From: a virus
Taxonomy: Duplodnaviria; Caudoviricetes
Reading direction: 5' to 3' (one strand)
DNA: 64,000 nucleotides
IMG/VR virus record: IMGVR_UViG_3300014039_000012
Span: 96,001-160,000 of that record
Part shown: positions 1 to 64,000 of the stretch, piece after piece
How the letters are laid out: the number at the start of each line of letters is the position of its first letter
Numbering within the stretch: position 1 is the stretch's first letter
Translations under genes and position numbers: made by a program
Notes under the pieces: generated by a model
Seen by the model: only the letters and a program-made list of their open reading frames with translations
What the model was told of the DNA's origin: nothing
Databases searched by the model: none

Positions 1-2
1 AT

Positions 3-995
3 CCCATAGATGCTTCAGAAAAAACTGGTATTAATGCGGTTTCGATTAGAGGGTGTTGTTCTAACAAATATGGAACTGCTGGTGGCTATAGATGGTTATA
101 TTTAAATGAATGGAATGGAGAAAATCTTCCTAAGATTAAATACGACTATAAAAATAAGAAAATCTTAAACCGAGCTAAACCAAGAGTCAAGTCGGTAAAC
201 AGATATGACAAACGCGGAGAATATATCTGCACATATGACAGCATTCAAGAAGCCGCATTTGATGTTGAGTGTTCGAGCACAAATATAAGTTTATGTTGTA
301 AACAGAAACATAAAACAGTGAAAGGGTCGTATTGGAGATATTCTGAAGAAGTCCCTTCAAATCAAAATATTGAAATTGTAAAAATAAAATCAAATAAAGG
401 AAGACCGGTTGTTCAATTTTCTTTCAAGGGAGATTTTATTGAGGTTTATCCAAGCGCTAAAACTGCTGAAGAAATAACTGGGATTCCAGCGGCAGGTATT
501 TCTAATTGCTGCATTAAAAAGCAAATTTCTTCTGGAGGATATTTGTGGGCAATAGAATCTGAATATAAAAGCGGATATGTTCCAACATATCATATAGACC
601 ATATTATATCGGTTGTCCAACTTGATTTGAATGGAAATTTTTTAAAAAAATATAATTCCATAAAAGAAGCCTCCGAAATTACTGGAGTCAATTCGTCAAA
701 TATTACTGTATGTTGTCAAAAATCGGGTACTTCCGCTGGTGGTTATCAATGGGTATATCTAAAAAATTATGACTTAAACAAAGAATACCCAACAATCAAA
801 CCGCACGAAAAAAGAGTTGTTAAGTTGACAAGAGATATGAAATATATTGATTGTTTTAACAGTTTGACAGAAGCAGCGAGTTCCATCGGGAAAGACACTT
901 CTGCCATTGTGAGAAATTGCAAAGAGCAATGGAGAACAGCATATGGGTTTAAATGGATGTATGAAGAAGATTATTTAAAGTTAAATAAACAATAA
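3..995 (+). CDS. NUMOD1-repeat protein (C-terminal part of a probable free-standing homing endonuclease), 5' end outside window
   Basis: Frame of ORF 318..995 is open back to position 3. About five tandem NUMOD1/IENR1-like units of the form V.Q....G.....Y.SI.EA...TG.....I..CC.....SAGGY.W.Y. Confidence 0.75.
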   Translation, partial: PIDASEKTGINAVSIRGCCSNKYGTAGGYRWLYLNEWNGENLPKIKYDYKNKKILNRAKPRVKSVNRYDKRGEYICTYDSIQEAAFDVECSSTNISLCCKQKHKTVKGSYWRYSEEVPSNQNIEIVKIKSNKGRPVVQFSFKGDFIEVYPSAKTAEEITGIPAAGISNCCIKKQISSGGYLWAIESEYKSGYVPTYHIDHIISVVQLDLNGNFLKKYNSIKEASEITGVNSSNITVCCQKSGTSAGGYQWVYLKNYDLNKEYPTIKPHEKRVVKLTRDMKYIDCFNSLTEAASSIGKDTSAIVRNCKEQWRTAYGFKWMYEEDYLKLNKQ

Positions 996-1014
996 TAAAA
1001 GGAGATAAATAATT

Positions 1015-2211
1015 ATGGCATTTGTAAAACCGACGGTAACGAAAATTACGGCAGATATTTCTAATCTTTCAATTTATCTGCGTTCTACGAAGAAGTTTGG
1101 AAAGACCACTCTTTTCAGAGATGTTATTCTTGAAAAGTACGGAGACCCTTCTTATGGACTCCTTGTTGGTTGTGGTGCGGAGTGTGGTTATAAGATGCTT
1201 GACGGTCTTAATGTTACACAGGTGGAATCATGGGACGATGTCGTCGAACTTAAGAACTGGCTGATTTCAGAAAGGGATAAAGAACATCATATCAAGATTG
1301 TCGCCTTCGATACTGGTGACGAACTTGCTCTTCTTGCTGATGCGAAGACAATTAAGCTTTCTAACCGCGAAAACCCACAGAAACAAGTGCGTTCGATCAA
1401 GGCGGCTTTTGGGGGATACACTGCGGGAGAGAAGTATTCCGCCAACAACCTGATCAAGCCGATGATTTCCGAGCTGAGCAAAGCGGGTTTTGGAGTTTGG
1501 GTTATTGCACATACAAAGCTGAAGACGATTAAGGATAAGGGTGCTCTCGACGAAGACGGATATATGCAGTTGACTTCCAATCTTGCCGCAGATTATGAAG
1601 CGGCGTTCGGAGATTGTCTTGACGTATGCCTTACGGGCATCGTAGACAGAGACACCGAGGAGCGTGGTTCTGGCGATAAGAAGAAAAAGTATGTGACGGA
1701 GATGGTTCGCAAACTTTATTTCCGTGGAACCGACACAATTGATGCGGGTGGTCGTTTTGCGGATGGTACAGTCCCCGAATACTTGGTATTCGATAAGCCG
1801 AATATGGCAAAAGATTTCATCAATGTTGTCGAAGATGGCATCGAGAAAAGCAAAACGAATTTCTCTTCCACAAACTCGACAACGACAAAGAAAGCGCCTC
1901 CCGTGTATCGCGTAGAAACTCCGAAGCCCGTCTCTTCTGATGAAGACCTCGACGCGAATCCCAACTCCGCCGATATTGACGATCTCGACCCCGACACTTC
2001 CAACGTCGATCTCGATATGGATGGCACAGACACTGCTCCGACCATTGAAGAGCTCCGTGTAGAAATTCAGGGAAAGCTTCGCACGGCAAGCGCAGAGATG
2101 AAGAAGAGAGCAAGGGAGATTCTGATTACCGAAGCGGCAGACCCGGAGAAGATCAAACTGGTTGACGCGACGGCCGAAACGCTGAATAAGATTCTTACGA
2201 TTCTTGATTAA
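1015..2211 (+). CDS. AAA-family ATPase (SPbeta YorG/Sak4-like recombination ATPase)
   Basis: Walker A-like STKKFGKTT, Walker B VAFDT, IAH motif, acidic low-complexity tail. First gene of the helicase-primase-DnaE block. Confidence 0.7.
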   Translation: MAFVKPTVTKITADISNLSIYLRSTKKFGKTTLFRDVILEKYGDPSYGLLVGCGAECGYKMLDGLNVTQVESWDDVVELKNWLISERDKEHHIKIVAFDTGDELALLADAKTIKLSNRENPQKQVRSIKAAFGGYTAGEKYSANNLIKPMISELSKAGFGVWVIAHTKLKTIKDKGALDEDGYMQLTSNLAADYEAAFGDCLDVCLTGIVDRDTEERGSGDKKKKYVTEMVRKLYFRGTDTIDAGGRFADGTVPEYLVFDKPNMAKDFINVVEDGIEKSKTNFSSTNSTTTKKAPPVYRVETPKPVSSDEDLDANPNSADIDDLDPDTSNVDLDMDGTDTAPTIEELRVEIQGKLRTASAEMKKRAREILITEAADPEKIKLVDATAETLNKILTILD

Positions 2212-2253
2212 ATTTCGTGAATAAAGGCGCATTTCAAAAATCTAAAAACTTTT

Positions 2254-2292
2254 CAAAACCCTCTTGACAACAGGAGGGTTTTGTGGTATAAT
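2254..2292 (+). promoter_or_regulatory. sigmaA promoter with -35 inside a hairpin
   Basis: TTGACA 2264-2269, 17 bp, TG-N-TATAAT 2287-2292. Stem CAAAACCCTCTTG/CAGGAGGGTTTTG. Confidence 0.9.
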
Positions 2293-2322
2293 AATATCAG
2301 GAATCGAAAGGAGAATTGATTT

Positions 2323-2895
2323 ATGTTAAATGTTGGTTACTTGACCTCTGATACAACCGCTTCCGGAGACGAGATGTATACCCCGTTTTATGCTGTTACG
2401 CCTCTTATTAAATATCTGAAATATAGCGGTTATAAAACTATTTGGCGCCCGTTCGATGAAGAATGGAGCGCTTATGTCCAGAAATTTAGAGAAGAAGGGT
2501 TCAGTGTGATTCGGAGCTCGCTATCCGATGGAAAAGATTTCTTCGAATATGAGCCAGACGAACCTTATGATGTCATCATTAGTAACGTTCCATTTTCGAA
2601 AAAAGACGAAATTCTTCGTCGTCTTGATGAACTTGGTAAACCATTTGCCATTCTCTTTCCATTGAACAGCTTGCAGGGCAAGTCTCGGTTTGAAATTTTC
2701 AAGAAGGGAATTCAGGTTTTGGTTTTTGATCAACGCATTGGATTTCACACCCCGAAAAGTATGGTGGCTCCTATTGAGGGCAGCCCATTTGCATCCGCAT
2801 ATTTCTGTCGGAATTTTTTATTGGGGAGAGACTTGATTATGGAGAAACTGGATAAATATGACAGACCGTTGATAGAGGAGGAAACAAGCGAATGA
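2323..2895 (+). CDS. Phage DNA N6-adenine methyltransferase-like protein
   Basis: DEMYTP, W-R-PFD, DFF, catalytic-like SNVPFS (NPPF variant), FDQRI. Confidence 0.7.
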   Translation: MLNVGYLTSDTTASGDEMYTPFYAVTPLIKYLKYSGYKTIWRPFDEEWSAYVQKFREEGFSVIRSSLSDGKDFFEYEPDEPYDVIISNVPFSKKDEILRRLDELGKPFAILFPLNSLQGKSRFEIFKKGIQVLVFDQRIGFHTPKSMVAPIEGSPFASAYFCRNFLLGRDLIMEKLDKYDRPLIEEETSE

Positions 2896-3422
2896 TGGTT
2901 GAATGTTTTTGCGGTTGCCGGAACAAAATTGAACAGTCTTGCGCATATAAGATTGTTCTTGGTGAATCTCGCAAAGTTTACTTTTTAAACGAACAGCATT
3001 ATCACCGTTGGCAAGACAAAAATTCGGCAAAGTCTAACAAAATTGACGAAAAGGAGTTTGCTCCGATTTATGACATTGTTGTTGAGATTTGTGGCGGAAA
3101 ATTTGATGGAAGAACAGTTGTTTGGAAAGAATATCTGACTTGGAAAGAAGTCGTTGACGGAAACGGCAACAAAGTCAGATGGTATTTAACAGAGAATAAA
3201 CGTTCACTGTCGGAAGCATTGAAGAAAAAGCATTTTGAGAACGACTTCAGAATGATTAGGTATTTGAGCGCAATTGTTAGAAATAACGTGGCGCAGTATC
3301 GGTCGAACGAATATATGAGTTTGCCGTTAAGCGAGTCTGAGTCGCAAGTAAAGGAGAATACGGCAGTAATTCCGAACAGTAAACGTAGAAAATCATTGGC
3401 AGAATTGGAGGATGAAGCTTAA
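2892..3422 (+). CDS. Replication accessory protein (YorH-like, possible helicase loader)
   Basis: N-terminal Cys cluster; coupled directly upstream of the helicase as in SPbeta-like gene order. Confidence 0.4.
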   Translation: MMVECFCGCRNKIEQSCAYKIVLGESRKVYFLNEQHYHRWQDKNSAKSNKIDEKEFAPIYDIVVEICGGKFDGRTVVWKEYLTWKEVVDGNGNKVRWYLTENKRSLSEALKKKHFENDFRMIRYLSAIVRNNVAQYRSNEYMSLPLSESESQVKENTAVIPNSKRRKSLAELEDEA

Positions 3423-5029
3423 TGTGTCAGATTGAACAGTTTGTAACAGGTGTTATTGATCAGTACCCGCAGGAGCTTTTAGAGAATCGATTAACAGTTG
3501 AAGGGAATTTACTTGCGGCTTTATTTTCAGACGTTACGCTGTATGATGATGTGTGCGCCACAATTACGGTCGAGTCTTTTCTTTCTCGTCACGGTAAACT
3601 TCTTTTTGGAATTGTCAAATATCTTCGTGAAAAGCACTTCAACGTAATCGACGAAGTAACAGTTCTCTCTAATTGTAACGAAGAAGTGCTTGACCGTCTG
3701 CAGAGTATTGGCGGGTGGAAGACAATTCAGAAACTTGCTTCAACCGTTGACTTGAAAAACTGGGATGCTATTCTTGATGAGTTCAACAAAAGCAACATTA
3801 TTCTGAAACTTTATAAAAATGGATTCAATCTTCTCGAAGAAGTGACGCTTGACAATGGAAAGAAAATCAAACCGCTGAAACTGTTTGAGAGATTTAGCGC
3901 AAACAATGTTACCGAATGGTACGAGGAGAGAATTGCCAATATTTCGATTAACAATAGTGCTTCCTCGATGAAAATTATTGACGAGGGCGAAGCACTATTC
4001 GGCGGAGACTTTCTTAAAAATCTGAAAGAAGATGGGGACGATGGTGTTTCTCTTGCAAAAGCCGGATTGAATTTCGAAGGCAAAGAGATCAAAATGTTTC
4101 CCTTCCTGACCCGTCAAATTTCTGGTCTTCACAGAGGAACAACTAATGCCCTTGCCTCGCACTCTGGTTGCGGTAAAACAAACCTGATAATGAACATCGT
4201 TTTTACTCTTCTTGCGCAGGGGTTGAAAGGCGTATTTATTAGTAACGAGATGTCTTCCAAAGAGCTGAAGATTATTATTATGATGATCGTTCTGACACAA
4301 TATAGAAATTATTGGAAGATTACAAAAAAGAAATTGAGAAATGCCGATTTAACAGATGAAGATAAAGAAGAAGTTCAGTTGGCATTAAAATGGTGGGACG
4401 AAGGTATCGGCAAAAATCTGAAAATCGTTACAATGAGCGATGCCGATTCCGCTCTGACGCACGATATTATTAAAAAAGAAGCACTTCGTAATGGAATCGA
4501 TTTCTTCGTGGTCGATACATTTAAAATGACGCTCGAAGATGGAAACAATTCTGGATTCTGGATTGATCTTATTAAAGATTCTCGTGATATGGACTCTCTT
4601 GCAAAGAAATATAATCTAATTGGACTTTATACAATTCAGTTGGTGGCAAACAGCATTGGGAATTTGTTTTTGGACGCATCTGCACTTTCTGGCAGCAAGG
4701 CCATTAAGGAAACATGTTCTACTATGATCTTCATGCGTAAAGCCCTTATGAGTTTGGAACTAGAGGCTGGTGGCCCATATGATTTTAAGCCATTTCGTTC
4801 CATTCAGCAACCGGACGGTTCATACAAAGACGAGCCTTATGAGCTAAAAGACGAAGAAAAAAAATGCGTTTATCGAGTTTTAACCATTGATAAAAATAGG
4901 TATGGAGCAGATAGTGGGGATAATGGCGTCGCATATCTTTATAAGTACACCGGAGATTTTTGTAAATGGGGCGAGACTTGTAAAGTAAAACCCGTAAGAA
5001 AACGTGTGGGGCAAGACGTGAAGCAATGA
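3422..5029 (+). CDS. dnaB: Replicative DnaB-like helicase
   Basis: Walker A SHSGCGKT, FISNEM, Walker B FVVDT, IQL, DKNRYG arginine-finger region. Confidence 0.85.
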   Translation: MCQIEQFVTGVIDQYPQELLENRLTVEGNLLAALFSDVTLYDDVCATITVESFLSRHGKLLFGIVKYLREKHFNVIDEVTVLSNCNEEVLDRLQSIGGWKTIQKLASTVDLKNWDAILDEFNKSNIILKLYKNGFNLLEEVTLDNGKKIKPLKLFERFSANNVTEWYEERIANISINNSASSMKIIDEGEALFGGDFLKNLKEDGDDGVSLAKAGLNFEGKEIKMFPFLTRQISGLHRGTTNALASHSGCGKTNLIMNIVFTLLAQGLKGVFISNEMSSKELKIIIMMIVLTQYRNYWKITKKKLRNADLTDEDKEEVQLALKWWDEGIGKNLKIVTMSDADSALTHDIIKKEALRNGIDFFVVDTFKMTLEDGNNSGFWIDLIKDSRDMDSLAKKYNLIGLYTIQLVANSIGNLFLDASALSGSKAIKETCSTMIFMRKALMSLELEAGGPYDFKPFRSIQQPDGSYKDEPYELKDEEKKCVYRVLTIDKNRYGADSGDNGVAYLYKYTGDFCKWGETCKVKPVRKRVGQDVKQ

Positions 5030-6852
5030 ATGTTAAATGGACAGATGAGACGGTTAAAGATTGGATAGATAATAATGTTGCAAAAGACCTATTTGTTGGA
5101 ATTGAAAGAGCCACTTTTGATAACGGAACAAGAAAACAAATAAGAACAAGAGTTTTTGCGAAATGTATAAAATGCGGGATTGTTTTTAAAAAAGATTGGG
5201 ATGAATATAGAAGAAAGAAAATATTTTTATGCAAGAATTGTTCTCTTGAACTTTTGCATCTTCCGAAGACACTAACCGATAATTATATTTCTAATTTTGT
5301 TAAAGAAAATTCTTCTGCTGAATTAATCAAAATTGAAAGATACAAATTAAAGCCGCCGTTATTAATTTTAAAATGTTCATCTTGTGGTGAAATATATAAA
5401 CAAAATTTTACAGATTTTAGTAGAGAAGACGGTTGCAGAGTGTGCCAAAAATGTACGGATAAAATTAGAAGAACAACCCGTTCACGAAATGCAGCGAAGC
5501 AAAATAATCTTTTAGATAATTGTCCCGAAATTATAGATATTTGGAGTAGTAAAAATAGTTGTGGTCCAGAAAATTATTCCTTAAAATCAAATAAAAGAGC
5601 ATTTTTTAAATGTAACAAATGTGGGAATGAGTGGTCTGCAATAATTAACGCGGTTGCGACTTCGTTAAAAGCGGGGAATAGTGGATGTGGAAAATGTTTA
5701 AGAAAGAAAGCATATACAAAGCAGGAATTTCTCGAAGATCTTAATAAGTTAAATCCAACAATAGAACTTTTGGGACAGTATACCAATCTTACAACCCACA
5801 CAAATTTTAGATGTAAAGTCTGCGGCAATATTTGGAAAGCCCCTCCTAACAGACTTGTACCACAAACTTCTAAAACAAAACCCACTGGTTGTCCAGTATG
5901 TTCTCGTAAAGCAATTGGCCCTCCTCCTGAATATTTAAACAGTATTTGGTCAAATGATCGTTATCGAGAAGAGTGGGCGCTATATTTTGATGAAGAATTT
6001 ATGAAAACCCACACAGTTCAATGCGATCGGTATGTAGAAATCAGATGTCCTGATTGTGGCAAAATAAAAAGAACTAAAATTTCTAATTTGGCACATCGGG
6101 GTTTTCGCTGTAGTTGTAATCGTAAAACAAGTTATCCTAATAAGTTTCTTTATTCGGTTTTGGATCAACTCGGCATCGAATATGAGTCAGAATATAATCG
6201 CGAATGGAGCAAGATGATGAGATATGATATCGCAATTCCGTCCCTATCTCTTATCATTGAGAACCACGGAATTCAACATTATAAAGACGGAATATTTTCT
6301 ACCAGAACTCTTGAAGAAAATCAAGAGACAGATAGAATTAAAAAGAAACTCGCTATTTCCAACGGATTTATTAATTATGTCGTATTAGACTGTCAAAAGG
6401 CAGAAGCGGGTTGGATTAAGAAATCTATTATGGAAAGCGAACTGTCAAAATTATTAAAATTCTATGAATCAGATATCGATTGGGACAAAGCGGACGCATT
6501 TGCCTGCAGCAATACTATTCGAGAAATATGTGAAAACTGGGAAACAGACTTTGATATAGAAAGAGTCTCCAAATTTTTTCATATATCAAAAGGCACAGCC
6601 CAAGATTATCTTCTTATTGGTCATAAATACGCTTGGTGTTCATACGACCCACAATGGCATTTCCGGCCAGTATTTTCACCAGAACTAAATCGGCGATTTG
6701 GAGCAATGTATGCCGCATCAACTAAATACGGTGTTAAGTGTTCCGACATTCTATGTTGCTGCGAAGGCAAAAAAGAGTCTGCGGGAATTGACCCACAAAC
6801 AGGACTGCTACTAACTTGGAGATATGCAGATGATTATACAAGTACAAGATAA
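5026..6852 (+). CDS. Multi zinc-ribbon protein with Vsr/PD-(D/E)XK-like nuclease domain (putative homing endonuclease)
   Basis: About nine CxxC pairs followed by SYPNK...RYDIAIPSLSLIIENHGIQHY; C-terminal NUMOD1-like segment. Confidence 0.65.
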   Translation: MNVKWTDETVKDWIDNNVAKDLFVGIERATFDNGTRKQIRTRVFAKCIKCGIVFKKDWDEYRRKKIFLCKNCSLELLHLPKTLTDNYISNFVKENSSAELIKIERYKLKPPLLILKCSSCGEIYKQNFTDFSREDGCRVCQKCTDKIRRTTRSRNAAKQNNLLDNCPEIIDIWSSKNSCGPENYSLKSNKRAFFKCNKCGNEWSAIINAVATSLKAGNSGCGKCLRKKAYTKQEFLEDLNKLNPTIELLGQYTNLTTHTNFRCKVCGNIWKAPPNRLVPQTSKTKPTGCPVCSRKAIGPPPEYLNSIWSNDRYREEWALYFDEEFMKTHTVQCDRYVEIRCPDCGKIKRTKISNLAHRGFRCSCNRKTSYPNKFLYSVLDQLGIEYESEYNREWSKMMRYDIAIPSLSLIIENHGIQHYKDGIFSTRTLEENQETDRIKKKLAISNGFINYVVLDCQKAEAGWIKKSIMESELSKLLKFYESDIDWDKADAFACSNTIREICENWETDFDIERVSKFFHISKGTAQDYLLIGHKYAWCSYDPQWHFRPVFSPELNRRFGAMYAASTKYGVKCSDILCCCEGKKESAGIDPQTGLLLTWRYADDYTSTR

Positions 6853-6887
6853 GTGAACAAAAACATTGTTTTATTTGGAGGATTACG

Positions 6888-7190
6888 ATGACAAGATTAA
6901 CAAAACAACAGTTTAAAGAACTGATGAAAGAATTTCCCAATGGTGGAATTCCATTTCTTGATAGCGATTATTCAAACGTAAACGGTGTTCTCGTTACAGA
7001 CGGCGATTTCGGAGCGACTTGTCTTGTTCCAACAGCGGACGGCGAGGTTTTTGATTACGATTGGAATATTGAAGAATATGACGATAACGATGAATTTTAC
7101 GTTCTTGATTATGCCGATATTCTTCAAATCATTCAGACTCTAACGAAAGGACTTCGGATTCAACTACATCCGTGGTGGGAGAAAAACTAA
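6888..7190 (+). CDS. Hypothetical protein
   Basis: 100 aa ORF with GGAGG RBS. Confidence 0.6.
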   Translation: MTRLTKQQFKELMKEFPNGGIPFLDSDYSNVNGVLVTDGDFGATCLVPTADGEVFDYDWNIEEYDDNDEFYVLDYADILQIIQTLTKGLRIQLHPWWEKN

Positions 7191-7202
7191 AAAATAATTT
7201 TC

Positions 7203-7240
7203 CAAAACCTCTTGACAAACAAGGGGTTTTGTGCTATAAT
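7203..7240 (+). promoter_or_regulatory. sigmaA promoter with -35 inside a hairpin
   Basis: TTGACA 7212-7217, 17 bp, TATAAT 7235-7240. Stem CAAAACCTCTTG/CAAGGGGTTTTG. Confidence 0.9.
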
Positions 7241-7287
7241 AATAGTAGAAATGAAACACCGATTTTATTTACAAAGGAGAATAAACA

Positions 7288-7773
7288 ATGAAAGAAATCA
7301 AGCTTACAATCGATGGCAAGGAAGTTCAGTTGACTGATAAACAGTTGAGGGTGCTGGGAATTGAAAGAAGAGAAAATCCTTTTGGCAGAACAAGCAATCT
7401 TTGTGGAGAATATTTCTATACAGATGCTTTTGGTTGTGTTGGTGTTGGGAGCGAGGAATATTCTGATGTATGGAGGCAGTTATGGAATGCCGCAAATTAT
7501 TTCAACGATAAGGCATTTGCAAAGCGGGTCGCGCTTCGTCAGCTGCTTGATCGCAAACTTTTGAAGTATGCGTATGATAATGGATATGAAGCAACAGAAA
7601 AGTCGAGCCAGTATTATGTTAACTATTGTCCGAGCACAAAATCCTATACGGTTCAAATCGATTGTGGCTTTCGAGCTTTCTGTACTCATTTCTCTTCATA
7701 TAAAGCTACTGAGCGTGCAATTGAAGAAATAGTTAAACCGTTTGTGAAAGAACATCCTGAATTTGTATGGTGA
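7288..7773 (+). CDS. Hypothetical protein, paralog of 17258..17752
   Basis: Shared NYFNDK.FA..VAL.QLL.RKLLK.AYDNG and RAIEE.V.PF.KEHP.FVW. Confidence 0.75.
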   Translation: MKEIKLTIDGKEVQLTDKQLRVLGIERRENPFGRTSNLCGEYFYTDAFGCVGVGSEEYSDVWRQLWNAANYFNDKAFAKRVALRQLLDRKLLKYAYDNGYEATEKSSQYYVNYCPSTKSYTVQIDCGFRAFCTHFSSYKATERAIEEIVKPFVKEHPEFVW

Positions 7774-7805
7774 TAAAAAGCTACTTTTATTAACGAGGAT
7801 CAATT

Positions 7806-8066
7806 ATGTTAAAAAGATTAAAGAAAAAAATAATCCATAAATTGGGTGGAATGACGGAATACGAATGCCGCCAATATATCGCTTGTTTGGAGTTCAATGA
7901 CATTAAAAGCATTAAAGCCGAAAAAGATGGCGCGGTTGTGTGGGAATGTTCTGAATTCAATGGCAAACTGAAACTTTTATTATGTCACACACCGAAATCA
8001 TCAGGCGATAAAGACAAAACCACAATGAGGATAGATACGGAGTCTGATTCTTATTATGGAAGATGA
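7806..8066 (+). CDS. Hypothetical protein
   Basis: 86 aa ORF with RBS. Confidence 0.5.
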   Translation: MLKRLKKKIIHKLGGMTEYECRQYIACLEFNDIKSIKAEKDGAVVWECSEFNGKLKLLLCHTPKSSGDKDKTTMRIDTESDSYYGR

Positions 8067-8535
8067 AGTAATTTATGCTCGAGACATTGACGACTGTTCG
8101 GTTTGCCCGCTATATGAGAAAGATTGTCCTGGTGGATGGACATCAAGCCCATCTGGTAATCCCATTGAACCGCCTTGTACAAGTTGGAATGGCGATGAAG
8201 AAATTTATGAGGGAATGTATGACCGATATAGTGATTGGAAACTCGAAGACATCAAACAAAAAACCGAAGAGGCGATTCGTCGAGAGCAAGAAGAGCGCGA
8301 AAAGCAGCGGAAAGATCGAAAAGAATATCTCAAAAGACGCATTGCCAAATATTCCAATTATGAGAATGTGAAGATAAAACACATAAGACTTCTCGATAAG
8401 TGGTATTGCCCTCGATGCCATAATTGGTTCTATCCAAACGGGTGTGCGTCTCCTGACCGTGATAGAGACGGAATTGAAACCGCAAGATGCCCAATTTGCG
8501 ACACAAAACTTGCCCATAGTTACGAATTGGATTAA
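8056..8535 (+). CDS. Zn-binding hypothetical protein
   Basis: CxxC motifs at both ends, charged coiled-coil middle. Confidence 0.55.
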   Translation: MEDEVIYARDIDDCSVCPLYEKDCPGGWTSSPSGNPIEPPCTSWNGDEEIYEGMYDRYSDWKLEDIKQKTEEAIRREQEEREKQRKDRKEYLKRRIAKYSNYENVKIKHIRLLDKWYCPRCHNWFYPNGCASPDRDRDGIETARCPICDTKLAHSYELD

Positions 8536-8559
8536 TTAGTCATTCAGAAAGGAACCACG

Positions 8560-9570
8560 ATGCTCACTGACATCAAACAAATGTTAATAGAAAACCCAGA
8601 GCACATCGTGGAATTGCTCGAAAGGTTTGAATTCTGCCATATCCATCTCAAACGAACAGAAATCCGGTTTGCTCGTAATGAAGAGGGTGGTCAAAATATC
8701 TCGATTCGGCTCGAAGATAATCCTTCAATTTATGTTAAAGATTTTGTAACAAATGAGAACGGCGACATTATCGCATATATAATGAAAAACCGCTCGGTAA
8801 AGTTTATCGAAGTTCTTTCAGAAATCAAAAGCATTCTGGGACTCGGAGACGATTGGGAGCCGCCGAAAAGAGACGCGTTGTTCGGCGGGTTTTACGACCG
8901 AATCGGAGAAGATAGACAGGTCGAAATTCAAACATATCCAGAATCGATTATGAACCAATATGTCGACAAAGGGAATCTTCGTTGGGTTCGAGACGGAATT
9001 AACCTCGAGACACAGAAGTTTTTCGATGTGCGATTCGATCCGATTGATGACTTGATTGTTTTCCCGTGGAGATCTCCGATTGGAGGAGAGATTATTGCGG
9101 TTAAGGCAAGAGTCAATCATCCGGTCGAGGACGGACAGCAAAAGTATTTTTATGTTCATAAGGGTATGGTGAGCCAGTCGTTATATAACTTTTCAGAATC
9201 ATATGATGGATTGTTCGGAAATGACATTTTGGTTTTCGAGAGCGAAAAGAGTTGTATGCAAGCACGCGGGTTTGGATATAAGAACACGGTGGCGCTTGGT
9301 TCGAGTAATCTTTCGGAAGAACAGGCGAGATTAATTATGACGTTAGCGCCGAAGTCGGTAAAGTTTTTATTAGACGAAGGACTTGAAAAAGAACATACGA
9401 TGAAAAACGTTGAGACGTTGAGACAATATTGTGTGTTTAGAGATTTGCCAATTTCTTGGTGGGATTGGCAGAAGAGCTCGGTTGTTGATGGGAGTGGAAA
9501 AGATAGTCCGACCGACTTGGGCAAAGAGAAGTTTGAAAAAGTTTTGAGAGAGGAAATGGTGGGAGTATAA
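8560..9570 (+). CDS. DNA primase (TOPRIM, YorJ-like)
   Basis: IVFPW, KY, TOPRIM VFESEKS...VALGSS...LLDEG...KDSPTD; directly upstream of the polymerase. Confidence 0.75.
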   Translation: MLTDIKQMLIENPEHIVELLERFEFCHIHLKRTEIRFARNEEGGQNISIRLEDNPSIYVKDFVTNENGDIIAYIMKNRSVKFIEVLSEIKSILGLGDDWEPPKRDALFGGFYDRIGEDRQVEIQTYPESIMNQYVDKGNLRWVRDGINLETQKFFDVRFDPIDDLIVFPWRSPIGGEIIAVKARVNHPVEDGQQKYFYVHKGMVSQSLYNFSESYDGLFGNDILVFESEKSCMQARGFGYKNTVALGSSNLSEEQARLIMTLAPKSVKFLLDEGLEKEHTMKNVETLRQYCVFRDLPISWWDWQKSSVVDGSGKDSPTDLGKEKFEKVLREEMVGV

Positions 9571-12500
9571 TGCAAAATCTTCATCGACATACTTCATATT
9601 CGAATGTATGTATTGCGGATTCCGCAGCAACAAACGAACAATATGCCAAAAGAGCCGTAGAGTTGGGGCATAAAGTGATTAGTAGCGTTGAGCACGGGTG
9701 GCAGGGATATTATTATCAATGCTATGAACTTGCTCAAAAATATAATCTAAAATTTGTTTTTGGGGCAGAAGCATATTGGGTCAAGGACAGGCAGAAGGAA
9801 TATGAAGAAATTGACCCGGCAACCGGAGAACCGTTAAAAAATAAAGATGGAACAATAAAAGCACACAAAGATAATTCTAATTGTCATATATTGCTTCTCG
9901 CAAAGACGGAAATCGGAAGACGTGCGATTAACAAGATTCTTTCAGAAGCAAACGAAACAGGATATTATTTTAGACCTCGTGTCGATCTCGAACTTCTTCT
10001 TTCTCTTCCCCCTAACGACGTAGTCGTAACAACTGCTTGCGTGGCATATTGGAAATACGATGACATTGAAGATATTACTCTTCAATTGTGGAAACATTTT
10101 GGAAAAAACTTTTATCTTGAGATTCAAGCGCACGCAACCGACCAACAAAGAGAAATCTCTCGCAGAATTCTTTCCTTGTCGCAAAGATATGGAATTGAAA
10201 TGATTGTTGGGCTTGACAGTCATTACATTTATCCAGAACAAGCGCAGGAGAGAGAATATATTCTTGAAGCGAAAGACGTCCATTACAAAGACGAAGATGG
10301 ATGGTATATGGACTATCCCGACGACGAAGAAGTTATGAGACGTTTTATGGAGCAAGGAGTTTTTACAAGAGAACAAGTCCAAAGAGCGATGGACAACACA
10401 GATATTTCTCTAACATTTGACGATTATGCAAAAGACAATCCTGTTTTTAGTAAAGACATCAAACTTCCTACTCTTTATCCCAATCTTTCGCAAGAAGAAA
10501 GAAACAAAAAATATAGTGTTCTAATTAGCAAACTTTTTAGAGAATACGCAGAAAAACATCATATTACAGGAGAAGAGTATAAGAGATATCTTGAAGGAAT
10601 CAAAATGGAGGTTCAAACAGTTAAAGATACTGGAATGGCCGACTATTTCCTTCTTGATTATGAAATTGTTAAAAGAGCAATTGAAAAAGGCGGGGTTTTG
10701 ACTGACAGTGGGAGAGGATGTTTTACGTCCGACGCAATGGCTTTAACAACGAGCGGCATCAAGCACATTAACGAAGTTAAGGTCGGAGATTTTGTAATAG
10801 ATCAAAACGGAAATCCGCAAAAGGTTATTGATACAATGGAATATGATTGTAATGAGGAAATGGTTCAGCTTCTTTATGCGTATGGACCAAATACTCATAA
10901 TCCATTGATCTGTACAAAAGATCATAAGATTTTGATTCATAGAAATGGACAAAATTCTTGGATCGAAGCCGGAAATATTCAGCAAGGAGATTATGTTTGT
11001 TCTCCAAAAATTCATTTTGAAAATCGAGCTCCTGAATATATTGATTTAAATGACTATAATATTTTTGGATATGATTTTGATGATGAATATATTTATGAAT
11101 ATCGTCCTGCGGCAAATGGTATTGTTAAATTTAATTCCATAGATGTTTCTAACCACATTGGTTGTTCCAAACCGTGGGTGTTGCAGGCTGTAAAGAACCC
11201 AGATCGAAAGAAATTTAAACATCCAGAATATGTAAATAGACTGTTAGAATATACGGGCTTTAAATCTCTTCAAGAATATAGTGATTATTTAAAAAATTCT
11301 CACGTTATCAAAATTAAAAGATTTATAAAGAATGACGAACTTTTCAATACGTGGGTTGGAATGATGTATGGAGATGGATGGGTCCGCAATTCCAAACAAA
11401 CGACGGACGTGGGTATGGCGTTCTCCACTTATGGTCATAAACAATCTTATAACCGAGAGATATGTATTAAAATGATTGAGCGTTTTGGAGCACCCTATAG
11501 GTGTGCCGTTCATAAGACAAAACAATTAGAGCAAATTATTATGAAAAGTCGTATTGTGAGTGAGTTTTGTAAAAAATTCTTATTCACAAGTAAAAAAGGA
11601 AAGGCAAAAAGTTTTAATCAAGATTTGTTTTATCAATCCGAGGACAATTTAAGAGCATTATTAAAAGGTTTGACAATTACCGATGGAAGCACCGGGAAAG
11701 AGAATAGAAGAGACAGTTTCGACAACATATCTCAAAGTATCGTTGGAGCATATAAAATTTTAGTGTCAGCAGTTGCTCATTGTCCCACAAGTTTATCTGT
11801 TAGAAAAGCCCACGAAGACAATAGAGGATATCATTCTCAAACTAGTTACAAAATAAGAATGATGAAAGATACGGACGTCCATGTGCTTTCGACATATAGA
11901 ACGCTTTCTGACGATAACTATATTTATCTTCCGGTTTCTCAAATCAAACCAATTGAAAAAGCTAAACGAAAAGTATACGACATCACGGTTGAAAATTCTC
12001 ATAGTTATGTTTTGGATAGTATAGTTGTCCACAATTCTTCAGTTGGATATTTTACAAACACTCTTCTTGGTTTTTCAAAAGTCGATAGATTTCAAAGTCC
12101 GATAACGCTCTATCCTGAGCGATTTATTAGTAAAACAAGAATTCTGGAAACCCACTCATTACCCGATTAACAACATAGTCGCCCATATAAGTGATTATAT
12201 GTGGAAAACCTCGAATATCAGGGGAAACCCTTAAGTCTTAATTACAAAACATTAGCGAAAGCAAAGTGTGGCATCGCCAATCACGATGGTATTGTAAAAA
12301 GATTAAGAATTGGGCAATCCTGAGAGATAACCCTAACCGAATTTATCGTATGGGGAGCTCGCAACGACTACCAAGAGGAATCCGAGATAACATCAACGAT
12401 TGTGGTATAGTCTATTCCGACCATTTATTTGGTGCAAATACTACGAAAGTAGCGGTAGGTCAAGATCGATATGAACTGGGGAACCCCGGAAATTGCTGAA

Positions 12501-14756
12501 GAAGCACAAAAGGAAATTCTTGGTGACGATCACGCAATTCCGATGATTGCTTTTGGAACTTGCAAAAAGAAATCTGCGTTTAAGCTTTTTGCTCGTTCGC
12601 AAAATATGAATTTTGAACTGGCAAATACTATTTCTTCACAAATTGCGGATTATGAAGAAGCCGTTAAAAACGCAGAAGATGATGATAAAGACCAGATTGA
12701 TATTTACGATTTTGTAGATAAAAAATATGCCGATTACATTGAACAGAGTAAAAAATATTGGGGCATTATTATGGATAAAAAGAAAGCGCCATGCGCGTTT
12801 CTTCTTTACCGAGGCAATATTCGAGAAGAAATTGGTCTGATTAAATGTAAGTCGGAATCAACCGGCAAAGAGTGCATAACGGCCGTTGTAGACGGGGCAA
12901 TTGCAGAAAATTACAAATTCTTGAAAAACGACATTCTTTGCGTAAGTATTGTTCTTTTGGTGGATAAGATTTATCGAAGAATCGGAATTCCGCATAAAAC
13001 AGTCGAAGAACTAAAAGAGTTTGTTAAAAACGATCCAAAAACTTGGGACATTTATAAAAACGGATATACACTTGGAGTTAATCAGTGCGAACAAGCAAGT
13101 TCTGCGAAGAAAATGATGAAATTTAAGGCAAAAAACATTTCCGAACTTTCTGCGTGGATTGCCGCAATTCGCCCCGCCTTCAAGTCAATGTATTCAAAGT
13201 TTGAATCGAGAGAATCTTTTAGTTATGGAATTCCTGCTTTTGACAAACTTCTGCAAACAGAAGAACTTCCACAGTCTTGGATTTTGTATCAGGAGCAGTC
13301 GATGTCTGTTCTTTCATATGCCGGATTTCCGATGGACGAATGTTATGGGATCATAAAAGCAATTGCTAAAAAACACCCAGAGAAAGTTCGTCCGTTGAAA
13401 GATAGGTTTATCGAAGGATTCAAAAAAAGAATTATTACAGAAGAAGGAATTGAAGAAAATCAAGCGCAGGAAATGAGCGAGAGGGTTTGGCAAATCATCA
13501 ACGACTCTTGCGGTTACGGTAAACTTTGTTGCCGTATTAAAACCTACTTAACCACGCCAGTGGGTGTCCGCATAGCGGGCTAACGGAGAACTCTAAGTCT
13601 ATAAGATATGAGAATCCCGTGCTAATCGAAAGATGAGTGTAGAGGACATCGAAAGGATATTTTAATATTAAAGCTAGTATTAAAAAAGTAACCGAGTAGA
13701 GTAGAATGTGAGACGGGCACACGTTCCAAACAGTAGGGAGATTTTAGCAAAATCTCAAGATATGTTGCAATATAGTAACCAGTATGGAAACATACATCTA
13801 TATTGTTCAATTCTGCGCACGCATATTGTATGGCAATAGATAGTCTTTCTTGTGCAATGCTGAAAGCAAATTATCCATATGAATTTTATGAGGTGCTTCT
13901 ACAATTCCATTCCGATAGAGGAGAAAAAGACAAGGTTGGAGCCCTAAAAGCGGAAATGAAAAAAGCTTTTAGTATTCAAGAAGGTCCGTATCGATTTGGA
14001 GAAGATAACCGCAAATTCAACGCAATTCCGGAAAGAGGAATTATCCAACCGTCTCTTTTGTCAATTAAGGGACTGAGCCAAGATTTGGCAAATGATCTTT
14101 ATGAACTTTCGCAAACTAAAAAGTTTGATAATTTTATAGATCTGTTAAGAGAATTCGATCATATGAAATCGATGAACATTGCGAAGTTGGATACGTTGAT
14201 TAAACTCAACTATTTCTCTCAATTCGCCCCCATCGGAAAACTTCTGAACATCGTTGAACTCTATAACAAGTTCGGAACTCGTAAGACACTCAAAGAATCC
14301 GACGTTTCCGCCCTCCCCGCGCCCGTTCAGGAAGTTATCGCAAAATATACCACCAAGCCCAAAACGCAGTATAAAATCACGGATAACGATGGAATGCTTC
14401 GTGAGCTTGCAGAAATGGTCGGAGAACGTCCGATTACAATGATGATGCGTTTGTCGTGGGAAAAGGATTATTTGGGTTACTGCGCCTCTACCGATCCGTC
14501 ACAGCAAGGAAGTTGGCTCGTTCTGGATATCGATACGAAGTTCTCTCCGAAGTTGAGCATATATTCTATCTGGAGTGGAGAACAGCGTATCGTTAAAGTC
14601 TCGAAGCGTGACTTCCAATCAAATCCTCTCGCTAAAGGTGATACAATCCGTCTCACCATTGAACAACGTCCGAAGACAAAGCTCGTGGACGGACAATGGG
14701 TAAAAGACGAAAGCGTTAAAGAAGATTGGCTAAAATATTATTCAATTGTAAAATAA
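9570..14756 (+). CDS. dnaE: DNA polymerase III alpha subunit, join(9570..12167,12465..13520,13806..14756), contains an intein
   Basis: PHP motif LHRHTSYS. Splicing restores SGRG|SSVG (intein), LPD|IDMN (intron 1) and GYG|FNSAHAY (intron 2). ILYQEQ motif. About 1534 aa precursor, about 1095 aa mature. Confidence 0.92.
10719..12035 (+). mobile_element. Intein with LAGLIDADG homing endonuclease in dnaE (439 aa)
   Basis: Starts CFTSD after GRG; block B CTKDHKI; LAGLIDADG-like VGMMYGDG and LKGLTITDG; ends VYDITV...VVHN followed by Ser +1. Confidence 0.93.
12168..12464 (+). mobile_element. Group I intron 1 in dnaE (297 nt, no endonuclease ORF)
   Basis: 5' exon ends in U with P1 CGAU/GUCG; GGGCAAUCCUGAG; P7 ACGACUA/UAGUCU; terminal G. 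Removal restores catalytic PDID. Confidence 0.9.
13521..13805 (+). mobile_element. Group I intron 2 in dnaE (285 nt, no endonuclease ORF)
   Basis: P1 UACGGU/GCCGUA with U-G at the splice site; P3 CCUACU/AGUAGG; AAUCCCGUGC; P8 GAGAUUUU/AAAAUCUC; J8/7 AAGAUA; terminal G. Removal restores YGFN.AHA. Confidence 0.85.
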
Positions 14757-14767
14757 GGAGAAGATTT

Positions 14768-15064
14768 ATGGCAAAATATATTGATGCGGACAAAATCGAG
14801 TATAAGATAATTTCTTATCCGCGTTTTGATTTTTCTACGGGAATGGTTCGCAATGAAAAACTCGATGGTTTTTACGCCATCAAACAAGATATCGATGCTA
14901 TGCCTGTCGCAGACGTTCAGGAAGTCAGGCACGGAAAGTGGGATGAAATCAGAGACGGATATGGAAAACTTGAAGGTTGGATTCATAGAGAGTGCGGACG
15001 TATGTCGATGGGAAAAGATAAGTACTGCCCAAAGTGCGGTGCAAGGATGAACTTGGAGGATTAA
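14768..15064 (+). CDS. Small zinc-ribbon protein
   Basis: ADVQEVRHGKW...CPKCGARMNLED; RBS AAGGAG before ATG 14768. Confidence 0.65.
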   Translation: MAKYIDADKIEYKIISYPRFDFSTGMVRNEKLDGFYAIKQDIDAMPVADVQEVRHGKWDEIRDGYGKLEGWIHRECGRMSMGKDKYCPKCGARMNLED

Positions 15065-15065
15065 A

Positions 15066-15338
15066 ATGGATAATTATATTGATAGAAACGTCCTTTTGCA
15101 AGAATTAAACGAAGCGCAGATAGAAGGCGACGAATACTATAAAGGACTTGGAAAAGCAAAACTAATTTTATGCGAGCAACCCGATGTCGACGTAGAAGAA
15201 GCCAAGCATGGGAAATGGCTTCCATACAGATTTGGTCTGGGAGTAGTGAAGTGCTCAATTTGTGGAGCGGTATATGAAGGGGGAGACTCGTTCAGGTTTT
15301 GCCCGAAGTGCGGTGCGAAAATGAATTTGGAGGATTAA
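15066..15338 (+). CDS. Small zinc-ribbon protein (tandem paralog of the previous gene)
   Basis: VDVEEAKHGKW...CSICG...CPKCGAKMNLED. Confidence 0.65.
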   Translation: MDNYIDRNVLLQELNEAQIEGDEYYKGLGKAKLILCEQPDVDVEEAKHGKWLPYRFGLGVVKCSICGAVYEGGDSFRFCPKCGAKMNLED

Positions 15339-15339
15339 A

Positions 15340-15609
15340 ATGGATAATCAGAAATTTGTAGAAGTTGCGAAAAAGGCTGTTGTAGATTATTTCAACAGCC
15401 ACAAAGAAATTACCGACGAAGGAAGACTGGTAGTAGAAGATGTCTATGTCGTATGGCTGTGTAAAACGCTTCAAAACAACAAGGCACTTCTCAGCACAAA
15501 TGTTTGGGATGGAATGTATTATGAAGTAACTTATAACGGCGATAAAGGCGAAATGTATCTGGATGCTTACAAGAAGTGGGATAATAAGTGTGTTAAAATC
15601 GAAGAGTAA
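15340..15609 (+). CDS. Conserved phage protein (DUF6275-like)
   Basis: VYVVWLCKTLQNNKALLST...YYEVTYNGDK.E.YLDAYKK. Confidence 0.65.
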   Translation: MDNQKFVEVAKKAVVDYFNSHKEITDEGRLVVEDVYVVWLCKTLQNNKALLSTNVWDGMYYEVTYNGDKGEMYLDAYKKWDNKCVKIEE

Positions 15610-15644
15610 ACCTATAATTTTATTTTCAAAAGGAGCGAAATATT

Positions 15645-15893
15645 ATGGAATATAACAAAACTAAATTACCGCTCGTGTCTGGCAGAAAATACAACAACCT
15701 TCTAAAAGATTATGAAGATGTAGCCCATAAACTTGAAACTTTATTGCTTCAGACAACCGGGAAACTTTCAAAATCCACCTACTCACTTGAAGTGATGTTG
15801 TCTGAATCGATTCGGCACACAGAAGAACTGGTCGATGAAGCCGTTGAGAGAGCACTAAAAGAAGGTTTGGAGTCTGACGATGGCGCAAACTAA
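15645..15893 (+). CDS. Hypothetical protein
   Basis: 82 aa ORF with AAAGGAG RBS. Confidence 0.55.
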   Translation: MEYNKTKLPLVSGRKYNNLLKDYEDVAHKLETLLLQTTGKLSKSTYSLEVMLSESIRHTEELVDEAVERALKEGLESDDGAN

Positions 15894-16917
15894 AAAACAA
15901 TATCAACAACCAAAATTCTCTTACTCTCGAACCGAGGTATATGAGAATTGCCCGTACCGATATTACCTTCAATATGTTAAAGGACATTATATTCCAGCTG
16001 TTGGGCTTGCGCTTTCTTTCGGGACGCTTGTCCATCTCATAAACCAAATTCAAACAGATACACTGCTTGCCGGAAAACCGATCGACTACCCTATGCTGAA
16101 AGATTATTTCCAAAATGTGAATATTCCAAAAAAGAACCCGAAGGACAAAGAGGGTGACATTTTCGGAACAAATATTCTTCGTCGGATGTTCCCCGATGAA
16201 TGGGATAATCTCGATAAAACAGGAAGAACATTTGAAGAGAAGACACAAGCGTTTCTTAGCAGAGGAATTTATCGGCAAGAAGAGTATCTTGCCGAACACC
16301 CTGAATTAAAACTTGTTGCCGCAGAAATGTCTTTTGAATATTACTTCGATAAGGTATTATTTACCGGTTCGATTGACCGCGTGCTTCAATATCGTGATGA
16401 TCCAAAACATTTCGTTATTCACGACCTGAAAACAAGTGCAGAAGCGTATGACGATAAGAAGCTTGCAAGTCCCAGACAAATGTGGGTGTATGTTGGGGCG
16501 CTGAAAGAAAAGTATGGTAAAGACATTCAAGTTGATTGTGAATACGAGTTTCCGATTGCCGAAGAAATGCGAGTCGCTGGAACAAAAGGATGGGAGAAAC
16601 GATGTGAAACCAAGATGAAAAAAATCTTGGACAGTATTTTCTCCGAAGAATGGAAGCCGTCTCCGTCACCGTTATGCGCTTGGTGTGCTTTCAGTAATAC
16701 AAATCCGAATCAGCCTCCTGCGGCTAAAAATCTTTGTCCATACTACAGTCTCTGGACTCCGCAAGAGAGATCGTTTGCGACAAAACTTCCGTGGCAAGGA
16801 ATCGAAATGGATGAAATTCAGCACAAGAAACTTGAACAGCTTGCAGCGCTGGACGATGAATTTGCTGATGAAATCGAAGCGGAAGCAAAAAAATCGGACG
16901 ACGATTGGGACCTCTAA
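15880..16917 (+). CDS. PD-(D/E)XK exonuclease, Cas4/AddB-like with Fe-S cysteines
   Basis: SYS...CPYRY, FGTLVH, GSIDRV, HDLKTS, Q..VY, C-terminal CAWC...CP. Confidence 0.8.
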   Translation: MAQTKKQYQQPKFSYSRTEVYENCPYRYYLQYVKGHYIPAVGLALSFGTLVHLINQIQTDTLLAGKPIDYPMLKDYFQNVNIPKKNPKDKEGDIFGTNILRRMFPDEWDNLDKTGRTFEEKTQAFLSRGIYRQEEYLAEHPELKLVAAEMSFEYYFDKVLFTGSIDRVLQYRDDPKHFVIHDLKTSAEAYDDKKLASPRQMWVYVGALKEKYGKDIQVDCEYEFPIAEEMRVAGTKGWEKRCETKMKKILDSIFSEEWKPSPSPLCAWCAFSNTNPNQPPAAKNLCPYYSLWTPQERSFATKLPWQGIEMDEIQHKKLEQLAALDDEFADEIEAEAKKSDDDWDL

Positions 16918-16938
16918 AATATTTTTGAAGAAATTTTT

Positions 16939-16976
16939 GAAAACCCCTTGACAAACGAGGGGTTTTCTGTTATAAT
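16939..16976 (+). promoter_or_regulatory. sigmaA promoter with -35 inside a hairpin
   Basis: TTGACA 16948-16953, TATAAT 16971-16976. Stem GAAAACCCCTTG/CGAGGGGTTTTC. Confidence 0.9.
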
Positions 16977-17014
16977 AATACCAGAAGAAGAAAATCATTT
17001 TTGGGAGGTAAATT

Positions 17015-17254
17015 ATGAGCAGTGGAGTAAAACCGTGTCCGTTTTGTGGAAATCAGGTTTTCGTTGAAAAAATCCCTCTTTGGAGAACTCGCGGAGATGG
17101 AAGTACAAGTGGTTATTCTGGCTGTTACGAGTATGATATTCATTGTGATGAGTGCGGATGTCGCATAAAACTTCCCGGGAATGATACGGTTTATCGAAGT
17201 GATAAAAAGGCAAAAGAAAACGCCATCAATACTTGGAATAGGAGAGTTGAGTGA
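17015..17254 (+). CDS. Lar-family (restriction alleviation-like) zinc protein
   Basis: KPCPFCG...CDECG...AINTWNRR. Confidence 0.7.
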   Translation: MSSGVKPCPFCGNQVFVEKIPLWRTRGDGSTSGYSGCYEYDIHCDECGCRIKLPGNDTVYRSDKKAKENAINTWNRRVE

Positions 17255-17257
17255 AAA

Positions 17258-17752
17258 ATGAGTGAGAATTATATTGTAATCAATGGCAAGAGATCGGAAC
17301 TGACTGAAGAACAGTTGAAGGCGCTGGGAATTGAGACGAAAAAGAATCCGTTTGATAGAGTTGAAAAAGGGTGCGTGTATTATAGAATCACGGGATATGG
17401 TAAGGTCGATGACTATGTGGAAAGTAGTGACTATACCGATTTCAATCTTTATGCGAACAATAATTATTTCAACGACAAACAGTTCGCCCAGCAAGTAGCC
17501 CTCCACCAGTTGCTCTACCGTAAGCTGTTAAAGTTTGCGTATGACAATGGGTGTGAGGATACAGCGGAGTGGGGTTATCATAATCACCACTATACTGTTT
17601 ACTATGACAAAGAGTCAAATTGCTTTTGTATCGATGATCGGTATGTTTCTAAATATTTTGGAGTATATTTTGCGACACAAGAAGGCGCAAGCCGTGCAAT
17701 CGAAGAAGTAGTCGAACCGTTCATGAAAGAGCATCCTGATTTTGTGTGGTGA
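17258..17752 (+). CDS. Hypothetical protein, paralog of 7288..7773
   Basis: Same conserved blocks and HP.FVW end. Confidence 0.75.
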   Translation: MSENYIVINGKRSELTEEQLKALGIETKKNPFDRVEKGCVYYRITGYGKVDDYVESSDYTDFNLYANNNYFNDKQFAQQVALHQLLYRKLLKFAYDNGCEDTAEWGYHNHHYTVYYDKESNCFCIDDRYVSKYFGVYFATQEGASRAIEEVVEPFMKEHPDFVW

Positions 17753-17979
17753 TAAAAGCTATGAAGAAATATCTTTTATATGTAAGATACAGTCTTTCAG
17801 GTCTTGCTGTTTACGCCGTTGAAACGGATGACATTTTTCACGTTATTGGCAGAGCGCATTATTGTTCCGATGAACTTATCAAGACTTTCCAATTCGTTGA
17901 AGACGAACAGTTTCGCCGAGATTTCTGGAAAGAGCAAAACGTTAAAATCAGAGAATGCCCAAAGAAGTGGATAGAGTGA
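17746..17979 (+). CDS. Hypothetical protein
   Basis: Coupled small ORF. Confidence 0.5.
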   Translation: MVIKAMKKYLLYVRYSLSGLAVYAVETDDIFHVIGRAHYCSDELIKTFQFVEDEQFRRDFWKEQNVKIRECPKKWIE

Positions 17980-17990
17980 AAGGAGTTGCT

Positions 17991-18575
17991 ATGAAAAATC
18001 TTCTTGTTATTATTGATGCCCAAAATGATTTTATCGATGGTGTTTTAGGAACGCCGGAAGCTCGAAAAACCGTTCCGAACATCATTAAAAAGATGCGAGA
18101 ATATCAAATTGTTAACAACGGGTTTATAGAAGATGCTGATGAAAACGTGATTTTATTTACACAAGATACGCATTATGCGGCGACTTATGACGATTCTCCG
18201 GAGGGAAAGAAGCTTCCAATCAGACATTGTATCTACAAAACGCTTGGTTGGCAGATTAATCACGACATTACGTTGGAATATTACGGCGGAAATTATGCTC
18301 GTTTCGAGGACGGCTCTATCACAAATGGAAGAATTGTGAAAAACACTTTCGGTTCGATGAAGTTGATAGAAATCGCAAGAACTTGGTGCACGGAGAAGAT
18401 CGAGCTCGTTGGTTTCTGTACGGATATTTGCGTTATCTCAAATGCACTAATGTTAAAAGCAGCAATGCCAGAAATTCAGATTGTTGTTAATTCGTCTTGT
18501 TGTGCCGGAACAACTCCGAAAATGCACAAAGAGGCACTGGACGTTATGAAGTCTTGTCAGATTGATATTATCTAA
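17991..18575 (+). CDS. pncA: Nicotinamidase/isochorismatase-family cysteine hydrolase
   Basis: LLVIIDAQNDF, TQDTH, HC, KNTFGS, VGFCTDICV. Confidence 0.8.
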   Translation: MKNLLVIIDAQNDFIDGVLGTPEARKTVPNIIKKMREYQIVNNGFIEDADENVILFTQDTHYAATYDDSPEGKKLPIRHCIYKTLGWQINHDITLEYYGGNYARFEDGSITNGRIVKNTFGSMKLIEIARTWCTEKIELVGFCTDICVISNALMLKAAMPEIQIVVNSSCCAGTTPKMHKEALDVMKSCQIDII

Positions 18576-18602
18576 ATCACATAAACAAAAGGAGAAATTA
18601 TT

Positions 18603-18881
18603 ATGGAAACCACTATTACTTTTAAGGAACTGCTGAAGCGTTGGAAGGAAGAGGCTCACACCGAAAGGGGCATCACTCTTGTTTCAAAAAAAGGTAACAT
18701 CCTCGTTATCTGCACTCGTCATCCTGGTTGGTATATTGGAAAAGGCGGGGAACTGTGCGACAAGTATTTTCAAATGATTAAGAACGGCAAGACCGATAAA
18801 GGTGAAAGAATTACTCGCAGTCTGTTCGATGTTGGAGGGCTTGAGAAGATCGAATTTATCGAAACTTTCGATAAGATTTGA
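18603..18881 (+). CDS. KH-domain-like (ribosomal S3-type) small protein
   Basis: ILVICTRHPGWYIGKGG resembles the S3 KH-II signature with a GxxG loop. Confidence 0.5.
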   Translation: METTITFKELLKRWKEEAHTERGITLVSKKGNILVICTRHPGWYIGKGGELCDKYFQMIKNGKTDKGERITRSLFDVGGLEKIEFIETFDKI

Positions 18882-18894
18882 GGAGGGACAAAGA

Positions 18895-19137
18895 ATGACT
18901 AAAGCAGTAGAAAGAGTGAAGGAAGTAATTAAGAATAACATTGAAGACGCAATGTATGGGATTTTCGATTGCCGCAACAGCGTAGGAGATCCAATGGAAA
19001 CGCTCTACGAAGACAATGAAGTATGCGTTGACATTTGTTATAGATATAGATATTTTGAAGTGTTCGGTTTGAGCGAGGAAGAATTTGCCGAAGTAGAATC
19101 TTTTTATGTGCAACTTAATGAGGGCAGCAATGAATAA
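18895..19137 (+). CDS. Hypothetical protein
   Basis: GGAGG RBS before ATG 18895. Confidence 0.55.
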   Translation: MTKAVERVKEVIKNNIEDAMYGIFDCRNSVGDPMETLYEDNEVCVDICYRYRYFEVFGLSEEEFAEVESFYVQLNEGSNE

Positions 19138-19453
19138 TTTATATACAAAAACATATTGTCAGAAATACGGCTTGTTTTGTGAGTCTGCTAATGAAAACGG
19201 ATATTGCAAAATGTCTGCGTGTTCGAGACGTTTGACCGACTTTGCGGAAGACAAACAACTGCGAACAAATTTCCGAATTGTTCATCGAAAAGATGGTATA
19301 TATGATTTATTCGATAGTATAAGTTGGCTTATGTCTCGTGGGTGTATTGATGATATTCTAAATTTTCTTTCGACATCAAGCAAGTATTCGGCAATCCGAA
19401 TCGTTTTTGAAGACAAAAGTATGGAGGTGGACAACAATGAGAAAACTTCGTAA
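19130..19453 (+). CDS. Hypothetical protein
   Basis: Coupled ORF with Cys-rich N-terminus. Confidence 0.5.
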   Translation: MNNLYTKTYCQKYGLFCESANENGYCKMSACSRRLTDFAEDKQLRTNFRIVHRKDGIYDLFDSISWLMSRGCIDDILNFLSTSSKYSAIRIVFEDKSMEVDNNEKTS

Positions 19454-19742
19454 ATCAGAAATCGATAGAATTGTTAAAGAGAATTTGCGCCTTTCCAACG
19501 ACGAACTTCTTAACAAATATTTCGACCTCGTTTATCACGATTGTCTCGGCTCGCAAGCCGAACGGATGGAAGAAGCCGGTTGGGAAGAGAGCGACGTTAA
19601 AGAACGGCGCGAGTACGAAGATTATATGGGTTGTTATACTGATATTCTTGCGGGAATGTTACAGGAGCGTGGCATAGACCCGTGGAAAGATTATATTAAC
19701 GATTCGTCGAAAACCTGTATGAGTATTGTCAACGTAGATTAA
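19437..19742 (+). CDS. Hypothetical protein
   Basis: GGAGG RBS; coupled ORF. Confidence 0.55.
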   Translation: MRKLRKSEIDRIVKENLRLSNDELLNKYFDLVYHDCLGSQAERMEEAGWEESDVKERREYEDYMGCYTDILAGMLQERGIDPWKDYINDSSKTCMSIVNVD

Positions 19743-19757
19743 TGAGGATGATTAAAA

Positions 19758-20360
19758 ATGGGATATAGACACTATTTGTATGCGATTCCTAAAAAGCAAG
19801 TAGAAGAAATTCAGGCTTGTAAAACTGCCAGCGATTTAACAGAATTTGCAAAACGGCACGGTTACCCATATGACGAAGACGATGGTTGGCTTTCTCTCTA
19901 CAAAGTCGGAAAAGAGCTTTATGAACTTGGAAAGTATTCTGAAATTGGTTTCAAGCTTGAATCCGAAAGACCGTGTGTTTTTACGTCAGATGAGTTGAGA
20001 AGCGAATATACAGATTATGGATTCGCCCTCCTGACAAAAGATGATTTCAAGGCTGTTATTGAATTTTATCGACAAAAAATTATTGCTTGGTTCAAAAGTT
20101 TTCTTGAAATTAAAGACAGCAGTAAATTTTCAGAAGAATTTACCAAAGAACAATATCAATTAGAGGTGTTAAAGCAAGAAGCGCAAAACAAAATCGATTC
20201 TTGGAGTGGTAAGTATTTCGGAATTTCTCCAATTGATTTAGATGAGAACAAAGAACAAATCGCCGGCGACTGGTCGTATGAGTATGCGATTTTTGAATTG
20301 GTTCGACTGTATAAAATTTTTGACTGGGAAAACGACGAACTTGTTTTAATGGGGTGGTAA
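19758..20360 (+). CDS. Hypothetical protein
   Basis: 200 aa, MGYR...GW pattern common in phage accessory proteins. Confidence 0.6.
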   Translation: MGYRHYLYAIPKKQVEEIQACKTASDLTEFAKRHGYPYDEDDGWLSLYKVGKELYELGKYSEIGFKLESERPCVFTSDELRSEYTDYGFALLTKDDFKAVIEFYRQKIIAWFKSFLEIKDSSKFSEEFTKEQYQLEVLKQEAQNKIDSWSGKYFGISPIDLDENKEQIAGDWSYEYAIFELVRLYKIFDWENDELVLMGW

Positions 20361-20363
20361 AAT

Positions 20364-20810
20364 ATGATTTATCGAGAAGAAGTTCGAGATCTTTTTTCCG
20401 TCCCGGAGGATTACTATCTCGCGCATTGTATTAGCGCTGATTTTGGTATGGGAAAGGGAATTGTCGTAGAATTCAACAAACGCTTCAATATGAAACGCAT
20501 TCTTCAATCAAAATATCCGGATTATGTCAACCAGTTTCATCGACAGAAGAGACTATTCGGTTGTATTCTTGAAGACCGTGTTTTCAACCTGATTACGAAA
20601 GAACGGTATTTTGAGAAACCAACATATGAGACGATGCTTGGCGCGTTGAGCGAAATGAAGGTTTTGTGTTGGCTTGAAAAGATTCGCAAAATCGCAATGC
20701 CGATAATCGGATGCGGGCTGGATGGACTGGAATGGGACAAGGTTTCTAAAATCGTTAAATATGTTTTTCAAGAAGAAGATATCGAAATTTTGGTTTGCCG
20801 GAAAGAGTAA
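20364..20810 (+). CDS. Macrodomain ADP-ribosyl hydrolase (TARG1/DarG/Poa1-like)
   Basis: DLF...AHCISADFGMGKGIVVEF, FNLITKE, IAMPIIGCGLDGLEW. Confidence 0.85.
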   Translation: MIYREEVRDLFSVPEDYYLAHCISADFGMGKGIVVEFNKRFNMKRILQSKYPDYVNQFHRQKRLFGCILEDRVFNLITKERYFEKPTYETMLGALSEMKVLCWLEKIRKIAMPIIGCGLDGLEWDKVSKIVKYVFQEEDIEILVCRKE

Positions 20811-20833
20811 AAAAAAATAAATAAAAATTTTTC

Positions 20834-20871
20834 AAAAGACTCTTGACAAAAGAGTCTTTTTGTGATATAAT
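20834..20871 (+). promoter_or_regulatory. sigmaA promoter with -35 inside a hairpin
   Basis: TTGACA 20843-20848, TATAAT 20866-20871. Stem AAAAGACTCTT/AAGAGTCTTTT. Confidence 0.9.
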
Positions 20872-20897
20872 AATAGCAGAGAGGATGGTGTTTATAT

Positions 20898-21422
20898 ATG
20901 AGATTATGGCACATTGATTTAATCCCGTATTTGCCGAAATCACAACTAATCGCACAATGGAGAGAACTTAATTCGATCTATAAGAAGCAAGACAATCATA
21001 TTCTGATCAACTATGTTTATAACTATGACAAAAAATATCTCCTGTATTATTCTAATCGTGTCTTGTTCGAAATGGAAAAGCGAGGAATTAAGGTTAAATC
21101 GTTTGAGAATTATTTTGATTATTTTTTGGGCGTCGGATATTCTGAATCGGAACAGCCGCTCCGGTTTATCGAGCACAACGATGAATATCTTCTCTGCAAT
21201 TATTATAATCTTTTGGAAAAATATCGGCGAGGGCAGAAAGATTTTTCGCAGGAAGAGTTTAAACGGTTGACCGATTTTGTCAACGGGAAAGAGAGCAAGG
21301 GCGTCGATGCTCTTTCAACAATTCACGATTTATGCATTGATTATGACGGTTTCAATACGGTCGATGGATTAAAATCGTTAATCGATGACATTCGAGCAAT
21401 TACGGAGGACAGCCTAAAATGA
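20898..21422 (+). CDS. Pyrimidine-dimer DNA glycosylase/endonuclease V-like protein
   Basis: MRLWH.DLIPYLP..QL.AQWRE...EMEKRG...EH...YL. Confidence 0.7.
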   Translation: MRLWHIDLIPYLPKSQLIAQWRELNSIYKKQDNHILINYVYNYDKKYLLYYSNRVLFEMEKRGIKVKSFENYFDYFLGVGYSESEQPLRFIEHNDEYLLCNYYNLLEKYRRGQKDFSQEEFKRLTDFVNGKESKGVDALSTIHDLCIDYDGFNTVDGLKSLIDDIRAITEDSLK

Positions 21423-21643
21423 AAGTTTGTATTTTCGTGTTTTCCATCGTGTTGGTTTTGATTGGATCAAAATGTTTTCCGGATTTCTTGACTGCTGTAT
21501 TTTTTCTAACGGCAATTATTTCTGGAACTTCGATGTTTTGCGATCAACGAAAGAAAAAATAAAATGAAAATATTAACAAAATTGTCATTTTATTCGCGAC
21601 AGAGCAATGGAATGAAAATTATTTGGGGGGGGGGTAAAAACAA

Positions 21644-21982
21644 ATGGAAATGTGGATCGAAAATAAAGGAGCCTATTTGCGCACCCGTTTGTTTGGTCTG
21701 AATACGGATCCGAGAAAACCATTTAGATGTTATTGTCTCGGATGCGGAGACGAAATTAAATGGCGCGATAAAGATGCGATAACTCTTCCAGATACTAATG
21801 AAAATATCGATCAGAATCTATTATATCTTGGGAAAGAATATGTTCCGCTGAGAATCTATCAATCTGCACACAAAGGAAAAGACGGAAAATATCGAATCTG
21901 CTTATGTAAAAAGTGTCTAAAAACTTTTGGAGGATATGAAGAATGGATGAAAAATCTTATTTTGTCGACAATAGAGCGGTAG
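21644..21982 (+). CDS. Hypothetical Zn-binding protein
   Basis: CxxC pairs. Confidence 0.5.
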   Translation: MEMWIENKGAYLRTRLFGLNTDPRKPFRCYCLGCGDEIKWRDKDAITLPDTNENIDQNLLYLGKEYVPLRIYQSAHKGKDGKYRICLCKKCLKTFGGYEEWMKNLILSTIER

Positions 21983-22392
21983 AAGGACAGAAATTCATCG
22001 CTCAAAAGGTCGTTGCTAAAATTACTTTTTGCGGCGTATTCGAGATGGAGGTTTATGATTATATGAACTGGAATCCTCCGACTTTTGAACAGATCAAAAA
22101 TCTGAAAGAAACTTTCAATATTGATGTGGAATTAATGGGTGACGTGGCAAAAGATAACAAAATGAAAACATATAAAATTTACGAAGAAGGATATCGTGCG
22201 ACAGGAGAGTCTGTTGGTGCTCATTATGTTGGCGAGGCCGAAGGTAAATCGTTTATCGATGCTTGTAAAAACTTTATTAAAAAGAATAATAAAGGAAAAA
22301 TCAAAATCGATTCATTTGGAAATGAATACGCAGCTGATTGGGGATGTCGCTGGTTTCCAACACTCGAAGAAGCGCAGAAGTCTTTTGGATGA
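21943..22392 (+). CDS. Hypothetical protein (start uncertain)
   Basis: C-terminal EGYRATGE...WGCRWF...EAQKSFG phage domain. Confidence 0.5.
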   Translation: MDEKSYFVDNRAVEGQKFIAQKVVAKITFCGVFEMEVYDYMNWNPPTFEQIKNLKETFNIDVELMGDVAKDNKMKTYKIYEEGYRATGESVGAHYVGEAEGKSFIDACKNFIKKNNKGKIKIDSFGNEYAADWGCRWFPTLEEAQKSFG

Positions 22393-22406
22393 GGGAAGGG
22401 ATAAAA

Positions 22407-22883
22407 ATGAATCGTGAAATATTATTTCGAGGAAAGAGCGTAGAAACAAATGAGTGGGTTTATGGAACATATCTTTTAGAAAAATATAGTAATACTCCAT
22501 ATATTTGTTATTTTGAATATGGTACATTTGTAAATATTAAACAGATTGAAGTTCATCCAGAAACCGTCGGTGAATTTACCGGAATGACAGACAAAAACGG
22601 AACAAAAATCTTCGAGGGAGATATTGTTAGAACACAACCATTCTATGATCGTCCATATTCCACAACGCGAAAAGAAAAACAGTTCTTGGGAGTTGTCGAA
22701 CATTATATCAAAACATTTCGAAATCCCGGCAGTCCAACAAATGGACAAAAATACGATTCGTCTTGGCGGGTAAACATTGTAGAAGATATAGTAGATTATG
22801 GCTGTTATAATTGGACTCGTTTTTGGAATTGTGAAGTTGTTGGGAATAAATTTGATAATCCAGAACTTTTGTCGAAAGAATAA
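22407..22883 (+). CDS. YopX-family protein
   Basis: MNREILFRGK...WVYG...GEFTGMTDKNG.KIFEGDIV...EVVGNKFDNPELL. Confidence 0.85.
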   Translation: MNREILFRGKSVETNEWVYGTYLLEKYSNTPYICYFEYGTFVNIKQIEVHPETVGEFTGMTDKNGTKIFEGDIVRTQPFYDRPYSTTRKEKQFLGVVEHYIKTFRNPGSPTNGQKYDSSWRVNIVEDIVDYGCYNWTRFWNCEVVGNKFDNPELLSKE

Positions 22884-22898
22884 AAGGAGAAATTTATT

Positions 22899-23213
22899 AT
22901 GAACAGAATGAAAGATTTTATTGATCCTCATTTGCCAATTCCGTTCTGTATTTCCGGTTGGGACAACGGCAACAAAATTTTATATCAGTGCCCGAAGTGT
23001 CGCGCATCTTTTCAGTTTTTCGGAGACTTGGAAAAATATTGCCATAACTGTGGAAGAAAGATTGAATGGAAATTTTCTCCAACATTTTTAGATGCTGACG
23101 AAAAAGTAGAATATAACCTCTGGCCGCAAGAAGAAGCTCTGGCGTTTCTGCGTATTTTGTATCAAAGGGCTAAAAAGAGAAAAGAAGAAGCAGAAATGGA
23201 GAAAATTAAATGA
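22899..23213 (+). CDS. Zinc-ribbon hypothetical protein
   Basis: CPKC...YCHNCGRKIEW. Confidence 0.55.
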   Translation: MNRMKDFIDPHLPIPFCISGWDNGNKILYQCPKCRASFQFFGDLEKYCHNCGRKIEWKFSPTFLDADEKVEYNLWPQEEALAFLRILYQRAKKRKEEAEMEKIK

Positions 23214-23474
23214 TTTGGTCTGAAAAAAATATCTTTCGATGGATTTGACGAGAAAGTTTCAGAATGGTGTAAGGTGCATAATTTCCTTGGAGATCCTCCA
23301 ATCGACGCACAATTTGCTCTCGATCTAATTTTCAAAACATTAATCGATGACAAAGAACATCTCGATTATCTGACAACAATGCCCGGTTCTATTGAACAAT
23401 CTAACAGTTTAACGCTGGATATAATTTGTGGAAATATAGCCGTTCATATCGAAAGTGAAAAAAGAAGAAGCTAA
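23210..23474 (+). pseudogene. Probable frameshifted small gene
   Basis: ATG 23210 is coupled to the previous stop but ends after 12 codons. Deleting one A from the A7 run at 23223-23229 joins it to ORF 23274..23474. Confidence 0.4.
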
Positions 23475-23493
23475 AAGAATGTAGAAAGGAGAA

Positions 23494-23883
23494 GTGGTTA
23501 TGAGCAAGTGTGATTGTTATCGCGTAGAATCCGAAATCCATCGGTTTGCAGATGCGGACGGAGGATCTGTTTATGGAAATATCAATGTTCCTCGTTGCTG
23601 GGGGACAAAGGAAAAGGATGTCTGCGATTGTAGCGGAGATAAATCAAAGTGCAATTTTTACGAAAGAGTTCGCGCAGAGGCGGCAGAAGAGAAGAAAGTT
23701 TCCAAAAATAAAGACGTTTTCGAAGAAATTGAAGATCTGATTGGAGAATATTGGGGGACGGACCCGATTTATTATATTGGTTCAGAGGACGAACAGGAGA
23801 CAAGTGCGGCTAAATTGTGTTGTAAAATTTTGGAAGCAATTCGGATTGCGCAAGAAGGAGGAACCGATGAAAAAAATTCTTGA
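23494..23883 (+). CDS. Hypothetical protein
   Basis: Cys-rich CWGTKE.D.C.C.GD..KC.FY domain. Confidence 0.55.
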   Translation: MVMSKCDCYRVESEIHRFADADGGSVYGNINVPRCWGTKEKDVCDCSGDKSKCNFYERVRAEAAEEKKVSKNKDVFEEIEDLIGEYWGTDPIYYIGSEDEQETSAAKLCCKILEAIRIAQEGGTDEKNS

Positions 23884-24178
23884 AAACACTGCTGAAACTC
23901 GCGAATATCTTAAATCTCTTCCGAAAATCTATATGATTGCGAAATGGGCTGGATATGGCGTTCGAGAATTTCCGTTCGCTGGGAAATATACGGAAAACGG
24001 CATTCCGCTTATTTTCGATTATGACGATCAAAACGGAACTTGTGACTGCTACTTTTTGCGCAAACTAACAGATACCACAACAGGCTGGATTTATGCGTGG
24101 ACAACAAGCAAGAGTCGCGCTGAAGAAATTGCGGTAGCGTTGAATGAAAAATTCGGAGAAAATTGGAGAAACCAATGA
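23867..24178 (+). CDS. Hypothetical protein
   Basis: GGAGG RBS before ATG 23867. Confidence 0.55.
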   Translation: MKKILENTAETREYLKSLPKIYMIAKWAGYGVREFPFAGKYTENGIPLIFDYDDQNGTCDCYFLRKLTDTTTGWIYAWTTSKSRAEEIAVALNEKFGENWRNQ

Positions 24179-24274
24179 TGTCAATTATTCTGTCTTCAAT
24201 TGCTATTGTTTTATCTATTGCGTCGCTTTTGATTATGCTTTCAATAGATCACGATAACAATTAAATTATTTTTC

Positions 24275-24312
24275 AAAAAGCCCTTGACAAAAGGGCTTTT
24301 TTGTGTTATAAT
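24275..24312 (+). promoter_or_regulatory. sigmaA promoter with -35 inside a hairpin
   Basis: TTGACA 24284-24289, TATAAT 24307-24312. Stem AAAAAGCCCTT/AAGGGCTTTTT. Confidence 0.9.
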
Positions 24313-24345
24313 AATAGTAGGAATAAAGCAGGAGGAGAAATTATT

Positions 24346-24969
24346 ATGGATTCAACTTATTATGGCGAGGAAATGTTTTTCGATAATGGGAATATGGGAA
24401 GCGATAATGCCGACAAGAGATTTCTTGAATCTTTTGCCAAAACCGAAAGACTTCTCAAAAATCAGGAACAGATCATCGAAGACGCACAGGAACTCAGAAG
24501 GCTTCTTGTAATGAATCAAAGAACCAAAATTATCTCCTATAAAACAATCTACGATCTTTCCGGACCGATAATCAAAAAAGCACAGGAAGAACTCTCCGAA
24601 AAGGATGGTCGAAAAAAGAAAGACAATCTTCATTGGCTTGAAAAACAGATTCACGATGACTTCGTCCCGACTTGGAGCGGAATTAAAATTACCGAATTCG
24701 CGACCTACGGGGTTGGTGCGGTTTCAAATATTGTTTATTTTACCAATCTCGACAACGGCGGAGAATACTTTCTCTATATTCCAAATAAAGCAAATATGAG
24801 TGTTAGCGATAGATACTGGGATGATTATTACGGTCGGTTTTGTTCTGGAAGGAAAAACGGAGTCCATATGAATCTATTCACGTGGGCATATACGATTAAC
24901 GAAGTTAAAGTCGGGGTTTTCAATTATCAGCAGGAGCATAAATTGGAAGAGTATGGCAGCAACAAGTAA
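24346..24969 (+). CDS. Hypothetical protein
   Basis: GGAGG RBS; first gene after the promoter. Confidence 0.6.
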   Translation: MDSTYYGEEMFFDNGNMGSDNADKRFLESFAKTERLLKNQEQIIEDAQELRRLLVMNQRTKIISYKTIYDLSGPIIKKAQEELSEKDGRKKKDNLHWLEKQIHDDFVPTWSGIKITEFATYGVGAVSNIVYFTNLDNGGEYFLYIPNKANMSVSDRYWDDYYGRFCSGRKNGVHMNLFTWAYTINEVKVGVFNYQQEHKLEEYGSNK

Positions 24970-27319
24970 AATTCTTGTCGAGGGGTTTGTTAATAAACAA
25001 ATCTTTCCACGAACAAAAGTAAAAAGCGGAGATTTTGCGATATTTACCTTTTCTCCCGATAACATAAAGGGGGAAATTGATCCTCGAACAAAAGAAAATA
25101 AAGGCGGATATAAAAGTAACGATATCGTTTTTAAAGGGCGCGTTCCAGAACTTGATGGTGGAACAAAATATAAAATCTTGGCAGAATTAAAGCAAGATCC
25201 AAAATATGGATGGCAGTATAATATTTTAAACATCAATTCTGTTGTCAAGCTTGACACAGAAAAAGATATTCGCACTTTTCTCGGGTATGTTTTCACAGAA
25301 TCGCAAATCGATGCCTTGTATTCAAAATTTCCAAATCCCATTGAAGTTCTCGAAGAAAACGATGTTGAAAAATTGTGTGAAGTAAAAGGAATCAGAGAAT
25401 CGAAGGCTAAAAAAATTCTTGAAAAATATCACGCTTCGAAAGATAATAGCAATGCATATACGGCGCTTGCAGAATTCGGTCTTTCAAAAGTAACAATCGA
25501 CAGACTTGTGAAACATTATGGTTCTGCCGATATTCTTGTTGAAAAAATCCAAAAAAATCCATACTCTTTAATTGGTGAAGGCGCTCGAATCGGTTGGCAA
25601 AAAGCAGATAGTATGGCCCTTCGTAAAGGTATTCCAACAAATTCACAGTTTAGAATTCGAGCCTTTGCACTGTATTATCTTCGTAATCTTGCGGAAGTCG
25701 ACGGACATACTTGGGTCGCGCTTGAAGCACTCGGTTCAAATATCAAGGGGCTTTCTCCTAGCGATATTTCGGTAGAGATGGTAAAAAACGAGCTTCGTAA
25801 AATGGTTGTTGAGGGGATTTTGTATTACGAGCCAGAAACGAAGCGAGTTGGGTTGATGAAATATCGAAAACTCGAAGAGATGATTTGTCGTGAGCTAATT
25901 CGGCTTCGAGACGTAGAACCTAAAAAAATGGACTTCGTTGAAGAGACAATCGCGGAATGCGAAGAGGCTGTTGGGTTTAAATATACCGACGAACAGAAGA
26001 GCGCAATTGAAAAAATTGTAAATGAAAATGTTATTTTATTGACCGGCCTGGGAGGAAGCGGGAAATCTTCGTTAATGTACCCCGTGTCTCGCATTTTTCG
26101 ACGCAACGGATTGAGATTCGATATTTGCGCACTTTCTGGGAAAGCATCTCTAAATCTTCGTCATATAACGCACGAGAACGGAATGACAATTCATAAACTC
26201 CTTGGATGGCGTCCTGGAATGAAAAGTTTTATTCATCATCGCGAAAATCCGCTAATTTCTGACGCGATTATTTTGGATGAAGTTTCGATGGTTGGAGGAG
26301 AACTTTTTTATCGCCTTCTTGAGGCAATTCGAGATGGATCAAAATTAATTATGATCGGCGACCCTGGACAGCTGGAATCAATTGGTTTATGTAATCTAAT
26401 TTCAGATATTCGAAATTCTGGAAAAATTTCGTCCGTTCATCTTTCCGAAATATTCCGACAGGCGCAAATGTCTGGAATCATCACCGATTCTCACAAAGTA
26501 TATAATCAGCAACCGATTATCGATCCAAAATTTATTGGAGAAGAAATTCACGGAGAATTGAAAGATCTATATATCGGGAGCTATCTTTCTGGCGGAACTT
26601 GTTATCAAAAAGTCGTAGACAATTTTAATAAATTATATTTTGATGAAAATCATCCACTCGAAGATATTGTTATTGTAACGGCAAAAAGAACTATTGGAGA
26701 ATTGTCTTCTCGCGCATTAAATGAAAAGATTCAAGAAACACTCGGATTCGAAGGAGACGGTTTGAGAGTATACTATAAAGACGGTGTTGAATATGAGATA
26801 AATTATCACGTTGGAGATAGAGTTCTTGTTACTAAAAATAAATATGATGCGGCGCTGATGTCGGATGATTTAGAAGAAGAAAAAGGAGAAATAGAAATCT
26901 TTAATGGAAACATCGGAACAGTCCGAAAAGTTTCTGTTCGAGATCGATATTTAATTGCCGAATTTCCGCAAGGAAATGTTATGATAAATGGTGATATGCT
27001 TTTAAATCTTCAACTCGGATATGCTATCACATGCCACAAATTGCAAGGATCGGGAGTTCAATATGTAATCGTAGCGTGCGACCCCGCCGCCTATATGATG
27101 CTTACGAAAGAGTGGTTGTATACCGCGTTATCGCGTGCTAAAAAATATTGTGTATTAATTGGAACGAATAAATCAATTACTCAATGCGTGAAAACGACGA
27201 GAGTTACTAAAAAATCGACGTGGTTGGCGGAACTGCTAATGTTCCCTGAAAGAATTAGTTGTATTCGAATGACGGATACGTCGCAAGATGAAACGAATTT
27301 TGACGAGGAGGATGATTAA
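24953..27319 (+). CDS. recD2: RecD2-like SF1B helicase
   Basis: HhH region, Walker A GLGGSGKS, TIHKLL, ILDEVSM, IGDPGQL, IFRQ, FNGNIG, YAITCHKLQGS, LYTALSRAK. Confidence 0.9.
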   Translation: MAATSKILVEGFVNKQIFPRTKVKSGDFAIFTFSPDNIKGEIDPRTKENKGGYKSNDIVFKGRVPELDGGTKYKILAELKQDPKYGWQYNILNINSVVKLDTEKDIRTFLGYVFTESQIDALYSKFPNPIEVLEENDVEKLCEVKGIRESKAKKILEKYHASKDNSNAYTALAEFGLSKVTIDRLVKHYGSADILVEKIQKNPYSLIGEGARIGWQKADSMALRKGIPTNSQFRIRAFALYYLRNLAEVDGHTWVALEALGSNIKGLSPSDISVEMVKNELRKMVVEGILYYEPETKRVGLMKYRKLEEMICRELIRLRDVEPKKMDFVEETIAECEEAVGFKYTDEQKSAIEKIVNENVILLTGLGGSGKSSLMYPVSRIFRRNGLRFDICALSGKASLNLRHITHENGMTIHKLLGWRPGMKSFIHHRENPLISDAIILDEVSMVGGELFYRLLEAIRDGSKLIMIGDPGQLESIGLCNLISDIRNSGKISSVHLSEIFRQAQMSGIITDSHKVYNQQPIIDPKFIGEEIHGELKDLYIGSYLSGGTCYQKVVDNFNKLYFDENHPLEDIVIVTAKRTIGELSSRALNEKIQETLGFEGDGLRVYYKDGVEYEINYHVGDRVLVTKNKYDAALMSDDLEEEKGEIEIFNGNIGTVRKVSVRDRYLIAEFPQGNVMINGDMLLNLQLGYAITCHKLQGSGVQYVIVACDPAAYMMLTKEWLYTALSRAKKYCVLIGTNKSITQCVKTTRVTKKSTWLAELLMFPERISCIRMTDTSQDETNFDEEDD

Positions 27320-27323
27320 CAAA

Positions 27324-27668
27324 ATGTTCACGATTTTTCAAATTCATGAAATTTCCGGAGAATACGAAGACTATCGAGACGTAATTGTCGGTTCTTATCT
27401 TCACAAAGAACGAGCAGAAGAGGTTTTAAAAAATCTTCGAGACGAAGAAGATAAAAGGCGAGCTCGAGCTCAAAAATGTCGAGAATGCCCTGTTCGAGAG
27501 CACGACCGAGAACTTTACTCAGCAATTAGCGAATATTGCGAAGATTTCGACGAGGAATATGAATTGGATGATGGAGAAGAGCAACTGTTTTGCGGGAACG
27601 AATATTATTCATATTCAGCATACGACGATCTTTATTACGAAATGAAAGAAGTGGAGGTAGAAGAATGA
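27324..27668 (+). CDS. Hypothetical acidic protein
   Basis: GGAGG RBS; CxxC. Confidence 0.55.
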   Translation: MFTIFQIHEISGEYEDYRDVIVGSYLHKERAEEVLKNLRDEEDKRRARAQKCRECPVREHDRELYSAISEYCEDFDEEYELDDGEEQLFCGNEYYSYSAYDDLYYEMKEVEVEE

Positions 27669-27922
27669 TATCACAAGAACATATCCCCGGGAAACCGATG
27701 TATTCTATCGGTGACCACGTTTCGTTTCAAATGACCATTGACCAAAACGTCGAAACCTTCGACGGAACCATCGAGATCGTCGACAAATACGGTGCGTGGG
27801 AAATTGATAATCCACGCGAACCATCATATGATATTATGGTTGAGGACTGGCGGGGGAGCGGAGAGCCGATGTTTGTCAAACACGTTAGAGAATCAAATAT
27901 CGTAAAAATTACGAAAGGATAA
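27665..27922 (+). CDS. Small SH3/KOW-like protein
   Basis: YSIGDHVSF...GTIEIVD...SYDIMVE...KHVRES. Confidence 0.5.
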
Positions 27923-27927
27923 TAATT

Positions 27928-29595
27928 ATGTTATCAGATATCGAAATTGCACAGAAAACAAAACCGAAGCACATTAAAGATGTTGCTAAAACTGCTGGAG
28001 TTCCTGAAAAATATATTGAGCAGTATGGCAATTATAAGGCAAAAATCGACTTAAAATTCCTTGAAAAATCAAAAAAGAAAAATGGAAAACTAATCCTTGT
28101 GACCGCAATGACGCCAACTCCTGCCGGCGAGGGCAAGACAACTACGACAGTTGGGCTTGCCGACGGGTTGCGCAAGATTGGTAAAAAATCTATCGTCGCC
28201 CTGCGCGAGCCGTCTCTTGGTCCGGTATTTGGAGTAAAAGGTGGGGCTTGTGGCGGCGGCTACGCGCAGGTCATCCCGATGGAGGACATCAATCTGCACT
28301 TCACCGGAGATTTCCACGCTATCGGTGCGGCAAACAACCTGCTTGCGGCAATGTTGGATAATCATATAAAGCAGGGAAACGAACTTGGAATCGATCCGCA
28401 AAAAATTACTTGGAAACGGTGCGTCGATATGAATGATCGACAATTGCGTAATATTGTCGATGGGCTTGGCGGAAACACGAATGGCGTAACGAGAGAAGAT
28501 GGATTCGATATCACGGTAGCCTCGGAAATTATGGCGGTATTTTGTCTTGCAAATTCGCTCGAAGATTTGAAGAACCGGCTTGGGAAAATCATCGTCGGAT
28601 ATACTTATAACGACGAACCTATAACCGCGAACGATCTTCGAGCAACAGGAGCGATGACGGCGTTGTTGAAAGACGCCATTAAGCCAAATCTCGTTCAAAC
28701 GCTCGAAGGAACTCCGGCGCTCGTTCACGGCGGACCATTCGCGAATATTGCCCACGGTTGTAATTCAATTCTTGCGACAAAAATGGCATTAAAACTCGGA
28801 GATTATGTTGTAACAGAAGCAGGATTCGGTGCTGATTTAGGGGCTGAAAAGTTCATCGATATTAAATGCCGAACTGCTGGATTTCATCCAAACGCAATTG
28901 TTATTGTAGTAACAATTCGCGCACTTAAAATGCACGGAGGAGTTGCAAAAGCTGATTTGGACAAGGAAAACCTCGAAGCTATAGAAATAGGCATCGAAAA
29001 TTTGATTCAGCACGTTAGCAATATTCACAGAACTTATGTTCCATATGTTGTGGCAATCAACAGATTTGCAACAGACACAAACGAAGAAGTCGAATTTTTG
29101 AAGAAATTGTGTAGCGATCGAGATATTAATGTTGTCGTTTGTGATTCTTGGGCAAAAGGCGGAAAAGGAGCAGAAGATCTCGCAAAGGAAGTCGTTCGGT
29201 TGTGCGAAGAAGATTCGTCCGATTTTACGTATTTGTATCACACAGAAGATTCAATCGAAAAAAAGATTAAAACCGTGGTGGAAGATGTTTATTGTGGTTC
29301 CGATATCAATATTCTTCCTTCGGCAAAAAGACAAATTGAAAAACTTGAGAGATTCGGATTTGGAAATCTCCCAATTTGTATCGCAAAGACACAATATAGT
29401 TTTTCCGATAATCCAACGCTTCTTAATGCTCCAATTGGATTTACGGTAACAATCAAAAATCTTAAAGTTTGCGCAGGGGCTGGATTCATTGTGGTACTGA
29501 CAGGAGATATTATGACGATGCCCGGGCTTCCAAAGCATCCTGCGGCTGAAAATATCGACGTTGACGAAGATGGTAAAATTATTGGATTATTCTAA
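27928..29595 (+). CDS. fhs: Formate--tetrahydrofolate ligase
   Basis: Full-length 555 aa: [69 protein letters not shown]. Confidence 0.97.
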
Positions 29596-29606
29596 ATTAT
29601 TTTTTC

Positions 29607-29643
29607 AAAAGCCCTTGACAAAGGGCTTTTTTTATGGTATAAT
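29607..29643 (+). promoter_or_regulatory. sigmaA promoter with -35 inside a hairpin
   Basis: TTGACA 29615-29620, TATAAT 29638-29643. Stem AAAAGCCCTT/AAGGGCTTTT followed by more T. Confidence 0.9.
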
Positions 29644-29668
29644 ATTAGTAGAAACGAGGTGAGTATTT

Positions 29669-30784
29669 ATGGTGACCAATTATTTATTAGAATTCATTCA
29701 AAACCACCCTAATGATTGGGAAGAAAAATTGTCATCCAACCCCTACAACCTGAAGATTTCTAGAGACGGTCCGTATGTGATGTTCAAGTATAATCAACTT
29801 TCTTCGGACTTCTCCGATCCAATCGTCCGCGAGGCACGTGGAATCATCTTCCGAGGAGACAATTGGAAGTGCGTTAGACGGGCTTTCGATAAGTTTTTCA
29901 ATTACGGAGAACCGAACGCGGTGGAGATCGATTGGAATACGGCGAGGGTTCAGACCAAAGTAGATGGAAGTTTGATTAGCGGGTGGTTTGATGATGGTAA
30001 GTGGCATTATTCAACCAATGGAACTATCGATGCCTATAAAGCTCCGACTGGAGACATCAAGCTTCCAACTTTCGGAGATGTTCTAGAAGAAGCTTTTCGT
30101 AACAATGATATTACGAAAGAGAAGTTCGAACAGACGGCTTCCAGACTCGTTTGCTATACTTTCGAACTCGTCTCCCCACAAACTCGCGTCGTAATTCCAT
30201 ATGAGAAGCCGGATTTGTATTTCATTGGACACCGAGTGATGCCAACTGAACGTGAAATGAGTCCTGAAGAGTCTATTATTTCCGAGTTTTTCAAGACTCC
30301 GAAGGAATACGACTTTCATTCTGCGCAAGACGTTATCAATGCGGCGAAAGAACTTCCGTGGGACGAAGAGGGTTACGTCGTTGTTGATGACAATTTCAAT
30401 CGCGTTAAAATCAAATCTCCTGCGTGGCTGGTTGCGCACTACGCAAGATCAAATAATTCGATTTCCAAAGAGTCTTTAATTCAGGTGGTTCTCGACGGAG
30501 AACAGGAAGAGTTTCTCGTTTATGCCGATGATTATCGCGAAGAACTCGAATCGGTCGAACAAGAAATGAATGGTTTTATCGAAGAGCTGAGCAAGGCCGC
30601 AAGAGAAATGAAGAAAAAATACGCGGCAGAAGTTCTAAAGTATCCGAAATCACTTCAACCGTATCTATTTTCAAAGATAACTAATCAAGATGCGGGTGAT
30701 TGGGTAAAAGAAAATATGACGTCTTTCAAATGGGTGAAATACCTGGAAGCAAGAAAGGAGCAAAACAATGGCGAGAAAGAATAA
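29669..30784 (+). CDS. T4 Rnl1-like RNA ligase
   Basis: EARGIIF, FDKFFNYGE, motif I KVDGSL, FELVSP, EEGYVV, RVKIKS. Confidence 0.85.
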   Translation: MVTNYLLEFIQNHPNDWEEKLSSNPYNLKISRDGPYVMFKYNQLSSDFSDPIVREARGIIFRGDNWKCVRRAFDKFFNYGEPNAVEIDWNTARVQTKVDGSLISGWFDDGKWHYSTNGTIDAYKAPTGDIKLPTFGDVLEEAFRNNDITKEKFEQTASRLVCYTFELVSPQTRVVIPYEKPDLYFIGHRVMPTEREMSPEESIISEFFKTPKEYDFHSAQDVINAAKELPWDEEGYVVVDDNFNRVKIKSPAWLVAHYARSNNSISKESLIQVVLDGEQEEFLVYADDYREELESVEQEMNGFIEELSKAAREMKKKYAAEVLKYPKSLQPYLFSKITNQDAGDWVKENMTSFKWVKYLEARKEQNNGEKE

Positions 30785-31037
30785 GCTGGAACGATTGGAA
30801 ACAATCAATCACGAAGGACATCGATATTCCGAGTTCGCGTTGTTCGTTGTAAAGAATCGCGTCGGTTTCGGAGATGGAACACAAGAAGATATTTCTATTC
30901 AGGTCGTAGCAGAATCCGACGCCGATGCGAAAAGAGTTGCGCGAGACATTTTATATAATGAAGATGGTTTTCGTGTGAGCGATGTTTTCGAGCAAGAAAC
31001 GGCGGAGGCTGAAAGTTTCTGGATGGAGGAGTTTTAA
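30768..31037 (+). CDS. Hypothetical protein
   Basis: AAAGGAG RBS; lies between ligase and kinase. Confidence 0.55.
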   Translation: MARKNKLERLETINHEGHRYSEFALFVVKNRVGFGDGTQEDISIQVVAESDADAKRVARDILYNEDGFRVSDVFEQETAEAESFWMEEF

Positions 31038-31039
31038 AA

Positions 31040-31939
31040 ATGACGAGCGGAATTCCAAAATTGGAAGTTTTGATTGGTCTTCCCGGAAGCGGAAAATCAA
31101 CTTATGCAAAAGAAGAGCACGAATTAAACAGTAACTCTATTTATCTCTCTTCCGACAAAATTCGAGAAGAATTGTACGGAGATGAATCGATTCAGGGAAA
31201 TCCTGCAGAAGTATTTACCTTAATGCAGAGTCGTGCGATTGAAGCACTAAAAGAGGGGAAAGATGTCTTTTATGATGCGACCAATTTAACTCGAAAAGAT
31301 CGCGCTGGAATTCTTGCAACAACTCCAAGATATGTCTATAAACAGGCGACCGTGGTTTTTGCTCCGTATGAAATGTGTATTGAAAGAGACGCAGCTCGCG
31401 AACGGTCCGTTGGGAAAGAAGTAATCGATAGGATGATTCGAAGATTTCAACCTCCATTTAATGACGAGGGATTCGATTTCATTGATGTATATCAGAGTTA
31501 TTCTGACGAAGAATATGAACAATTTGTGAAGAAATATGGAAGCCTTTTGGAACGTATGATGATTCTTCACGACAACCCCCATCATTCATTGCCTGTTTGG
31601 AAACACTGCCAAGAGGCAGAACAATACGCGAAAGAGCATTTTGCCGACGATCGTTTGTATGACGAACTCGTATCTGCGGCTCGCCTTCACGATTGCGGGA
31701 AATATATCGTAAAAGATTATCACGATTCGAAAGGAAATCCAAGCGCGTGCGCTCATTATTATCAACATCAGTGTACTTCTGCGTGGCAATGTATGGAAGA
31801 AACGTTCAACGGATTTGTAATTTGGCTCATTGGTGCTCATATGGATCCATTTTTGGACACAAAATACTATCGCAACCTTGATTCGTGGATGAAAAGCGCA
31901 ATCGATAAACTTCACGAAGCAGATGTTGTAGCACATTAA
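31040..31939 (+). CDS. Polynucleotide kinase fused to an HD phosphohydrolase
   Basis: GLPGSGKST, SSDKIR, YDATN, R...R.R.V; HD domain PHH...H...RLHDCGK...H. Confidence 0.85.
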   Translation: MTSGIPKLEVLIGLPGSGKSTYAKEEHELNSNSIYLSSDKIREELYGDESIQGNPAEVFTLMQSRAIEALKEGKDVFYDATNLTRKDRAGILATTPRYVYKQATVVFAPYEMCIERDAARERSVGKEVIDRMIRRFQPPFNDEGFDFIDVYQSYSDEEYEQFVKKYGSLLERMMILHDNPHHSLPVWKHCQEAEQYAKEHFADDRLYDELVSAARLHDCGKYIVKDYHDSKGNPSACAHYYQHQCTSAWQCMEETFNGFVIWLIGAHMDPFLDTKYYRNLDSWMKSAIDKLHEADVVAH

Positions 31940-31950
31940 AAGGAGAATAG

Positions 31951-32193
31951 ATGGTAGATATTTTTTGGGATGAAATTGTTAAAGAAAAAGAAAAATATAT
32001 TATAGTAGATGGATGTTGTTATTATGTTTCAAATAAAATAGTCGGAGGGACAAAGGGGTTTGATGGGAAGCATTTTAAAATCAAAGCACTTGATTCAGAA
32101 AAAATCATCGAAACCGATAATCTTCGATTTTGTGGAGTGATCCCTTCCGAATATCGCGAGAAACTTCCGAATACTGCTAAATTTATCGTTTGA
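31951..32193 (+). CDS. Hypothetical protein
   Basis: RBS; GFDG..F.I...I.TDNL...G.IP phage motif. Confidence 0.55.
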   Translation: MVDIFWDEIVKEKEKYIIVDGCCYYVSNKIVGGTKGFDGKHFKIKALDSEKIIETDNLRFCGVIPSEYREKLPNTAKFIV

Positions 32194-32207
32194 AAAGAGG
32201 GTTTATT

Positions 32208-32492
32208 ATGAAAAAGAGAATAGTTAGGATTGTTGTTTTCGTTCTGCTAATCATATCTCTGTTTATGTTTGGTGGATGTGCTTCTTGCAATCGTAGTCTA
32301 AAAAGTTGTAGTTCTGATATTAGCGGCGGGCTATATCGAACTATCAACGTTTATTCGTTGGACGGCAAGCTGCTTGCCACCTATGAAGGGAAAATCGATA
32401 TTGATGACAACGCGAATGGCTCTGTTATGTTCGATCTTGATGGGAAGCGGTATGTTTATTACAACGCAATTGTAGAAATTATTGAAAAGTAG
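32208..32492 (+). CDS. Putative lipoprotein
   Basis: Basic N-terminus, hydrophobic stretch, FGGC lipobox-like. Confidence 0.6.
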   Translation: MKKRIVRIVVFVLLIISLFMFGGCASCNRSLKSCSSDISGGLYRTINVYSLDGKLLATYEGKIDIDDNANGSVMFDLDGKRYVYYNAIVEIIEK

Positions 32493-32528
32493 TTAATAAT
32501 TTATTAATAATTCAAAGGAGAAATCATT

Positions 32529-32729
32529 ATGTCAAAACTTGTTATTGCGCAGCAAGCACTCGAAGATGCTTTAAGAGCGGTTGAATCGGAACTCCATATT
32601 GTTTGTGATAAAGCTTACGGAGACGATAATTTTGATGAAAAATCGTTTGATAGACTTCGCAAAATCCATCGTTACCTTGAAAAATCCATTAAAATCGCAG
32701 AAGGGAAGAAGAAAAATGTCAAAAAGTGA
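32529..32729 (+). CDS. Hypothetical protein
   Basis: AAAGGAG RBS. Confidence 0.55.
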   Translation: MSKLVIAQQALEDALRAVESELHIVCDKAYGDDNFDEKSFDRLRKIHRYLEKSIKIAEGKKKNVKK

Positions 32730-32913
32730 AGAATTTCTCCAAAAAATTATTACTTGTGGCGCTTTCGCACTTGCGGTTCTTGCTTCGGCGTTGCTTTTAA
32801 TTATTGGTATCAATGTTAAAAATGCGGGAGCTTATATTTCTGGAGGCGTCGTATTAGGTTCTTGTTTGTGTGTTGGAATTAAATGGATTGTCAAACAATT
32901 TAAAGAAATTTAA
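32716..32913 (+). CDS. Small two-TM membrane protein
   Basis: Two hydrophobic segments. Confidence 0.5.
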   Translation: MSKSEEFLQKIITCGAFALAVLASALLLIIGINVKNAGAYISGGVVLGSCLCVGIKWIVKQFKEI

Positions 32914-32957
32914 AAAAATAATTAATAATTTATTAATATTTTAAAGGAGAAAATAAA

Positions 32958-33326
32958 ATGATTACCAGAGAACAGATTGAAAAGATTATTGAAGAGAGAT
33001 ATTCCGATTATCCGAAGCTTCTCGAGACAACAATTCAGAAGATTGATAATAGATTCTTGCTTGGGGCGAGAACTCGTGGAGAAAGAAAGATTGAATATAT
33101 TGTTAGAAACCCCGGTCCGGTTGCGGATCGTTTGCGTAGAGATCTTGCAAATTATTACACTGCTCTCGGGTTTTTTGGAGGACTTGGTGTTGACGCAAAT
33201 GGCAATATCGTAGTAAGTCTTTCGATCGATTCTCCAACACAGGCAGTCCATCCAATTTCAACAGATGTTCCCCCAACACCAGGAGATGCCGATGCTCCCG
33301 CAGAAGTTCCGGAAGAAAATCAGTAA
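32958..33326 (+). CDS. Hypothetical protein
   Basis: AAAGGAG RBS; Pro-rich tail. Confidence 0.6.
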   Translation: MITREQIEKIIEERYSDYPKLLETTIQKIDNRFLLGARTRGERKIEYIVRNPGPVADRLRRDLANYYTALGFFGGLGVDANGNIVVSLSIDSPTQAVHPISTDVPPTPGDADAPAEVPEENQ

Positions 33327-33343
33327 AATTTCAAAGAAATTTC

Positions 33344-33381
33344 CAAAAGCCCTTGACAAATAGGGGCTTTTGTGGTATAAT
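33344..33381 (+). promoter_or_regulatory. sigmaA promoter with -35 inside a hairpin
   Basis: TTGACA 33353-33358, TATAAT 33376-33381. Stem CAAAAGCCCTTG/TAGGGGCTTTTG. Confidence 0.9.
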
Positions 33382-33429
33382 GATATCAGAAGGAAAGAAT
33401 CCTTCAAAATATTCAAAGGAGAATTGATT

Positions 33430-33642
33430 ATGAAAAAGTTTTTTAAGAAAGTCTCCAATTTTATTTCGAAGTTTCGTCTGCCGATTTCGACCGTTGCTAT
33501 CGCAATTGTTGGTGGAATCAGTGGCTTCTTTTTCGACTCCGTGCTTTTCGGAATCAACCCCGTATTCGCGGCGTCGGCAGAGGCGCTTCTTCTGGCGATG
33601 ATTTACGTAGCATTGGAGACAAAGGCACCGAAGCTAAACTAA
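33430..33642 (+). CDS. Small two-TM membrane protein
   Basis: AAAGGAG RBS; two hydrophobic segments. Confidence 0.55.
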   Translation: MKKFFKKVSNFISKFRLPISTVAIAIVGGISGFFFDSVLFGINPVFAASAEALLLAMIYVALETKAPKLN

Positions 33643-33658
33643 TTTTAAGGAGTGTGAT

Positions 33659-34300
33659 TTGTTAGTGGAAAATCTAGGCATTGTTATTCCAAAAAGCGTG
33701 GAGAATCTTCAGCTTCCGGACCCAGACCTTCTTCATCAGTATGAGGACGAGGAAGCGAGAAGAATTTATCTCGAAGGAACAATTGGAACAGAAGACGATC
33801 CGATGAATGATAATTCTATCGGAATTGTCAAGAGAATTCTCCGGTACAACCGCGAGGACAAAGGACTTTCTCTCGAAGAAAGAAAACCAATTATGCTTTA
33901 TATCGACAGCCCCGGTGGCGACGTAACAGGTGCTCTCGTATTATGCCACATTATTATGATGTCAAAAACACCGGTCTATACCGTAAATATGTGTGCTTGC
34001 TTCAGTGCTTCGGGAGTTATTCTTGCTTGTGGGCACAAGAGATTCGCATTGAAGGGTTCTTCGGTTCTGATTCACAGTGGTTCAACCTATCTTGGCGGAA
34101 CGCGCGAACAAGCAGATTCAGCAAAGAAGTTCGTCGATAAGTCGGACAAAAAGTTCAACGATATTCTCTTCAAGAAGACAAAGATTGATCAGAAGACCTA
34201 TCGTTCGAAAGCTCCGAAAGACTGGTTTCTTGATGATGAAGAGTGCTTGAAGTACGGGGTTATTGACGAAATTGTTGAAAACATCGACACAATTCTCTAA
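33659..34300 (+). CDS. clpP: ClpP-like protease proteolytic subunit
   Basis: IMLYIDSPGGDV, catalytic-like FSAS, LIHS, KDWF...LKYGVIDEI. Confidence 0.85.
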   Translation: MLVENLGIVIPKSVENLQLPDPDLLHQYEDEEARRIYLEGTIGTEDDPMNDNSIGIVKRILRYNREDKGLSLEERKPIMLYIDSPGGDVTGALVLCHIIMMSKTPVYTVNMCACFSASGVILACGHKRFALKGSSVLIHSGSTYLGGTREQADSAKKFVDKSDKKFNDILFKKTKIDQKTYRSKAPKDWFLDDEECLKYGVIDEIVENIDTIL

Positions 34301-34385
34301 TCTTTTGTTCAAAATTACTAAAAAATAAACCACTTGGTTGCGGAGGGCGGTTCTTCCGCTCTCCGTTTCAGAAAGGACTTCTTAT

Positions 34386-35816
34386 ATGGGAAAGAAATCC
34401 AAAAACAAAATTAACATCAAGTTTTGTGGTGGAAATGCGTGGGACGTAACTGGTTCAATGACATATATCGAAACTCCAAACAGACGAATTTTGTTGGAGT
34501 GTGGTTTATGGCAATCGACCGGAAGTACTCTCGAGAACTGGAAAATCAATTCGAGAAAATTTGATTTTAAACCAAATAAACTTGATTACGTGTTTTCCTG
34601 CGACCGCCATATCGACCATACGGGATTGATTCCTCGGCTTTATGCTTCTGGAGCAACCTGCCCAATTATTGCTCCTCGCGGATCTAAACCAATCGCAGAA
34701 ATCTTAATGCGAGATAGCGCAAGAATCATTGCAGGAGATGCCGCCTCTCTTTCGGAAAAACTTGGACGTGAATATATTCCATTTTACCTTGACTCGGATG
34801 TCGATACGGCTCTTGGATATTGGACAGAATACGATGACGAAATTGTTACGCTTGATGAATTCGTAAAATTCAGATTCAGCCCTTCTGGACATATTCCTTT
34901 TGCGAGACAACTCGAATTATGGATTACGGAAGGAAATGTTACAAAAAAGATTGTTTACACTTCCGACCTCGGAAATATTCATCTCTCAAAGCCTTACACA
35001 AAACCGTTCAAGTCGGTTTTCGGACAGAGAGCAGATATTGTTATTGCCGAATCGACTTATGCGCACGAAGAAAAGATCGCCAACAAGAAGATGCGTAAAA
35101 AAGATATCGAAAAGCTTCGAATGGTAATTGAACAAACGTGCGTAGAAAAAGGTCGTAGAATTTTGATTCCGAGTTTCGCACTTGCGAGAACACAGGAAAT
35201 TGTCACAATCATTTATGATATGTTTGCCAATGAAGAATTTGATATCCCGGTATATATCGATTCTCCGATGGCTCAAAAAATCAGTAGTGCTTATTGTGAT
35301 ATTCTCGAAGGTGACGCGCTTGAAAAGTGGAAGTCGGTTCTTGCTTGGAAAAATCTTCATTTTGTTGGAGATTATATCGAAAGTAGAGAAATTCGCGATT
35401 CGGGAAAGCCCTGCATCGTAATTGCCTCTTCTGGATTTATGGTCGCAGGACGGTCGGTTGCTTGGTGCGCAAGTCTTCTCCCGCACGTCGATGATAGAGT
35501 CGTAACAATCGGTTATGCGCCTCCTGGTTCAATGGCTTATACAATCAAGCAGGGCGAACAGAAGACGATTTCAGTGGCAGGAAAGCGATATGCCAACCGT
35601 TGTCAGATTACCAATCTTGGTAGCTTCTCATCGCATATTCAGCGTGATTCAATTGTTACTCTTTATGGGAAGATTAACGCAGAAAAGCTTTTCTTGGTTC
35701 ACGGAGATATGGACGGCAGAATTTCGGTAAAACCAGAAATCGAAGCCGAACTTTCTAAAAATAATCTTTCTACAAAAGTTGTCATTGTTCAGAAAAATAT
35801 GGAGGTCGGGCTATAA
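34386..35816 (+). CDS. Metallo-beta-lactamase/beta-CASP ribonuclease
   Basis: VTGS, (D)RHIDHTG, SGHI, YTSDLG, AESTY, IPSFALARTQE, DSPMA, ASSG...GR, FSSH, LVHGD. Confidence 0.85.
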   Translation: MGKKSKNKINIKFCGGNAWDVTGSMTYIETPNRRILLECGLWQSTGSTLENWKINSRKFDFKPNKLDYVFSCDRHIDHTGLIPRLYASGATCPIIAPRGSKPIAEILMRDSARIIAGDAASLSEKLGREYIPFYLDSDVDTALGYWTEYDDEIVTLDEFVKFRFSPSGHIPFARQLELWITEGNVTKKIVYTSDLGNIHLSKPYTKPFKSVFGQRADIVIAESTYAHEEKIANKKMRKKDIEKLRMVIEQTCVEKGRRILIPSFALARTQEIVTIIYDMFANEEFDIPVYIDSPMAQKISSAYCDILEGDALEKWKSVLAWKNLHFVGDYIESREIRDSGKPCIVIASSGFMVAGRSVAWCASLLPHVDDRVVTIGYAPPGSMAYTIKQGEQKTISVAGKRYANRCQITNLGSFSSHIQRDSIVTLYGKINAEKLFLVHGDMDGRISVKPEIEAELSKNNLSTKVVIVQKNMEVGL

Positions 35817-36169
35817 TGGGCAGAAGAAAGAAATCAGAAATTGAAGCAGAAAACGCTCCGCAATCCAATCTCCTTGTTTGCCCGATTTGCGGGAAAGAAT
35901 TCAAGCCGACAGAAGATACTTATTGTTGGGTTCGAGAAGGGCTTTATGAATACAAACAAGTTTGTTCGTGGGCTTGTTTCAAAAAGAGAGTCGACGAAAC
36001 CCCTGCTAATTATAGCGTAACTGGAAAGGCAAAACCAACGAAAAAGAATGCGGTAAAAATTGATTTATCAAAAAGCGAAGAAATAACAGAACCGAAAGTG
36101 GAAGATATTAACGAAGCAATAGAAGAAACGAATATGGAGGAAATCGAAAATGCGGAAGTATATGAATGA
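35816..36169 (+). CDS. Zn-finger hypothetical protein
   Basis: CPICGKEF...CSWAC. Confidence 0.55.
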   Translation: MGRRKKSEIEAENAPQSNLLVCPICGKEFKPTEDTYCWVREGLYEYKQVCSWACFKKRVDETPANYSVTGKAKPTKKNAVKIDLSKSEEITEPKVEDINEAIEETNMEEIENAEVYE

Positions 36170-36380
36170 TTATTGTGAAGGAATTGGAAGCTATGAAATT
36201 GCTTACGGGGCAAGATATAGTAAGAACGAGAGCCGTCCGTGTTGTTGTTCGAGATGCGGCAAGGAGATTTCGCAGTTTTCCACCGAACAGAGTTTCATTG
36301 ATTTTGGCGAGAACTTGTGCGACGATTGTTATATCGACGAACTGGCAGTTCTTGGTCTTATGAAACGCCGCAATGGGTAA
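36162..36380 (+). CDS. Small Zn-finger protein
   Basis: CSRCG...LCDDC. Confidence 0.45.
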   Translation: MNDYCEGIGSYEIAYGARYSKNESRPCCCSRCGKEISQFSTEQSFIDFGENLCDDCYIDELAVLGLMKRRNG

Positions 36381-36558
36381 TCTCTAAAAGTGTTGAAATA
36401 ATCAAAATTTTTTGTATATATTGCACAAAATATATTTTAGTTAATTAAAGTATATTATATATTATACCGAAAAATTTGATAATAAAAGGGCTCTTTTATT
36501 CACACTTTTCGCGGCTTTCTAAATTTTTCTTTCATTATATATATTATTATGGATTGAG

Positions 36559-36942
36559 GTGATTATTTTGGATTCTCTCGCAACAAAAGTTAAACTTACT
36601 GATCACGCAAGACAGCGGATTTACGAACGCTTCGGAAATCTTTCCGACAGAGAGCTTTCAGACCTTGTCAGGAACGCCCGCCTTAAAGGGCAGACGACTG
36701 CTACGATGAGTCAAGACCATTACGAGTACGGGCTCTACAAACGCATCTTCAGGCGCGAAAGCGGGTCTCGAACAATTCGCCTATACAAAGACGCTTACTT
36801 CGTTTTTGTCAGCGGAAGCAAGGCTGGCGGATGCAAATTGTTGGTAACCGTAATCCTATACGAATCAGATTGGCGGGAGAAACGAACTGCCTCAATCAGT
36901 AAATCAAAAGTAAAGAAAGAAGAAGAAATTTCAGATGATTAA
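36559..36942 (+). CDS. Hypothetical protein (DUF4258/RelE-like fold possible)
   Basis: LTDHARQRIYER...LLVTVI. Confidence 0.45.
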   Translation: MIILDSLATKVKLTDHARQRIYERFGNLSDRELSDLVRNARLKGQTTATMSQDHYEYGLYKRIFRRESGSRTIRLYKDAYFVFVSGSKAGGCKLLVTVILYESDWREKRTASISKSKVKKEEEISDD

Positions 36943-37324
36943 TCAGACAATTCTTAATTCGACATCGACTGATTCTACTCCGTTTTCTAATTCTCCAAAA
37001 TTCAATAATGGTGAAGAATATTGGTACATTCGCACAAACGATACCACAAGTTGCGTAATTGGTTTCGGCAAATTAACCAATCAGATTAACAAGGTTAAAA
37101 GTGCGATTAATCTTAAAAGTGCCTACAATTCGCAGTTCGAGAAGATTTTCGTTTTTGAAAATTCGTTCGAAAAGGTTTATGTCTATTCTCCGAGCCGAGT
37201 ATTTTCGAATCTCGAAACGCTTATCAAAACCGTTCGAGGAAATTATCGAGATATTAGCTTCGCGGTTTCTGCGGTTATAGAAATTCAAAAGAAAGGAGTG
37301 AACGTCGCTGGATTTTTCAATTAA
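36935..37324 (+). CDS. Hypothetical protein
   Basis: Coupled ORF. Confidence 0.5.
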   Translation: MINQTILNSTSTDSTPFSNSPKFNNGEEYWYIRTNDTTSCVIGFGKLTNQINKVKSAINLKSAYNSQFEKIFVFENSFEKVYVYSPSRVFSNLETLIKTVRGNYRDISFAVSAVIEIQKKGVNVAGFFN

Positions 37325-37483
37325 AACGTTGCCAGACGGCACGAAAGAACTTTATGTTGATGGAGAACTTCGAGCGCGAGGAACACAAGAAGAGATTCTT
37401 CCAATAATGCGTCTTTTTACTAACAAAGAAGCAATGGATAAAGTTTCCGACAAAGAAGAGTAAATTAAATAATGTTTAAAAAC

Positions 37484-37516
37484 AAAAAAAGATCCGATTT
37501 TTTCGGGTCTTTTTTT
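37484..37516 (+). terminator. Intrinsic terminator
   Basis: GATCCGA/TCGGGTC stem flanked by A7 and T7. Confidence 0.75.
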
Positions 37517-37526
37517 AAAAAAGGGC

Positions 37527-37555
37527 TTGACAAACGGGGAAAAATGTGGTATAAT
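37527..37555 (+). promoter_or_regulatory. sigmaA promoter (no hairpin)
   Basis: TTGACA 37527-37532, 17 bp, TG-G-TATAAT 37550-37555. Confidence 0.9.
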
Positions 37556-37586
37556 AGTATCAGAAAACGAAACAGAGGAACAAACA

Positions 37587-38891
37587 ATGATTGTCAAATC
37601 TTATATGATTCCCGAAGAAAATATCGGATCTTTTGAAAAGAAATTCCTTTCCGCCGCACACAAGATTCGGAAAATCAATCCGAAACTCGAACCGACAATG
37701 ACAAAGAGCGATCATACAATCGTTCTTATGCGCAAAATCGAACTTCGTCCTTGCGATTGTCGTTCTGAAGCAATCTTCAAAGAAGTCCCCTACGAAGCTC
37801 GCAGAGTCGAGTTGAAGATTCCAGACGAGGTTGTTTTCGCAGAAAATGATTGGGCTTTCGGCGGGACAATTGAATCGAGCAGTGTTGAAGGCAAGAATTT
37901 CGTTAATACCAACCTTTCAGGCAAAGACCTTGGTTATATCGTTCCCTCTAAATATTTCTCTTCGAATCCCTGTTATTGCGATTATTGCAAGACCAATCGC
38001 AAGCGCACAAAGACTTATCTCGTTTTTAATCAAGGCACGGGGGAGTGGAAACAGCTCGGCAGAGAGTGTTTGAAGCTTTTCGTAACCGGAATTGATGTTG
38101 ATGCGATCGCAACTTTCGAATCTTTCATCAAAGAAGCGGAAGATATGGCAAATCCGTCTGACGAGTTCTTCTACGATCGTCGAGCAAGATTCGTAGAAGT
38201 TCAGAGAGCGCTGGAACTTGCACAGGCGGCAACGCAAATGTTTGGGTTTGTGGCAACAAGAGACAACGAAGGAAATCGCAACATCTTTTCGACAAAAAAC
38301 ATCGTTCAAGCGAAGATCTTGAAAGAAATGGGTTGTTCGAGCGACCTGCTGAACATCGATAGGTCTAACAGAGAGAAAATCGATCTCGCCGTCGCGAAGC
38401 TCAACTGCTATTCGGTGTGGGCAGAAGAGCGTATTTCAGATGAAGTTGTTGCCCTCCTTAAATCGGTTGAATGCCTTCCGGACGAATCCTACTACAACAA
38501 TTTGAAGACAATCGCCGCAAATGATTACATTCCGCTCGATAAACTTGGTCTTCTTGTTTCGATTCCGAAGGCAGTTGCCCGTTATCAGGAAACTCTAAAA
38601 ATGCAAGAAGAGAAAGAAAGACTTGCAAAATTATCCAATTATCTCGGCGAGGTAGGAGAAAAAATTGAAGTTGATTTTGTCTCCGGAAAACAGGTTGCTT
38701 GTTGTGAAACACAGTTCGGAATTCTCCACATTTACGAATTCAAAGACGCGAATGGAAACGTAATTGTTTGGAAGAGTGGCTCTGGAAAAGAGATTCCCGA
38801 GAGCGGAAAAATTTCTGGAACAGTAAAAGCGCACGACGAATACAACGGGATTAAACAGACGGTTATTTTGAGAGCAAAAATTACAGCGTAA
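37587..38891 (+). CDS. Conserved phage protein with Zn site and C-terminal OB-like domain
   Basis: CDYC...R.R...Q.GRECL; C-terminal YLGEVGEKIE...GTVKAH.EYNG.KQT...R.K. Confidence 0.6.
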   Translation: MIVKSYMIPEENIGSFEKKFLSAAHKIRKINPKLEPTMTKSDHTIVLMRKIELRPCDCRSEAIFKEVPYEARRVELKIPDEVVFAENDWAFGGTIESSSVEGKNFVNTNLSGKDLGYIVPSKYFSSNPCYCDYCKTNRKRTKTYLVFNQGTGEWKQLGRECLKLFVTGIDVDAIATFESFIKEAEDMANPSDEFFYDRRARFVEVQRALELAQAATQMFGFVATRDNEGNRNIFSTKNIVQAKILKEMGCSSDLLNIDRSNREKIDLAVAKLNCYSVWAEERISDEVVALLKSVECLPDESYYNNLKTIAANDYIPLDKLGLLVSIPKAVARYQETLKMQEEKERLAKLSNYLGEVGEKIEVDFVSGKQVACCETQFGILHIYEFKDANGNVIVWKSGSGKEIPESGKISGTVKAHDEYNGIKQTVILRAKITA

Positions 38892-38910
38892 AAAATGGAG
38901 GAAGAAGAAA

Positions 38911-39219
38911 ATGAGAAGTGCTAAAATTAAAGTTGGAGATACCGTTAATTATACCAAAAATACAGACTTTGGACCGGGAAAAGTTGTGAAAATTATACAA
39001 AAAAGAGTACCAGTTCGCAATCATATCGAGACAGTTGGAACTCTTTACGTAGTCGAACTGCCCGAACCGTTTAATGAAGGTCACGATGGCGGATGGTTTC
39101 CAATGTGGCCAGATGACCTTGTTTTTGGAGACAAGGGTCGCGATGGAGGATGTGTTTTGACAACCGAAGAGTTCCTTGAACAGCTTTCGGAGCTTAGCGA
39201 CGATATGTCGGGAATGTGA
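38911..39219 (+). CDS. Hypothetical SH3-like protein
   Basis: IKVGDTV; GGAGG RBS. Confidence 0.5.
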   Translation: MRSAKIKVGDTVNYTKNTDFGPGKVVKIIQKRVPVRNHIETVGTLYVVELPEPFNEGHDGGWFPMWPDDLVFGDKGRDGGCVLTTEEFLEQLSELSDDMSGM

Positions 39220-39226
39220 GGAGATT

Positions 39227-39370
39227 ATGATTATTGCGTGTATTATTGGAGGGTTCGCAATCATTTCGACGGCACTTTTGATTGTTTGTTGTGTTCATTC
39301 TGGCAATATTTCTCGGCAAGAAGAAGAAAAAATCAAAGATTTAGCAAAAGAAGAATTGGATAAAAAATGA
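39227..39370 (+). CDS. Small membrane protein
   Basis: GAGGAG RBS; hydrophobic N-terminus. Confidence 0.45.
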   Translation: MIIACIIGGFAIISTALLIVCCVHSGNISRQEEEKIKDLAKEELDKK

Positions 39371-39409
39371 ATAATTATACACAAAATCTTGCAAAATTGG
39401 AGGGAGATT

Positions 39410-39934
39410 ATGAGCAAGAAACAGTATCTCGATATGCCGCTTAGCAAAACAGGGCGTCTTGGTTTCGATAGAATTTTAGAGATTTACGAAGATGGAGTCA
39501 TTCAGAAGAGATTTCGTTATAGAAATCCGGACCAGTTTGAACTCGTATTAAAATACGAAGACGAAGGATATAGAGAAGCCGCTTCTCATTCGGAAGTGCG
39601 CAGAGCAAGAAAAGAACTTTTTCGGCTTTCGCAAAAGGAACTTTTCAGACCAGATCAAAAGGAGGATGATGTCATTATGTATTGCCCCAAGTGCGCAAAT
39701 CCGATGATTACCAAAGGAGAAACAGGTTCTCGAAGATGTTATTGTTGCAATTGCGGTTCAATGTTTATCGAGACTTATGATGCCGAAGCAATTCATCAAA
39801 GGTCTTGGAAGTTTGTTCAAACAACAGGAAATAATGCCATTCGTGGTTATCTTGAACTCGAACAGCAAGCCGAAAAAGAAGCAAGAAACAGCATAGAAAC
39901 GCAGGATTTTATCCCGGATCGCAAAAAGGAATAA
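39410..39934 (+). CDS. Zn-ribbon hypothetical protein
   Basis: CPKC...CCNCG. Confidence 0.55.
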   Translation: MSKKQYLDMPLSKTGRLGFDRILEIYEDGVIQKRFRYRNPDQFELVLKYEDEGYREAASHSEVRRARKELFRLSQKELFRPDQKEDDVIMYCPKCANPMITKGETGSRRCYCCNCGSMFIETYDAEAIHQRSWKFVQTTGNNAIRGYLELEQQAEKEARNSIETQDFIPDRKKE

Positions 39935-40106
39935 TTCGGGCAATTCAAACAATACCTTTCAGAGTCTTATTTTATCTATCTCCGTGGACAATGTTTCAAA
40001 GGGTAGTAACTATACCAGAAAACAATTCAAATTTTTCTACAAGATAAATAACAAAGAAAATCAAGCGCAGAATCGATTCCAAAGCAATTAGAAAGGAAAA
40101 CACAAA

Positions 40107-41021
40107 ATGGGAACTATTATTAACGGCAAAGAACTTGCCGAGCGCGAAAACGAACTTACCGCAACAAGAGTTGAAACCCTTGTTAAAAACGGGCACGCGA
40201 GACCGAAGCTTGTTGTGATTCAGGCGGGAAATGATCCGGCTTCTTCGACTTATGTTCGCAACAAGAAAAAAGCTTGCGAGAAAGTCGGTATCTTGTGCGA
40301 AGATATTCATATCGATGAAGAAAAAGATCCTGCTCTTACGGAGATGAGAATTATTGGAGAAATTCAGAAAGCGAACAGAGACGACAATGTCAACGGAATT
40401 CTTGTTCAGCTTCCACTTCCAAAGGGGGTTGATGAGGAAACCGTCCTTAATTATATCAATATGTTCAAGGACGTCGATGGATTCGGATATTTGAACGCAG
40501 GAAAGCTTTTCTCAAAGAAGAATCCCGAGCCTTATGGATTTATTCCTTGCACCCCTGCAGGAATTGTTCATATGTTGAATTCGATTTCTGCTCCTAACGG
40601 AATTAATTATTCTGGAAAGAATGCAGTTGTTATTGGTCGCTCCAATATTGTCGGAAAGCCAGTTTCAATTCTTCTTCAGAAGATGAATATGAATGTAACA
40701 ATGCTTCATTCAAAGACTTCCGAAGAAGATAAACAATTTTACTGCCGTCACGCAGACGTGATTGTCGTAGCGACCGGACAGGAAAATACACTTACAGACA
40801 GACACTTTTATGGAGACAAGAAGCCGATTATTATCGATGTCGGGATTCATCGTGGAGAAGATGGGAAACTCCACGGAGATGTCTCAGAAGAGATTAAGGA
40901 AAAGTATTCGAGTTATTACAGCCCTTGCCCTGGAGGTTGCGGTCCTTTAACTGTCTCGATGCTTTTGAAGAATGTTGTTACTTCGGCGGAAAGAAGTTAC
41001 TTGATTTTTAACAACGATTAA
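40107..41021 (+). CDS. folD: Methylenetetrahydrofolate dehydrogenase/cyclohydrolase
   Basis: DPASSTYVRNK, NGILVQLPLP, KDVDG, PCTPAG, VIGRSNIVGKP, IDVGI, GDV, PGGCGPLT. Confidence 0.95.
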   Translation: MGTIINGKELAERENELTATRVETLVKNGHARPKLVVIQAGNDPASSTYVRNKKKACEKVGILCEDIHIDEEKDPALTEMRIIGEIQKANRDDNVNGILVQLPLPKGVDEETVLNYINMFKDVDGFGYLNAGKLFSKKNPEPYGFIPCTPAGIVHMLNSISAPNGINYSGKNAVVIGRSNIVGKPVSILLQKMNMNVTMLHSKTSEEDKQFYCRHADVIVVATGQENTLTDRHFYGDKKPIIIDVGIHRGEDGKLHGDVSEEIKEKYSSYYSPCPGGCGPLTVSMLLKNVVTSAERSYLIFNND

Positions 41022-41043
41022 AAAGATTAAAGGAGAAAATATT

Positions 41044-41814
41044 ATGGAAACCTTATTCAAGCCCGGAGACGAGGTTGTTCTGCGGACAGATCTTTCGGCA
41101 GGAATGTTCTATCCGATGTTGGAGAAGAAGGAAATCGACGGAGAAATCTATTATCTTCCGAGTTCCAATTTGGTAACGACAAAAGCTGCTTCGTGGGAAA
41201 TTATTGACTGGATTAATAGAATTTCATTTAAAACCACAACCATTGGAGATATTAATAAAGATGGCACTTACCGCCTCGATTATTGTGGATGTTATAACAA
41301 CAGTTGGACGGATAGTATGTTCGATATTGTCGAATCCAAGAAGCTTCAGGAAAAGAACTCAAAGCTTAAAGAGCTCGATTCTCAGTTTGAGGTTGGAGAC
41401 GTTGTGTGTCTCGATATTTCAAAGTGCGAGGAGAATCAATCTTCCGATGTTTATGGAAAATATTTTGGAAAATATTATGTGATTTCCAAAAAATATGTTA
41501 CAGATCGTTATGTTGGTTATCAGCTAAAAGACGTTGTTTATAACAATGACGGACCGGTGATTGAAGGCAGATGTCTTATGAAGGCAGATGAATCCACCGC
41601 CAAAACGCTGACAAGAAAGCAGATTACTATTACCTACAACGAAAAAACGCGGGAAACAATTGCTCGGCTTTATATCGGCTTGGAGATTGCTCTTTCGGCT
41701 CATGCGCGGAGACACAAAGACGATAAGAATAGTTTTCTTGAAGGTGGAGAGCTCGCATTTCAGAGACTGCTGAAGAAAATGGAAGAAAAGGGTTACAGCT
41801 ATGATTTTGAATAA
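41044..41814 (+). CDS. Hypothetical protein with repeated KOW/SH3-like modules
   Basis: FKPGDEVV and FEVGDVV; C-terminal A.R...D......G..LAF.RL. Confidence 0.55.
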   Translation: METLFKPGDEVVLRTDLSAGMFYPMLEKKEIDGEIYYLPSSNLVTTKAASWEIIDWINRISFKTTTIGDINKDGTYRLDYCGCYNNSWTDSMFDIVESKKLQEKNSKLKELDSQFEVGDVVCLDISKCEENQSSDVYGKYFGKYYVISKKYVTDRYVGYQLKDVVYNNDGPVIEGRCLMKADESTAKTLTRKQITITYNEKTRETIARLYIGLEIALSAHARRHKDDKNSFLEGGELAFQRLLKKMEEKGYSYDFE

Positions 41815-42247
41815 TAAAAATACTGAAAAAGAGTATGTTGTCGTATATAAATCAGATCGGCATATAAATTTCGTCGTTTTTGTATACGACAAGAATCAAA
41901 GAGAATATTTTTGGGTGCGGCAAAGAGATATTTCAGATTTTCTTAAAGAAGACGATTGTCCTTATAAATTTTCTTTCACAAGTTTCGATGAAGCTCGAAA
42001 TTTTTTCAACCAAGCCAACCTTGCATTTGTTGACAAATACGACATTGTACCTCTTTCTTTAATTTTGGAGGGGAACGAATATGATTACACTATTGTCCAT
42101 TGCAAAGACACGGGCTTATATCAAATTGTGGATAAATATGAAAAGGAGGTTGCTTACGGAGATGCCGACAGAATTTTTGCTCTTCTTTCCGCGCTTCCCG
42201 GAAAATATGCCTTTTATGATGAACGAACAGGAGAGAGGTCGAGATAA
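41801..42247 (+). CDS. Hypothetical protein
   Basis: Coupled ORF. Confidence 0.5.
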   Translation: MILNNKNTEKEYVVVYKSDRHINFVVFVYDKNQREYFWVRQRDISDFLKEDDCPYKFSFTSFDEARNFFNQANLAFVDKYDIVPLSLILEGNEYDYTIVHCKDTGLYQIVDKYEKEVAYGDADRIFALLSALPGKYAFYDERTGERSR

Positions 42248-42259
42248 TGCTTAAAATTT

Positions 42260-42670
42260 ATGATCCCATTTATTTACTCCGTTTCCGTTGACGGAGGTTT
42301 GTGGAAAAGATTGGAAGACCCGTTCGATACCAACTGGTTCGTTACGGACAAAGACATTCCGGAAACAGAGCTTTTACTCGACGACACTTCTTTCGATGAG
42401 GCTTATGATTATCTTCGCAACAATTATATTTCTGGTGCGAGAACTTGTAAATCTGCTTTCAAAGGCAAACCACAGATTTCATTATTATATTTCAACGCCT
42501 ATGACAGAAAATATATTAAAAAGTGCGAAGGGTTTTGGCTTCGCGCGGAGAACAGACTTCGTGAAAATGTAACGTTGGATTGGATTATGAAACATCTCGA
42601 AGCCGATCAAGCAATTCAATATTTAACCGAAAGGGGTATGGGAATATGTCTGACAAAACAAACAAAGTAA
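42260..42670 (+). CDS. Hypothetical protein
   Basis: 136 aa ORF. Confidence 0.5.
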   Translation: MIPFIYSVSVDGGLWKRLEDPFDTNWFVTDKDIPETELLLDDTSFDEAYDYLRNNYISGARTCKSAFKGKPQISLLYFNAYDRKYIKKCEGFWLRAENRLRENVTLDWIMKHLEADQAIQYLTERGMGICLTKQTK

Positions 42671-42939
42671 CGACTGAATGGGTTTATCGCGTCGTTTTAG
42701 ACTGGGGAGAACTTGCTTCTCATCGTATTAGTCTTGCCGATTCATATATTGGAATTTCATTTTTCGGGACTCCATTAACAAAACTAGGATATGGCAATAC
42801 CACTGTTTTTCAGTTATATGAGGAAAAAGATGGGAAGAGTGTTTATACGATGAAAAATCGTCCGCCCGTTGTCGAGATTCCAAACGAAACAATTAAAGCA
42901 TTGATCCCCATAAAACAAATTGCTTGTATGAATGTTTAA
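42646..42939 (+). CDS. Hypothetical protein
   Basis: Coupled ORF. Confidence 0.45.
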   Translation: MSDKTNKVTTEWVYRVVLDWGELASHRISLADSYIGISFFGTPLTKLGYGNTTVFQLYEEKDGKSVYTMKNRPPVVEIPNETIKALIPIKQIACMNV

Positions 42940-42954
42940 GGAGGAGATAGAACA

Positions 42955-43482
42955 ATGGAAGAAAAAGTAAACAATGGCGTTTCATCCTCCGAACCAACCG
43001 GACTTCTGAAAGAAATTATCGGCGAGATTGATTGTCGTGACAAAGTCCGAGAATATCTTGATTCACTGGAGCTCCCCGATCGGTTCTTCGCCTGTATGTT
43101 TGGGGAGCTTGTTAAGATTTTCGGCATAACACTTTTCGAGCCTAACCCATATTATTGTTATGACACCGAAGAACAGGAGAAGTTTGTGGAAGGTGAAGCC
43201 ACCAATAATCTGCCTTATCCAAAGGATTATTCATATCGCGATCAAATAGACACAGAGCTCGCATACGAAGGCGGAACTGGTGGATGGTATAACGCTCTTA
43301 AAACAGCCTGCTGGATTCTCGATATGGAGTGGCTGCTTAATGCTTATGAACAGTTAAATTGGATGAATTCCGATTATTTTGATGAGTGGGTCGGAGATAA
43401 AATTGTTGAATATCTGTTCGATAAAGATAATTATCACGATAGAGATTACGAAATCTCTCTGAAAAAGAAAGGAATTCTATAA
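42955..43482 (+). CDS. Hypothetical acidic protein
   Basis: AGGAGG RBS. Confidence 0.6.
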   Translation: MEEKVNNGVSSSEPTGLLKEIIGEIDCRDKVREYLDSLELPDRFFACMFGELVKIFGITLFEPNPYYCYDTEEQEKFVEGEATNNLPYPKDYSYRDQIDTELAYEGGTGGWYNALKTACWILDMEWLLNAYEQLNWMNSDYFDEWVGDKIVEYLFDKDNYHDRDYEISLKKKGIL

Positions 43483-44252
43483 TGGGAAAGAATAAATTCA
43501 AGCCGTCAGAAGTCTTTATGAAGGCATATAATCGTACTCTTGAAAAGGCAGTAAATTCTTTATATTATGAAAGTGATTTTCGCTGTCAATCGTTCTATCC
43601 AATTGAGTATTCATTGAATTGTAAAGAATGCCCGTTCCAACGTTTCTCTGATTATTGCAATGATCCAAATTTTGAAAACGGAGCGGGTTACAAGCGTACT
43701 TTTGAGCAATGGCAGGATTGGTTTTATAAACTTACAGGAAAGAAAGACAATCGTCCAAAGGAGATGTTTATGAAAAAGAACGAACGGACAAAAGAACCCA
43801 CAAAACAGACAGAACAAACCAAAAGGGAAACTCAAATCAATGAAGGCAATATTGAAAAAGTAACTTACCATGAACCAAAAGAAATTGCTGGAAATTACTT
43901 CCTCGGAAATATCGCAGACGTGGCACAGACCAATTTCAAGATATTTACAAAAGAACTTGAAGCAAAATCAAAGGCTAAATATGAAGTCGAATATACGGCT
44001 CTCGATTCTAACAAACCTCGAACAAGATATGCTCGAAAAGTCGTAGATCTCCTTTTCCTTATCAAGCAGTGGAACGATGAAGTAATTAAGTGGAACCTTA
44101 TCGCCAATCAAGACGTCTCTAAAATTCCTCCAGACTTCAAAGATATCTATATTAAGGTCTACATTAATGATTGCGATCTTATTTTCCAAGATGAATATAC
44201 TCTCAAATCAAAGGGTCTAAAATTGGGTTGGACAAGAGAATCGAAAGACTAA
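43482..44252 (+). CDS. Hypothetical protein
   Basis: Coupled 256 aa ORF with an N-terminal Cys cluster. Confidence 0.55.
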   Translation: MGKNKFKPSEVFMKAYNRTLEKAVNSLYYESDFRCQSFYPIEYSLNCKECPFQRFSDYCNDPNFENGAGYKRTFEQWQDWFYKLTGKKDNRPKEMFMKKNERTKEPTKQTEQTKRETQINEGNIEKVTYHEPKEIAGNYFLGNIADVAQTNFKIFTKELEAKSKAKYEVEYTALDSNKPRTRYARKVVDLLFLIKQWNDEVIKWNLIANQDVSKIPPDFKDIYIKVYINDCDLIFQDEYTLKSKGLKLGWTRESKD

Positions 44253-44312
44253 AATCAGCTAAAACTATAAACTAAATTTATGCCAATTTCTTAAATTAAA
44301 TAACAAGAATTT

Positions 44313-44337
44313 TAGGGTATCTTCGGATACCCTATTT
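44313..44337 (+). terminator. Terminator-like hairpin with cUUCGg loop
   Basis: TAGGGTATC-TTCG-GATACCCTA at the end of the operon. Confidence 0.65.
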
Positions 44338-44522
44338 CCCATATATCCTTCCCCACTTTCTTCCTCAGTCCTTTATTTTAATAGGTAAAACCATCCCTAA
44401 AATCGATTCTGAAATCTATTTAATCCCTACTTTTTACTATCCCTTAATTCGTATGTCTCTTCCCTTGTTTCCCCTCCATTTTCCTCCATTCTTCCCCACT
44501 TTTAACCATCCTCTTGTCCTAT

Positions 44523-44552
44523 TGTTGAAAATGTGGAAAAACTTGTGGAAAA
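44523..44552. promoter_or_regulatory. Cluster of DnaA-box-like 9-mers
   Basis: TGTTGAAAA, TGTGGAAAA, TGTGGAAAA; reverse complement TTTTCCACA fits TTWTNCACA. Confidence 0.5.
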
Positions 44553-45114
44553 CTTACCAAAAATACTCAATCATATTCAAATATTGTCTAATTATTACCC
44601 AAATATCCAAGAAATACCCAGAAAACCCTCTATAGACATCTTCTATATATAAATCATCAACAGATCATCATATAATTGTGTGATCTAACTCATATATTCT
44701 TTCTTAATTATGCGATTAGATTAGAAGGCCGTTGGATATGGAATTATATTGGTTCTATAGTCTAGTACTAGTATATGGGCTATTATTAAGAAGAACTTAT
44801 ATTAAAGTTGGTTAGATATCAAGTATTGTTATTCTTTCAAGGATCATATATATTGATCATATATATTTGGGGAACCAAGTTTCCCCACACCCCCTCCTTT
44901 GCCCGAAAAGACTTTCAGTCTTTTCTCCTCGTCCCCTCACTTCGTTCGGGTCGCCGTCCAATCGTTTTTCATTTGTCGAACCTGACGGTTCTCAAATGAA
45001 TAAACCGACTTCGTCGTAGTATATATTTATTTTTTTAAGGGAAAGGAAAGGATGTGTATTTATATTTAAAAGGGAATGTATTTGTAAATATTTTGTTAAT
45101 TATATATAGAGGGA

Positions 45115-45143
45115 TTGACAAGGAGGGGGAAGTGTGGTATAAT
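45115..45143 (+). promoter_or_regulatory. sigmaA promoter
   Basis: TTGACA-17-TATAAT with TG extension. Confidence 0.9.
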
Positions 45144-45185
45144 AGAGGTGAATAGAAGGAAGTAGAAGGAGGAGGGATTTTTATT

Positions 45186-45890
45186 ATGACTAATATTGAG
45201 CGTACTTTTTATAGAGAACTTCACAATCTTGAAGTGGGAGTTATTTATAAAAACTCAAGGGTGGTTTGTGAACTTTTAAAATTTCCATTTGTTAGTGGAA
45301 GTAGTCGAATTGCAGTTATGAAATTATTGGATAAGTATACCCGATATATTAAAGTTGGACAGAAGTATATTTTTTCTGAAATATATTTAGATAAGATTCC
45401 TGTTGAACCGGAGAAAAAAATGATTTTACAAGACGGAGAAATTGTTAAACCGTTCCCTGATTGTGATAGATATCTTGTAAGTAATTATGGGAGAATTTGG
45501 TCAAAACCAAAAGGGGACTGGGCACATCTTGGAAGTAATCCTAATGGATATTTGTATTGTAGTATAAGTGGTAAATATTTATCTGTTCATAGAATAGTAG
45601 CATTGACTTTTATACCAAACCCGTTAGGGTTGGCAGAAGTTAATCATAAAGACGAAAATAAGCATAATAATCGTGTAGATAATTTAGAATGGATTTCAAG
45701 GAGAGATAATCTTTATTATGGAACTAGAATGGATAGAATAAAAGCAGGGAGAAATAAGAGGAGAAATAATCCTAATAGATTTAAAGATAGATTCGAAAAG
45801 ATTGTAAGAGATTGGAAGAATGTCGGTATAAATAGGGAAGAGATGGAGTTAATGATAAAGGAGATTGTTGATGGGATATTTGAAGAGTAG
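45186..45890 (+). CDS. HNH homing endonuclease (NUMOD4-HNH) with an extra N-terminal domain
   Basis: YLVSNYGRI, VHRIVALTFIPNP...EVNHKDENKHNNRVDNLEW. Confidence 0.85.
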   Translation: MTNIERTFYRELHNLEVGVIYKNSRVVCELLKFPFVSGSSRIAVMKLLDKYTRYIKVGQKYIFSEIYLDKIPVEPEKKMILQDGEIVKPFPDCDRYLVSNYGRIWSKPKGDWAHLGSNPNGYLYCSISGKYLSVHRIVALTFIPNPLGLAEVNHKDENKHNNRVDNLEWISRRDNLYYGTRMDRIKAGRNKRRNNPNRFKDRFEKIVRDWKNVGINREEMELMIKEIVDGIFEE

Positions 45891-46150
45891 GATTGGGTGC
45901 GAGATTGATAATGAGAGGATAGATAGGTAAACGATTAAGAGAGATATAGGATAGACGAGATTTTGATATGTTTGATATGATCTTTTCTTTTATAAGAAAA
46001 GTAAAAATAAAGTAAAATGTTAAGAATTCCAGAAAATTCCAAATAAATCACTTTAATTTCAAATAAATTCCAAATTAACTTAAACTAATTCAAACTAATT
46101 TCTAACCGCTCCCTTATAAAAATAATCTTAAATAAATTTTTCAAAACCAC

Positions 46151-46179
46151 TTGACAAATCCGCCCTTTTATGATATAAT
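46151..46179 (+). promoter_or_regulatory. sigmaA promoter
   Basis: TTGACA 46151-46156, 17 bp, TG-A-TATAAT 46174-46179. Confidence 0.85.
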
Positions 46180-46630
46180 TATACTGAATAGGTAGAATAG
46201 AAACTCAAAATATAATTATGAACAAATTATAAATGTATTTTCCCTACTTTCCAGTAGAATAGAAAACCCCTCTATAGGAAAATATGGAAAAAATATTTTT
46301 TAATATTTAAAAACCCTTTTTGCGCGAAGCGCAGAGACGCTGGAGTCATAACATAATTTGTTAACATTTACCTATTTTTTAATCAAAAATTATATATATA
46401 GGAGGATTGTTAATGTTAACAAATTATGAATGAAAAATGCACACTTTTAAAGATTTATTATTATTATTATATTTATATATATACCGTTAAAAAGTGTGCA
46501 ATCGTTAATATTTTGTTCATAATTTAACCGCTCCCCAAACGACGAAATTTCTCACCATAGAATCGTAGATTTCGTGTTAAAAAGTGACAAAACTAAACTA
46601 TAAATATTATAAAAATTAAAGGAGAATTAT

Positions 46631-47890
46631 ATGATAGAAGAAATTGAGAATAAACAACCTCGAATAACAAATAATCTTGAAACATTTAAAAATTTACAAA
46701 TTGGTAAAAAATATAGATACGTAGATTTATGTGAAGTTCTCGAAGAACCGAAATTACGAGGTAAACAAAAAGAGTATCAAATTGCCAGATGGGAGCGGAA
46801 ATGTAATTTAAACAAAATTGCAAATTCTCCATATTATGAAGTTAATGAGATTTATGAAAATGAACTCCATCCAATTGAGACAAGGGGAAAGAAAAACGAA
46901 TATTTAAAATATATTAGAGATATTATAGTTTTATCTTGTTATCAAAAAAGAAACACAAAACAAAAAAATGAAGAAAGTGACTACTATCATTTTGAAGCAT
47001 CAAAAGTAAATTTATATATGTTATTTGGTTTTTTCAATCAAAAGTTTATTGAGTTTTGTTTTAATTCCGAAAATGAAAAAAATAAAAAGATTCTTGAAAA
47101 CATAAAAGATAAAAACGCTATTATCAAACAATTTGAAAGTGAAGTATTTGGAAAATGTTTCGATGTTTTGGATAGTGTTAGAAAGAGATTAAAGAATGAA
47201 CAATTAATTGACTCTCACGACACAGTAGAAGTGTATCAATTATATAGAAATGAAAATACTCATCAATTTTATCCAATAGATACTTGGTATGGAATTTGGA
47301 GATCTTTAACAGAAGAAGAACAGACGTATTTGATGGATGTCAAAAAGAGTATAATGAGGGAAATGGGATGTTCCACCCTTTCCAGTCTATATTATAGAGG
47401 GTGGGGAGAGAAATTTAGAAATAAAGTAACACAGATTATATATAGAGAGCGGGGCTGGAAGCTATATAGAGAGTCTGTAAGTTTTTGGATGGTTAAAAGA
47501 AATGTAATTGAAGAAGCGGAGGAAATACTAAAGAAATGTGGATACGATCCGGATGACGAAGTGGTTCAAGCTAAAGCTTGTGAAATTAATGAAAAAATGA
47601 TTGGATTCTTAAAAAATAGAACGGACATTAATTTATATGCTTTAACTCACGCAGCGGCAACAGAAATTATAGAAAAAAGAGAAGAGACTCCATCAAGAGG
47701 AACATTTTATAAAACATTAGAAATTTTAATGGAACTATATGAATTAATCGATGAGCCAAGAGAAAGACAAGATGTCAAAGATCAATTGATGTTTCAGAGC
47801 TTTGATAACGAGGCTATTATAGATGAATATAAAAATGTAAGAGAAATGTTGATTGGAGAATTAATTAAATTGCCATCAGAACAGTTTTAA
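46631..47890 (+). CDS. Hypothetical protein, candidate DNA-binding/initiator protein
   Basis: 419 aa; N-terminus resembles the N-terminus of 45186..45890; sits next to origin-like DNA. Confidence 0.5.
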   Translation: MIEEIENKQPRITNNLETFKNLQIGKKYRYVDLCEVLEEPKLRGKQKEYQIARWERKCNLNKIANSPYYEVNEIYENELHPIETRGKKNEYLKYIRDIIVLSCYQKRNTKQKNEESDYYHFEASKVNLYMLFGFFNQKFIEFCFNSENEKNKKILENIKDKNAIIKQFESEVFGKCFDVLDSVRKRLKNEQLIDSHDTVEVYQLYRNENTHQFYPIDTWYGIWRSLTEEEQTYLMDVKKSIMREMGCSTLSSLYYRGWGEKFRNKVTQIIYRERGWKLYRESVSFWMVKRNVIEEAEEILKKCGYDPDDEVVQAKACEINEKMIGFLKNRTDINLYALTHAAATEIIEKREETPSRGTFYKTLEILMELYELIDEPRERQDVKDQLMFQSFDNEAIIDEYKNVREMLIGELIKLPSEQF

Positions 47891-47963
47891 CCGCTCCCGT
47901 TTGCCTTCATCTCCCTCCCAAAAAACTTTTTTCAAAAAATCAGAACTTTTTTCTTAAAACCCC

Positions 47964-47992
47964 TTGACAAAACGGATTTTATGTGCTATAAT
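47964..47992 (+). promoter_or_regulatory. sigmaA promoter of the ncRNA/tRNA cluster
   Basis: TTGACA 47964-47969, TATAAT 47987-47992. Predicted +1 near 47999, where a long RNA hairpin starts. Confidence 0.9.
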
Positions 47993-47998
47993 ATAAGC

Positions 47999-48112
47999 GT
48001 GAAAGGGAGAGAGCATCGGCACACGAGTAGGGAGCGGTTCAAAGCCTAAGTGATACCCGACACTAACCGCTCCCGAAGGCTCCATCGGACTCTATTTCAC
48101 TACCTCCTTTCT
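47999..48112 (+). ncRNA. Putative small RNA (long hairpin plus anti-SD tail)
   Basis: GTGAAA/TTTCAC closing stem, internal GGGAGCGGTT/AACCGCTCCC stem, 3' TACCTCCTTTCT. Confidence 0.5.
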
Positions 48113-48115
48113 TAA

Positions 48116-48205
48116 AGAACCGCAGGAACTGCGGGGATAGCCTGTTGATACTTGAAGAGACTTCATTGAGCAGGAAGCTCACTCCTCTGGGGTTGGGCAG
48201 TTCAC
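48116..48205 (+). mobile_element. Orphan IS200/IS605-family right end / TnpB omegaRNA-like scaffold, no tnpA or tnpB
   Basis: ACCGCAGGAACTGCGGGGATAGCCTG (reads RTAGTAGIAC*, like Firmicutes TnpB C-termini), CAGGAAGCTC, subterminal hairpin, ends GCAGTTCAC. Confidence 0.7.
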
Positions 48206-48329
48206 ATGAACTAGTGGTTTTCATAGTAGACTCCTTTCAAATGTGACGCCGGTCTTGGTGGTGCTTGATCGGTATGACAAAGCGGTCGGACGCTTGACAG
48301 CTCGGACAGACGGCACCTTTCTAAAACAT

Positions 48330-48420
48330 CCATCGGCAGCTTAATTGGTTCAAGCCCGCGATCTATAATCGCGAGACCCTCACAAGGCAAGTGGAGGTTC
48401 GACCCCTCCCCGATGGACCA
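48330..48420 (+). tRNA. tRNA-Ile(UAU), atypical (long variable region, C33)
   Basis: Acceptor CCATCGG/CCGATGG plus A-CCA; anticodon stem CGCGA/TCGCG, loop TC-TAT-AA; T-arm GGAGG-TTCGACC-CCTCC. Confidence 0.7.
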
Positions 48421-48453
48421 AGCAATTATTTGAAAGGTAAGTATAAACACAAT

Positions 48454-49005
48454 ATGGATATAATATGGAAAGACATCCCGGGGTATGAAGGGCTCTATCA
48501 AGTGAACCAACGGGGAGAGGTATATAGCTTATATACTGGTAAAATTTTAAAATATAGCTTTTCCACAGATGGGTATAAGCAATATAATCTTTTCAAAGAC
48601 AAGAAAAGACGGCTTATGATGGCTCATAAAGCGGTTGCGCTTGCTTTCATTCCAAATCCAGAAAATCTTCCGATGGTTAATCATAAAGATGAAAATAAAT
48701 CTAATTGCTATTATGAAAACCTTGAATGGTGTAGTTGTTTATATAACAACACATATAATGGGACTCATATTAAAAGGTCTGTTAAAAATTGTCTTACGAC
48801 ATTTCAATATAATGAATGCGGGGAATTAATTAGGATTTACTCTTCTGCAAAAGAGGCCGCAAAAGAAAACGGATTTACAGATAGTTGTATTAGCTCTTGT
48901 TGTACTGGAAATTTGTATACATATAAAAAATATGTATGGTCGCATTCAAAATTATCTAAAGAAGAAATTTTTGAAAAATTTCGTAAATCTAAACAAATTC
49001 AATAA
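48454..49005 (+). CDS. HNH homing endonuclease (NUMOD4-HNH-NUMOD1)
   Basis: WKDIPGYEGLYQV, AHKAVALAFIPNP..LPMVNHKDENKSN...NLEW. Confidence 0.88.
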   Translation: MDIIWKDIPGYEGLYQVNQRGEVYSLYTGKILKYSFSTDGYKQYNLFKDKKRRLMMAHKAVALAFIPNPENLPMVNHKDENKSNCYYENLEWCSCLYNNTYNGTHIKRSVKNCLTTFQYNECGELIRIYSSAKEAAKENGFTDSCISSCCTGNLYTYKKYVWSHSKLSKEEIFEKFRKSKQIQ

Positions 49006-49023
49006 TCAAAGGAGTAATTCCAA

Positions 49024-49200
49024 ATGTTACCAATTATCGTAGCATCAGTCCTGTCTCTCCTCGCAGTCGGATTCATCGTTTGGTTCTGGACACGGACTCC
49101 GAGCAATCTTACCAAGTGGTATTGTATTCCGGTTACAATCTTTGGAGTGGCGGCAGTTATCGCGCTTTGGTTCTTTGCGGTAATTCTTCCAATTCTCTGA
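49024..49200 (+). CDS. 58 aa two-TM membrane protein (below the ORF-track cutoff)
   Basis: AAAGGAG RBS; MLPIIVASVLSLLAVGFIVWFW...IFGVAAVIALWFFAVILPIL. Confidence 0.6.
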   Translation: MLPIIVASVLSLLAVGFIVWFWTRTPSNLTKWYCIPVTIFGVAAVIALWFFAVILPIL

Positions 49201-49235
49201 CCGAGATGACAGTCGGGAAAGACCGACGTCCATAT

Positions 49236-49317
49236 GGACCTGTGGCGAAATTGGCAAACGCATTCGACTTAAGATCGAGTACCTCCGGGTTTAAGAGTTC
49301 AAATCTCTTCAGGTCTA
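49236..49317 (+). tRNA. tRNA-Leu(UAA), CCA not encoded
   Basis: GGACCTG/CAGGTCT acceptor, TTCGA-CTTAAGA-TCGAG, variable arm, AAGAG-TTCAAAT-CTCTT. Confidence 0.85.
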
Positions 49318-49559
49318 CGCTGGATTGTTCTTGAATAGGATTTTATCCGTTAGCTCGCAACTAATGTCCGGCACCAAGACGCTTGATTGGCAGAATTCCT
49401 TAGTCTCTAAATAGTAATGGAAGCGCCCGACTCCCACGGAAGAGCGGAGCTCCCTCACAGAGGAACAGAAATCCGTCGCTGTGTTGTATATGTGACCGAC
49501 GTTGACTGAATCGTCTCGTAAAAATTTCAGTGACAGTCTGGAGAGACAGACATTCATAT

Positions 49560-49635
49560 GGATGCGTAGCCCAGAGGAAGAGGCAAACGGCTCAAACCCG
49601 TTGTAGGGAATGTTCGAATCATTTCGCATCCACCA
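49560..49635 (+). tRNA. tRNA with CAA anticodon (Leu) and short variable loop
   Basis: GGATGCG/CGCATCC plus A-CCA; AACGG-CTCAAAC-CCGTT; 5 nt variable loop; GAATG-TTCGAAT-CATTT. Confidence 0.8.
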
Positions 49636-50428
49636 GCCGCCAATGATGGAGATGCGTATAACTCACGCCATTCAGACTAAGTCAAGCTGGGCGCGTTAAA
49701 ACTGTTTAATCCGTGCCTTGGATAATTCTTCCAGTCGGTTCTTACATCAGATAATTTCGCCAAAGCAACCGATTCTTCTATCCCCTTCAGATGGCGTGCA
49801 GTCCCGTTCGAGTCGGGCGAGGGGAATCAGGTCTGCTCCCAGACAGTACACAGGGAGCGAGAGTAAGCCCTCGTCAAGGCGAAGTTTATGGGTTAGCTTG
49901 AAACCCTGCCGCAAGCGTGATGAAGGAGTCTAACATCCAATAGCGCGTTGGTATCATTGGTTCGAATCCAATCGTTGCGGTTCTTCGGGCAAGAGAAGTA
50001 AAACCTTGCCAAGAGGCGAAGCGGAACGCCGAAAACACCAACCGAAAAACTGTCTTGTTCGATCGCCTTTCCGATGAAGCATTAGATGAATGATGCTTGC
50101 GGTGAAACGGGTTAAACTCCCGGCTTCGGGCTGGCTTAATCGGCAAGATAAACCGCTCCCTCGACGCGGGATGTTCCCCGTCAAAATATGTGAAATTCAT
50201 AGCTTAGCCCGTTATAGTCGGAAAGTATTCATAGGTATTCCTCCGCCTATCGCACCCCAGAAATGGACACGCGGAAAAGAGAGGAAAATCGCCGACCCAC
50301 CAAGCGTGGGAACGGTTCCTGTAGCCGTCTAATTGCGGTTACTGCTGATAGCAGTCTGATCAACTGCTAAAATTCGGTGCCACCGATGAGGGGTTAAATG
50401 GACGCGATAGCCGTTACAGCCGAAACAT
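49636..50428 (+). ncRNA. About 800 nt GC-rich structured non-coding tract with tRNA-like folds
   Basis: No RBS-supported ORF; many hairpins; T-arm-like loops near 49803-49817, 49956-49972 and 50108-50122. Confidence 0.45.
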
Positions 50429-50504
50429 TGTCGAGTAACCAAGTGGTAAGGTAACTGGTTTTGACCCAGTCATTGCGCAGGTTCGAATCCTGCCTCGACA
50501 GCCA
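50429..50504 (+). tRNA. tRNA-Gln(UUG)
   Basis: TGTCGAG/CTCGACA plus G-CCA; ACTGG-TTTTGAC-CCAGT; GCAGG-TTCGAAT-CCTGC. Confidence 0.92.
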
Positions 50505-50628
50505 GCGGATGCTATTCCGCTAAACCTCCAATAATTTATATGGGCACCCGCCTCTATTAGGTCCGATAATTGAGTCGGAAACCGATGAGACGGGTTGTTC
50601 CGCATCTAAAGAAAGGAAACCGCTCCCA

Positions 50629-51108
50629 ATGAGCATCACTCTCAACGTCAACGTAAACCTTCCAATATATAACAAGACTCCAACCTATAAACCGCTCCCG
50701 CAATTAACTCGTCGTCAGCGGTCATTTTTCGAGTCTGCTAAAGCAGTATCTATTCTCTCTGATCATCCACAGTTTCATTTAGGTTGTGTTATCGTAGAAG
50801 GTTCTCGTATCATCTCATCAGGATGTAATTCAATCACACGATGCTCTCCTATTCAGCAGAAGCTCGACCACAATCGGTTCGGCGGAGAACATAGAGGAGT
50901 GTGTCACGCAGAAACATCTGCCTTGCTTCCGCTCATTCGTCAGAGACTGGATTTAACCTCTTGTACCGCGTATCTGTACCGCTCCCATAAAGATGGCTCT
51001 CTTGCCATTTCTCGCCCTTGTAGCGGCTGTATGAGCCTCCTGCGAGCCGCTGGCATTCGGCGAGTCTTCTTCACGGTTGAAGGCGGATATGCGGTAGAAG
51101 ACATTTAG
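50629..51108 (+). CDS. Zn-dependent cytidine/dCMP deaminase-family protein
   Basis: HLGCVIV...GCN, HAE, SRPCSGC. Confidence 0.8.
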   Translation: MSITLNVNVNLPIYNKTPTYKPLPQLTRRQRSFFESAKAVSILSDHPQFHLGCVIVEGSRIISSGCNSITRCSPIQQKLDHNRFGGEHRGVCHAETSALLPLIRQRLDLTSCTAYLYRSHKDGSLAISRPCSGCMSLLRAAGIRRVFFTVEGGYAVEDI

Positions 51109-51206
51109 GGAGCGGTTCATATCATCAGGTGATTAGACAACCTACCCAAAACAGGTTATCTTCACATATATTAACAAATTATTAACAAGAAAGGGGGGGA
51201 CTTAAT

Positions 51207-51797
51207 ATGCCTCGTAAAAATAAAAGTATATCTTTCGATGAAATGATTAATGAAATACCTTTTGAAGAAAAATGGTCATATATTTCTGGAACAAACGATT
51301 CTTATATTATAGTTTCAAATGGGGATGTTTATTCTAGTATTACAAATATGGGAAAAACAAATCGTTGGCATAGATTAGAACACAGATTATCTCGATATGG
51401 TTATCATCGCGTAACTATAAAGATAAATAACAAAAGAATAGATCGATATATTCATAGGTTAGTTTTAGAAACCTTTTGTCCAATTGAAAATATGGAAAAT
51501 TATGATTGTGCCCATCTTGACGATAATAAAGATAACAATAGTTTAAATAATTTAAGATGGATGACTCGTTTTGAGAATAATCATTGGAATGACAAAATTG
51601 AAAGAGGCGCATCAAAAAGAAGAATTCCCGTTTTTCAATATGATTTAGACGGAAACTATATAGCGTCTTTTGAAGGATTGAGAAGAGCAGAGGACGCAAC
51701 TGGATTCGATCATTCAAAAATATCTAATTGCGCAAAAGGGAAAAGAAAAGAATATAAAGGGTTTATTTGGTCTTTTATAGGACCTGATAATAAATAA
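51207..51797 (+). CDS. HNH homing endonuclease with NUMOD1
   Basis: IHRLVLETF...CAHLDDNKDNNSLNNLRW; PVFQYDLDG...W. Confidence 0.85.
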   Translation: MPRKNKSISFDEMINEIPFEEKWSYISGTNDSYIIVSNGDVYSSITNMGKTNRWHRLEHRLSRYGYHRVTIKINNKRIDRYIHRLVLETFCPIENMENYDCAHLDDNKDNNSLNNLRWMTRFENNHWNDKIERGASKRRIPVFQYDLDGNYIASFEGLRRAEDATGFDHSKISNCAKGKRKEYKGFIWSFIGPDNK

Positions 51798-51819
51798 AAT
51801 ATTTTATGGAGATGAATTT

Positions 51820-52665
51820 ATGAAAGAAATTGAAAGAACCCCGTTGAGCAGCAAGGCATTAATTGAAATGAAAGACTGTTTCCTAAAATGTCTTAAAGCA
51901 GAGTATATTCACGTTGATAATGACGGCGATTATGCTTTTGAAGAATCGAGAGATGGAAAAACGTTGTATCTTTTGTTCCAATGGACCAGAACAGCATATG
52001 ACTGGATTAGTAATTTTGATTTTGTTGCTAAACCGTACAAAGATATGGAAATTACTTGGAGATGTCACAGAGGATTTTTAAGAGTTTGGAAATCGATTGA
52101 GCCGCACATTAAAGAATTGGTAAAAAATGAAAAGTACAAAGCTATTAAAATTGCGGGATTTTCACACGGCGCTGCTATCGCAACACTTGCTCACGAGTAT
52201 GTTTGGTTCAACCGTCCCGACCTCCGCAGTGAAGAGAATCCCGAAGGAATCACAGGTTATGGATTCGGTTGTCCGAGATGTTATTTCGGTTCTCTCCTCC
52301 CGTGGAAGAAGATGCCGCAGGAGCTCGCACAGCGTTGGGAGCGGTTCTACCCCATCCGCAATATCTCCGACCTCGTAACACACGTCCCACCCCGCATTTT
52401 CGGGTTCAGACACGTTGCTCCAGTCGTTCAGTTGGGCAAGACTGGCAAGTGGCAGATTATCGATTATGCTCCCAACCTTCCTCCAAGAGTAGCAATGCAC
52501 TACGCCCCAAATTATATTCTCTCTCTTGATGATGGAATTAAGGAAGCGCAGGAACTCGAAGCCTACCAGAAGGCAGTCGAGAAGGCAAACGCCCGTGCCG
52601 CAAAGAAAGCTGCTGCCACCAAAGCAAAGGCTGAAACGGGGAGCGGTTCAAAGGAGGAGAAGTGA
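51820..52665 (+). CDS. Lipase class 3-like alpha/beta hydrolase
   Basis: DWISNF, HRGF, nucleophile elbow GFSHGAA, FGCPR, N..DLVTHVP, C-terminal His. Confidence 0.8.
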   Translation: MKEIERTPLSSKALIEMKDCFLKCLKAEYIHVDNDGDYAFEESRDGKTLYLLFQWTRTAYDWISNFDFVAKPYKDMEITWRCHRGFLRVWKSIEPHIKELVKNEKYKAIKIAGFSHGAAIATLAHEYVWFNRPDLRSEENPEGITGYGFGCPRCYFGSLLPWKKMPQELAQRWERFYPIRNISDLVTHVPPRIFGFRHVAPVVQLGKTGKWQIIDYAPNLPPRVAMHYAPNYILSLDDGIKEAQELEAYQKAVEKANARAAKKAAATKAKAETGSGSKEEK

Positions 52666-53132
52666 TGGCAGAGGTAATTAATAATAAGAATAATTCTAAT
52701 TCTAACACAACTTCTACCCTTTCCGCAATTCTTGCCGCCCCCATTGATTTCTTCTACTCTCACATTGAAGAAATGTCTCTTTTCGGAGTAACTTCCGACG
52801 AGTCCGAGACAATCATTATTACCCGCAGAGAATCTCCTGAAGCAACAATCACGACCTCCGATTCCACAATGTTCACAAAGATTCGAAAGAATATTATCGC
52901 AGATCCGGAACATAAGGACTGGAAGGTTCAAGCCGTTACTCGTGCAAGTTCCGACAATAACCAATTTCATTTCATCGAGATTCAAGTGGCCTGCCCCAAG
53001 AAGCTAATTTCTCTCCGCTCCAAAACAACCACGAAGGAGCTGACAGACGAGCAGAAAGAAGCAATGCGGGAGCGGATGTCCAAGATGTGGAAGAATAGAG
53101 GAAATTCCGCAGAAACAGAAGACGAGGATTAA
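52662..53132 (+). CDS. Hypothetical protein
   Basis: ETII...PKKLISLR...ELTDEQKEAMRERM. Confidence 0.6.
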   Translation: MMAEVINNKNNSNSNTTSTLSAILAAPIDFFYSHIEEMSLFGVTSDESETIIITRRESPEATITTSDSTMFTKIRKNIIADPEHKDWKVQAVTRASSDNNQFHFIEIQVACPKKLISLRSKTTTKELTDEQKEAMRERMSKMWKNRGNSAETEDED

Positions 53133-53494
53133 GTTCCTAATCTATTGTTCGGGAGCGGTTCTATTGTTCCGCACATTGTTCCGATAAAGGTTCTTCAACG
53201 GTCTATAAACCGCTCCCACGTGCGGCAGAAAAATAATGCCGCTCCCCGTTAAAAGACACCCCTGATTTTCTAATAAAACAATAAGCCAGAAAATAAAGTT
53301 TCAAAGGGCTATCGGTACTCGCCGAAAACCAACTTTAAAAATTTCGTCCTATTTTAATCGAGAGAGTCGGGGTAAAATCGGCACTCAAACTATATTGGTG
53401 CCGAAGCACTGAAATAGCAACTAAAATTAAGCCCAAATAAGGGCAAAAATAAAACTAAAAACAATTCTAAATTCCAATAAGGAGATGCTTTTAA

Positions 53495-54241
53495 ATGAAA
53501 TATTACAGCGATATTACCAACGAACTTTATGAAACCCGCGAACAGCTTTTCAAGGCAGAGCGCGATTACAAAACCGAACTTCTCGAAAAGGCTCGCGCGG
53601 ACGAGAAAGCGAAGAAGATTGCGGATCTCGAAGCACAGCTCGCAGAACTTCGCGGAGAGACGACCACAAAGAAGGCTGATGCCAAACCCTCCGACTCTTC
53701 CGATGTTTATACGGGAGCGGTTAAAGAAGATAGCCCCGAAAAAGACAGCCCCGCTCCCACGAAGGTTTATGATGCGGGAAGAGAAGGTAAGATTGATTAT
53801 TCCAAGACCGTCGAAGAGATCAAGAAGCTAATCAACAATTTCAAGTTTAAGTATCCGAGTTTTGAGTTTCAGGATGTTGAAGACGAAGATGAAAAGGACG
53901 AACTGACGGCCGACGATATTAAGGAAGATACAATGTCCTCCGCTCCCAAGATGAATATTAAAGCCGTTCCTCGTCCCGGAGCAAAAACTACTCGCCCCGC
54001 TACAGAAAAGACCGCTCCCGCAAAGACAAATAGCTCGTGCGGTGGTTGTGGTAAGAAGTGCGTTAAGAACTCCGACACTGATGGAGACAAGGTGCGGAGC
54101 AAACTCGCAGATTCTGGATATTATTCCTCCGCATATGTTAACCTGAACGGTAAGGAGTTTTACTCCGAGGGAGCGGATTCGTGGAATGACGTTAAGAAGG
54201 CTGTTCGGGAATATTTTGATAAGCTTCAGGGACTGAAGTGA
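53495..54241 (+). CDS. Hypothetical low-complexity protein
   Basis: AAGGAG RBS; MKYYSD N-terminus, coiled coil, disordered middle. Confidence 0.65.
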   Translation: MKYYSDITNELYETREQLFKAERDYKTELLEKARADEKAKKIADLEAQLAELRGETTTKKADAKPSDSSDVYTGAVKEDSPEKDSPAPTKVYDAGREGKIDYSKTVEEIKKLINNFKFKYPSFEFQDVEDEDEKDELTADDIKEDTMSSAPKMNIKAVPRPGAKTTRPATEKTAPAKTNSSCGGCGKKCVKNSDTDGDKVRSKLADSGYYSSAYVNLNGKEFYSEGADSWNDVKKAVREYFDKLQGLK

Positions 54242-54282
54242 GGATGGACTGATTAAGTAAGTTTACAAATAATTTACAATTT

Positions 54283-54312
54283 AGGAGTGGTCTGGAGACT
54301 GCTCCTTTTTTT
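54283..54312 (+). terminator. Intrinsic terminator ending the + strand arm
   Basis: AGGAGTGGTC-TGGA-GACTGCTCCT plus T run. Confidence 0.85.
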
Positions 54313-54701
54313 GTTGGGCAAGTAATTTTTGGACGAAGTTCTAATAAAATAGGCGGCTGCTCAACCATTTTAAAGGGGCGGTTCTATGGGTTAGGGGCGG
54401 GTGGGGTTAAAAGCGGGGCGGCCGCCGGAAAGAAAAAAATTCCCCGCCTAATTAAAAAAGTGGCTCGGGAATATAATTAGCCCTCGCGTATGGTTTGTTT
54501 TAGTGTCCGATTAAAGACACAAGGAAGCCTTGGGGTTCGCTCCCTTTAAACTATTCTATACCCATCCCATCCACCCACAGTCATAACTCAACAGTCTACC
54601 AAACCCATTACAACACAAGAACTCTTCGAAACACAAATCCCGTTGAAGCACGGTTTTCTTTACTTGCGGATAACCGTAAACCCAATTGTTCTTACCTCAT
54701 T

Positions 54702-54767
54702 TTATCGATGAAGTTCGATAAAAGCAAGGACGAGACACAGAAGCACAACAATACCAAAAGCGCTCAT
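54702..54767 (-). CDS. 21 aa membrane peptide MSAFGIVVLLCLVLAFIELHR
   Basis: GAAAGGAGGTGA RBS; paralog at 58871..58939. Confidence 0.6.
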   Translation of the reverse strand: MSAFGIVVLLCLVLAFIELHR

Positions 54768-54781
54768 TTCATCACCTCCTT

Positions 54782-54946
54782 TCAATTGAAGATATACTCG
54801 ACGCACCCCGGGTCCAGCTTAATACCCAGCCAAATCGAGAAGATGAACAAAAGAATTACAATAATGACGACAAATATTCCTCCGCTATCTTTCATCTCTT
54901 TCATAGATCCTTTCGACAATAGCCACAGAACCAACAATGTTATCAA
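54782..54946 (-). CDS. 54 aa membrane peptide
   Basis: GAAAGGAGGTGA RBS, TTG start, two hydrophobic segments. Confidence 0.45.
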   Translation of the reverse strand: MITLLVLWLLSKGSMKEMKDSGGIFVVIIVILLFIFSIWLGIKLDPGCVEYIFN

Positions 54947-55144
54947 GCTTTCATCACCTCCTTTCTACTTCGAAAAGTAGAACATCAGAAAGAAATAAAC
55001 AGCTAATATAACCCAAGTTGCAATAGCTTCAATCTTGTTGCACATTTCTTTAGAGTCTTTCCAGCATCGTCGGATTACCAGTCCGAGAATCAGTAAAAGT
55101 ATCACATAATTGTCCTCCTTTTATTTATTAACAAATGATGAACA

Positions 55145-55543
55145 TTATTCATCATCAGTTTCCTCGTCATCCTCCTCGCTCCAACTGTCAATTTCTTCCT
55201 GAATCTTGTCGTTCTCAAAAGACTTTTCGCAATCAACGACTTCTCTTGCAATGTCTCCGGGGTAAATCCAATCAGTCGGGTCGTTGGTCGATTCGAAGTT
55301 GCCGTAGCCGTTGAAATGGAAATAGTCGTGATTCGGATTGAAATCTCCATAAACGATGCTACGAGCAATTTCGCTCGGGGTCATTCCTTCGCAGATCTCG
55401 TCGAATCTCTCCATTTCAATGATTTCGTCATCGTAGTCATTCGTCTCGTAGCAATATTCGTTGTGGAGTGCTACTGCATCCGAATCGTCCATATCCTCGA
55501 TAATGTCGCGAATTGCTTCAACCTTTTCTTTGTAAGTTTTCAT
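55145..55543 (-). CDS. Acidic hypothetical early protein
   Basis: AAAGGAG RBS; GDFNPNHDYF.FNGYGN motif. Confidence 0.7.
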   Translation of the reverse strand: MKTYKEKVEAIRDIIEDMDDSDAVALHNEYCYETNDYDDEIIEMERFDEICEGMTPSEIARSIVYGDFNPNHDYFHFNGYGNFESTNDPTDWIYPGDIAREVVDCEKSFENDKIQEEIDSWSEEDDEETDDE

Positions 55544-55623
55544 AGTTTTGTTCTCCTTTCCGTTTTCAATATTTTTTTGTTTATTTTGGTTAGTTGGTTT
55601 GTTTTGTTAATTGGCTGGTTAAA

Positions 55624-56007
55624 TTATTTAATGCTGTCTTTGTGAATTGCATAGGTCCAATAAGCGATGTTGACATCCTTATCGATATACCGGCCATAAA
55701 GAAAGAAAGCCCGATAAATCGCATAGTCGTCTTGGTCCTTGTAAAGTTCGACGGAAACACACAATCCGCGATATTTGTCTTTTTCTCCAATCCTTGGAAG
55801 ATCCGAAAGCGAATCAACAACCTTCGCGTTCCCGACCCATTCGCGAATTTCCTCAAGTGTTCCGTTTTTGTCGGTGCAGTTACGAATATAATTTTCAAAA
55901 GAATAATTATATTCATCTGGTTGCTCTCTCTGAAGGTGCTTGAATGTTCTCAGAAGTTCCTCCTCTGTGACAATGATGTCAAACTCTAAATCTCTAAACT
56001 TTCTCAT
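55624..56007 (-). CDS. Hypothetical early protein
   Basis: AGGAGG RBS. Confidence 0.6.
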   Translation of the reverse strand: MRKFRDLEFDIIVTEEELLRTFKHLQREQPDEYNYSFENYIRNCTDKNGTLEEIREWVGNAKVVDSLSDLPRIGEKDKYRGLCVSVELYKDQDDYAIYRAFFLYGRYIDKDVNIAYWTYAIHKDSIK

Positions 56008-56008
56008 T

Positions 56009-56257
56009 TTAGATTTCCTCCTTTAAAATATTTTTTGCCTCTTCAATTGCCAAAAGGCACTCTTTATTTCTTCTGGCATAATTCAAATGCCAAACCACAA
56101 TAATGTCATTGTGCTCACTCAAGATAACCGTGGCAGCAACCTCACCTTCTTCGTTTTCGTCATCTGTTTTCCAAACATCAATTGTAATACCTGCTTTGAT
56201 TCCATTTTTTAATTCCTCAAAGCAATAGTCGTTTCTCACTTCTGCAAACATTTTCAT
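56009..56257 (-). CDS. Hypothetical early protein
   Basis: GAAAGGA RBS with structured leader. Confidence 0.65.
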   Translation of the reverse strand: MKMFAEVRNDYCFEELKNGIKAGITIDVWKTDDENEEGEVAATVILSEHNDIIVVWHLNYARRNKECLLAIEEAKNILKEEI

Positions 56258-56315
56258 AATTCTTTCCTTTCTCCCCGCTTATGGTCAGATAGGACAACCA
56301 ATTGTTAATTTTTTG

Positions 56316-56639
56316 TTAATGATTGAAATATAATTTTTGTTCAATTCTTTGCATCGGATAAATCCGATTTTCATCAAACGGATAAACAATTTCATTGACG
56401 TTATCGTCTTCGTCTACGATTGTCAAGCAATCATAACTTTCAACTTCAACGAGAACTGCTGTCTCTTCTGCGAAGAACCACCAATTATTATCAATAATAT
56501 TGATAATCTTTTCGGCTTTCTCGCTGCTGTCGAGCTTTTCAGCGATGTATTGTTGAAGTTCATTGCGTTTATTATCGAAATCCGTCCAGTTGTCAGGCAC
56601 TTTGATGATTTCTGTTTTTAATTGTTCTCTGTACGTCAT
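56316..56639 (-). CDS. Hypothetical early protein
   Basis: AAGGAG RBS overlaps the HNH stop; ATG at 56639. Confidence 0.6.
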   Translation of the reverse strand: MTYREQLKTEIIKVPDNWTDFDNKRNELQQYIAEKLDSSEKAEKIINIIDNNWWFFAEETAVLVEVESYDCLTIVDEDDNVNEIVYPFDENRIYPMQRIEQKLYFNH

Positions 56640-56644
56640 GATAT

Positions 56645-57178
56645 TTACTCCTTCGGTTTTGCAATTACCCATGTTTTATTATGTAAAATTGATTGTATAG
56701 TTGTTGCTCCAACTCCATATTTTCTTGCCAATGCTCTTCCACCAAAGATTGGATCTCTTGGAATGTATGTTTCCAATATATCATTCACATCTTGTCTTGT
56801 TAATTTGTGGCTACCATTTTTTTCCCCATAACTTATACCATTGGGAAGTTTCAAACCTGTATCAAACGCATGCTTAATGTTTTGAGACTTCGTTACCCAT
56901 TCAAGATTTTCAACAAAATTATTTTCCTTATTTCCATCTTTGTGGTTAATTTCAGGAAATCCATTCGGATTTTCAATAAAAGCCATCGCAACAAGTCTAT
57001 GAACCTTAAAATTTTTCATTGTTCCATTTTTACAAAGTTTAACATTCATATATCCATATCTGTCTTTATCAAGATGTAGTATTTTCTCGTTTTTACTTTT
57101 CAGTGATTTAATTTGTCCAAAATTTGATACCTGATATTCTTCATATCCACCTTCTATTTGTTTCCATATTTCTTCCAT
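56645..57178 (-). CDS. HNH homing endonuclease (NUMOD4-HNH)
   Basis: EIWKQI.G.E.YQVSNFG, KVHRLVAMAFIENP...EINHKDGNKENN.VENLEW. Confidence 0.9.
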   Translation of the reverse strand: MEEIWKQIEGGYEEYQVSNFGQIKSLKSKNEKILHLDKDRYGYMNVKLCKNGTMKNFKVHRLVAMAFIENPNGFPEINHKDGNKENNFVENLEWVTKSQNIKHAFDTGLKLPNGISYGEKNGSHKLTRQDVNDILETYIPRDPIFGGRALARKYGVGATTIQSILHNKTWVIAKPKE

Positions 57179-57236
57179 GTAGTTCTCCTTTAATTTATTG
57201 CCGGTAGGACAGCATAATTGTTAAAATTTTGTTAAT

Positions 57237-57380
57237 TCAGAACGGCAATGTGTCGCGACTCAAATGCAGATCAAGCCAGTCATAGGTCTTCGGAAAGTGG
57301 TCCATCATCCAAGCCCAGAAATGCCTTCTTCTTCTGCGTTCTCTCCGAGTCTCAATTGCACTTCGCTTTTGCTTCTTCAT
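57237..57380 (-). CDS. 47 aa Arg-rich small protein
   Basis: AAAGGAGG RBS; MKKQKRSAIETRRERRRRRHFWAW... Confidence 0.5.
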   Translation of the reverse strand: MKKQKRSAIETRRERRRRRHFWAWMMDHFPKTYDWLDLHLSRDTLPF

Positions 57381-57763
57381 ACTTTTCCCTCCTTTCTCAA
57401 TTCGCTAAAATTCTTCATCGTCGTATATTTCCAACCGTCGCAGTCGGTCATATACCAAATGATAACTGGGTTGTTATCCTTGTCGAGTGCCACTCCCTTG
57501 AACTGTAAATCCAAGTCGTCATTACTCCTTGCGTCAACGTTGGTGTTCCAGATTGCAGCATATTCTCCGCTCGAAGTGTAAGGAAGTCCGTAGGTCAGTT
57601 CGACGTTCCTCTCACGCTTTCCGTGAACAATCCGCAGACTTTTGTCGAGCCATTTCACTGCCGCAAGGGCAATCTTGTACTGTCTTTCGTAGTCGGTCCA
57701 TTCTTTTACTTCATTCGGGTAAAGCTCCATCGATGTCGTTTGGGTGTTCTTAATGTTTTCCAT
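57377..57763 (-). CDS. Hypothetical early protein
   Basis: GAAAGGA RBS with pseudoknot leader. Confidence 0.65.
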   Translation of the reverse strand: MENIKNTQTTSMELYPNEVKEWTDYERQYKIALAAVKWLDKSLRIVHGKRERNVELTYGLPYTSSGEYAAIWNTNVDARSNDDLDLQFKGVALDKDNNPVIIWYMTDCDGWKYTTMKNFSELRKEGKV

Positions 57764-57863
57764 ATCAGAAATCCTTTCTCCGGTTTTATCGAGGTTCTCC
57801 GGAAACTCAATATTTTAATTTTATATAATCAGGATAAAATCCTGTAATTTTCGAGTATTTATT

Positions 57864-58796
57864 TTAGTACGGATAACTTTTAAATGCTTCGTCTTTGTCG
57901 TGTTGTATATCGTTACTTAAATCTCTAAATCGTGTATATTTCTTGTTCGGGTTTATTTTGAAAAACGAAAGCAAATCGCTATAATACCATTCCGACATCG
58001 ACTCGGAACAATAATGTTCAAGGACTTCTTTTTCATCAATTGGTTCTTCGCAATGTTCTTGAACAATCTTCAACATATTATCTTCTTCGGTCTTTTGTTT
58101 TTCTCTTGAACGTTTTGATCTTTCTTCTTCTTTAGCCTGTTCTACTTCGTGCTTCCAATATTCGTATTTTTCTCTGTCGTCAATAATAGAGGAGATTTGT
58201 TCTTTAGACAATCCTGTGATCTTTTGAATCTCCGGATATTTTGTTCTTTTTCGATATAGTTGAACGACCTTGATCTTTATCTCTGCGGTAGCAGGGGGAG
58301 AAACCGCGCCAGCGGTCTGGGAAGGTTCGTCAGAACCACCCCTCTCGATCTCTGTCTCCTTCTCCTTCTCTCTATCTTTATCTATATCTTTTTCTTTATC
58401 TATATCATGGTTTTGACCCTTTTGACCCATTTTATTATATCGTTTTAAAGCGCATCGAATTGAGTCTTCTGTCAACCCCATTTTAGAAGCGATATCTTTA
58501 ATCGAATCTCCATTTTCTTTCAGGCGATAAATCTCATCATAATCCAATTCTTTTGGTCGTCCGCCCTTCTTTCCAGCTTCAACCGCTTTTCGATATTTCT
58601 CTTGTGCGGATTGAACATTCGGAAGACAACTGCCTTTTATCCAGCCAAGAATTAAGTCATTTTCTGTTTTGATTTCTCCTCGAATCGATAAATATACTAA
58701 CGCATAAATCGCTTCTTTAGCGAAATCAGTTCCCATCATTTTCTCAAACGCATCAATTGTTTCGAGCCAGCTCTCGTAAAATACCATATTTGCCAT
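57864..58796 (-). CDS. DUF6291-like N-terminus plus HTH protein (replisome-organiser-like)
   Basis: FYESW...Y......GKKGGRP, (DKE)n linker, two HTH-like segments. Confidence 0.55.
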   Translation of the reverse strand: MANMVFYESWLETIDAFEKMMGTDFAKEAIYALVYLSIRGEIKTENDLILGWIKGSCLPNVQSAQEKYRKAVEAGKKGGRPKELDYDEIYRLKENGDSIKDIASKMGLTEDSIRCALKRYNKMGQKGQNHDIDKEKDIDKDREKEKETEIERGGSDEPSQTAGAVSPPATAEIKIKVVQLYRKRTKYPEIQKITGLSKEQISSIIDDREKYEYWKHEVEQAKEEERSKRSREKQKTEEDNMLKIVQEHCEEPIDEKEVLEHYCSESMSEWYYSDLLSFFKINPNKKYTRFRDLSNDIQHDKDEAFKSYPY

Positions 58797-58870
58797 ACTT
58801 TAATCTCCTTTTAAAATGAATTTTTCTTTTAATTAATTTTAATATTTTGTTCATAATTGAACTCCTTTGA

Positions 58871-58939
58871 TTAGAATCTGTGAATTTCTATAAAAGCCAG
58901 AACTAATATCAATAATACCAAGATGCCAAAAGGTGACAT
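58871..58939 (-). CDS. 22 aa membrane peptide MSPFGILVLLILVLAFIEIHRF
   Basis: GGAGGT RBS; paralog of 54702..54767. Confidence 0.6.
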   Translation of the reverse strand: MSPFGILVLLILVLAFIEIHRF

Positions 58940-58973
58940 ATATTTTACCTCCAATCTTCTAAAATATCTATAT

Positions 58974-59004
58974 AAAAAGGAGACTGGATTTCTCCAGCCT
59001 CCTT
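58974..59004 (-). terminator. Intrinsic terminator (- strand)
   Basis: AAGGAGGCTGGA-GAAA-TCCAGTCTCCTTTTT. Confidence 0.8.
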
Positions 59005-59035
59005 GAATTTTAATAATTTGTTAATAATTTAATTG

Positions 59036-59410
59036 TCAGAGCTCGACCTTTTTTCCTCTACCGCAAATTCTTGCAAACGGGCAATAGAAAGACAGATAGC
59101 TATTCAAGTGTCTCCCAACCTGTTTGTTATCCCAGAGCACAAACATATATTCGAGGGCATTTGCAACAGACCAGAAATCACATCCGTCTTTAATTGCATA
59201 GATTCCGGATTTAAGAAGTTGTTTTAAAAACTCTTTCTCATAATGCGTTGCGGGCGCGACAAAGTCACTTTCATTTTCGGGGCGAACCCAAACTTCATCA
59301 GAAAACATATTCGCAAGTTTATTAACAATTTCTTGATCGATAGAGCTTTCTTCGTTTGCGTAGGTTTCGAAGAGATACTTCTGTTCTGCGGTTTTGTAAG
59401 TAGTAAGCAT
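59036..59410 (-). CDS. Hypothetical early protein
   Basis: RBS plus pseudoknot leader. Confidence 0.65.
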   Translation of the reverse strand: MLTTYKTAEQKYLFETYANEESSIDQEIVNKLANMFSDEVWVRPENESDFVAPATHYEKEFLKQLLKSGIYAIKDGCDFWSVANALEYMFVLWDNKQVGRHLNSYLSFYCPFARICGRGKKVEL

Positions 59411-59487
59411 AGTTTTAATCCTTTCTGCCGTTTTGTAAGAGGTTTGCGGTGACTCTAATTTTTAAATTTTAATAATTTGTTAATAAT

Positions 59488-59883
59488 TTAATATGTGAAA
59501 TCGACGAAGACCGGAGTGTCTTTCTTCAACATCCGTTCGTAGCTGATATCGTCCCGTCTTCCGCAGGAGTATTTCTTTTCGGAGCGATCGTAGTCGCCCT
59601 TCTCATAGACCTGCGAATCTTTCGGATTGGCAATCGGTTTCAAGGTGAACCAATCACCTTTCTTTAATGCTCCGAGAGTCAAGACAAAGTTCGGATTCTT
59701 TTCAACCCGGTGTTTGATTCGGAATGTTGTCTGCGGGCAATTTTCGCGATATTCTTTTAGCGTCTTTTTGGCTTCCGCGAGAGTGTATTCAGAGCATTCA
59801 ACGCTCCATTCGTTCCCGTAGAATCCTTCGATGTCATAACGGTCGATGGTCTTTCTGGTGTCGATAGTGGTTGTGGTTTTCAT
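59488..59883 (-). CDS. Hypothetical early protein (two-module)
   Basis: EA...LKEYREN.P module followed by an LKKGDWFT...YDRS.KKY module. Confidence 0.65.
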   Translation of the reverse strand: MKTTTTIDTRKTIDRYDIEGFYGNEWSVECSEYTLAEAKKTLKEYRENCPQTTFRIKHRVEKNPNFVLTLGALKKGDWFTLKPIANPKDSQVYEKGDYDRSEKKYSCGRRDDISYERMLKKDTPVFVDFTY

Positions 59884-59920
59884 AGTATTTCTCCCTTTTA
59901 ATAATTTGTTAATATTTTAA

Positions 59921-60181
59921 TTACCAATTTGTTCTCATGCATTCGTCCAACCAAACAACCCGATGTCCCCAACGGAAACCAGTTCTTCCGTCGTTGTTGG
60001 TGAAGACTTTTGATTTTTTCGGAGTTTCTTTCGTTCCGGCGATTTCGACAAAGTAGACAATTTCTTCCGATTCATCGATCTCGCAAATTTCCAATCCAAG
60101 TCCAGCAAGTCCTCCGTAGTAGGTCGCAATAGGGTCTTTCCCTTCGATGTGATTTTTGATTTCGGTTTTGGTGATTCTCAT
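59921..60181 (-). CDS. Hypothetical early protein
   Basis: AAAGGAG RBS; ends LDECMR. Confidence 0.65.
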   Translation of the reverse strand: MRITKTEIKNHIEGKDPIATYYGGLAGLGLEICEIDESEEIVYFVEIAGTKETPKKSKVFTNNDGRTGFRWGHRVVWLDECMRTNW

Positions 60182-60211
60182 AGCTTTATTCTCCTTTTTT
60201 AATTGTTTTGT

Positions 60212-60460
60212 TTATTTCTTTCTCATAGACAAAAGAACAAGCGCCTCAACTTCTTCTTCTGAAACGCCCTCGAGTTTATTCATATAATCGCAGCGTTCCT
60301 TTGCCATTTCAGCAGTCGGATAGAAGTTAAGAGGCCAATATCCATATTCACCTTTCATAACATAGATTGCAGCAGTCGGATCACTCGGAAGTGTCGTGTA
60401 AGCGCATTCGGGGAGATTTTCGGGATGCTCAAGCAACTCCATAAGTTTTTGTTTATTCAT
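60212..60460 (-). CDS. Hypothetical early protein
   Basis: LPE.AY...GE.GY.P...N...GVS...EA....SM. Confidence 0.65.
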   Translation of the reverse strand: MNKQKLMELLEHPENLPECAYTTLPSDPTAAIYVMKGEYGYWPLNFYPTAEMAKERCDYMNKLEGVSEEEVEALVLLSMRKK

Positions 60461-60513
60461 AATATTTTTCCTTTCTGGCCGTATATGTCCGATACCGCAG
60501 ACAAATTTTTAAT

Positions 60514-60822
60514 TTAGCAAATCACGAACCAAAGCTTCTTGTAGTTCTGTTCACAAAATTCAACATTGCTTAATTTATTTTTGTTAAAATCAGGATATGA
60601 AGGATCGTTATAAATTGTTCCATCGGGACTAAGACAGGAAATCCAATCTTGATATTTTTCGCATTCAGCAGCGTCTTTTTCATCGATAGTATAAGTAACG
60701 AAGTTTCCATAACCATTGTAATTAGAAACATAAATATGTTCGTCGTTATAATAAAGATCGTGACCTCTCTTGACAAAGTCGAGCATTTTCTTCGCGTTTT
60801 CAAAAGTAGCAAAATTTTTCAT
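60514..60822 (-). CDS. Hypothetical early protein
   Basis: RBS plus structured leader. Confidence 0.6.
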   Translation of the reverse strand: MKNFATFENAKKMLDFVKRGHDLYYNDEHIYVSNYNGYGNFVTYTIDEKDAAECEKYQDWISCLSPDGTIYNDPSYPDFNKNKLSNVEFCEQNYKKLWFVIC

Positions 60823-60877
60823 AGCATTTCCCTTCTCTCCGTATAACGCCGTTAGGTCAGCGTAATTTAATTATTGA

Positions 60878-61330
60878 TTACTGAATGGTTTCGCGCATTT
60901 CCTCAATCTGCTCTTCGGTAAAGCACCGATGAAGTTTCTCATTCTGCGCAAGACAAGCCTTCCAAATCTTCCGAGCTTTCGTGCGTTCGGACCCGGGCGT
61001 GTTGTCATATCCGTATTCCGAGCAAAACTCCTCGAAATCGTCATCCGCATAGCTGTCTCCTCCGAGGCAAGTCAAAATGTCATAAGCTGTCGGTTCTGCT
61101 TCCGCAATCTTTTCAGGGTCTTTCGATTGGAGCTTTTCCTTGTTTGCGATAGAATCCCAGAAAATTCCCCACATATGTCCGAGAGGGGTTTTGATGTCGT
61201 AACGGTAACGAGGGCGCAGAACTGAGTCCCAATTGGTATTTGCTGCGAGCCCAGTGTAAGTGAATTTCACGGTGATGTTGTGCTTCTTGCAGAAATTGTC
61301 GGCGATTTCGGTGTAGGTTGAGTGTCTCAT
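60878..61330 (-). CDS. Hypothetical early protein
   Basis: ATG 61330 after GAAAGGA; PTAYDIL.CL...FEEFCSEYGYD motif. Confidence 0.7.
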   Translation of the reverse strand: MRHSTYTEIADNFCKKHNITVKFTYTGLAANTNWDSVLRPRYRYDIKTPLGHMWGIFWDSIANKEKLQSKDPEKIAEAEPTAYDILTCLGGDSYADDDFEEFCSEYGYDNTPGSERTKARKIWKACLAQNEKLHRCFTEEQIEEMRETIQ

Positions 61331-61392
61331 AATATTTCCTTTCTTTTGCGATGGTATTATGCCGCCACCGCACGGCAAATTGATTTTGTTAA

Positions 61393-61408
61393 TGTTTCAC
61401 GTGAAACA
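61393..61408. promoter_or_regulatory. parS: parS site (host ParB/Spo0J-type)
   Basis: Perfect 16 bp palindrome TGTTTCACGTGAAACA, intergenic. Confidence 0.85.
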
Positions 61409-61410
61409 AT

Positions 61411-62301
61411 TTAGCCCTTGATTTCTTTCAGATAGTCTTTCCAGAGGGCGTCGGTCACTCCATATACGTTATGGATTGAATCGCAGCTGTTCGTTCTGCG
61501 TTCGTCAATATAGAACTTCCAAATATTTGTGAACGGAATTTCGATATCTTTGTCGCAACTGATGTCAAGCACGGAACCGCTTCCATCCCATGGGTTAAAT
61601 AGTCCGCAGGTTGTTCTCTTGTCAAGAACAATCGAACCGTTAGGATTGGACTTCATCTTTTCCTTCAGCTCGATTGCCTGTCCGAGCGTCATTTTTACGC
61701 AGAAAGTTAGTGCTTCGCAGCCGTAACCGTTGTCAATTTCTTGCTGAACAGTTTCGAGGAATGTTTTCGGTCTCTCAACGGGGTCTTTCTTTAAGATTTC
61801 AACAACTTCTTCGAAAGTATACCCTTGTTGTTTTGCCAACCAGACAAGCCCAGCTTTTTCAGCATTTTCATCGACTTTTCCATCTTCATCAACGATATGC
61901 TCATTTAGCCAGAAGTCATAATTGTCATCGCCATTTGAAACAACGATGTTAAAACAGAACTCCTGCGACAGAGCCCAGTCTTCCGGGTAGTCGACACAGA
62001 CGACATCCATAAATGCTTCTCGAATGTCCTCGTGTTCAAAGAGTTTTGATTCGATCTTTTCTTCGAAACCATCAACAATGTTGTCGGTGATATCCCATTC
62101 CTGCTCTTGATATCCATCCCAAAGCTTTTCAATCAGAATGTCTCGAGGAGAGTCATCCTCAAGGATTTCCTGCGCGGTTGAGTCGTCAATTTTATCTCGA
62201 TAATCGGTGTAAATTTCGAAATGATAATTTCCGTCTTTCTGTTTTGCATAGCCGTAGTTTTCTGCGAGAAATTCCTTTACGAGTTCATTAATGTCTTTCA
62301 T
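61411..62301 (-). CDS. Acidic hypothetical early protein
   Basis: 296 aa; LVWLAKQQGY, CGLFNPWDGSGS. Confidence 0.7.
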   Translation of the reverse strand: MKDINELVKEFLAENYGYAKQKDGNYHFEIYTDYRDKIDDSTAQEILEDDSPRDILIEKLWDGYQEQEWDITDNIVDGFEEKIESKLFEHEDIREAFMDVVCVDYPEDWALSQEFCFNIVVSNGDDNYDFWLNEHIVDEDGKVDENAEKAGLVWLAKQQGYTFEEVVEILKKDPVERPKTFLETVQQEIDNGYGCEALTFCVKMTLGQAIELKEKMKSNPNGSIVLDKRTTCGLFNPWDGSGSVLDISCDKDIEIPFTNIWKFYIDERRTNSCDSIHNVYGVTDALWKDYLKEIKG

Positions 62302-62368
62302 AGTATTTTCCTTTCTGCGGTTTTGAAGAGGTTTTCCGCAAACTCTAATTTTTAATTTGTTTTAGTGA

Positions 62369-62842
62369 TTAACCAAACAGAACTTCTCCAAAAAGCGAGA
62401 ATTGAACAATGATGTCGGCAACTTCCGAATCAATCTGACAACAATTGAGCTGCCACTCTCCGAATCCATCTCCTTCGGGGACGAACCAGTTGTAATGAGA
62501 ATAATAACCTTCTTCAATTGCTTTTCGAATTCCGATGAAAAGCTTCTCGAGAGAGAGTAAATAATTTTTACCATTTTCGATATCTGTAACTTCCAGTTCT
62601 TTTCCATCAAAAAGAATTTGTGCGAAAATCTCTTCAAAGCAGACATCTTTCAAGTCTGCTCCTTGTTCGACAAGATGTTTCTTCGCTTCGGAGTAGTCGT
62701 TGTCGTTAGCGGAAACGGCCGCCCAGTATCCAACCCCGCCATTTACGGCGGAGCAGACAATATCCAAAACATCTTCTTTTGTGATTTTAACTTGAATTGT
62801 CGGTTTCAGAATTGCGCAAGTTTTATTCCATTTCAATTCCAT
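62369..62842 (-). CDS. Hypothetical early protein
   Basis: GGVGYWA...ID...ADIIVQFSLFGEV.FG phage motif. Confidence 0.7.
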   Translation of the reverse strand: MELKWNKTCAILKPTIQVKITKEDVLDIVCSAVNGGVGYWAAVSANDNDYSEAKKHLVEQGADLKDVCFEEIFAQILFDGKELEVTDIENGKNYLLSLEKLFIGIRKAIEEGYYSHYNWFVPEGDGFGEWQLNCCQIDSEVADIIVQFSLFGEVLFG

Positions 62843-62843
62843 A

Positions 62844-63317
62844 TTAGAACACCACCTTTTCAATAATTTCGATTTCGTAACGATCTTCGGACCAGAATCC
62901 TTCCTGATAAACGGAGAAGTAATATTCGCCTTCATCGACAACTTTATTGTCAAGTTCCATCAAATGGTCATTTGCCTTCTCGTCGGCGACACATTCATCG
63001 AAATAGGCTTTTGCCTTTTCGCGCGTTGAGAAAACTTTCATTTCGGTGTCGGTTGAACCGTCAATTGTCGCATCAACTTTAACAATGTAAACGAAAGTCG
63101 GCTTATTCTCTTCTGAATTGAAAATCTTGTCGGCAAGGTCACTTGCCTTCGCGTCTTCGGGATCGTCATCATCGAGAATGCGCATATCTCCAGTTGAAAT
63201 TCCACATTCTTGACATTGGTAATCGATCGCATCTTTTGCGTAATCGATCGTTCCTTTGTCCATCTCGATTGCACGGTCGTCCTCCACGAACAGTTCAGCC
63301 AAAATTCTTCTTTCCAT
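62844..63317 (-). CDS. Acidic hypothetical early protein
   Basis: RBS plus pseudoknot leader. Confidence 0.65.
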   Translation of the reverse strand: MERRILAELFVEDDRAIEMDKGTIDYAKDAIDYQCQECGISTGDMRILDDDDPEDAKASDLADKIFNSEENKPTFVYIVKVDATIDGSTDTEMKVFSTREKAKAYFDECVADEKANDHLMELDNKVVDEGEYYFSVYQEGFWSEDRYEIEIIEKVVF

Positions 63318-63393
63318 AGTATATACCTTTCTTCGGTTTTGTTGAGGTTTGCCGAAAACTCATAATTTTTAGTTGGTGGTTTTGTGATTATGA

Positions 63394-63687
63394 TTAATCG
63401 ATATTGTCGAACACTGCTGTCGCAATTGCCTGTTTGGAATTTCCGGTTACGCAAACTCCACGGCTCAACCGGTCGAGAGAGTCGAGGAAGAAGACATATT
63501 CTTCTCCATTTGTGTAAACAACATAGGTGCATCCATACCAACCGCTGTTAGAGTTAGCAACGGCCGGAGAAAGAAACATCTCGACATATGCGCTCTTGTC
63601 GAGTTGGGATTTATTCATTTCGTGCCAAGTAGCGCGGACGTAGCCCTTTTCCTCAAGTTCGCGGGGGTAAACTTTGTTCTGTTTCAT
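63394..63687 (-). CDS. Hypothetical early protein
   Basis: RBS plus structured leader. Confidence 0.65.
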   Translation of the reverse strand: MKQNKVYPRELEEKGYVRATWHEMNKSQLDKSAYVEMFLSPAVANSNSGWYGCTYVVYTNGEEYVFFLDSLDRLSRGVCVTGNSKQAIATAVFDNID

Positions 63688-63737
63688 ATTTATTTCCTTT
63701 CTGCTCGTTTAATGGTCGAATCGCCCAACCAATTTGA

Positions 63738-63998
63738 TTAATTAATACTTTCGATGTGTGCGGGAACGAAACGGAACCGAGTGTATCTCGGATATTCCAG
63801 ATAATTGTCGAATTCCTGTGCCGTCATTCTACCGATGAGACTTTCCATCTGATTTCTGTAGAACGGACCTGCGAGAAAATAGAAGCATTTGCTTTCGATT
63901 TCCCTTCCGGTTTCCTCATCGAAATAGATGAAAAGTTTCGCAGAATGTTTCAAACCATCATCATAGTAGAATCCGATGTCTTCGATTCTGCGAATTTT
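63738..63998 (-). CDS. Hypothetical protein, 5' end outside window
   Basis: Frame of 63738..63953 is open to the window edge. Confidence 0.5.
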   Translation of the reverse strand, partial: KIRRIEDIGFYYDDGLKHSAKLFIYFDEETGREIESKCFYFLAGPFYRNQMESLIGRMTAQEFDNYLEYPRYTRFRFVPAHIESIN

Positions 63999-64000
63999 GT

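Follow-up and report, generated by a model that had tools for sequence, protein, structure and literature searches.

The phage genome studied here (G000; 169,441 bp) carries, in the last few kilobases of its long plus-strand block, an array of one exact GC-rich 8-mer, CCGCTCCC, which is clearly a selected DNA-level signal, written over whatever genes occupy the zone. Our window is a 64-kb stretch of that genome (G000:96001-160000), and positions below are window positions unless prefixed otherwise. An earlier note on this DNA had counted 22 copies in both orientations between 46106 and 54176, seen a single copy elsewhere (27854), and expected fewer than one; exact counts and shuffles bear this out, with 23 exact copies observed in the window versus 0.51 expected (shuffle maximum, 3). 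The whole record holds 24 copies, adding just one at genome position 168626, so that the distribution is not uniform: 22 of the 24 lie in a zone covering ~5% of the genome. In a whole-genome 8-mer comparison, CCGCTCCC is the tightest-clustered word, and all 14 genomic copies of the longer AACCGCTCCC fall inside the zone. The array and its copies are as follows:

46106..54176, not stranded: whole array, 22 exact CCGCTCCC/GGGAGCGG copies at 2.7 per kb; extended form, (A/T)AACCGCTCCC
46106..46113, plus: intergenic copy, 38 bp 5′ of the −35 box of perfect promoter 46151
46528..46535, plus: copy in AT-rich leader, 95 nt ahead of the ATG at 46631; retained in G001 and G002
46631..47890, plus: zone gene whose N-terminal domain (residues 20 to 78) is winged-helix-like; candidate local binder, not universal
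46791..46798, minus: copy within ORF 46631-47890, codons TGG GAG CGG (W-E-R)
47891..47898, plus: copy right behind the TAA of that ORF, 66 bp 5′ of the −35 of promoter 47964
48030..48037, minus: left arm of an inverted pair, non-coding, 3′ of promoter 47964; retained in 4/4 relatives
48067..48074, plus: right arm of that pair, non-coding, 3′ of promoter 47964; retained in 4/4 relatives
50153..50160, plus: copy in non-coding DNA separating tRNA genes
50620..50627, plus: copy in the RBS-ATG gap of the dCMP deaminase gene (ATG at 50629)
50692..50699, plus: copy within dCMP deaminase, codons CCG CTC CCG
50979..50986, plus: copy within dCMP deaminase, codons TAC CGC TCC CAT
51108..51115, minus: copy across the dCMP deaminase TAG stop; retained in 4/4 relatives
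52337..52344, minus: copy within lipase, TGG GAG CGG (TGG GAA AAT in the G006 homologue)
52639..52646, minus: copy at lipase 3′ end, just 5′ of the following gene's RBS
53068..53075, minus: copy within phrog_1709 gene, codons CGG GAG CGG
53151..53158, minus: intergenic copy
53210..53217, plus: intergenic copy
53239..53246, plus: intergenic copy
53713..53720, minus: copy within ORF 53495-54241
53751..53758, plus: copy within ORF 53495-54241, codons CCC GCT CCC
53940..53947, plus: copy within ORF 53495-54241
54012..54019, plus: copy within ORF 53495-54241; retained in 4/4 relatives
54169..54176, minus: final exact copy, within ORF 53495-54241; retained in 4/4 relatives

The placements that had been read at two stop codons (47891 and 51108), in the gap between RBS and ATG (50620), and in a stem all hold, and the copies said to lie inside four or more ORFs number 11, spread over five ORFs. 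These in-ORF copies show no strand preference (5:6); over the whole array, plus and minus copies (13 and 9) are interleaved, and orientations are mixed likewise in relatives. The copies at 48030 and 48067 form a 10-bp inverted pair within a promoter-driven non-coding stretch. Among single-mismatch 10-mer variants in the zone, only one alters the 8-mer core, so the core is strict. The repeat unit is 8 to 11 nt, spaced irregularly at 20 to 2000 bp across 8 kb; a search of the zone recovered no longer unit carrying CCGCTCCC beyond ~14 nt, and most copies occupy orthologous positions, which argues against mobile short repeats of the MITE or REP type. Shufflons and other invertible segments were rejected as well, since every block of homology that the window shares with four relatives is collinear.

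As an exact, asymmetric 8-mer, the word has the style of a Chi site, and it contains AGCGG, the Chi sequence of Bacillus subtilis. Recombination or anti-exonuclease hotspots read by host AddAB/RecBCD are nevertheless very unlikely: the copies show no switch in polarity, the sister-clade word (CCGCCGCCC) lacks AGCGG, the zone is distant from the inferred genome ends, and the 6-mer CCGCTC is frequent beyond the zone (43 of 69 copies). Nor is the word enriched in five Oscillospirales MAGs, putative hosts chosen as the nearest source of the phage FTHFS, in which counts of GGGAGCGG versus its reversed control were 49/126, 7/61, 97/90, 19/46, and 14/20. KOPS/SRS orienting words were also discounted, as there is no clean switch point and neither G001 nor G003 retains the G000 run pattern. 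Chi (RecBCD/AddAB) and KOPS/SRS (FtsK/SpoIIIE) resemble the array in being exact asymmetric 5- to 8-mers, codon-written through genes, and are words read by translocating machines; they differ in being genome-wide, strand-polarised, and host-specified.

Comparison with relatives shows that the place of the array is kept while its word changes. CCGCTCCC is retained in the syntenic zone of six relatives; in at least 15 relatives further removed, a different word, TTATCCGCCGCCC, occupies the equivalent place. This place is where the long plus-strand block finishes (its 3′ end), next to a conserved non-coding element at the junction of the two gene blocks. The word follows a clade dialect, with CCGCTCCC in the G000 clade and CCGCCGCCC in sister lineages; each phage has 7 to 24 exact copies within the few kilobases that precede the junction of its gene blocks, amounting to ~1 to 4 sites per kb across the final 3 to 8 kb of the long rightward block. 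Copies at aligned sites are kept at 72 to 100%, versus 24 to 32% for background 8-mers, and in-gene copies are spelled with rare codons (synonymous codon sets of probability 0.001 to 0.018). The zone of G006 contains no homologues of the G000 zone proteins; its lipase and dCMP deaminase homologues sit elsewhere in the genome and are without the word. Since the genes of the two zones are unrelated, and since lipase and dCMP deaminase bear the word only when located within the zone, selection acts on the DNA itself, by position and density. The suggestion that a DNA-level array overlies coding sequence is thus supported on three counts (orthologous-site retention, spelling with rare codons, and a clustered counterpart word, CCGCCGCCC or TTATCCGCCGCCC, in related phages). 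A fixed region of a phage chromosome, not a particular gene, can therefore be under selection to maintain one exact word at some density, and that word may change between lineages while the place stays.

Could the reader be encoded in the zone? ORF 46631-47890, described in the earlier note as an orphan and a candidate binder, is no orphan, having 193 homologues; as a binder it gains a winged-helix-like N terminus and loses universality, because its family is missing from two array-bearing relatives, G004 (24 copies) and G021 (7 copies). The copies would then be operators or iterons for this protein, or for non-homologous substitutes elsewhere, and the protein would regulate its own expression while coating or silencing the accessory zone, or else would initiate replication in it. 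The confidently modelled winged-helix-like domain, whose fold matches are nearly all winged-helix domains (RepE and Pi among them), the AT-rich palindromic leader at 46200-46620, and the copies 5′ of, within, and directly behind the ORF (and, in G006, around the ORF that opens the zone) agree with this reading, but those matches are weak (Z of 3.6 to 4.5, below 5), and the first G006-zone ORF is missing in G009 and G022 to G026, which all have CCGCCGCCC copies. Iteron origins with Rep/Pi winged-helix initiators likewise have asymmetric sites in two orientations near a winged-helix gene; they differ in that iterons are 17 to 22 bp and contiguous or phased within a few hundred bp, whereas the sites here are short and dispersed. 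An iteron replication origin was rejected on these grounds, and a zone-encoded binder in general appears improbable.

The array's location is defined by the convergence of gene blocks. In the full gene maps of G000 and G006, it occupies the closing kilobases of the plus-strand block, at the principal point of strand convergence, and, as had been observed, it ends before the terminator (the final copy, at 54169, is 114 bp short of it). The features of the convergence point are as follows:

54283..54306, plus: intrinsic terminator closing the plus-strand block
54360..54545, not stranded: convergence-point element, non-coding and conserved, TCAACCATTTT..., common to the CCGCCGCCC clade
54375..54421, minus: three degenerate copies (GGGGCGG; the first is GGGGCGGTTC) in the convergence spacer
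54473-54491: conserved-element part ATAATNAGCCCTCGCGTAT
54530-54539: conserved-element part TTGGGGTTCG

The array adjoins this element in eight CCGCCGCCC-clade contigs, and the element is present, though diverged, in CCGCTCCC-clade relatives. On the other side of the convergence, a leftward early block (11 to 17% of the genome) spans from the array to the divergence point, where TerL (G000:13848-15722) and the portal lie, ~33 kb from the array. Early in the leftward block is a two-barrel RNA polymerase (PF05183 hit, G000:5967-7622).

We tentatively favor, as one possibility, an array that acts as a barrier or terminator in both directions, keeps the converging transcription domains insulated from each other, and has a lineage-specific phage reader. 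The array would consist of cis-acting, exact recognition sites ending where the rightward block meets the leftward early block, each copy being a sequence-specific stop read directly by the phage RNA polymerase or, alternatively, bound by a phage protein that acts as a roadblock. Serial weak stops in both orientations would bar run-off transcription from entering the opposite block in antisense and would also protect the host-type promoters within the zone; the word would have no effect on host RNA polymerase, such that zone genes would still be expressed from sigma-70 promoters. The reader, possibly the phage's own two-barrel RNA polymerase, would co-evolve with the phage lineage, which would account for CCGCTCCC in one clade and CCGCCGCCC in others. 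That the word is read by a polymerase or roadblock protein, and that termination or insulation results, we purely infer.

The barrier reading is consistent with the array's place at block convergence beside the conserved element, its independence of gene content, and its selection at the DNA level, and an exact core in both orientations (balanced within ORFs) fits two-sided traffic. In both clades, several copies lie 38 to 66 bp 5′ of the −35 box in perfect sigma-70 promoters or directly after stops, as expected of read-through shields, and the outermost copies (plus at the left edge, minus beside the conserved element) tend to face incoming polymerases in the same sense, although this weak trend comes from only two or three independent lineages and orientations are mixed within the array. 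The phage's own polymerase offers a possible reader by analogy with phage P23-45, in which two-barrel-type polymerases use their own promoters and seven terminators near the left end share a 26-nt sequence motif (PMC10770324). Against a barrier, we found neither a U-tract nor any other common flank 3′ of the word; G027 and G028 carry the polymerase (52% identity) without an array; three accessory DNA-binding candidates fail to co-occur with the array among the relatives compared; and a depth of 8 kb exceeds the apparent need of a simple stop.

Known systems share parts of this arrangement. In mouse rDNA, Sal-box/TTF-I sites T1 to T10 plus the promoter-proximal T0 form a protein-bound terminator array, and these sites act as transcription and replication barriers. 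That array is similar to ours in repeating an asymmetric site 3′ of a transcription unit, with copies 5′ of promoters, but it is eukaryotic, has a known binder, and consists of tandem non-coding sites in a single orientation. Phage T7 has a class II termination/pause signal, ATCTGTT. This signal and the P23-45 terminators (PMC10770324) are likewise short, phage-polymerase-specific, and multi-copy near a domain boundary; they differ in having one orientation and numbering at most seven, and termination in our case is presumed.

More broadly, and as a joint claim that we advance speculatively, the array may represent an undescribed form of genome punctuation: a lineage-specific exact word, codon-imposed in a fixed domain, serving as a two-way stop or entry-control zone for a co-evolving reader (the phage's own two-barrel RNA polymerase, virion-tethered or free, or a partner protein), with the change from CCGCCGCCC to CCGCTCCC being one word-reader switch. 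The array points to a sequence reader in widespread large human-gut phages that encode their own RNA polymerase, and the identity of that reader would give a direct handle on the separation of transcription programmes, on DNA entry, or on genome organisation, all of them experimentally opaque for uncultured phages.

The main rival to the barrier is an entry-stop or handle comparable to the T5 iss, which we consider rather unlikely. Here, a bound virion, early, or host protein would halt DNA transfer or later grip the DNA to import the remainder, and packaging would end, and injection begin, with the leftward early block, the array coming just behind it in entry order. The gene-block geometry is consistent with this scheme, in that the early block runs from the TerL/portal divergence point to the array, but the packaging start and direction are themselves presumed, the "DTR" flags in relatives being 30- to 185-nt assembly overlaps in all cases. 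In T5, the iss region closes the first 8% to be transferred; its cis-repeats are conserved, unlike the ORFs around them, and it has an inserted HNH gene (10.1101/866236). The T5 iss so resembles the array in holding conserved repeats over several kilobases, among poorly conserved and HNH-interrupted ORFs, on the border of an early part of the genome. It differs in being non-coding and compact, with long nested repeats and host DnaA boxes, in the terminal repeat (10.1101/866236); the array is one exact 8- to 9-mer in a lineage dialect, mostly over 3 to 8 kb of genes, and the zone has no cluster of DnaA boxes.

Restriction of the word to one domain, a density held whatever the gene content, and a conserved place beside a non-coding element could also suit a chromosome-handling array (packaging, partition, or terminus organisation) that ties the segment to a phage or host scaffold, by analogy with ram, matS, and parS. 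We regard this as improbable too: CCGCTCCC and CCGCCGCCC are both asymmetric, whereas dimeric partition and organiser proteins have palindromic sites, which led us to reject parS/matS/ram-type sites, and no ParB-, MatP-, or RacA-like genes occur among the ~60 proteins scanned. Terminase or pac recognition, proposed in the earlier note, appears unlikely: such sites usually lie near the terminase genes, and TerL and the portal are ~33 kb away, at the divergence point.

The least probable of the explanations weighed here, and highly so, is that the copies are promoters of the phage-encoded RNA polymerase. Such a polymerase is present, the non-virion polymerase of P23-45 offers an analogy in its GC-rich promoter motif (PMC10770324), and the word change between clades resembles promoter-polymerase co-evolution. 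However, 9 of the 22 copies are antisense, many are at gene 3′ ends or deep in ORFs with nothing downstream, and no second element was found at a fixed spacing from the word. Early genes without host-type promoters have no copy 5′ of them and bear an AT-rich word instead.

The earlier note had claimed that a GC-rich 8-mer, CCGCTCCC, clusters just before the point where the rightward and leftward (early) gene blocks converge, and the counts bear this out: 22 of its 23 copies in the window lie at 46106-54176, here called the zone (shuffle expectation, 0.51). The whole 169,441-bp record of the source phage, G000, holds 24 copies, and a genome-wide k-mer count ranks CCGCTCCC as its most tightly clustered 8-mer. 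The fuller form of the word is (A/T)AACCGCTCCC, and all 14 copies of AACCGCTCCC fall inside the zone. The core is strict, with only one single-mismatch 10-mer variant in the zone altering it, and no longer repeat unit (more than ~14 nt) carrying the word was found there. Thirteen zone copies are in plus and nine in minus orientation. Eleven (5 plus, 6 minus) lie within five ORFs, in keeping with the four or more proposed; the others occupy leaders, gaps between tRNA genes, positions immediately behind (47891) or overlapping (51108) a stop codon and an RBS-ATG gap (50620), the last two placements being just as claimed. The zone had no megablast match among GenBank phages, and searching the literature with the 8-mer brought up nothing but primers and unrelated matches. 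An IMG/VR scan with the inverted pair GGGAGCGGTT...AACCGCTCCC turned up 26 matches, among which arrays occur only in known relatives, the others being single hairpins in unrelated GC-rich phages.

The zone and its surroundings contain the following features:

45115, 46151 and 47964: perfect extended sigma-70 promoters
45186-45890: free-standing HNH endonuclease gene (NUMOD), just upstream of the zone; absent at this site in the closest relatives
46631-47890: ORF 46631, a zone gene
48391-49005: free-standing HNH endonuclease gene (NUMOD), inside the zone; absent at this site in the closest relatives
51207-51797: free-standing HNH endonuclease gene (NUMOD), inside the zone; absent at this site in the closest relatives
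53495-54241: ORF, in the zone
Elsewhere in the zone: four tRNA genes, a dCMP deaminase, a class-3 lipase and a phrog_1709 gene
54283: terminator
56645-57178: free-standing HNH endonuclease gene (NUMOD)

The absence of the first three HNH genes at these sites in the closest relatives marks the convergence surroundings as an insertion hot spot. Rfam recognizes the four tRNAs and nothing else at 45000-55500. Between promoter 46151 and ORF 46631 lies a very AT-rich 440-nt leader (46200-46620) in which several inverted repeats are nested, one of them a 13- to 14-bp stem around an A/T-rich loop (46438-46501). A second, promoter-driven non-coding stretch of ~330 nt (47995-48330), upstream of a 91-nt tRNA-Ile, has no Rfam family and is 82 to 92% identical in relatives, above the neighboring genes; its place is held by a HEARO RNA in G006, a sister-clade phage.

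Among four relatives from IMG/VR (G001 to G004), whose zone DNA is 70 to 90% identical to that of G000, 20 of 22, 19 of 21, 23 of 26, and 24 of 26 copies, respectively, fall within the syntenic zone. At alignable sites the 8-mer is exactly kept in 14 of 18, 13 of 18, 13 of 13, and 11 of 13 cases, against 24 to 32% of all 8-mers and 27 to 40% of GC-rich 8-mers in the same alignments. Sites have been both gained and lost, and copy number is therefore maintained, besides position. Within genes the word is written in rare codons (CGG, 5.5% of Arg; GGG, 11%; CTC, 11%; CCC, 13%), and the synonymous-codon sets of these copies have a probability of 0.001 to 0.018 under the genome's own codon usage. 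Selection for the word thus acts on the DNA, and the proposed DNA-level array written over coding sequence stands on both the retention and the codon choice. Shorter arrays occur in G020 (9 copies in 3 kb) and G021 (7 copies in 3.4 kb). A shufflon was rejected, since relatives are collinear, as was a mobile repeat, since flanks are not shared and positions are orthologous.

Related phages, on which the earlier note had let its reading depend, hold an analogous clustered motif in another word. Nine relatives found through the lipase carry CCGCTCCC at chance numbers only; in G006, eight copies of CCGCCGCCC (extended form, TTATCCGCCGCCCG) lie at 65483-69760, plus one at 74867, in both orientations and AT-rich surroundings, occupying the final ~4.5 kb of a long plus-strand block ahead of strand convergence. 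Whole-record counts of CCGCCGCCC are 6 to 13, within 2 to 5 kb, in G007, G008, G010 to G013, G030, and G031 (controls, 0 to 2), and 3 to 7 in G009 and G022 to G026; in the more distant G027 and G028, the convergence points have no word array of either kind or any other. The two words are alike (TAWCCGC[CG/T]CCC), and the G000 spacer retains three degenerate GGGGCGG copies. Zone genes are unrelated between clades: the G006 zone opens with another ORF and carries a HEARO RNA together with IscB, and the lipase and deaminase homologues of this phage lie outside the zone and lack the word (at the lipase site, TGG GAA AAT in G006 versus TGG GAG CGG in the G000 clade). By these comparisons, the requirement for the word belongs to the place and not to the genes. 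The HEARO/omega RNA of G006 (Rfam, 122 bits) and the following IscB gene (RRXRR plus HNH, with an in-frame TAG) span G006:67090-68719; a tRNA with anticodon CUA at 2260-2334 hints at TAG recoding in this phage.

The convergence spacer itself contains a non-coding element (54360-54545) with core ATAATNAGCCCTCGCGTAT; ATAATNAGCCCTCGCGTAT ... TTGGGGTTCG is common to both clades, whose shared proteins are only ~30 to 70% identical. An IMG/VR scan for the element found seven contigs, all with adjoining CCGCCGCCC copies, up to ~10 where the retrieved stretch spans the zone. In the G000 clade a small hairpin follows the core, with a compensatory change in one relative (GTGTC/GACAC to GTGCC/GGCAC). A role as RNA was rejected, since neither strand yields a consensus structure that the clades share, and no good -35 was found for the TATAAT of the element.

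The array is thus a signal dependent on position and density, strictly sequence-specific and of mixed orientation, sited at the main gene-block convergence mapped in both G000 and G006, with a word that changes with lineage. In G000, leftward genes run from 150.3 kb across the record ends to 8.8 kb and rightward genes from 9.4 to 150.2 kb, with TerL and portal immediately to the right of where they diverge. The 3-41 kb stretch of the window is given over to replication and one-carbon genes (DnaB, split Pol III alpha with intein, RecD2, FTHFS, FolD). The Pol III alpha gene is in two ORFs, the first with the intein (9570-13583); a full-length formate-tetrahydrofolate ligase (27928-29595, 913 bits) and FolD (40107-41021) form, with dCMP deaminase and ThyX, a one-carbon/thymidylate module. 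The leftward block encodes ThyX, a dNMP kinase, an NlaIII-like restriction-modification pair (IceA adjoining an N6/N4 DNA methylase; G000:162983-164424, minus) and a 551-aa protein (G000:5967-7622, minus) matching Pfam PF05183 (QDE-1-type RdRP, two-barrel polymerase). Highly conserved in the family (94 to 95% identity in the close relatives G019 to G021, 52 to 59% in G022 to G028, 72% in G006), this protein is probably a phage RNA polymerase of the non-virion kind.

A requirement for many exact copies one after another suggests a reader that encounters them while traveling along the DNA, or else a protein that has to fill a whole domain. The mixed orientation, at a spot where traffic arrives from both sides, hints that the signal matters to either direction. 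In both clades, copies stand a short way upstream of strong promoters and right behind genes, as would suit shields against read-through. From these three features we put first, tentatively, a two-way transcription barrier, which would be read either by the polymerase that the phage encodes or by one of its proteins bound to the DNA; there is a precedent in the terminators of the P23-45 virion polymerase, which are defined by sequence (PMC10770324). A fixed word-promoter distance was rejected: by our calculation the word lies at about -77, -105, -93, and -105 from the inferred start sites, which indicates no helical phasing.

That the copies are themselves promoters for a phage polymerase is scarcely credible: nine are antisense, many stand at gene ends, and early genes have a different, AT-rich word. 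The latter, ATTAACAAA(A/T)T, precedes early genes at seven places (55603-61385, minus) and may serve as a promoter specific to the phage, although the early genes of G006 lack it upstream. Perfect host-type promoters occur every few kilobases in the rightward block and are rare in the leftward block.

The main rival to a transcription barrier, a less probable one, would have the array control DNA entry in the manner of the T5 iss (10.1101/866236), which is nearest to the array in place and logic and unlike it in make-up. Packaging rightward from near TerL would cause the early block to be injected first, with the array next to enter, but we only infer that start and direction. An organizer or packaging site array we hold to be improbable, and pac recognition, raised in the earlier note, seems unlikely with the terminase genes ~33 kb away. 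The "DTR" terminal repeats of six relatives are 30- to 185-nt assembly overlaps or a collagen-like tandem repeat and are therefore uninformative on physical ends. Words rich in GGTCC (GGTCCGAC, ACTGGTCC) are concentrated in a stretch of tandem repeats that resembles a collagen-like gene (G000:74300-81000) and at the ends of G003, where the repeat creates a false 185-nt "terminal repeat." To our knowledge, no described phage element combines an exact 8- to 9-mer with coding overlay, confinement to a single domain and dialects that differ by lineage.

We likewise give little weight to the reading of the copies as operators or iterons for a winged-helix protein encoded in the zone. The N-terminal domain of ORF 46631 is winged-helix-like (pLDDT ~89 over residues 21 to 70), its fold matches being nearly all WH domains, weak ones (Z 3.2 to 4.5); the full-length fold is poor (pLDDT 52.7) and its matches uninformative. 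The proposal of this ORF as an orphan binder is not supported: it has 193 homologues and is missing from the array-bearing G004 and G021, its position in G004 holding unrelated ORFs with no Pfam match. By co-occurrence, neither ORF 46631 nor the ORF that opens the G006 zone nor the HTH protein at 57864-58796 tracks the array. Iterons and parS were rejected because the sites are short, asymmetric, irregular in spacing and dispersed. No DnaA-box cluster was found in the zone.

Chi-like sites are very unlikely. The G000 word contains AGCGG, the Bacillus subtilis Chi, but Chi and KOPS were rejected because the copies lack polarity, the sister word lacks AGCGG, and five Oscillospirales MAGs, picked through the phage FTHFS (73 to 74% identity) as candidates for a true host that we only infer, show no enrichment of the 8-mer. 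The literature searched for predicted clostridial Chi sequences offered none that could be used. That these MAGs hold the nearest FTHFS homologues hints at an Oscillospirales host.

Follow-up and report, generated by a model that had tools for sequence, protein, structure and literature searches.

The 91-nt element at positions 48115-48205 of the analysed phage DNA was confirmed, on the grounds of homology and covariation, as a true member of the right-end/omegaRNA scaffold family of IS200/IS605 (TnpB) elements. It lies immobile within the leader of a tRNA gene and is most likely a scaffold without dedicated function, tolerated as a relic in a phage lineage repeatedly invaded by TnpB elements. 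With a probability of roughly 0.6, it would derive from a TnpA-made insertion followed by a single deletion in which 55 nt of phage sequence were lost along with the left end and tnpB, leaving behind a transcribed immobile relic. The window, the whole stretch of 64,000 nt that was analysed, corresponds to G000:C1:96001-160000 of a 169,441-bp virus record rated complete. The features of the locus are given below in window coordinates, except for the last.

47964-47992, plus strand: sigma-70-type promoter TTGACA-17-TATAAT with TG extension, 12 of 12 hexamer matches
48000-48114, plus strand: leader module 1 with the GGGAGCGGTT/AACCGCTCCC hairpin and the tail ACCTCCTTTCTTAAAG, phage backbone outside the IS relic
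48115-48205, plus strand: IS200/IS605-family right end, equivalent to a TnpB omegaRNA scaffold, 91 nt
48120-48125 and 48129-48134, plus strand: P1 hairpin CCGCAG/CTGCGG, from the fold
48141-48174, plus strand: P2 hairpin CCTGTT.../...GAGCAGG, from the fold
48177-48198, plus strand: P3 hairpin GCTCACTCC/GGGGTTGGGC, from the fold
48199-48205, plus strand: transposon terminus AGTTCAC, right edge of the scaffold
48206-48225, plus strand: guide-equivalent flank ATGAACTAGTGGTTTTCATA, 20 nt, ancestral phage sequence 3' of the insertion site
48226-48329, plus strand: remainder of the leader (module 2 tail plus module 3), backbone, at ~98% identity to L105 and also conserved in L044 and L047
48330-48420, plus strand: tRNA with anticodon UAU and a long variable arm, 91 nt (ARAGORN; Rfam tRNA model, 43.9 bits)
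48454-49005, plus strand: NUMOD4/HNH homing-endonuclease gene (Pfam NUMOD4, E = 1.3e-10), context and not part of the relic
G000:C1 about 77,940-77,992 (L103:1533-1585), outside the window: second, shorter relic, a weak match to the covariance model R2 described below

The scaffold, its family and its leader

The hairpins, the AGTTCAC end and the translation RTAGTAGIAC* listed in the earlier note were all found in the sequence. The translated frame (48116-48148) resembles the ...RTVGTTGIA(C) tails of TnpBs that overlap the same motif at other loci, a similarity by which it is recognized as a fossil of TnpB C-terminal codons. The single-sequence fold energy of the scaffold is unremarkable (z = -1.6), so that its support comes from homology and covariation instead; P1, P2 and P3 are nonetheless all kept when the 330-nt leader is folded entire.

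A degenerate pattern of the 5' third of the scaffold retrieved 33 viral contigs, which display a common architecture consisting of AAGAAC, P1, GRATAGCC, a P2 of variable length, AA, P3 and (A/G)GTTCA(C/G). Beyond GTTCA(C/G) the flanks are unrelated in dozens of copies, defining the right-end boundary. At 23 of the 33 viral loci an open reading frame stops 7-12 nt 5' of the motif or overlaps it. These TnpB frames are mostly 365-414 aa long, with two cut by the locus edge, and each starts with ...YKYRIYPN... and ends with ...DRD.NAA.NILNEG; a Pfam check of three yielded HTH_OrfB_IS605, OrfB_IS605 and the Cas12f1-like TNB domain in all three. We built a covariance model, R2, from 22 other copies, excluding the window scaffold, which scored 83.6 bits against it (E about 3e-23), the other copies in that search scoring 54-84 bits. 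Together with the upstream tnpB genes, this score bears out the identification as an orphan TnpB omegaRNA scaffold proposed earlier. Compensatory changes were observed for 15 of 23 pairs in the family alignment, the fraction of paired cells was 91.4% versus 34-50% in controls with the partners slid, and none of 500 shuffles attained the family covariation score. A closing helix GAAC/GUUC was considered as a further element of the fold and dropped, as it is absent in other subfamilies.

The same core is present in multiple copies in Lachnospiraceae, Methanolobus and other genomes. One family subgroup, ending in GGTTCAG, lies behind group I intron sequence and inserts after TTGAT; the intron sequence identifies this subgroup as group A IStrons, for which the TCAG end and insertion after TTGAT have been described (PMC13565253). 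Within a Methanolobus MAG, an archaeal genome, we observed multiple copies of a near-same scaffold (L067:4065-4160, minus strand; L083; L066), one of which is an orphan beginning ~12 nt 5' of the scaffold directly after CTTGAT, and further copies are internally deleted with both ends kept. No omegaRNA family of Rfam 15 matched the window scaffold. The Rfam family RF02841 Ref70 (Enterococcus sRNA 70) gave 28.1 bits against a threshold of 115, with the likeness confined to the 5' third, and the literature on Ref70 yielded nothing pertinent. Likewise, blastn against the INPHARED phages returned zero matches, and exact-pattern scans of metagenomes and viral contigs with P3 and the right end did not find a source copy.

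The promoter is located 122 nt upstream of the scaffold, in line with the consensus promoter placed about 120 nt upstream in the earlier note, and it is kept in the sister phages L044, L047, L105 and L147. As no plus-strand terminator was predicted between this promoter and the tRNA at 48330, the scaffold should be co-transcribed with the tRNA. Leader module 1 aligns near-identically in relatives that lack the scaffold. The three leader modules (48000-48114, 48226-48243 and 48315-48329) each end in a CCTTTC(T)AAA-type tail, with modules 1 and 3 conserved throughout the sister phages; the tail of module 1, ACCTCCTTTCT, resembles the 3' end of 16S rRNA. At the position of the tRNA the sister phages carry a different tRNA or tRNA-like gene (CAU in L044; variants in L047 and L105), which suggests that this part of the cluster is a swap-prone cassette beside the NUMOD4/HNH gene, where HNH_3 reached 22.8 bits, under its cut-off. 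A minus-strand 53-aa frame running through the scaffold (48063-48224; RBS GAAAGGAG, 6 nt, ATG) retains only 7 codons in the scaffold-free relatives and is thus probably not a gene. The plus-strand RNA tail is antisense to its RBS-like sequence.

Proposed loss of the transposon and history of the allele

The absence of a left end, tnpA and tnpB from the window, as reported in the earlier note, extends to the whole phage genome. Searches of all 169,441 bp detected no tnpB (Pfam PF07282 and PF01385; tblastn with 22 TnpBs) and no Y1 transposase domain of tnpA (Pfam), thereby excluding the TnpB or TldR that the note supposed might be encoded elsewhere in the phage. No left end with a subterminal hairpin beside a TAM adjoins the scaffold; instead, L105-like backbone up to TTAAAG joins it directly. 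Lacking both an adjoining left end and a transposase in the genome, the scaffold, of which the genome contains one full copy, cannot move. Any activity would by implication require a compatible TnpB in trans. Elsewhere in the window we noted a full-length formate-tetrahydrofolate ligase (27928-29595; Pfam FTHFS, 913 bits) and an intein-interrupted PHP/DNA polymerase III alpha protein (9570-12170). The RecD2 protein shows only 34% identity to Thomasclavelia phages, and the host was placed no closer than Bacillota-type.

Searches with the leader RNA and with an adjacent 419-aa protein led to the sister phages L044/L046, L045/L048, L047 and L147. In these, the promoter is kept along with modules 1 and 3 of the leader, and a conserved 55-nt segment takes the place of the scaffold, of which an R2 search of their leader loci found no trace at that site. 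This segment occupies the same place in seven relatives (L105, L135, L139, L142, L044, L047, L147) and has no notable structure (z = +0.9). For the strain level we compared 14 distinct contigs from 14 samples, on all of which the 419-aa protein and the NUMOD4 protein are exactly reproduced. The scaffold allele is present in 11 of these (11 samples), with the ten complete scaffolds identical over 91 nt and the eleventh (L145) cut at the contig end; the remaining three (L135, L139, L142) carry the 55-nt allele, as does L105. Absence in relatives, which the note regarded as evidence against its proposal, hence applies to the more distant sister phages but not at strain level, where the identical scaffold predominates (11 of 14). 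The lack of substitutions is not significant in itself, with about 1.3 changes expected from local diversity. The scaffold allele occurs on several flanking haplotypes in a population that is a dense recombination mosaic.

Comparison of the two alleles delimits both junctions. On the left, the backbone is common to both through ...CTTTCTTAAAG (TTAAAG). On the right, it resumes at ATGAACTAGTGG... (ATGAAC) or ATGCGCTAGTGG... (ATGCGC), and in the empty alleles this right flank follows directly after ...CCGGTTAA (GGTTAA). The right junction coincides with the exact family terminus, which points to a TnpA-made insertion 3' of GTTAA, and the resumption of the backbone exactly at this position upholds the scaffold/guide boundary 3' of GTTCAC that had been proposed. 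The GTTAA of the empty alleles matches four of the five positions of TTTAA, the motif of the closest complete elements and of the second relic. These complete elements, L146 (TnpB of 364 aa) and L149 (379 aa), both reside in the related phage G009 and, like the second relic, follow TTTTAA; L146 shares P1 and the base of P2 with the window scaffold, its P2 apex being 26 nt longer. A TAM of TTTAT suggested by the L019 group was superseded by these closer copies. Similarly, GTGAACAAGTGG, found after AAAG in relatives, was discarded as the counterpart of the guide since L105 and L135 place that counterpart after GGTTAA; GTGAACAAGTGG and the 12-mer at the guide start form an internal direct repeat.

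We infer a history of two steps, insertion and deletion. An IS200/IS605-family, TTTAA-targeting TnpB element, of which the scaffold would be the right end, would have been inserted by TnpA into leader module 2, 3' of ...GGTTAA. A single deletion between AAG/AAAG microhomologies, namely the backbone TTAAAG and the ...(T/A)AAG situated just 5' of AACCGCAGG in complete elements, would subsequently have removed 55 nt of backbone, the left end and tnpB. The outcome would be a bare scaffold joined to its original flank and passively transcribed with the tRNA from the strong leader promoter; the transcript would form a complete omegaRNA-like RNA, the "guide" of which would point to the unoccupied allele in sister phages. 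A different course of events, in which the element inserted after CTTAA and two deletions followed, is less parsimonious, because the extra deletion would have to end by chance exactly at the right end. With the ancestral 55-nt allele preserved in relatives and the right-end junction exact, the "trimmed IS scar" that the note had offered as one of its options becomes the favoured explanation.

Decay at other truncation points counts further for a relic. In the same genome, the second relic is a solo hybrid hairpin: TTTTAA precedes ~22 nt from the start of an L146-type left end, which is fused in the loop to the arm of a right end with AGTTCAC. It looks like the product of deletion or recombination between the two end hairpins; the empty site of this relic in sister phages has no clear TAM. 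At L040 the last 37 aa of tnpB are kept, and at L036 P3 is lost. This latter locus (L036:1428-1543, minus strand; phage G001) is another orphan scaffold of 71 bits, in which P3 has been swapped for an AT-rich hairpin bearing the GGAGG and ATG of the downstream gene, so that the relic now constitutes the leader of that gene.

Possible roles of the scaffold transcript

Several features are at odds with a mere relic. The scaffold is complete and scores like tnpB-linked copies, and its trimmed end falls almost precisely where the conserved block begins; a perfect promoter precedes it in the sense direction; and as an invariant majority allele on several haplotypes it looks as a spreading or selected element would.

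These features leave some room, at a clearly lower probability than the relic, for a functional guide that lacks a nuclease of its own. The omegaRNA would be processed from the leader and loaded onto the TnpB of a co-infecting phage or of the host; the complex would cut the allele consisting of GGTTAA and the guide sequence, and repair would copy the scaffold together with the linked tRNA/HNH region, amounting to homing or competitor exclusion by means of a borrowed foreign nuclease. Natural samples do hold perfect targets for both guide variants, as the guide counterpart is found without scaffold after GGTTAA in L105 (ATGAAC...) and, in the variant form ATGCGC..., in L135 and L139, and the GTTAA of the target provides four of the five TTTAA positions. 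The scaffold is intact and folds alike within the entire leader, its allele is in the majority on several backgrounds, a cognate-type TnpB is encoded by the related phage G009, which shares its metagenome of origin with the sister phages, and in other systems stand-alone omegaRNAs are active in trans (PMC10691335). Against a working guide, there is no nuclease in cis, the TAM differs at position -5, and the fit with available TnpBs is only putative, with a P2 apex 26 nt shorter than that of L146 and a P3 loop unlike it. Moreover, the match of guide and target follows automatically from the insertion mode of IS605 elements, and frequent general recombination accounts for the multiple backgrounds. 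"Reprogramming", as the earlier note had put it, is not borne out either: the guide is the ancestral flank as in any IS605 element, and the 20-nt sequence has no match in its own genome besides the locus itself. A 14-nt match at a gene start was set aside, as it looks like generic RBS/ATGAAAA similarity.

The polymorphism within the guide bears on the same question. A dinucleotide, AA or CG, varies at guide positions 4-5 (48209-48210; L130, L135, L138, L139), and AA and CG are each found both with and without the scaffold, giving all four combinations a mere 4 nt from the right end. Such a four-gamete pattern is not predicted by co-conversion from a break at the target; short-patch conversion or templated mutation are possible sources. 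Where the scaffold is present, AA yields the full palindrome AGTTCA-CA-TGAACT, and the upstream direct repeat GTGAACAAGTGG could serve as template in empty alleles.

Homing by TnpB elements appears to be active in the lineage, since guides of sister phages match empty sites here, a finding that also speaks for a working guide. The L111 guide matches 39 of 40 positions at window 8572-8611 (G000 104572-104611) after CTGAC, the L112 guide 30 of 32 at G000 168227-168258 (minus strand) after TTGAG, and the site of the L106 IStron guide lies at G000 about 13,276-13,307 after TTGAT. Having such near-perfect empty sites, the present genome would be a target for homing on co-infection, and the sister phages carry 2-5 intact tnpB genes. 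A separate arrangement was noted in the sister phages G006 and G007 (L112:1500-1660, minus strand; L110), where a phage-type promoter (AAAACCACTTGAC, 17 nt, TATAAT) lies between the tnpB 3' end and the scaffold. It replaces the usual tnpB tail while tnpB stays intact, and the right end runs directly up to the start codon ATG of the following gene; this promoter may serve to transcribe the guide RNA, to restore expression of the gene downstream, or for both purposes.

A nuclease-free, guide-only drive, in which an omegaRNA from its own promoter and the TnpB of co-infecting relatives or the host would convert empty alleles, is an unlikely case, slightly more so than the general notion of a working guide. 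If true, it would explain how an immobile relic came to be the invariant majority allele on multiple haplotypes.

Exaptation independent of TnpB, with the three-hairpin RNA acting as a structured spacer or as a stability or processing element of the tRNA precursor, we regard as improbable. It would agree with the scaffold allele being common, with the persistence of the three hairpins in the 330-nt leader fold and with the replacement of a segment without notable structure that is conserved in seven relatives. However, no feature links the scaffold to tRNA processing, and relatives thrive without it.

Least credible, with very little weight, is a decoy that absorbs the TnpB of invading sister phages and so shields the matching empty sites: despite the strong promoter and the near-perfect targets at G000 104572-104611 and 168227-168258, the idea is purely inferential, a precedent was not found in the literature consulted, and the scaffolds of the two sister elements concerned are divergent (27-31 bits), rendering competition for their TnpBs doubtful.

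Relation to known systems

The preferred reading as a transcribed relic implies that TnpB elements in phage genomes decay to a bare guide-RNA scaffold or a solo hybrid hairpin, and that such relics can land inside highly expressed RNA operons. If inert, the scaffold would be an ordinary IS scar and a caution against inferring function for promoter-proximal orphan scaffolds. At the same time, both alleles, both guide variants, the empty sites and cognate-type nucleases are all present in natural samples, providing a ready test case for whether stand-alone omegaRNAs act in trans between co-infecting viruses and whether a guide alone can behave as a selfish element.

With the tnpB elements of the IS200/IS605 family, including group A IStrons (PMC8612924; 10.1101/2023.03.14.532601; PMC13565253), the element shares a homologous scaffold and the three-hairpin structure, and in both the scaffold stops at the right end of the transposon, so that the flanking DNA becomes the guide. 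Unlike these elements, the scaffold described here is immobile, has no adjoining tnpB, tnpA or left end, and is predicted to be transcribed from a phage promoter within a tRNA leader. PATEs are likewise protein-less IS200/IS605 derivatives that still encode an omegaRNA, which is presumed to need TnpB in trans (10.1101/2023.03.14.532601); they keep both ends and are mobilisable, whereas the present relic consists of the right end only in a genome without Y1 transposase. TldR guide RNAs (PMC10705468; 10.64898/2026.09.22.753285) resemble it in their TnpB-type scaffold, phage setting and own upstream promoter, in contrast to which there is no tldR gene here and, within the phage genome, the guide matches its own ancestral insertion site and not the promoter of a regulated gene.

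A further parallel is formed by the stand-alone omegaRNAs of OMEGA systems, which work in trans with compatible effectors (Altae-Tran 2021, as summarised in PMC10691335) and also comprise a complete scaffold with no adjacent effector or transposase. Those omegaRNAs have effector loci in the same genome and look mobilised (PMC10691335), whereas the genome here is effector-free, holds one full copy and would have acquired it in its present form by deletion. Stand-alone scaffolds as such were already known; in the present case, wild sister phages keep its exact would-be target site.

Follow-up and report, generated by a model that had tools for sequence, protein, structure and literature searches.

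The pseudoknot in the gene 32 leader of phages T4, T2 and RB69 is separated from the ribosome site downstream of it by tens of bases, which include an unstructured stretch. The operator pseudoknot of E. coli rpsO (S15) includes both the ribosome site and the start codon, and a single, specific protein traps it. Known mRNA stabilisers of Bacillus comprise a 5' stem-loop combined with ribosome binding (aprE), STAB-SD and the polypurine stabiliser, while RNase Y sites are single-stranded, AU-rich and near structure (PMC3997798). In T4-type phages, PeSL motifs are promoter-terminator composites acting as DNA, which border small early genes of unknown function and are tied to gene gain, loss and replacement (PMC2839356, PMC4122927).

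We describe here a family of compact leader folds from an uncultured human-gut phage of 169 kb, the analysed window being 64,000 nt of IMGVR_UViG_3300014039_000012 (96,001 to 160,000). Like preQ1-I (RF00522), the family has H-type pseudoknots of ~32-34 nt with a first stem of 4-5 bp, a U-initial loop 1, a C-final loop 2 and an A-rich loop 3, and the 3' strand of the second stem adjoins the ribosome site. In contrast to preQ1-I, where the second stem has 3-4 weak pairs, that of the phage folds is a G+C-rich 5 bp, the ribosome site lies outside the fold, and the folds are multi-copy within a genome, stand before unrelated genes and can be swapped for another fold. Membership of the preQ1-I family was rejected, the phage folds falling below the Rfam gathering score (39 bits) with no queuosine genes downstream. 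The Bacillus 5' stabilisers (aprE, STAB-SD, SP82 polypurine; PMC3997798) also unite a compact structure and a purine-rich sequence for ribosome binding, at or near the 5' end; as in the aprE type, the ribosome-binding sequence AGAAAGGA adjoins the phage fold. A strong promoter precedes one phage copy, which would begin at its predicted +1. Unlike these stabilisers, however, the phage folds are pseudoknots with two covarying helices and not plain hairpins, the majority lie inside a longer transcript that would have to be processed, and they form a multi-copy, interchangeable family tied to the register of the ribosome site. The gene 32 knot (PMC3014915) is likewise H-type, part of a phage 5' leader and near A/U-rich sequence, but it serves a single gene and a single self-regulating protein, whereas the phage folds precede dozens of families; an operator of the gene 32 type was rejected on the 44 downstream families and on a knot flush with the ribosome site. 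PeSL motifs (PMC2839356, PMC4122927) are similarly repeated, and here too the same copy precedes different genes, but most phage copies have neither promoter nor T run and their covariation is of the RNA type. In E. coli rpsO the knot is also at the ribosome-binding region and, like the phage folds, would have to fit onto the 30S platform during ribosome-site pairing, whereas the phage knot leaves both the ribosome site and the start codon free.

Identification of the leader folds

Covariance model R1 (class 1) was built with stem 2 only, and R2 (class 2) with the hairpin only. Searches recovered 160 class-1 copies (R1) and 134 class-2 copies (R2) from 43 sources, among them the source phage, six IMG/VR relatives and 34 human-gut metagenome contigs, and all 294 matches were on the sense strand. 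Class 1 was independently recovered as a direct repeat in the window (4 copies, 60 nt). A first-pass annotation had quoted sequences for the folds, all of which are present at the coordinates given, on the - strand, and had counted ten leaders; nine carry a compact fold (about 15 in the entire phage), while the tenth has no more than a class-2 hairpin in degenerate form, upstream of an HNH gene. The leader folds and associated features of the window are as follows.

63326..63362, - strand: class-1 H-type pseudoknot and Shine-Dalgarno (R1 66.6 bits; start codon 63317)
62310..62346, - strand: class-1 pseudoknot and Shine-Dalgarno (R1 65.3 bits; start codon 62301, 296-aa protein)
59420..59456, - strand: class-1 variant with a 3-4 bp stem 2, stopping one base short of AGAAAGG (R1 48.7 bits; start codon 59410)
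57773..57810, - strand: class-1 pseudoknot and Shine-Dalgarno (R1 68.8 bits; start codon 57763)
63696..63736, - strand: class-2 pseudoknot, 6-bp hairpin with 7-nt loop (R2 31.9 bits; start codon 63687)
60830..60868, - strand: class-2 pseudoknot, short helix with one mismatch (R2 52.1 bits; Shine-Dalgarno AGAAGGG; start codon 60822)
60470..60508, - strand: class-2 pseudoknot and Shine-Dalgarno (R2 54.4 bits; start codon 60460)
56266..56305, - strand: class-2 pseudoknot and Shine-Dalgarno (R2 42.7 bits; start codon 56257)
61338..61377, - strand: class-3 fold, 7-bp long-range helix, perhaps crossed by a second helix of 4 bp, with 3 nt between the fold and AGAAAGG (start codon 61330)
57187..57220, - strand: degenerate class-2 hairpin without flush tail (weak R2 match, 14.4 bits; genome 153187-153220)
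58977..59004, - strand: terminator-like hairpin and T run (12 pairs, T-rich tail)

The degenerate hairpin precedes an HNH endonuclease gene (56645-57178) whose ribosome site is of the GGAG type. The terminator-like hairpin is probably the end of the transcription unit that holds most fold copies. Searches of the full genome found no copies before + strand genes, as the first-pass annotation had observed, and none beyond genome 152-166 kb. Its failure to name an RNA family was likewise upheld, since comparison with Rfam matched the folds to no catalogued family.

Covariation in two crossing helices

For class 1, the proposal of a pseudoknot in which both stems covary was confirmed. Among 77 distinct rows, 96.7% of cells pair against 86.6% when shuffled, a value reached by 0/500 shuffles, and both-sided changes occur at 6/9 pairs. 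Stem 1, which had been left out of R1, is 97.5% paired. Stem 2 is a G+C-rich helix of 5 bp in which the first A of the ribosome site itself pairs, loop 1 is 2 nt long, and the conserved loop bases are a UU, an AAC and an A run.

In class 2 the hairpin loop pairs with the tail, and in the copy at 63696..63736 it pairs with the bases immediately 5' of AGAAAGG. This helix had been described as covarying over two positions; the covariation held, with 98.3% of the pairs formed, but the helix is 3 bp long. One of its pairs is GC 46 times and CG 32 times, and the next CG 60 times, GC 14 times and AU 4 times. As both helices covary, including the one absent from R2, class 2 is an H-type pseudoknot too. 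The mismatch noted at 60836 is real, and the nearest relatives have a pairing base. An ACG and two wobble pairs are conserved within the class.

The element at 61347-61377 had been read as a longer version; it forms a third class, with a putative stem 1. Its 35 near-identical copies in relatives vary by wobble-type single changes only, and two diverged copies show one double change. Class-3 folds stop 2-3 nt 5' of the ribosome site, and so not every fold is flush. Further types are flush with the same ribosome site, namely 3-bp hairpins, 9-bp hairpins and other pseudoknots.

Because G.U pairs are conserved, the structure is particular to the mRNA strand. At the RNA level the folds are real and under selection, and the data support a family of covarying RNA elements, not DNA elements, confined to the early array.

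Placement, downstream genes and interchange

The fold runs directly into the Shine-Dalgarno, and the start codon lies 6-10 nt past its GG in 146/150 class-1 and 127/134 class-2 matches. No insertion separates the last helix from AGAAAGG in the class-1 and class-2 alignments, though loop 3 varies in length. The proteins encoded downstream belong to 44 unrelated small families, among which none of known function was found. In seven protein families the class differs between phages, some having class 1 and others class 2, and two or more different folds substitute for one another before the same gene. This 44-family spread, the interchange of classes 1 and 2, and a core-less Shine-Dalgarno linked to the fold (below) are new here.

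Some of this traffic would suit repeats that matter mainly as DNA, as short homologous boundaries for the insertion, deletion and swapping of early genes, with the RNA fold secondary. An identical version of the class-1 copy at 62310..62346 stands before another gene in relatives, the source phage is without a ~136-aa gene that most relatives have between two class-1 copies, and the PeSL motifs of T4-type phages provide a precedent (PMC2839356, PMC4122927). Recombination, however, requires identity and not pairing, so that compensatory changes in two crossing helices would go unexplained, as would the conserved G.U pairs, the fixed distance to the start codon and the coupling to ribosome-site type. 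We therefore regard this account as very unlikely, and the shuffling is better read as a by-product of many similar cassettes.

Promoters and transcript 5' ends

A sigma-70-type promoter (12/12 or 11/12, with a TG extension) is present in the source phage and in relative L001, and its -10 ends 8 nt upstream of a class-2 stem 1, such that this fold would start at about the predicted +1. A promoter scan placed a strong promoter upstream of one copy per phage only and found none before the internal copies. The majority of copies sit within a polycistronic unit, and no T run follows the folds.

The position of the hairpins immediately upstream of genes recalls phage N4, and they might be DNA-level promoters for a phage RNA polymerase. 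This is barely credible, as a hairpin promoter has no need of the loop-to-tail helix, which covaries, and on the template strand each G.U pair would turn into an A.C mismatch. Moreover, one copy is downstream of a perfect host-type promoter, and a transcript begun past the fold would reach the ribosome site with hardly any leader.

Coupling to the ribosome site

What the first-pass annotation overlooked was a tight coupling between the folds and a core-less, 5'-shifted Shine-Dalgarno. A GGAG core was found in the ribosome site of 6/240 leaders with a fold against 483/750 without, an odds ratio of 70, uncorrected for relatedness. When members of one gene family are compared, those with a fold pair in register 1-8 of the anti-Shine-Dalgarno complement and fold-less ones in register 3-9. 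The modal distance from GG to the start codon is 11 nt in fold-less leaders but 8 nt, 3 nt closer, where a fold is present. The fold thus accompanies a core-less, 5'-shifted ribosome site, and the coupling points to a role in ribosome binding, although the link could stem in part from the copying of whole cassettes and not from function. Predicted accessibility of the ribosome site (nested folds) is equal in leaders with and without a fold.

A weak ribosome site beside a fold would suit steric repression, and the folds could be a shared operator, at which a trans-acting protein of phage or host would sit where fold and ribosome site meet and, much as T4 RegA or gp32 do, switch early translation off, or on, at a set time. 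The confinement of the elements to the early array argues for this, as do the unpaired bases and wobble pairs kept within each class and the rarity of a GGAG core (the 6/240 above) that is one mutation away. At least three folds that interchange before the same gene, however, share no loop sequence, so that a single protein would have to read shape alone, and a scan of array proteins revealed no RNA-binding domain in those covered. We consider a shared operator unlikely.

Ligand sensing, which the first-pass annotation had offered as one option, is disfavoured. Class 1 has the topology and size (~32 nt) of preQ1-I and could be a related aptamer that tunes early translation to a small molecule; the U that starts loop 1, the C that ends loop 2, the A that ends loop 3 and the G-C pairs on both sides are presumably counterparts of the preQ1 pocket. 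The RF00522 model, however, gave no score on any copy (E up to 10), its best match in the genome being 10.4 bits, elsewhere, against a threshold of 39. A G+C-rich 5-bp stem 2 should form ligand-free, the ribosome site is not sequestered and is predicted to be as accessible as in fold-less leaders, class 2 substitutes for class 1 before downstream genes of unrelated families, and the phage is without a TGT or QueC gene. An aptamer akin to preQ1-I is accordingly highly improbable, and the folds are best read as not being a riboswitch.

A proposed constitutive leader module

Three functional options had been put forward for the folds, and the roadblock, or 5' stabiliser, fits best. We hold with about even confidence that the folds are constitutively folded, interchangeable leader modules of early mRNAs, which would show a weak ribosome site to the ribosome and shield the 5' end. 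Each module would be a compact fold, usually an H-type pseudoknot, whose 3' strand leads into the purine-rich AGAAAGGA, devoid of a GGAG core. Its first job would be to present this weak site. We take AGAAAGGA to match, as its complement, the final eight bases of 16S rRNA of the Firmicute type (after Bacillus subtilis, whose 3' end may not be that of the host). As the pseudoknot's last helix stops where the helix with 16S rRNA starts, the two could stack and so stabilise 30S binding. A bolder version, in which the pseudoknots are a new ribosome-docking element whose last helix stacks on the helix of AGAAAGGA with the 16S 3' end, replaces the missing GGAG core and resets the spacing to the start codon, is a tentative possibility that we think doubtful.

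The second job of the leader module would be to leave no free single-stranded 5' end. Whether at the start of the primary transcript or after an assumed cleavage within the AU-rich spacer, the fold together with a bound ribosome would block 5'-to-3' decay, in a manner resembling the Bacillus stabilisers that pair a 5' stem-loop with a ribosome site. Neither a ligand nor a dedicated protein would be needed. The conserved loop bases exceed the needs of a mere roadblock and could form a recognition surface. Most likely, the folds help early messages to survive and to be translated.

Structured leaders that work free of a ligand and of any dedicated protein are poorly charted in bacteria and phages. 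The present family is unusually well supported, with hundreds of copies and two covarying crossing helices, and is linked to a measurable property of the ribosome site, its register and spacing; the three classes are candidate families for Rfam. If the proposed role is true, the fold would offer a compact, swappable leader part for synthetic biology in Firmicutes. For the phages themselves, a fold that boosts a weak ribosome site, or acts as a cap that keeps 5'-to-3' decay from the message, would explain how dozens of small early genes are expressed from long transcripts.

Genome setting of the early array

The source is a single virus record of 169,441 bp, rated complete by CheckV, of which the window covers bases 96001-160000. 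Its + strand carries the replication genes (a DnaB-like helicase, a split DNA polymerase and an exonuclease V-like helicase), and the - strand, from about 54000 of the window to genome 166.5 kb, carries some 45 small genes, the early array; the leader folds lie in the gaps of this array. The DNA polymerase (PHROG 405) occupies two + strand reading frames, at window 9570-12170 and 12471-13583, one for the N-terminal and one for the C-terminal part of the profile. Not far from them, at window 5026-6852, is an HNH or homing-endonuclease-like ORF of 608 aa. Two + strand tRNA genes, at window 49236-49317 and 50429-50501 (Rfam 56.9 and 62.2 bits), separate the replication block from the early array. 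PHROGs or Pfam scans of 20 array products assigned no function, except to one helix-turn-helix protein, the sole array protein with a recognisable domain, which may be a transcription regulator.

Features of the early array (window coordinates)
57864-58796, - strand: 310-aa helix-turn-helix protein (HTH_23 / HTH_28), just after the terminator-like hairpin
58977-59004, - strand: terminator-like hairpin, probably the end of a unit
58832-58862: copy of a 31-nt AT-rich repeat
59003-59033: copy of the same repeat
59462-59492: copy of the same repeat
59891-59921: copy of the same repeat

The 31-nt repeats form a direct-repeat family of 81-100% identity in the intergenic gaps of the array, some standing just 5' of a pseudoknot and others immediately before a GGAG-type ribosome site; they could be processing sites, protein sites or phage-specific promoters.

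Leader folds and their relatives

The first-pass annotation had described pseudoknots abutting the Shine-Dalgarno of many early genes, and all of its quoted leader sequences were found on the - strand, each fold ending at AGAAAGG or AGAAGGG and followed by a start codon. A repeat finder independently recovered the four class-1 copies as a single family of 60-nt direct repeats. Beyond the window the array has further members, all flush with the same ribosome site: two knots, one of class 1 with a small hairpin after it and one whose loop-to-tail helix has 4 bp, and two hairpins, of 3 and 9 bp. Rfam was searched with the whole window, at gathering scores, and with an 8.5-kb region, at E-values up to 10; this returned only chance matches and the two tRNAs, with none on the elements, in line with the earlier remark that they could not be matched to a named RNA family. 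Full-text literature searches found no account of such a leader-fold family.

Among GenBank phages, DNA similarity was confined to an HNH homing-endonuclease gene at window 56645-57178 (- strand); nothing else in the region matched. IMG/VR held six related records, all out of one metagenome, and a scan of metagenome contigs anchored on the 296-aa protein, an early-array product encoded behind a class-1 copy, yielded 34 loci, in which that protein is 62-79% identical and several of which carry a human-gut label. Bacterial genomes, in which a relative of the 296-aa protein might have pointed to the host, gave none.

Covariation in the three classes

Single-leader scoring by a generic pseudoknot finder was rejected, as chance pseudoknots reach about 24 in unrelated leaders, and covariation was therefore used instead. 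R1, a covariance model built from class-1 stem 2 alone, matched 5 copies in the phage, 1-6 apiece in four IMG/VR relatives, and 160 over all sources, every one of them (160/160) on the sense strand. Over the 77 distinct rows 96.7% of cells were paired as against 86.6% in shuffles, none of 500 shuffles being as high, with both-side changes at 6 of the 9 pairs; when the partner was slid by one column, pairing fell to about 55%. Stem 2 shows full compensatory paths such as C-G to U.G to U-A. Stem 1, which lies outside R1, was 97.5% paired and held three covarying pairs.

The class-2 model R2, built from the hairpin alone, matched 134 copies overall, six of them in the phage genome, all on the - strand between 152 and 164.5 kb. 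Loop positions 2-4 were nonetheless 98.3% paired with the three bases before AGAAAGG, a helix outside R2, one pair splitting as 46 G-C and 32 C-G, the next as 60 C-G, 14 G-C and 4 A-U, and the third being mostly U.G. The two-base covariation between loop and tail noted at first reading was thus correct, and the helix runs on to a third pair. Because this unmodelled helix is both paired and covarying, class 2 is also an H-type pseudoknot. Two of its wobble pairs are almost invariant; these and the class-1 G.U pairs restrict the fold to the mRNA strand. A DNA hairpin promoter was ruled out by the crossing helix and the wobble pairs.

Class 3, described at first as a longer version, stands once in each phage, directly behind the 296-aa gene, and its 35 copies are nearly identical. 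Its long helix shows four single changes, three wobble-compatible and one a mismatch. A double change occurs in two diverged copies, both of them flush with the ribosome site. The short crossing helix is invariant in all copies, and hence is a predicted pairing only.

Placement and cassette exchange

The start codon lies 6-10 nt past the GG in 146/150 class-1 and 127/134 class-2 matches. Loop 3 is variable in length, with zero inserted bases between the last helix and AGAAAGG. An AU-rich gap separates the upstream stop codon from the aligned element, with a median of 19 nt for class 1 and 5 nt for class 2. Proteins of 44 families are encoded behind the folds, and seven of these families have class 1 in some phages and class 2 in others.

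The same fold copy stands before different genes in different phages. In most relatives a gene of about 136 aa, flanked by two class-1 copies, lies 5' of the 296-aa gene (5456-6000 of one relative's locus, L001); the phage has a single class-1 copy at window 62301-62352 and lacks this gene, consistent with its loss by recombination between the class-1 repeats. Since one copy can stand before different genes and a gene between two copies is missing, recombination between copies clearly occurs; it leaves the pairing constraints unexplained, however. The leader of the HNH gene keeps a class-2-like hairpin without the flush tail and has a GGAG-type ribosome site, as might result from insertion of the gene at the edge of a cassette.

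Coupling of the folds to the ribosome site

When all predicted array genes were clustered, many families were found to mix fold-bearing and fold-less members. In fold-bearing members the ribosome site matches the complement of a Firmicute-type 16S 3' tail over positions 1-8, AGAAAGGA, whereas in fold-less members the match covers positions 3-9 or 1-9 and takes in the GGAG core. The core was reached in 6/240 leaders with a fold as against 483/750 without (odds ratio 70, relatedness ignored), and the modal spacing between GG and start codon was 8 nt in leaders with a fold and 11 nt in the others. The core-less site was not imposed by R1 or R2, because the bases past GG are absent from both models, and in leaders matching neither model a stable flush hairpin likewise accompanies it. 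As register, core and spacing all go with the fold, the fold and a 5'-shifted, core-less, closer-set ribosome site are one unit, which alternates with an ordinary strong site.

Class 1 closely resembles the preQ1-I fold of solved structures in topology and junction bases. A ligand-specific riboswitch is, however, unlikely, since the preQ1 model, run on the whole genome, gave no match on any element, stem 2 is strong, one and the same gene can follow different folds, the cargo genes are not related, and the queuosine genes TGT and QueC, looked for in the phage, were not found. The ribosome site, furthermore, is not hidden: its mean unpaired probability was 0.52-0.57 in all groups, with no hint of a sequestering alternative fold in a calculation restricted to nested folds.

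Transcription of the array

Sigma-70-type promoter scans 5' of the copies showed no excess. Each array has one strong promoter, in the phage a 12/12 match with a TG extension at genome 164480-164508 (- strand), and its presence implies that the host polymerase reads at least part of the early array. In L001 the counterpart matches at 11/12 and its -10 ends 8 nt before class-2 stem 1. The phage -10 ends 3 nt before the R2 match, but since this match opens with about 5 flanking bases the gap to stem 1 is about 8 nt, as in L001. The class-2 fold behind the 12/12 promoter should therefore start at about +1. With one promoter per array and a terminator-like hairpin at the probable unit end, most copies are predicted to be internal to a long transcript.

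Proposed function

With a riboswitch unlikely, a DNA hairpin promoter excluded and recombination insufficient to explain the pairing, a cis-acting leader module is the reading left, although a protein that reads the shape of the folds could conceivably bind them. RNase Y favours AU-rich single strands near structure, and Bacillus stabilisers combine a 5' stem-loop with ribosome binding (PMC3997798). The module might, like these stabilisers, cap the 5' end against decay. The last helix might also stack on the helix formed by the ribosome site and 16S rRNA, the 16S 3' end then abutting the knot. Both mechanisms fit and are mutually compatible; the coupling to ribosome-site type and spacing favours a direct role in ribosome binding, and the copy at the predicted +1 favours capping. 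While the function of the leader folds is one that we infer from sequence, the folds are a real RNA structure family, new to the catalogues, and their quantitative tie to ribosome-site architecture is likewise new.
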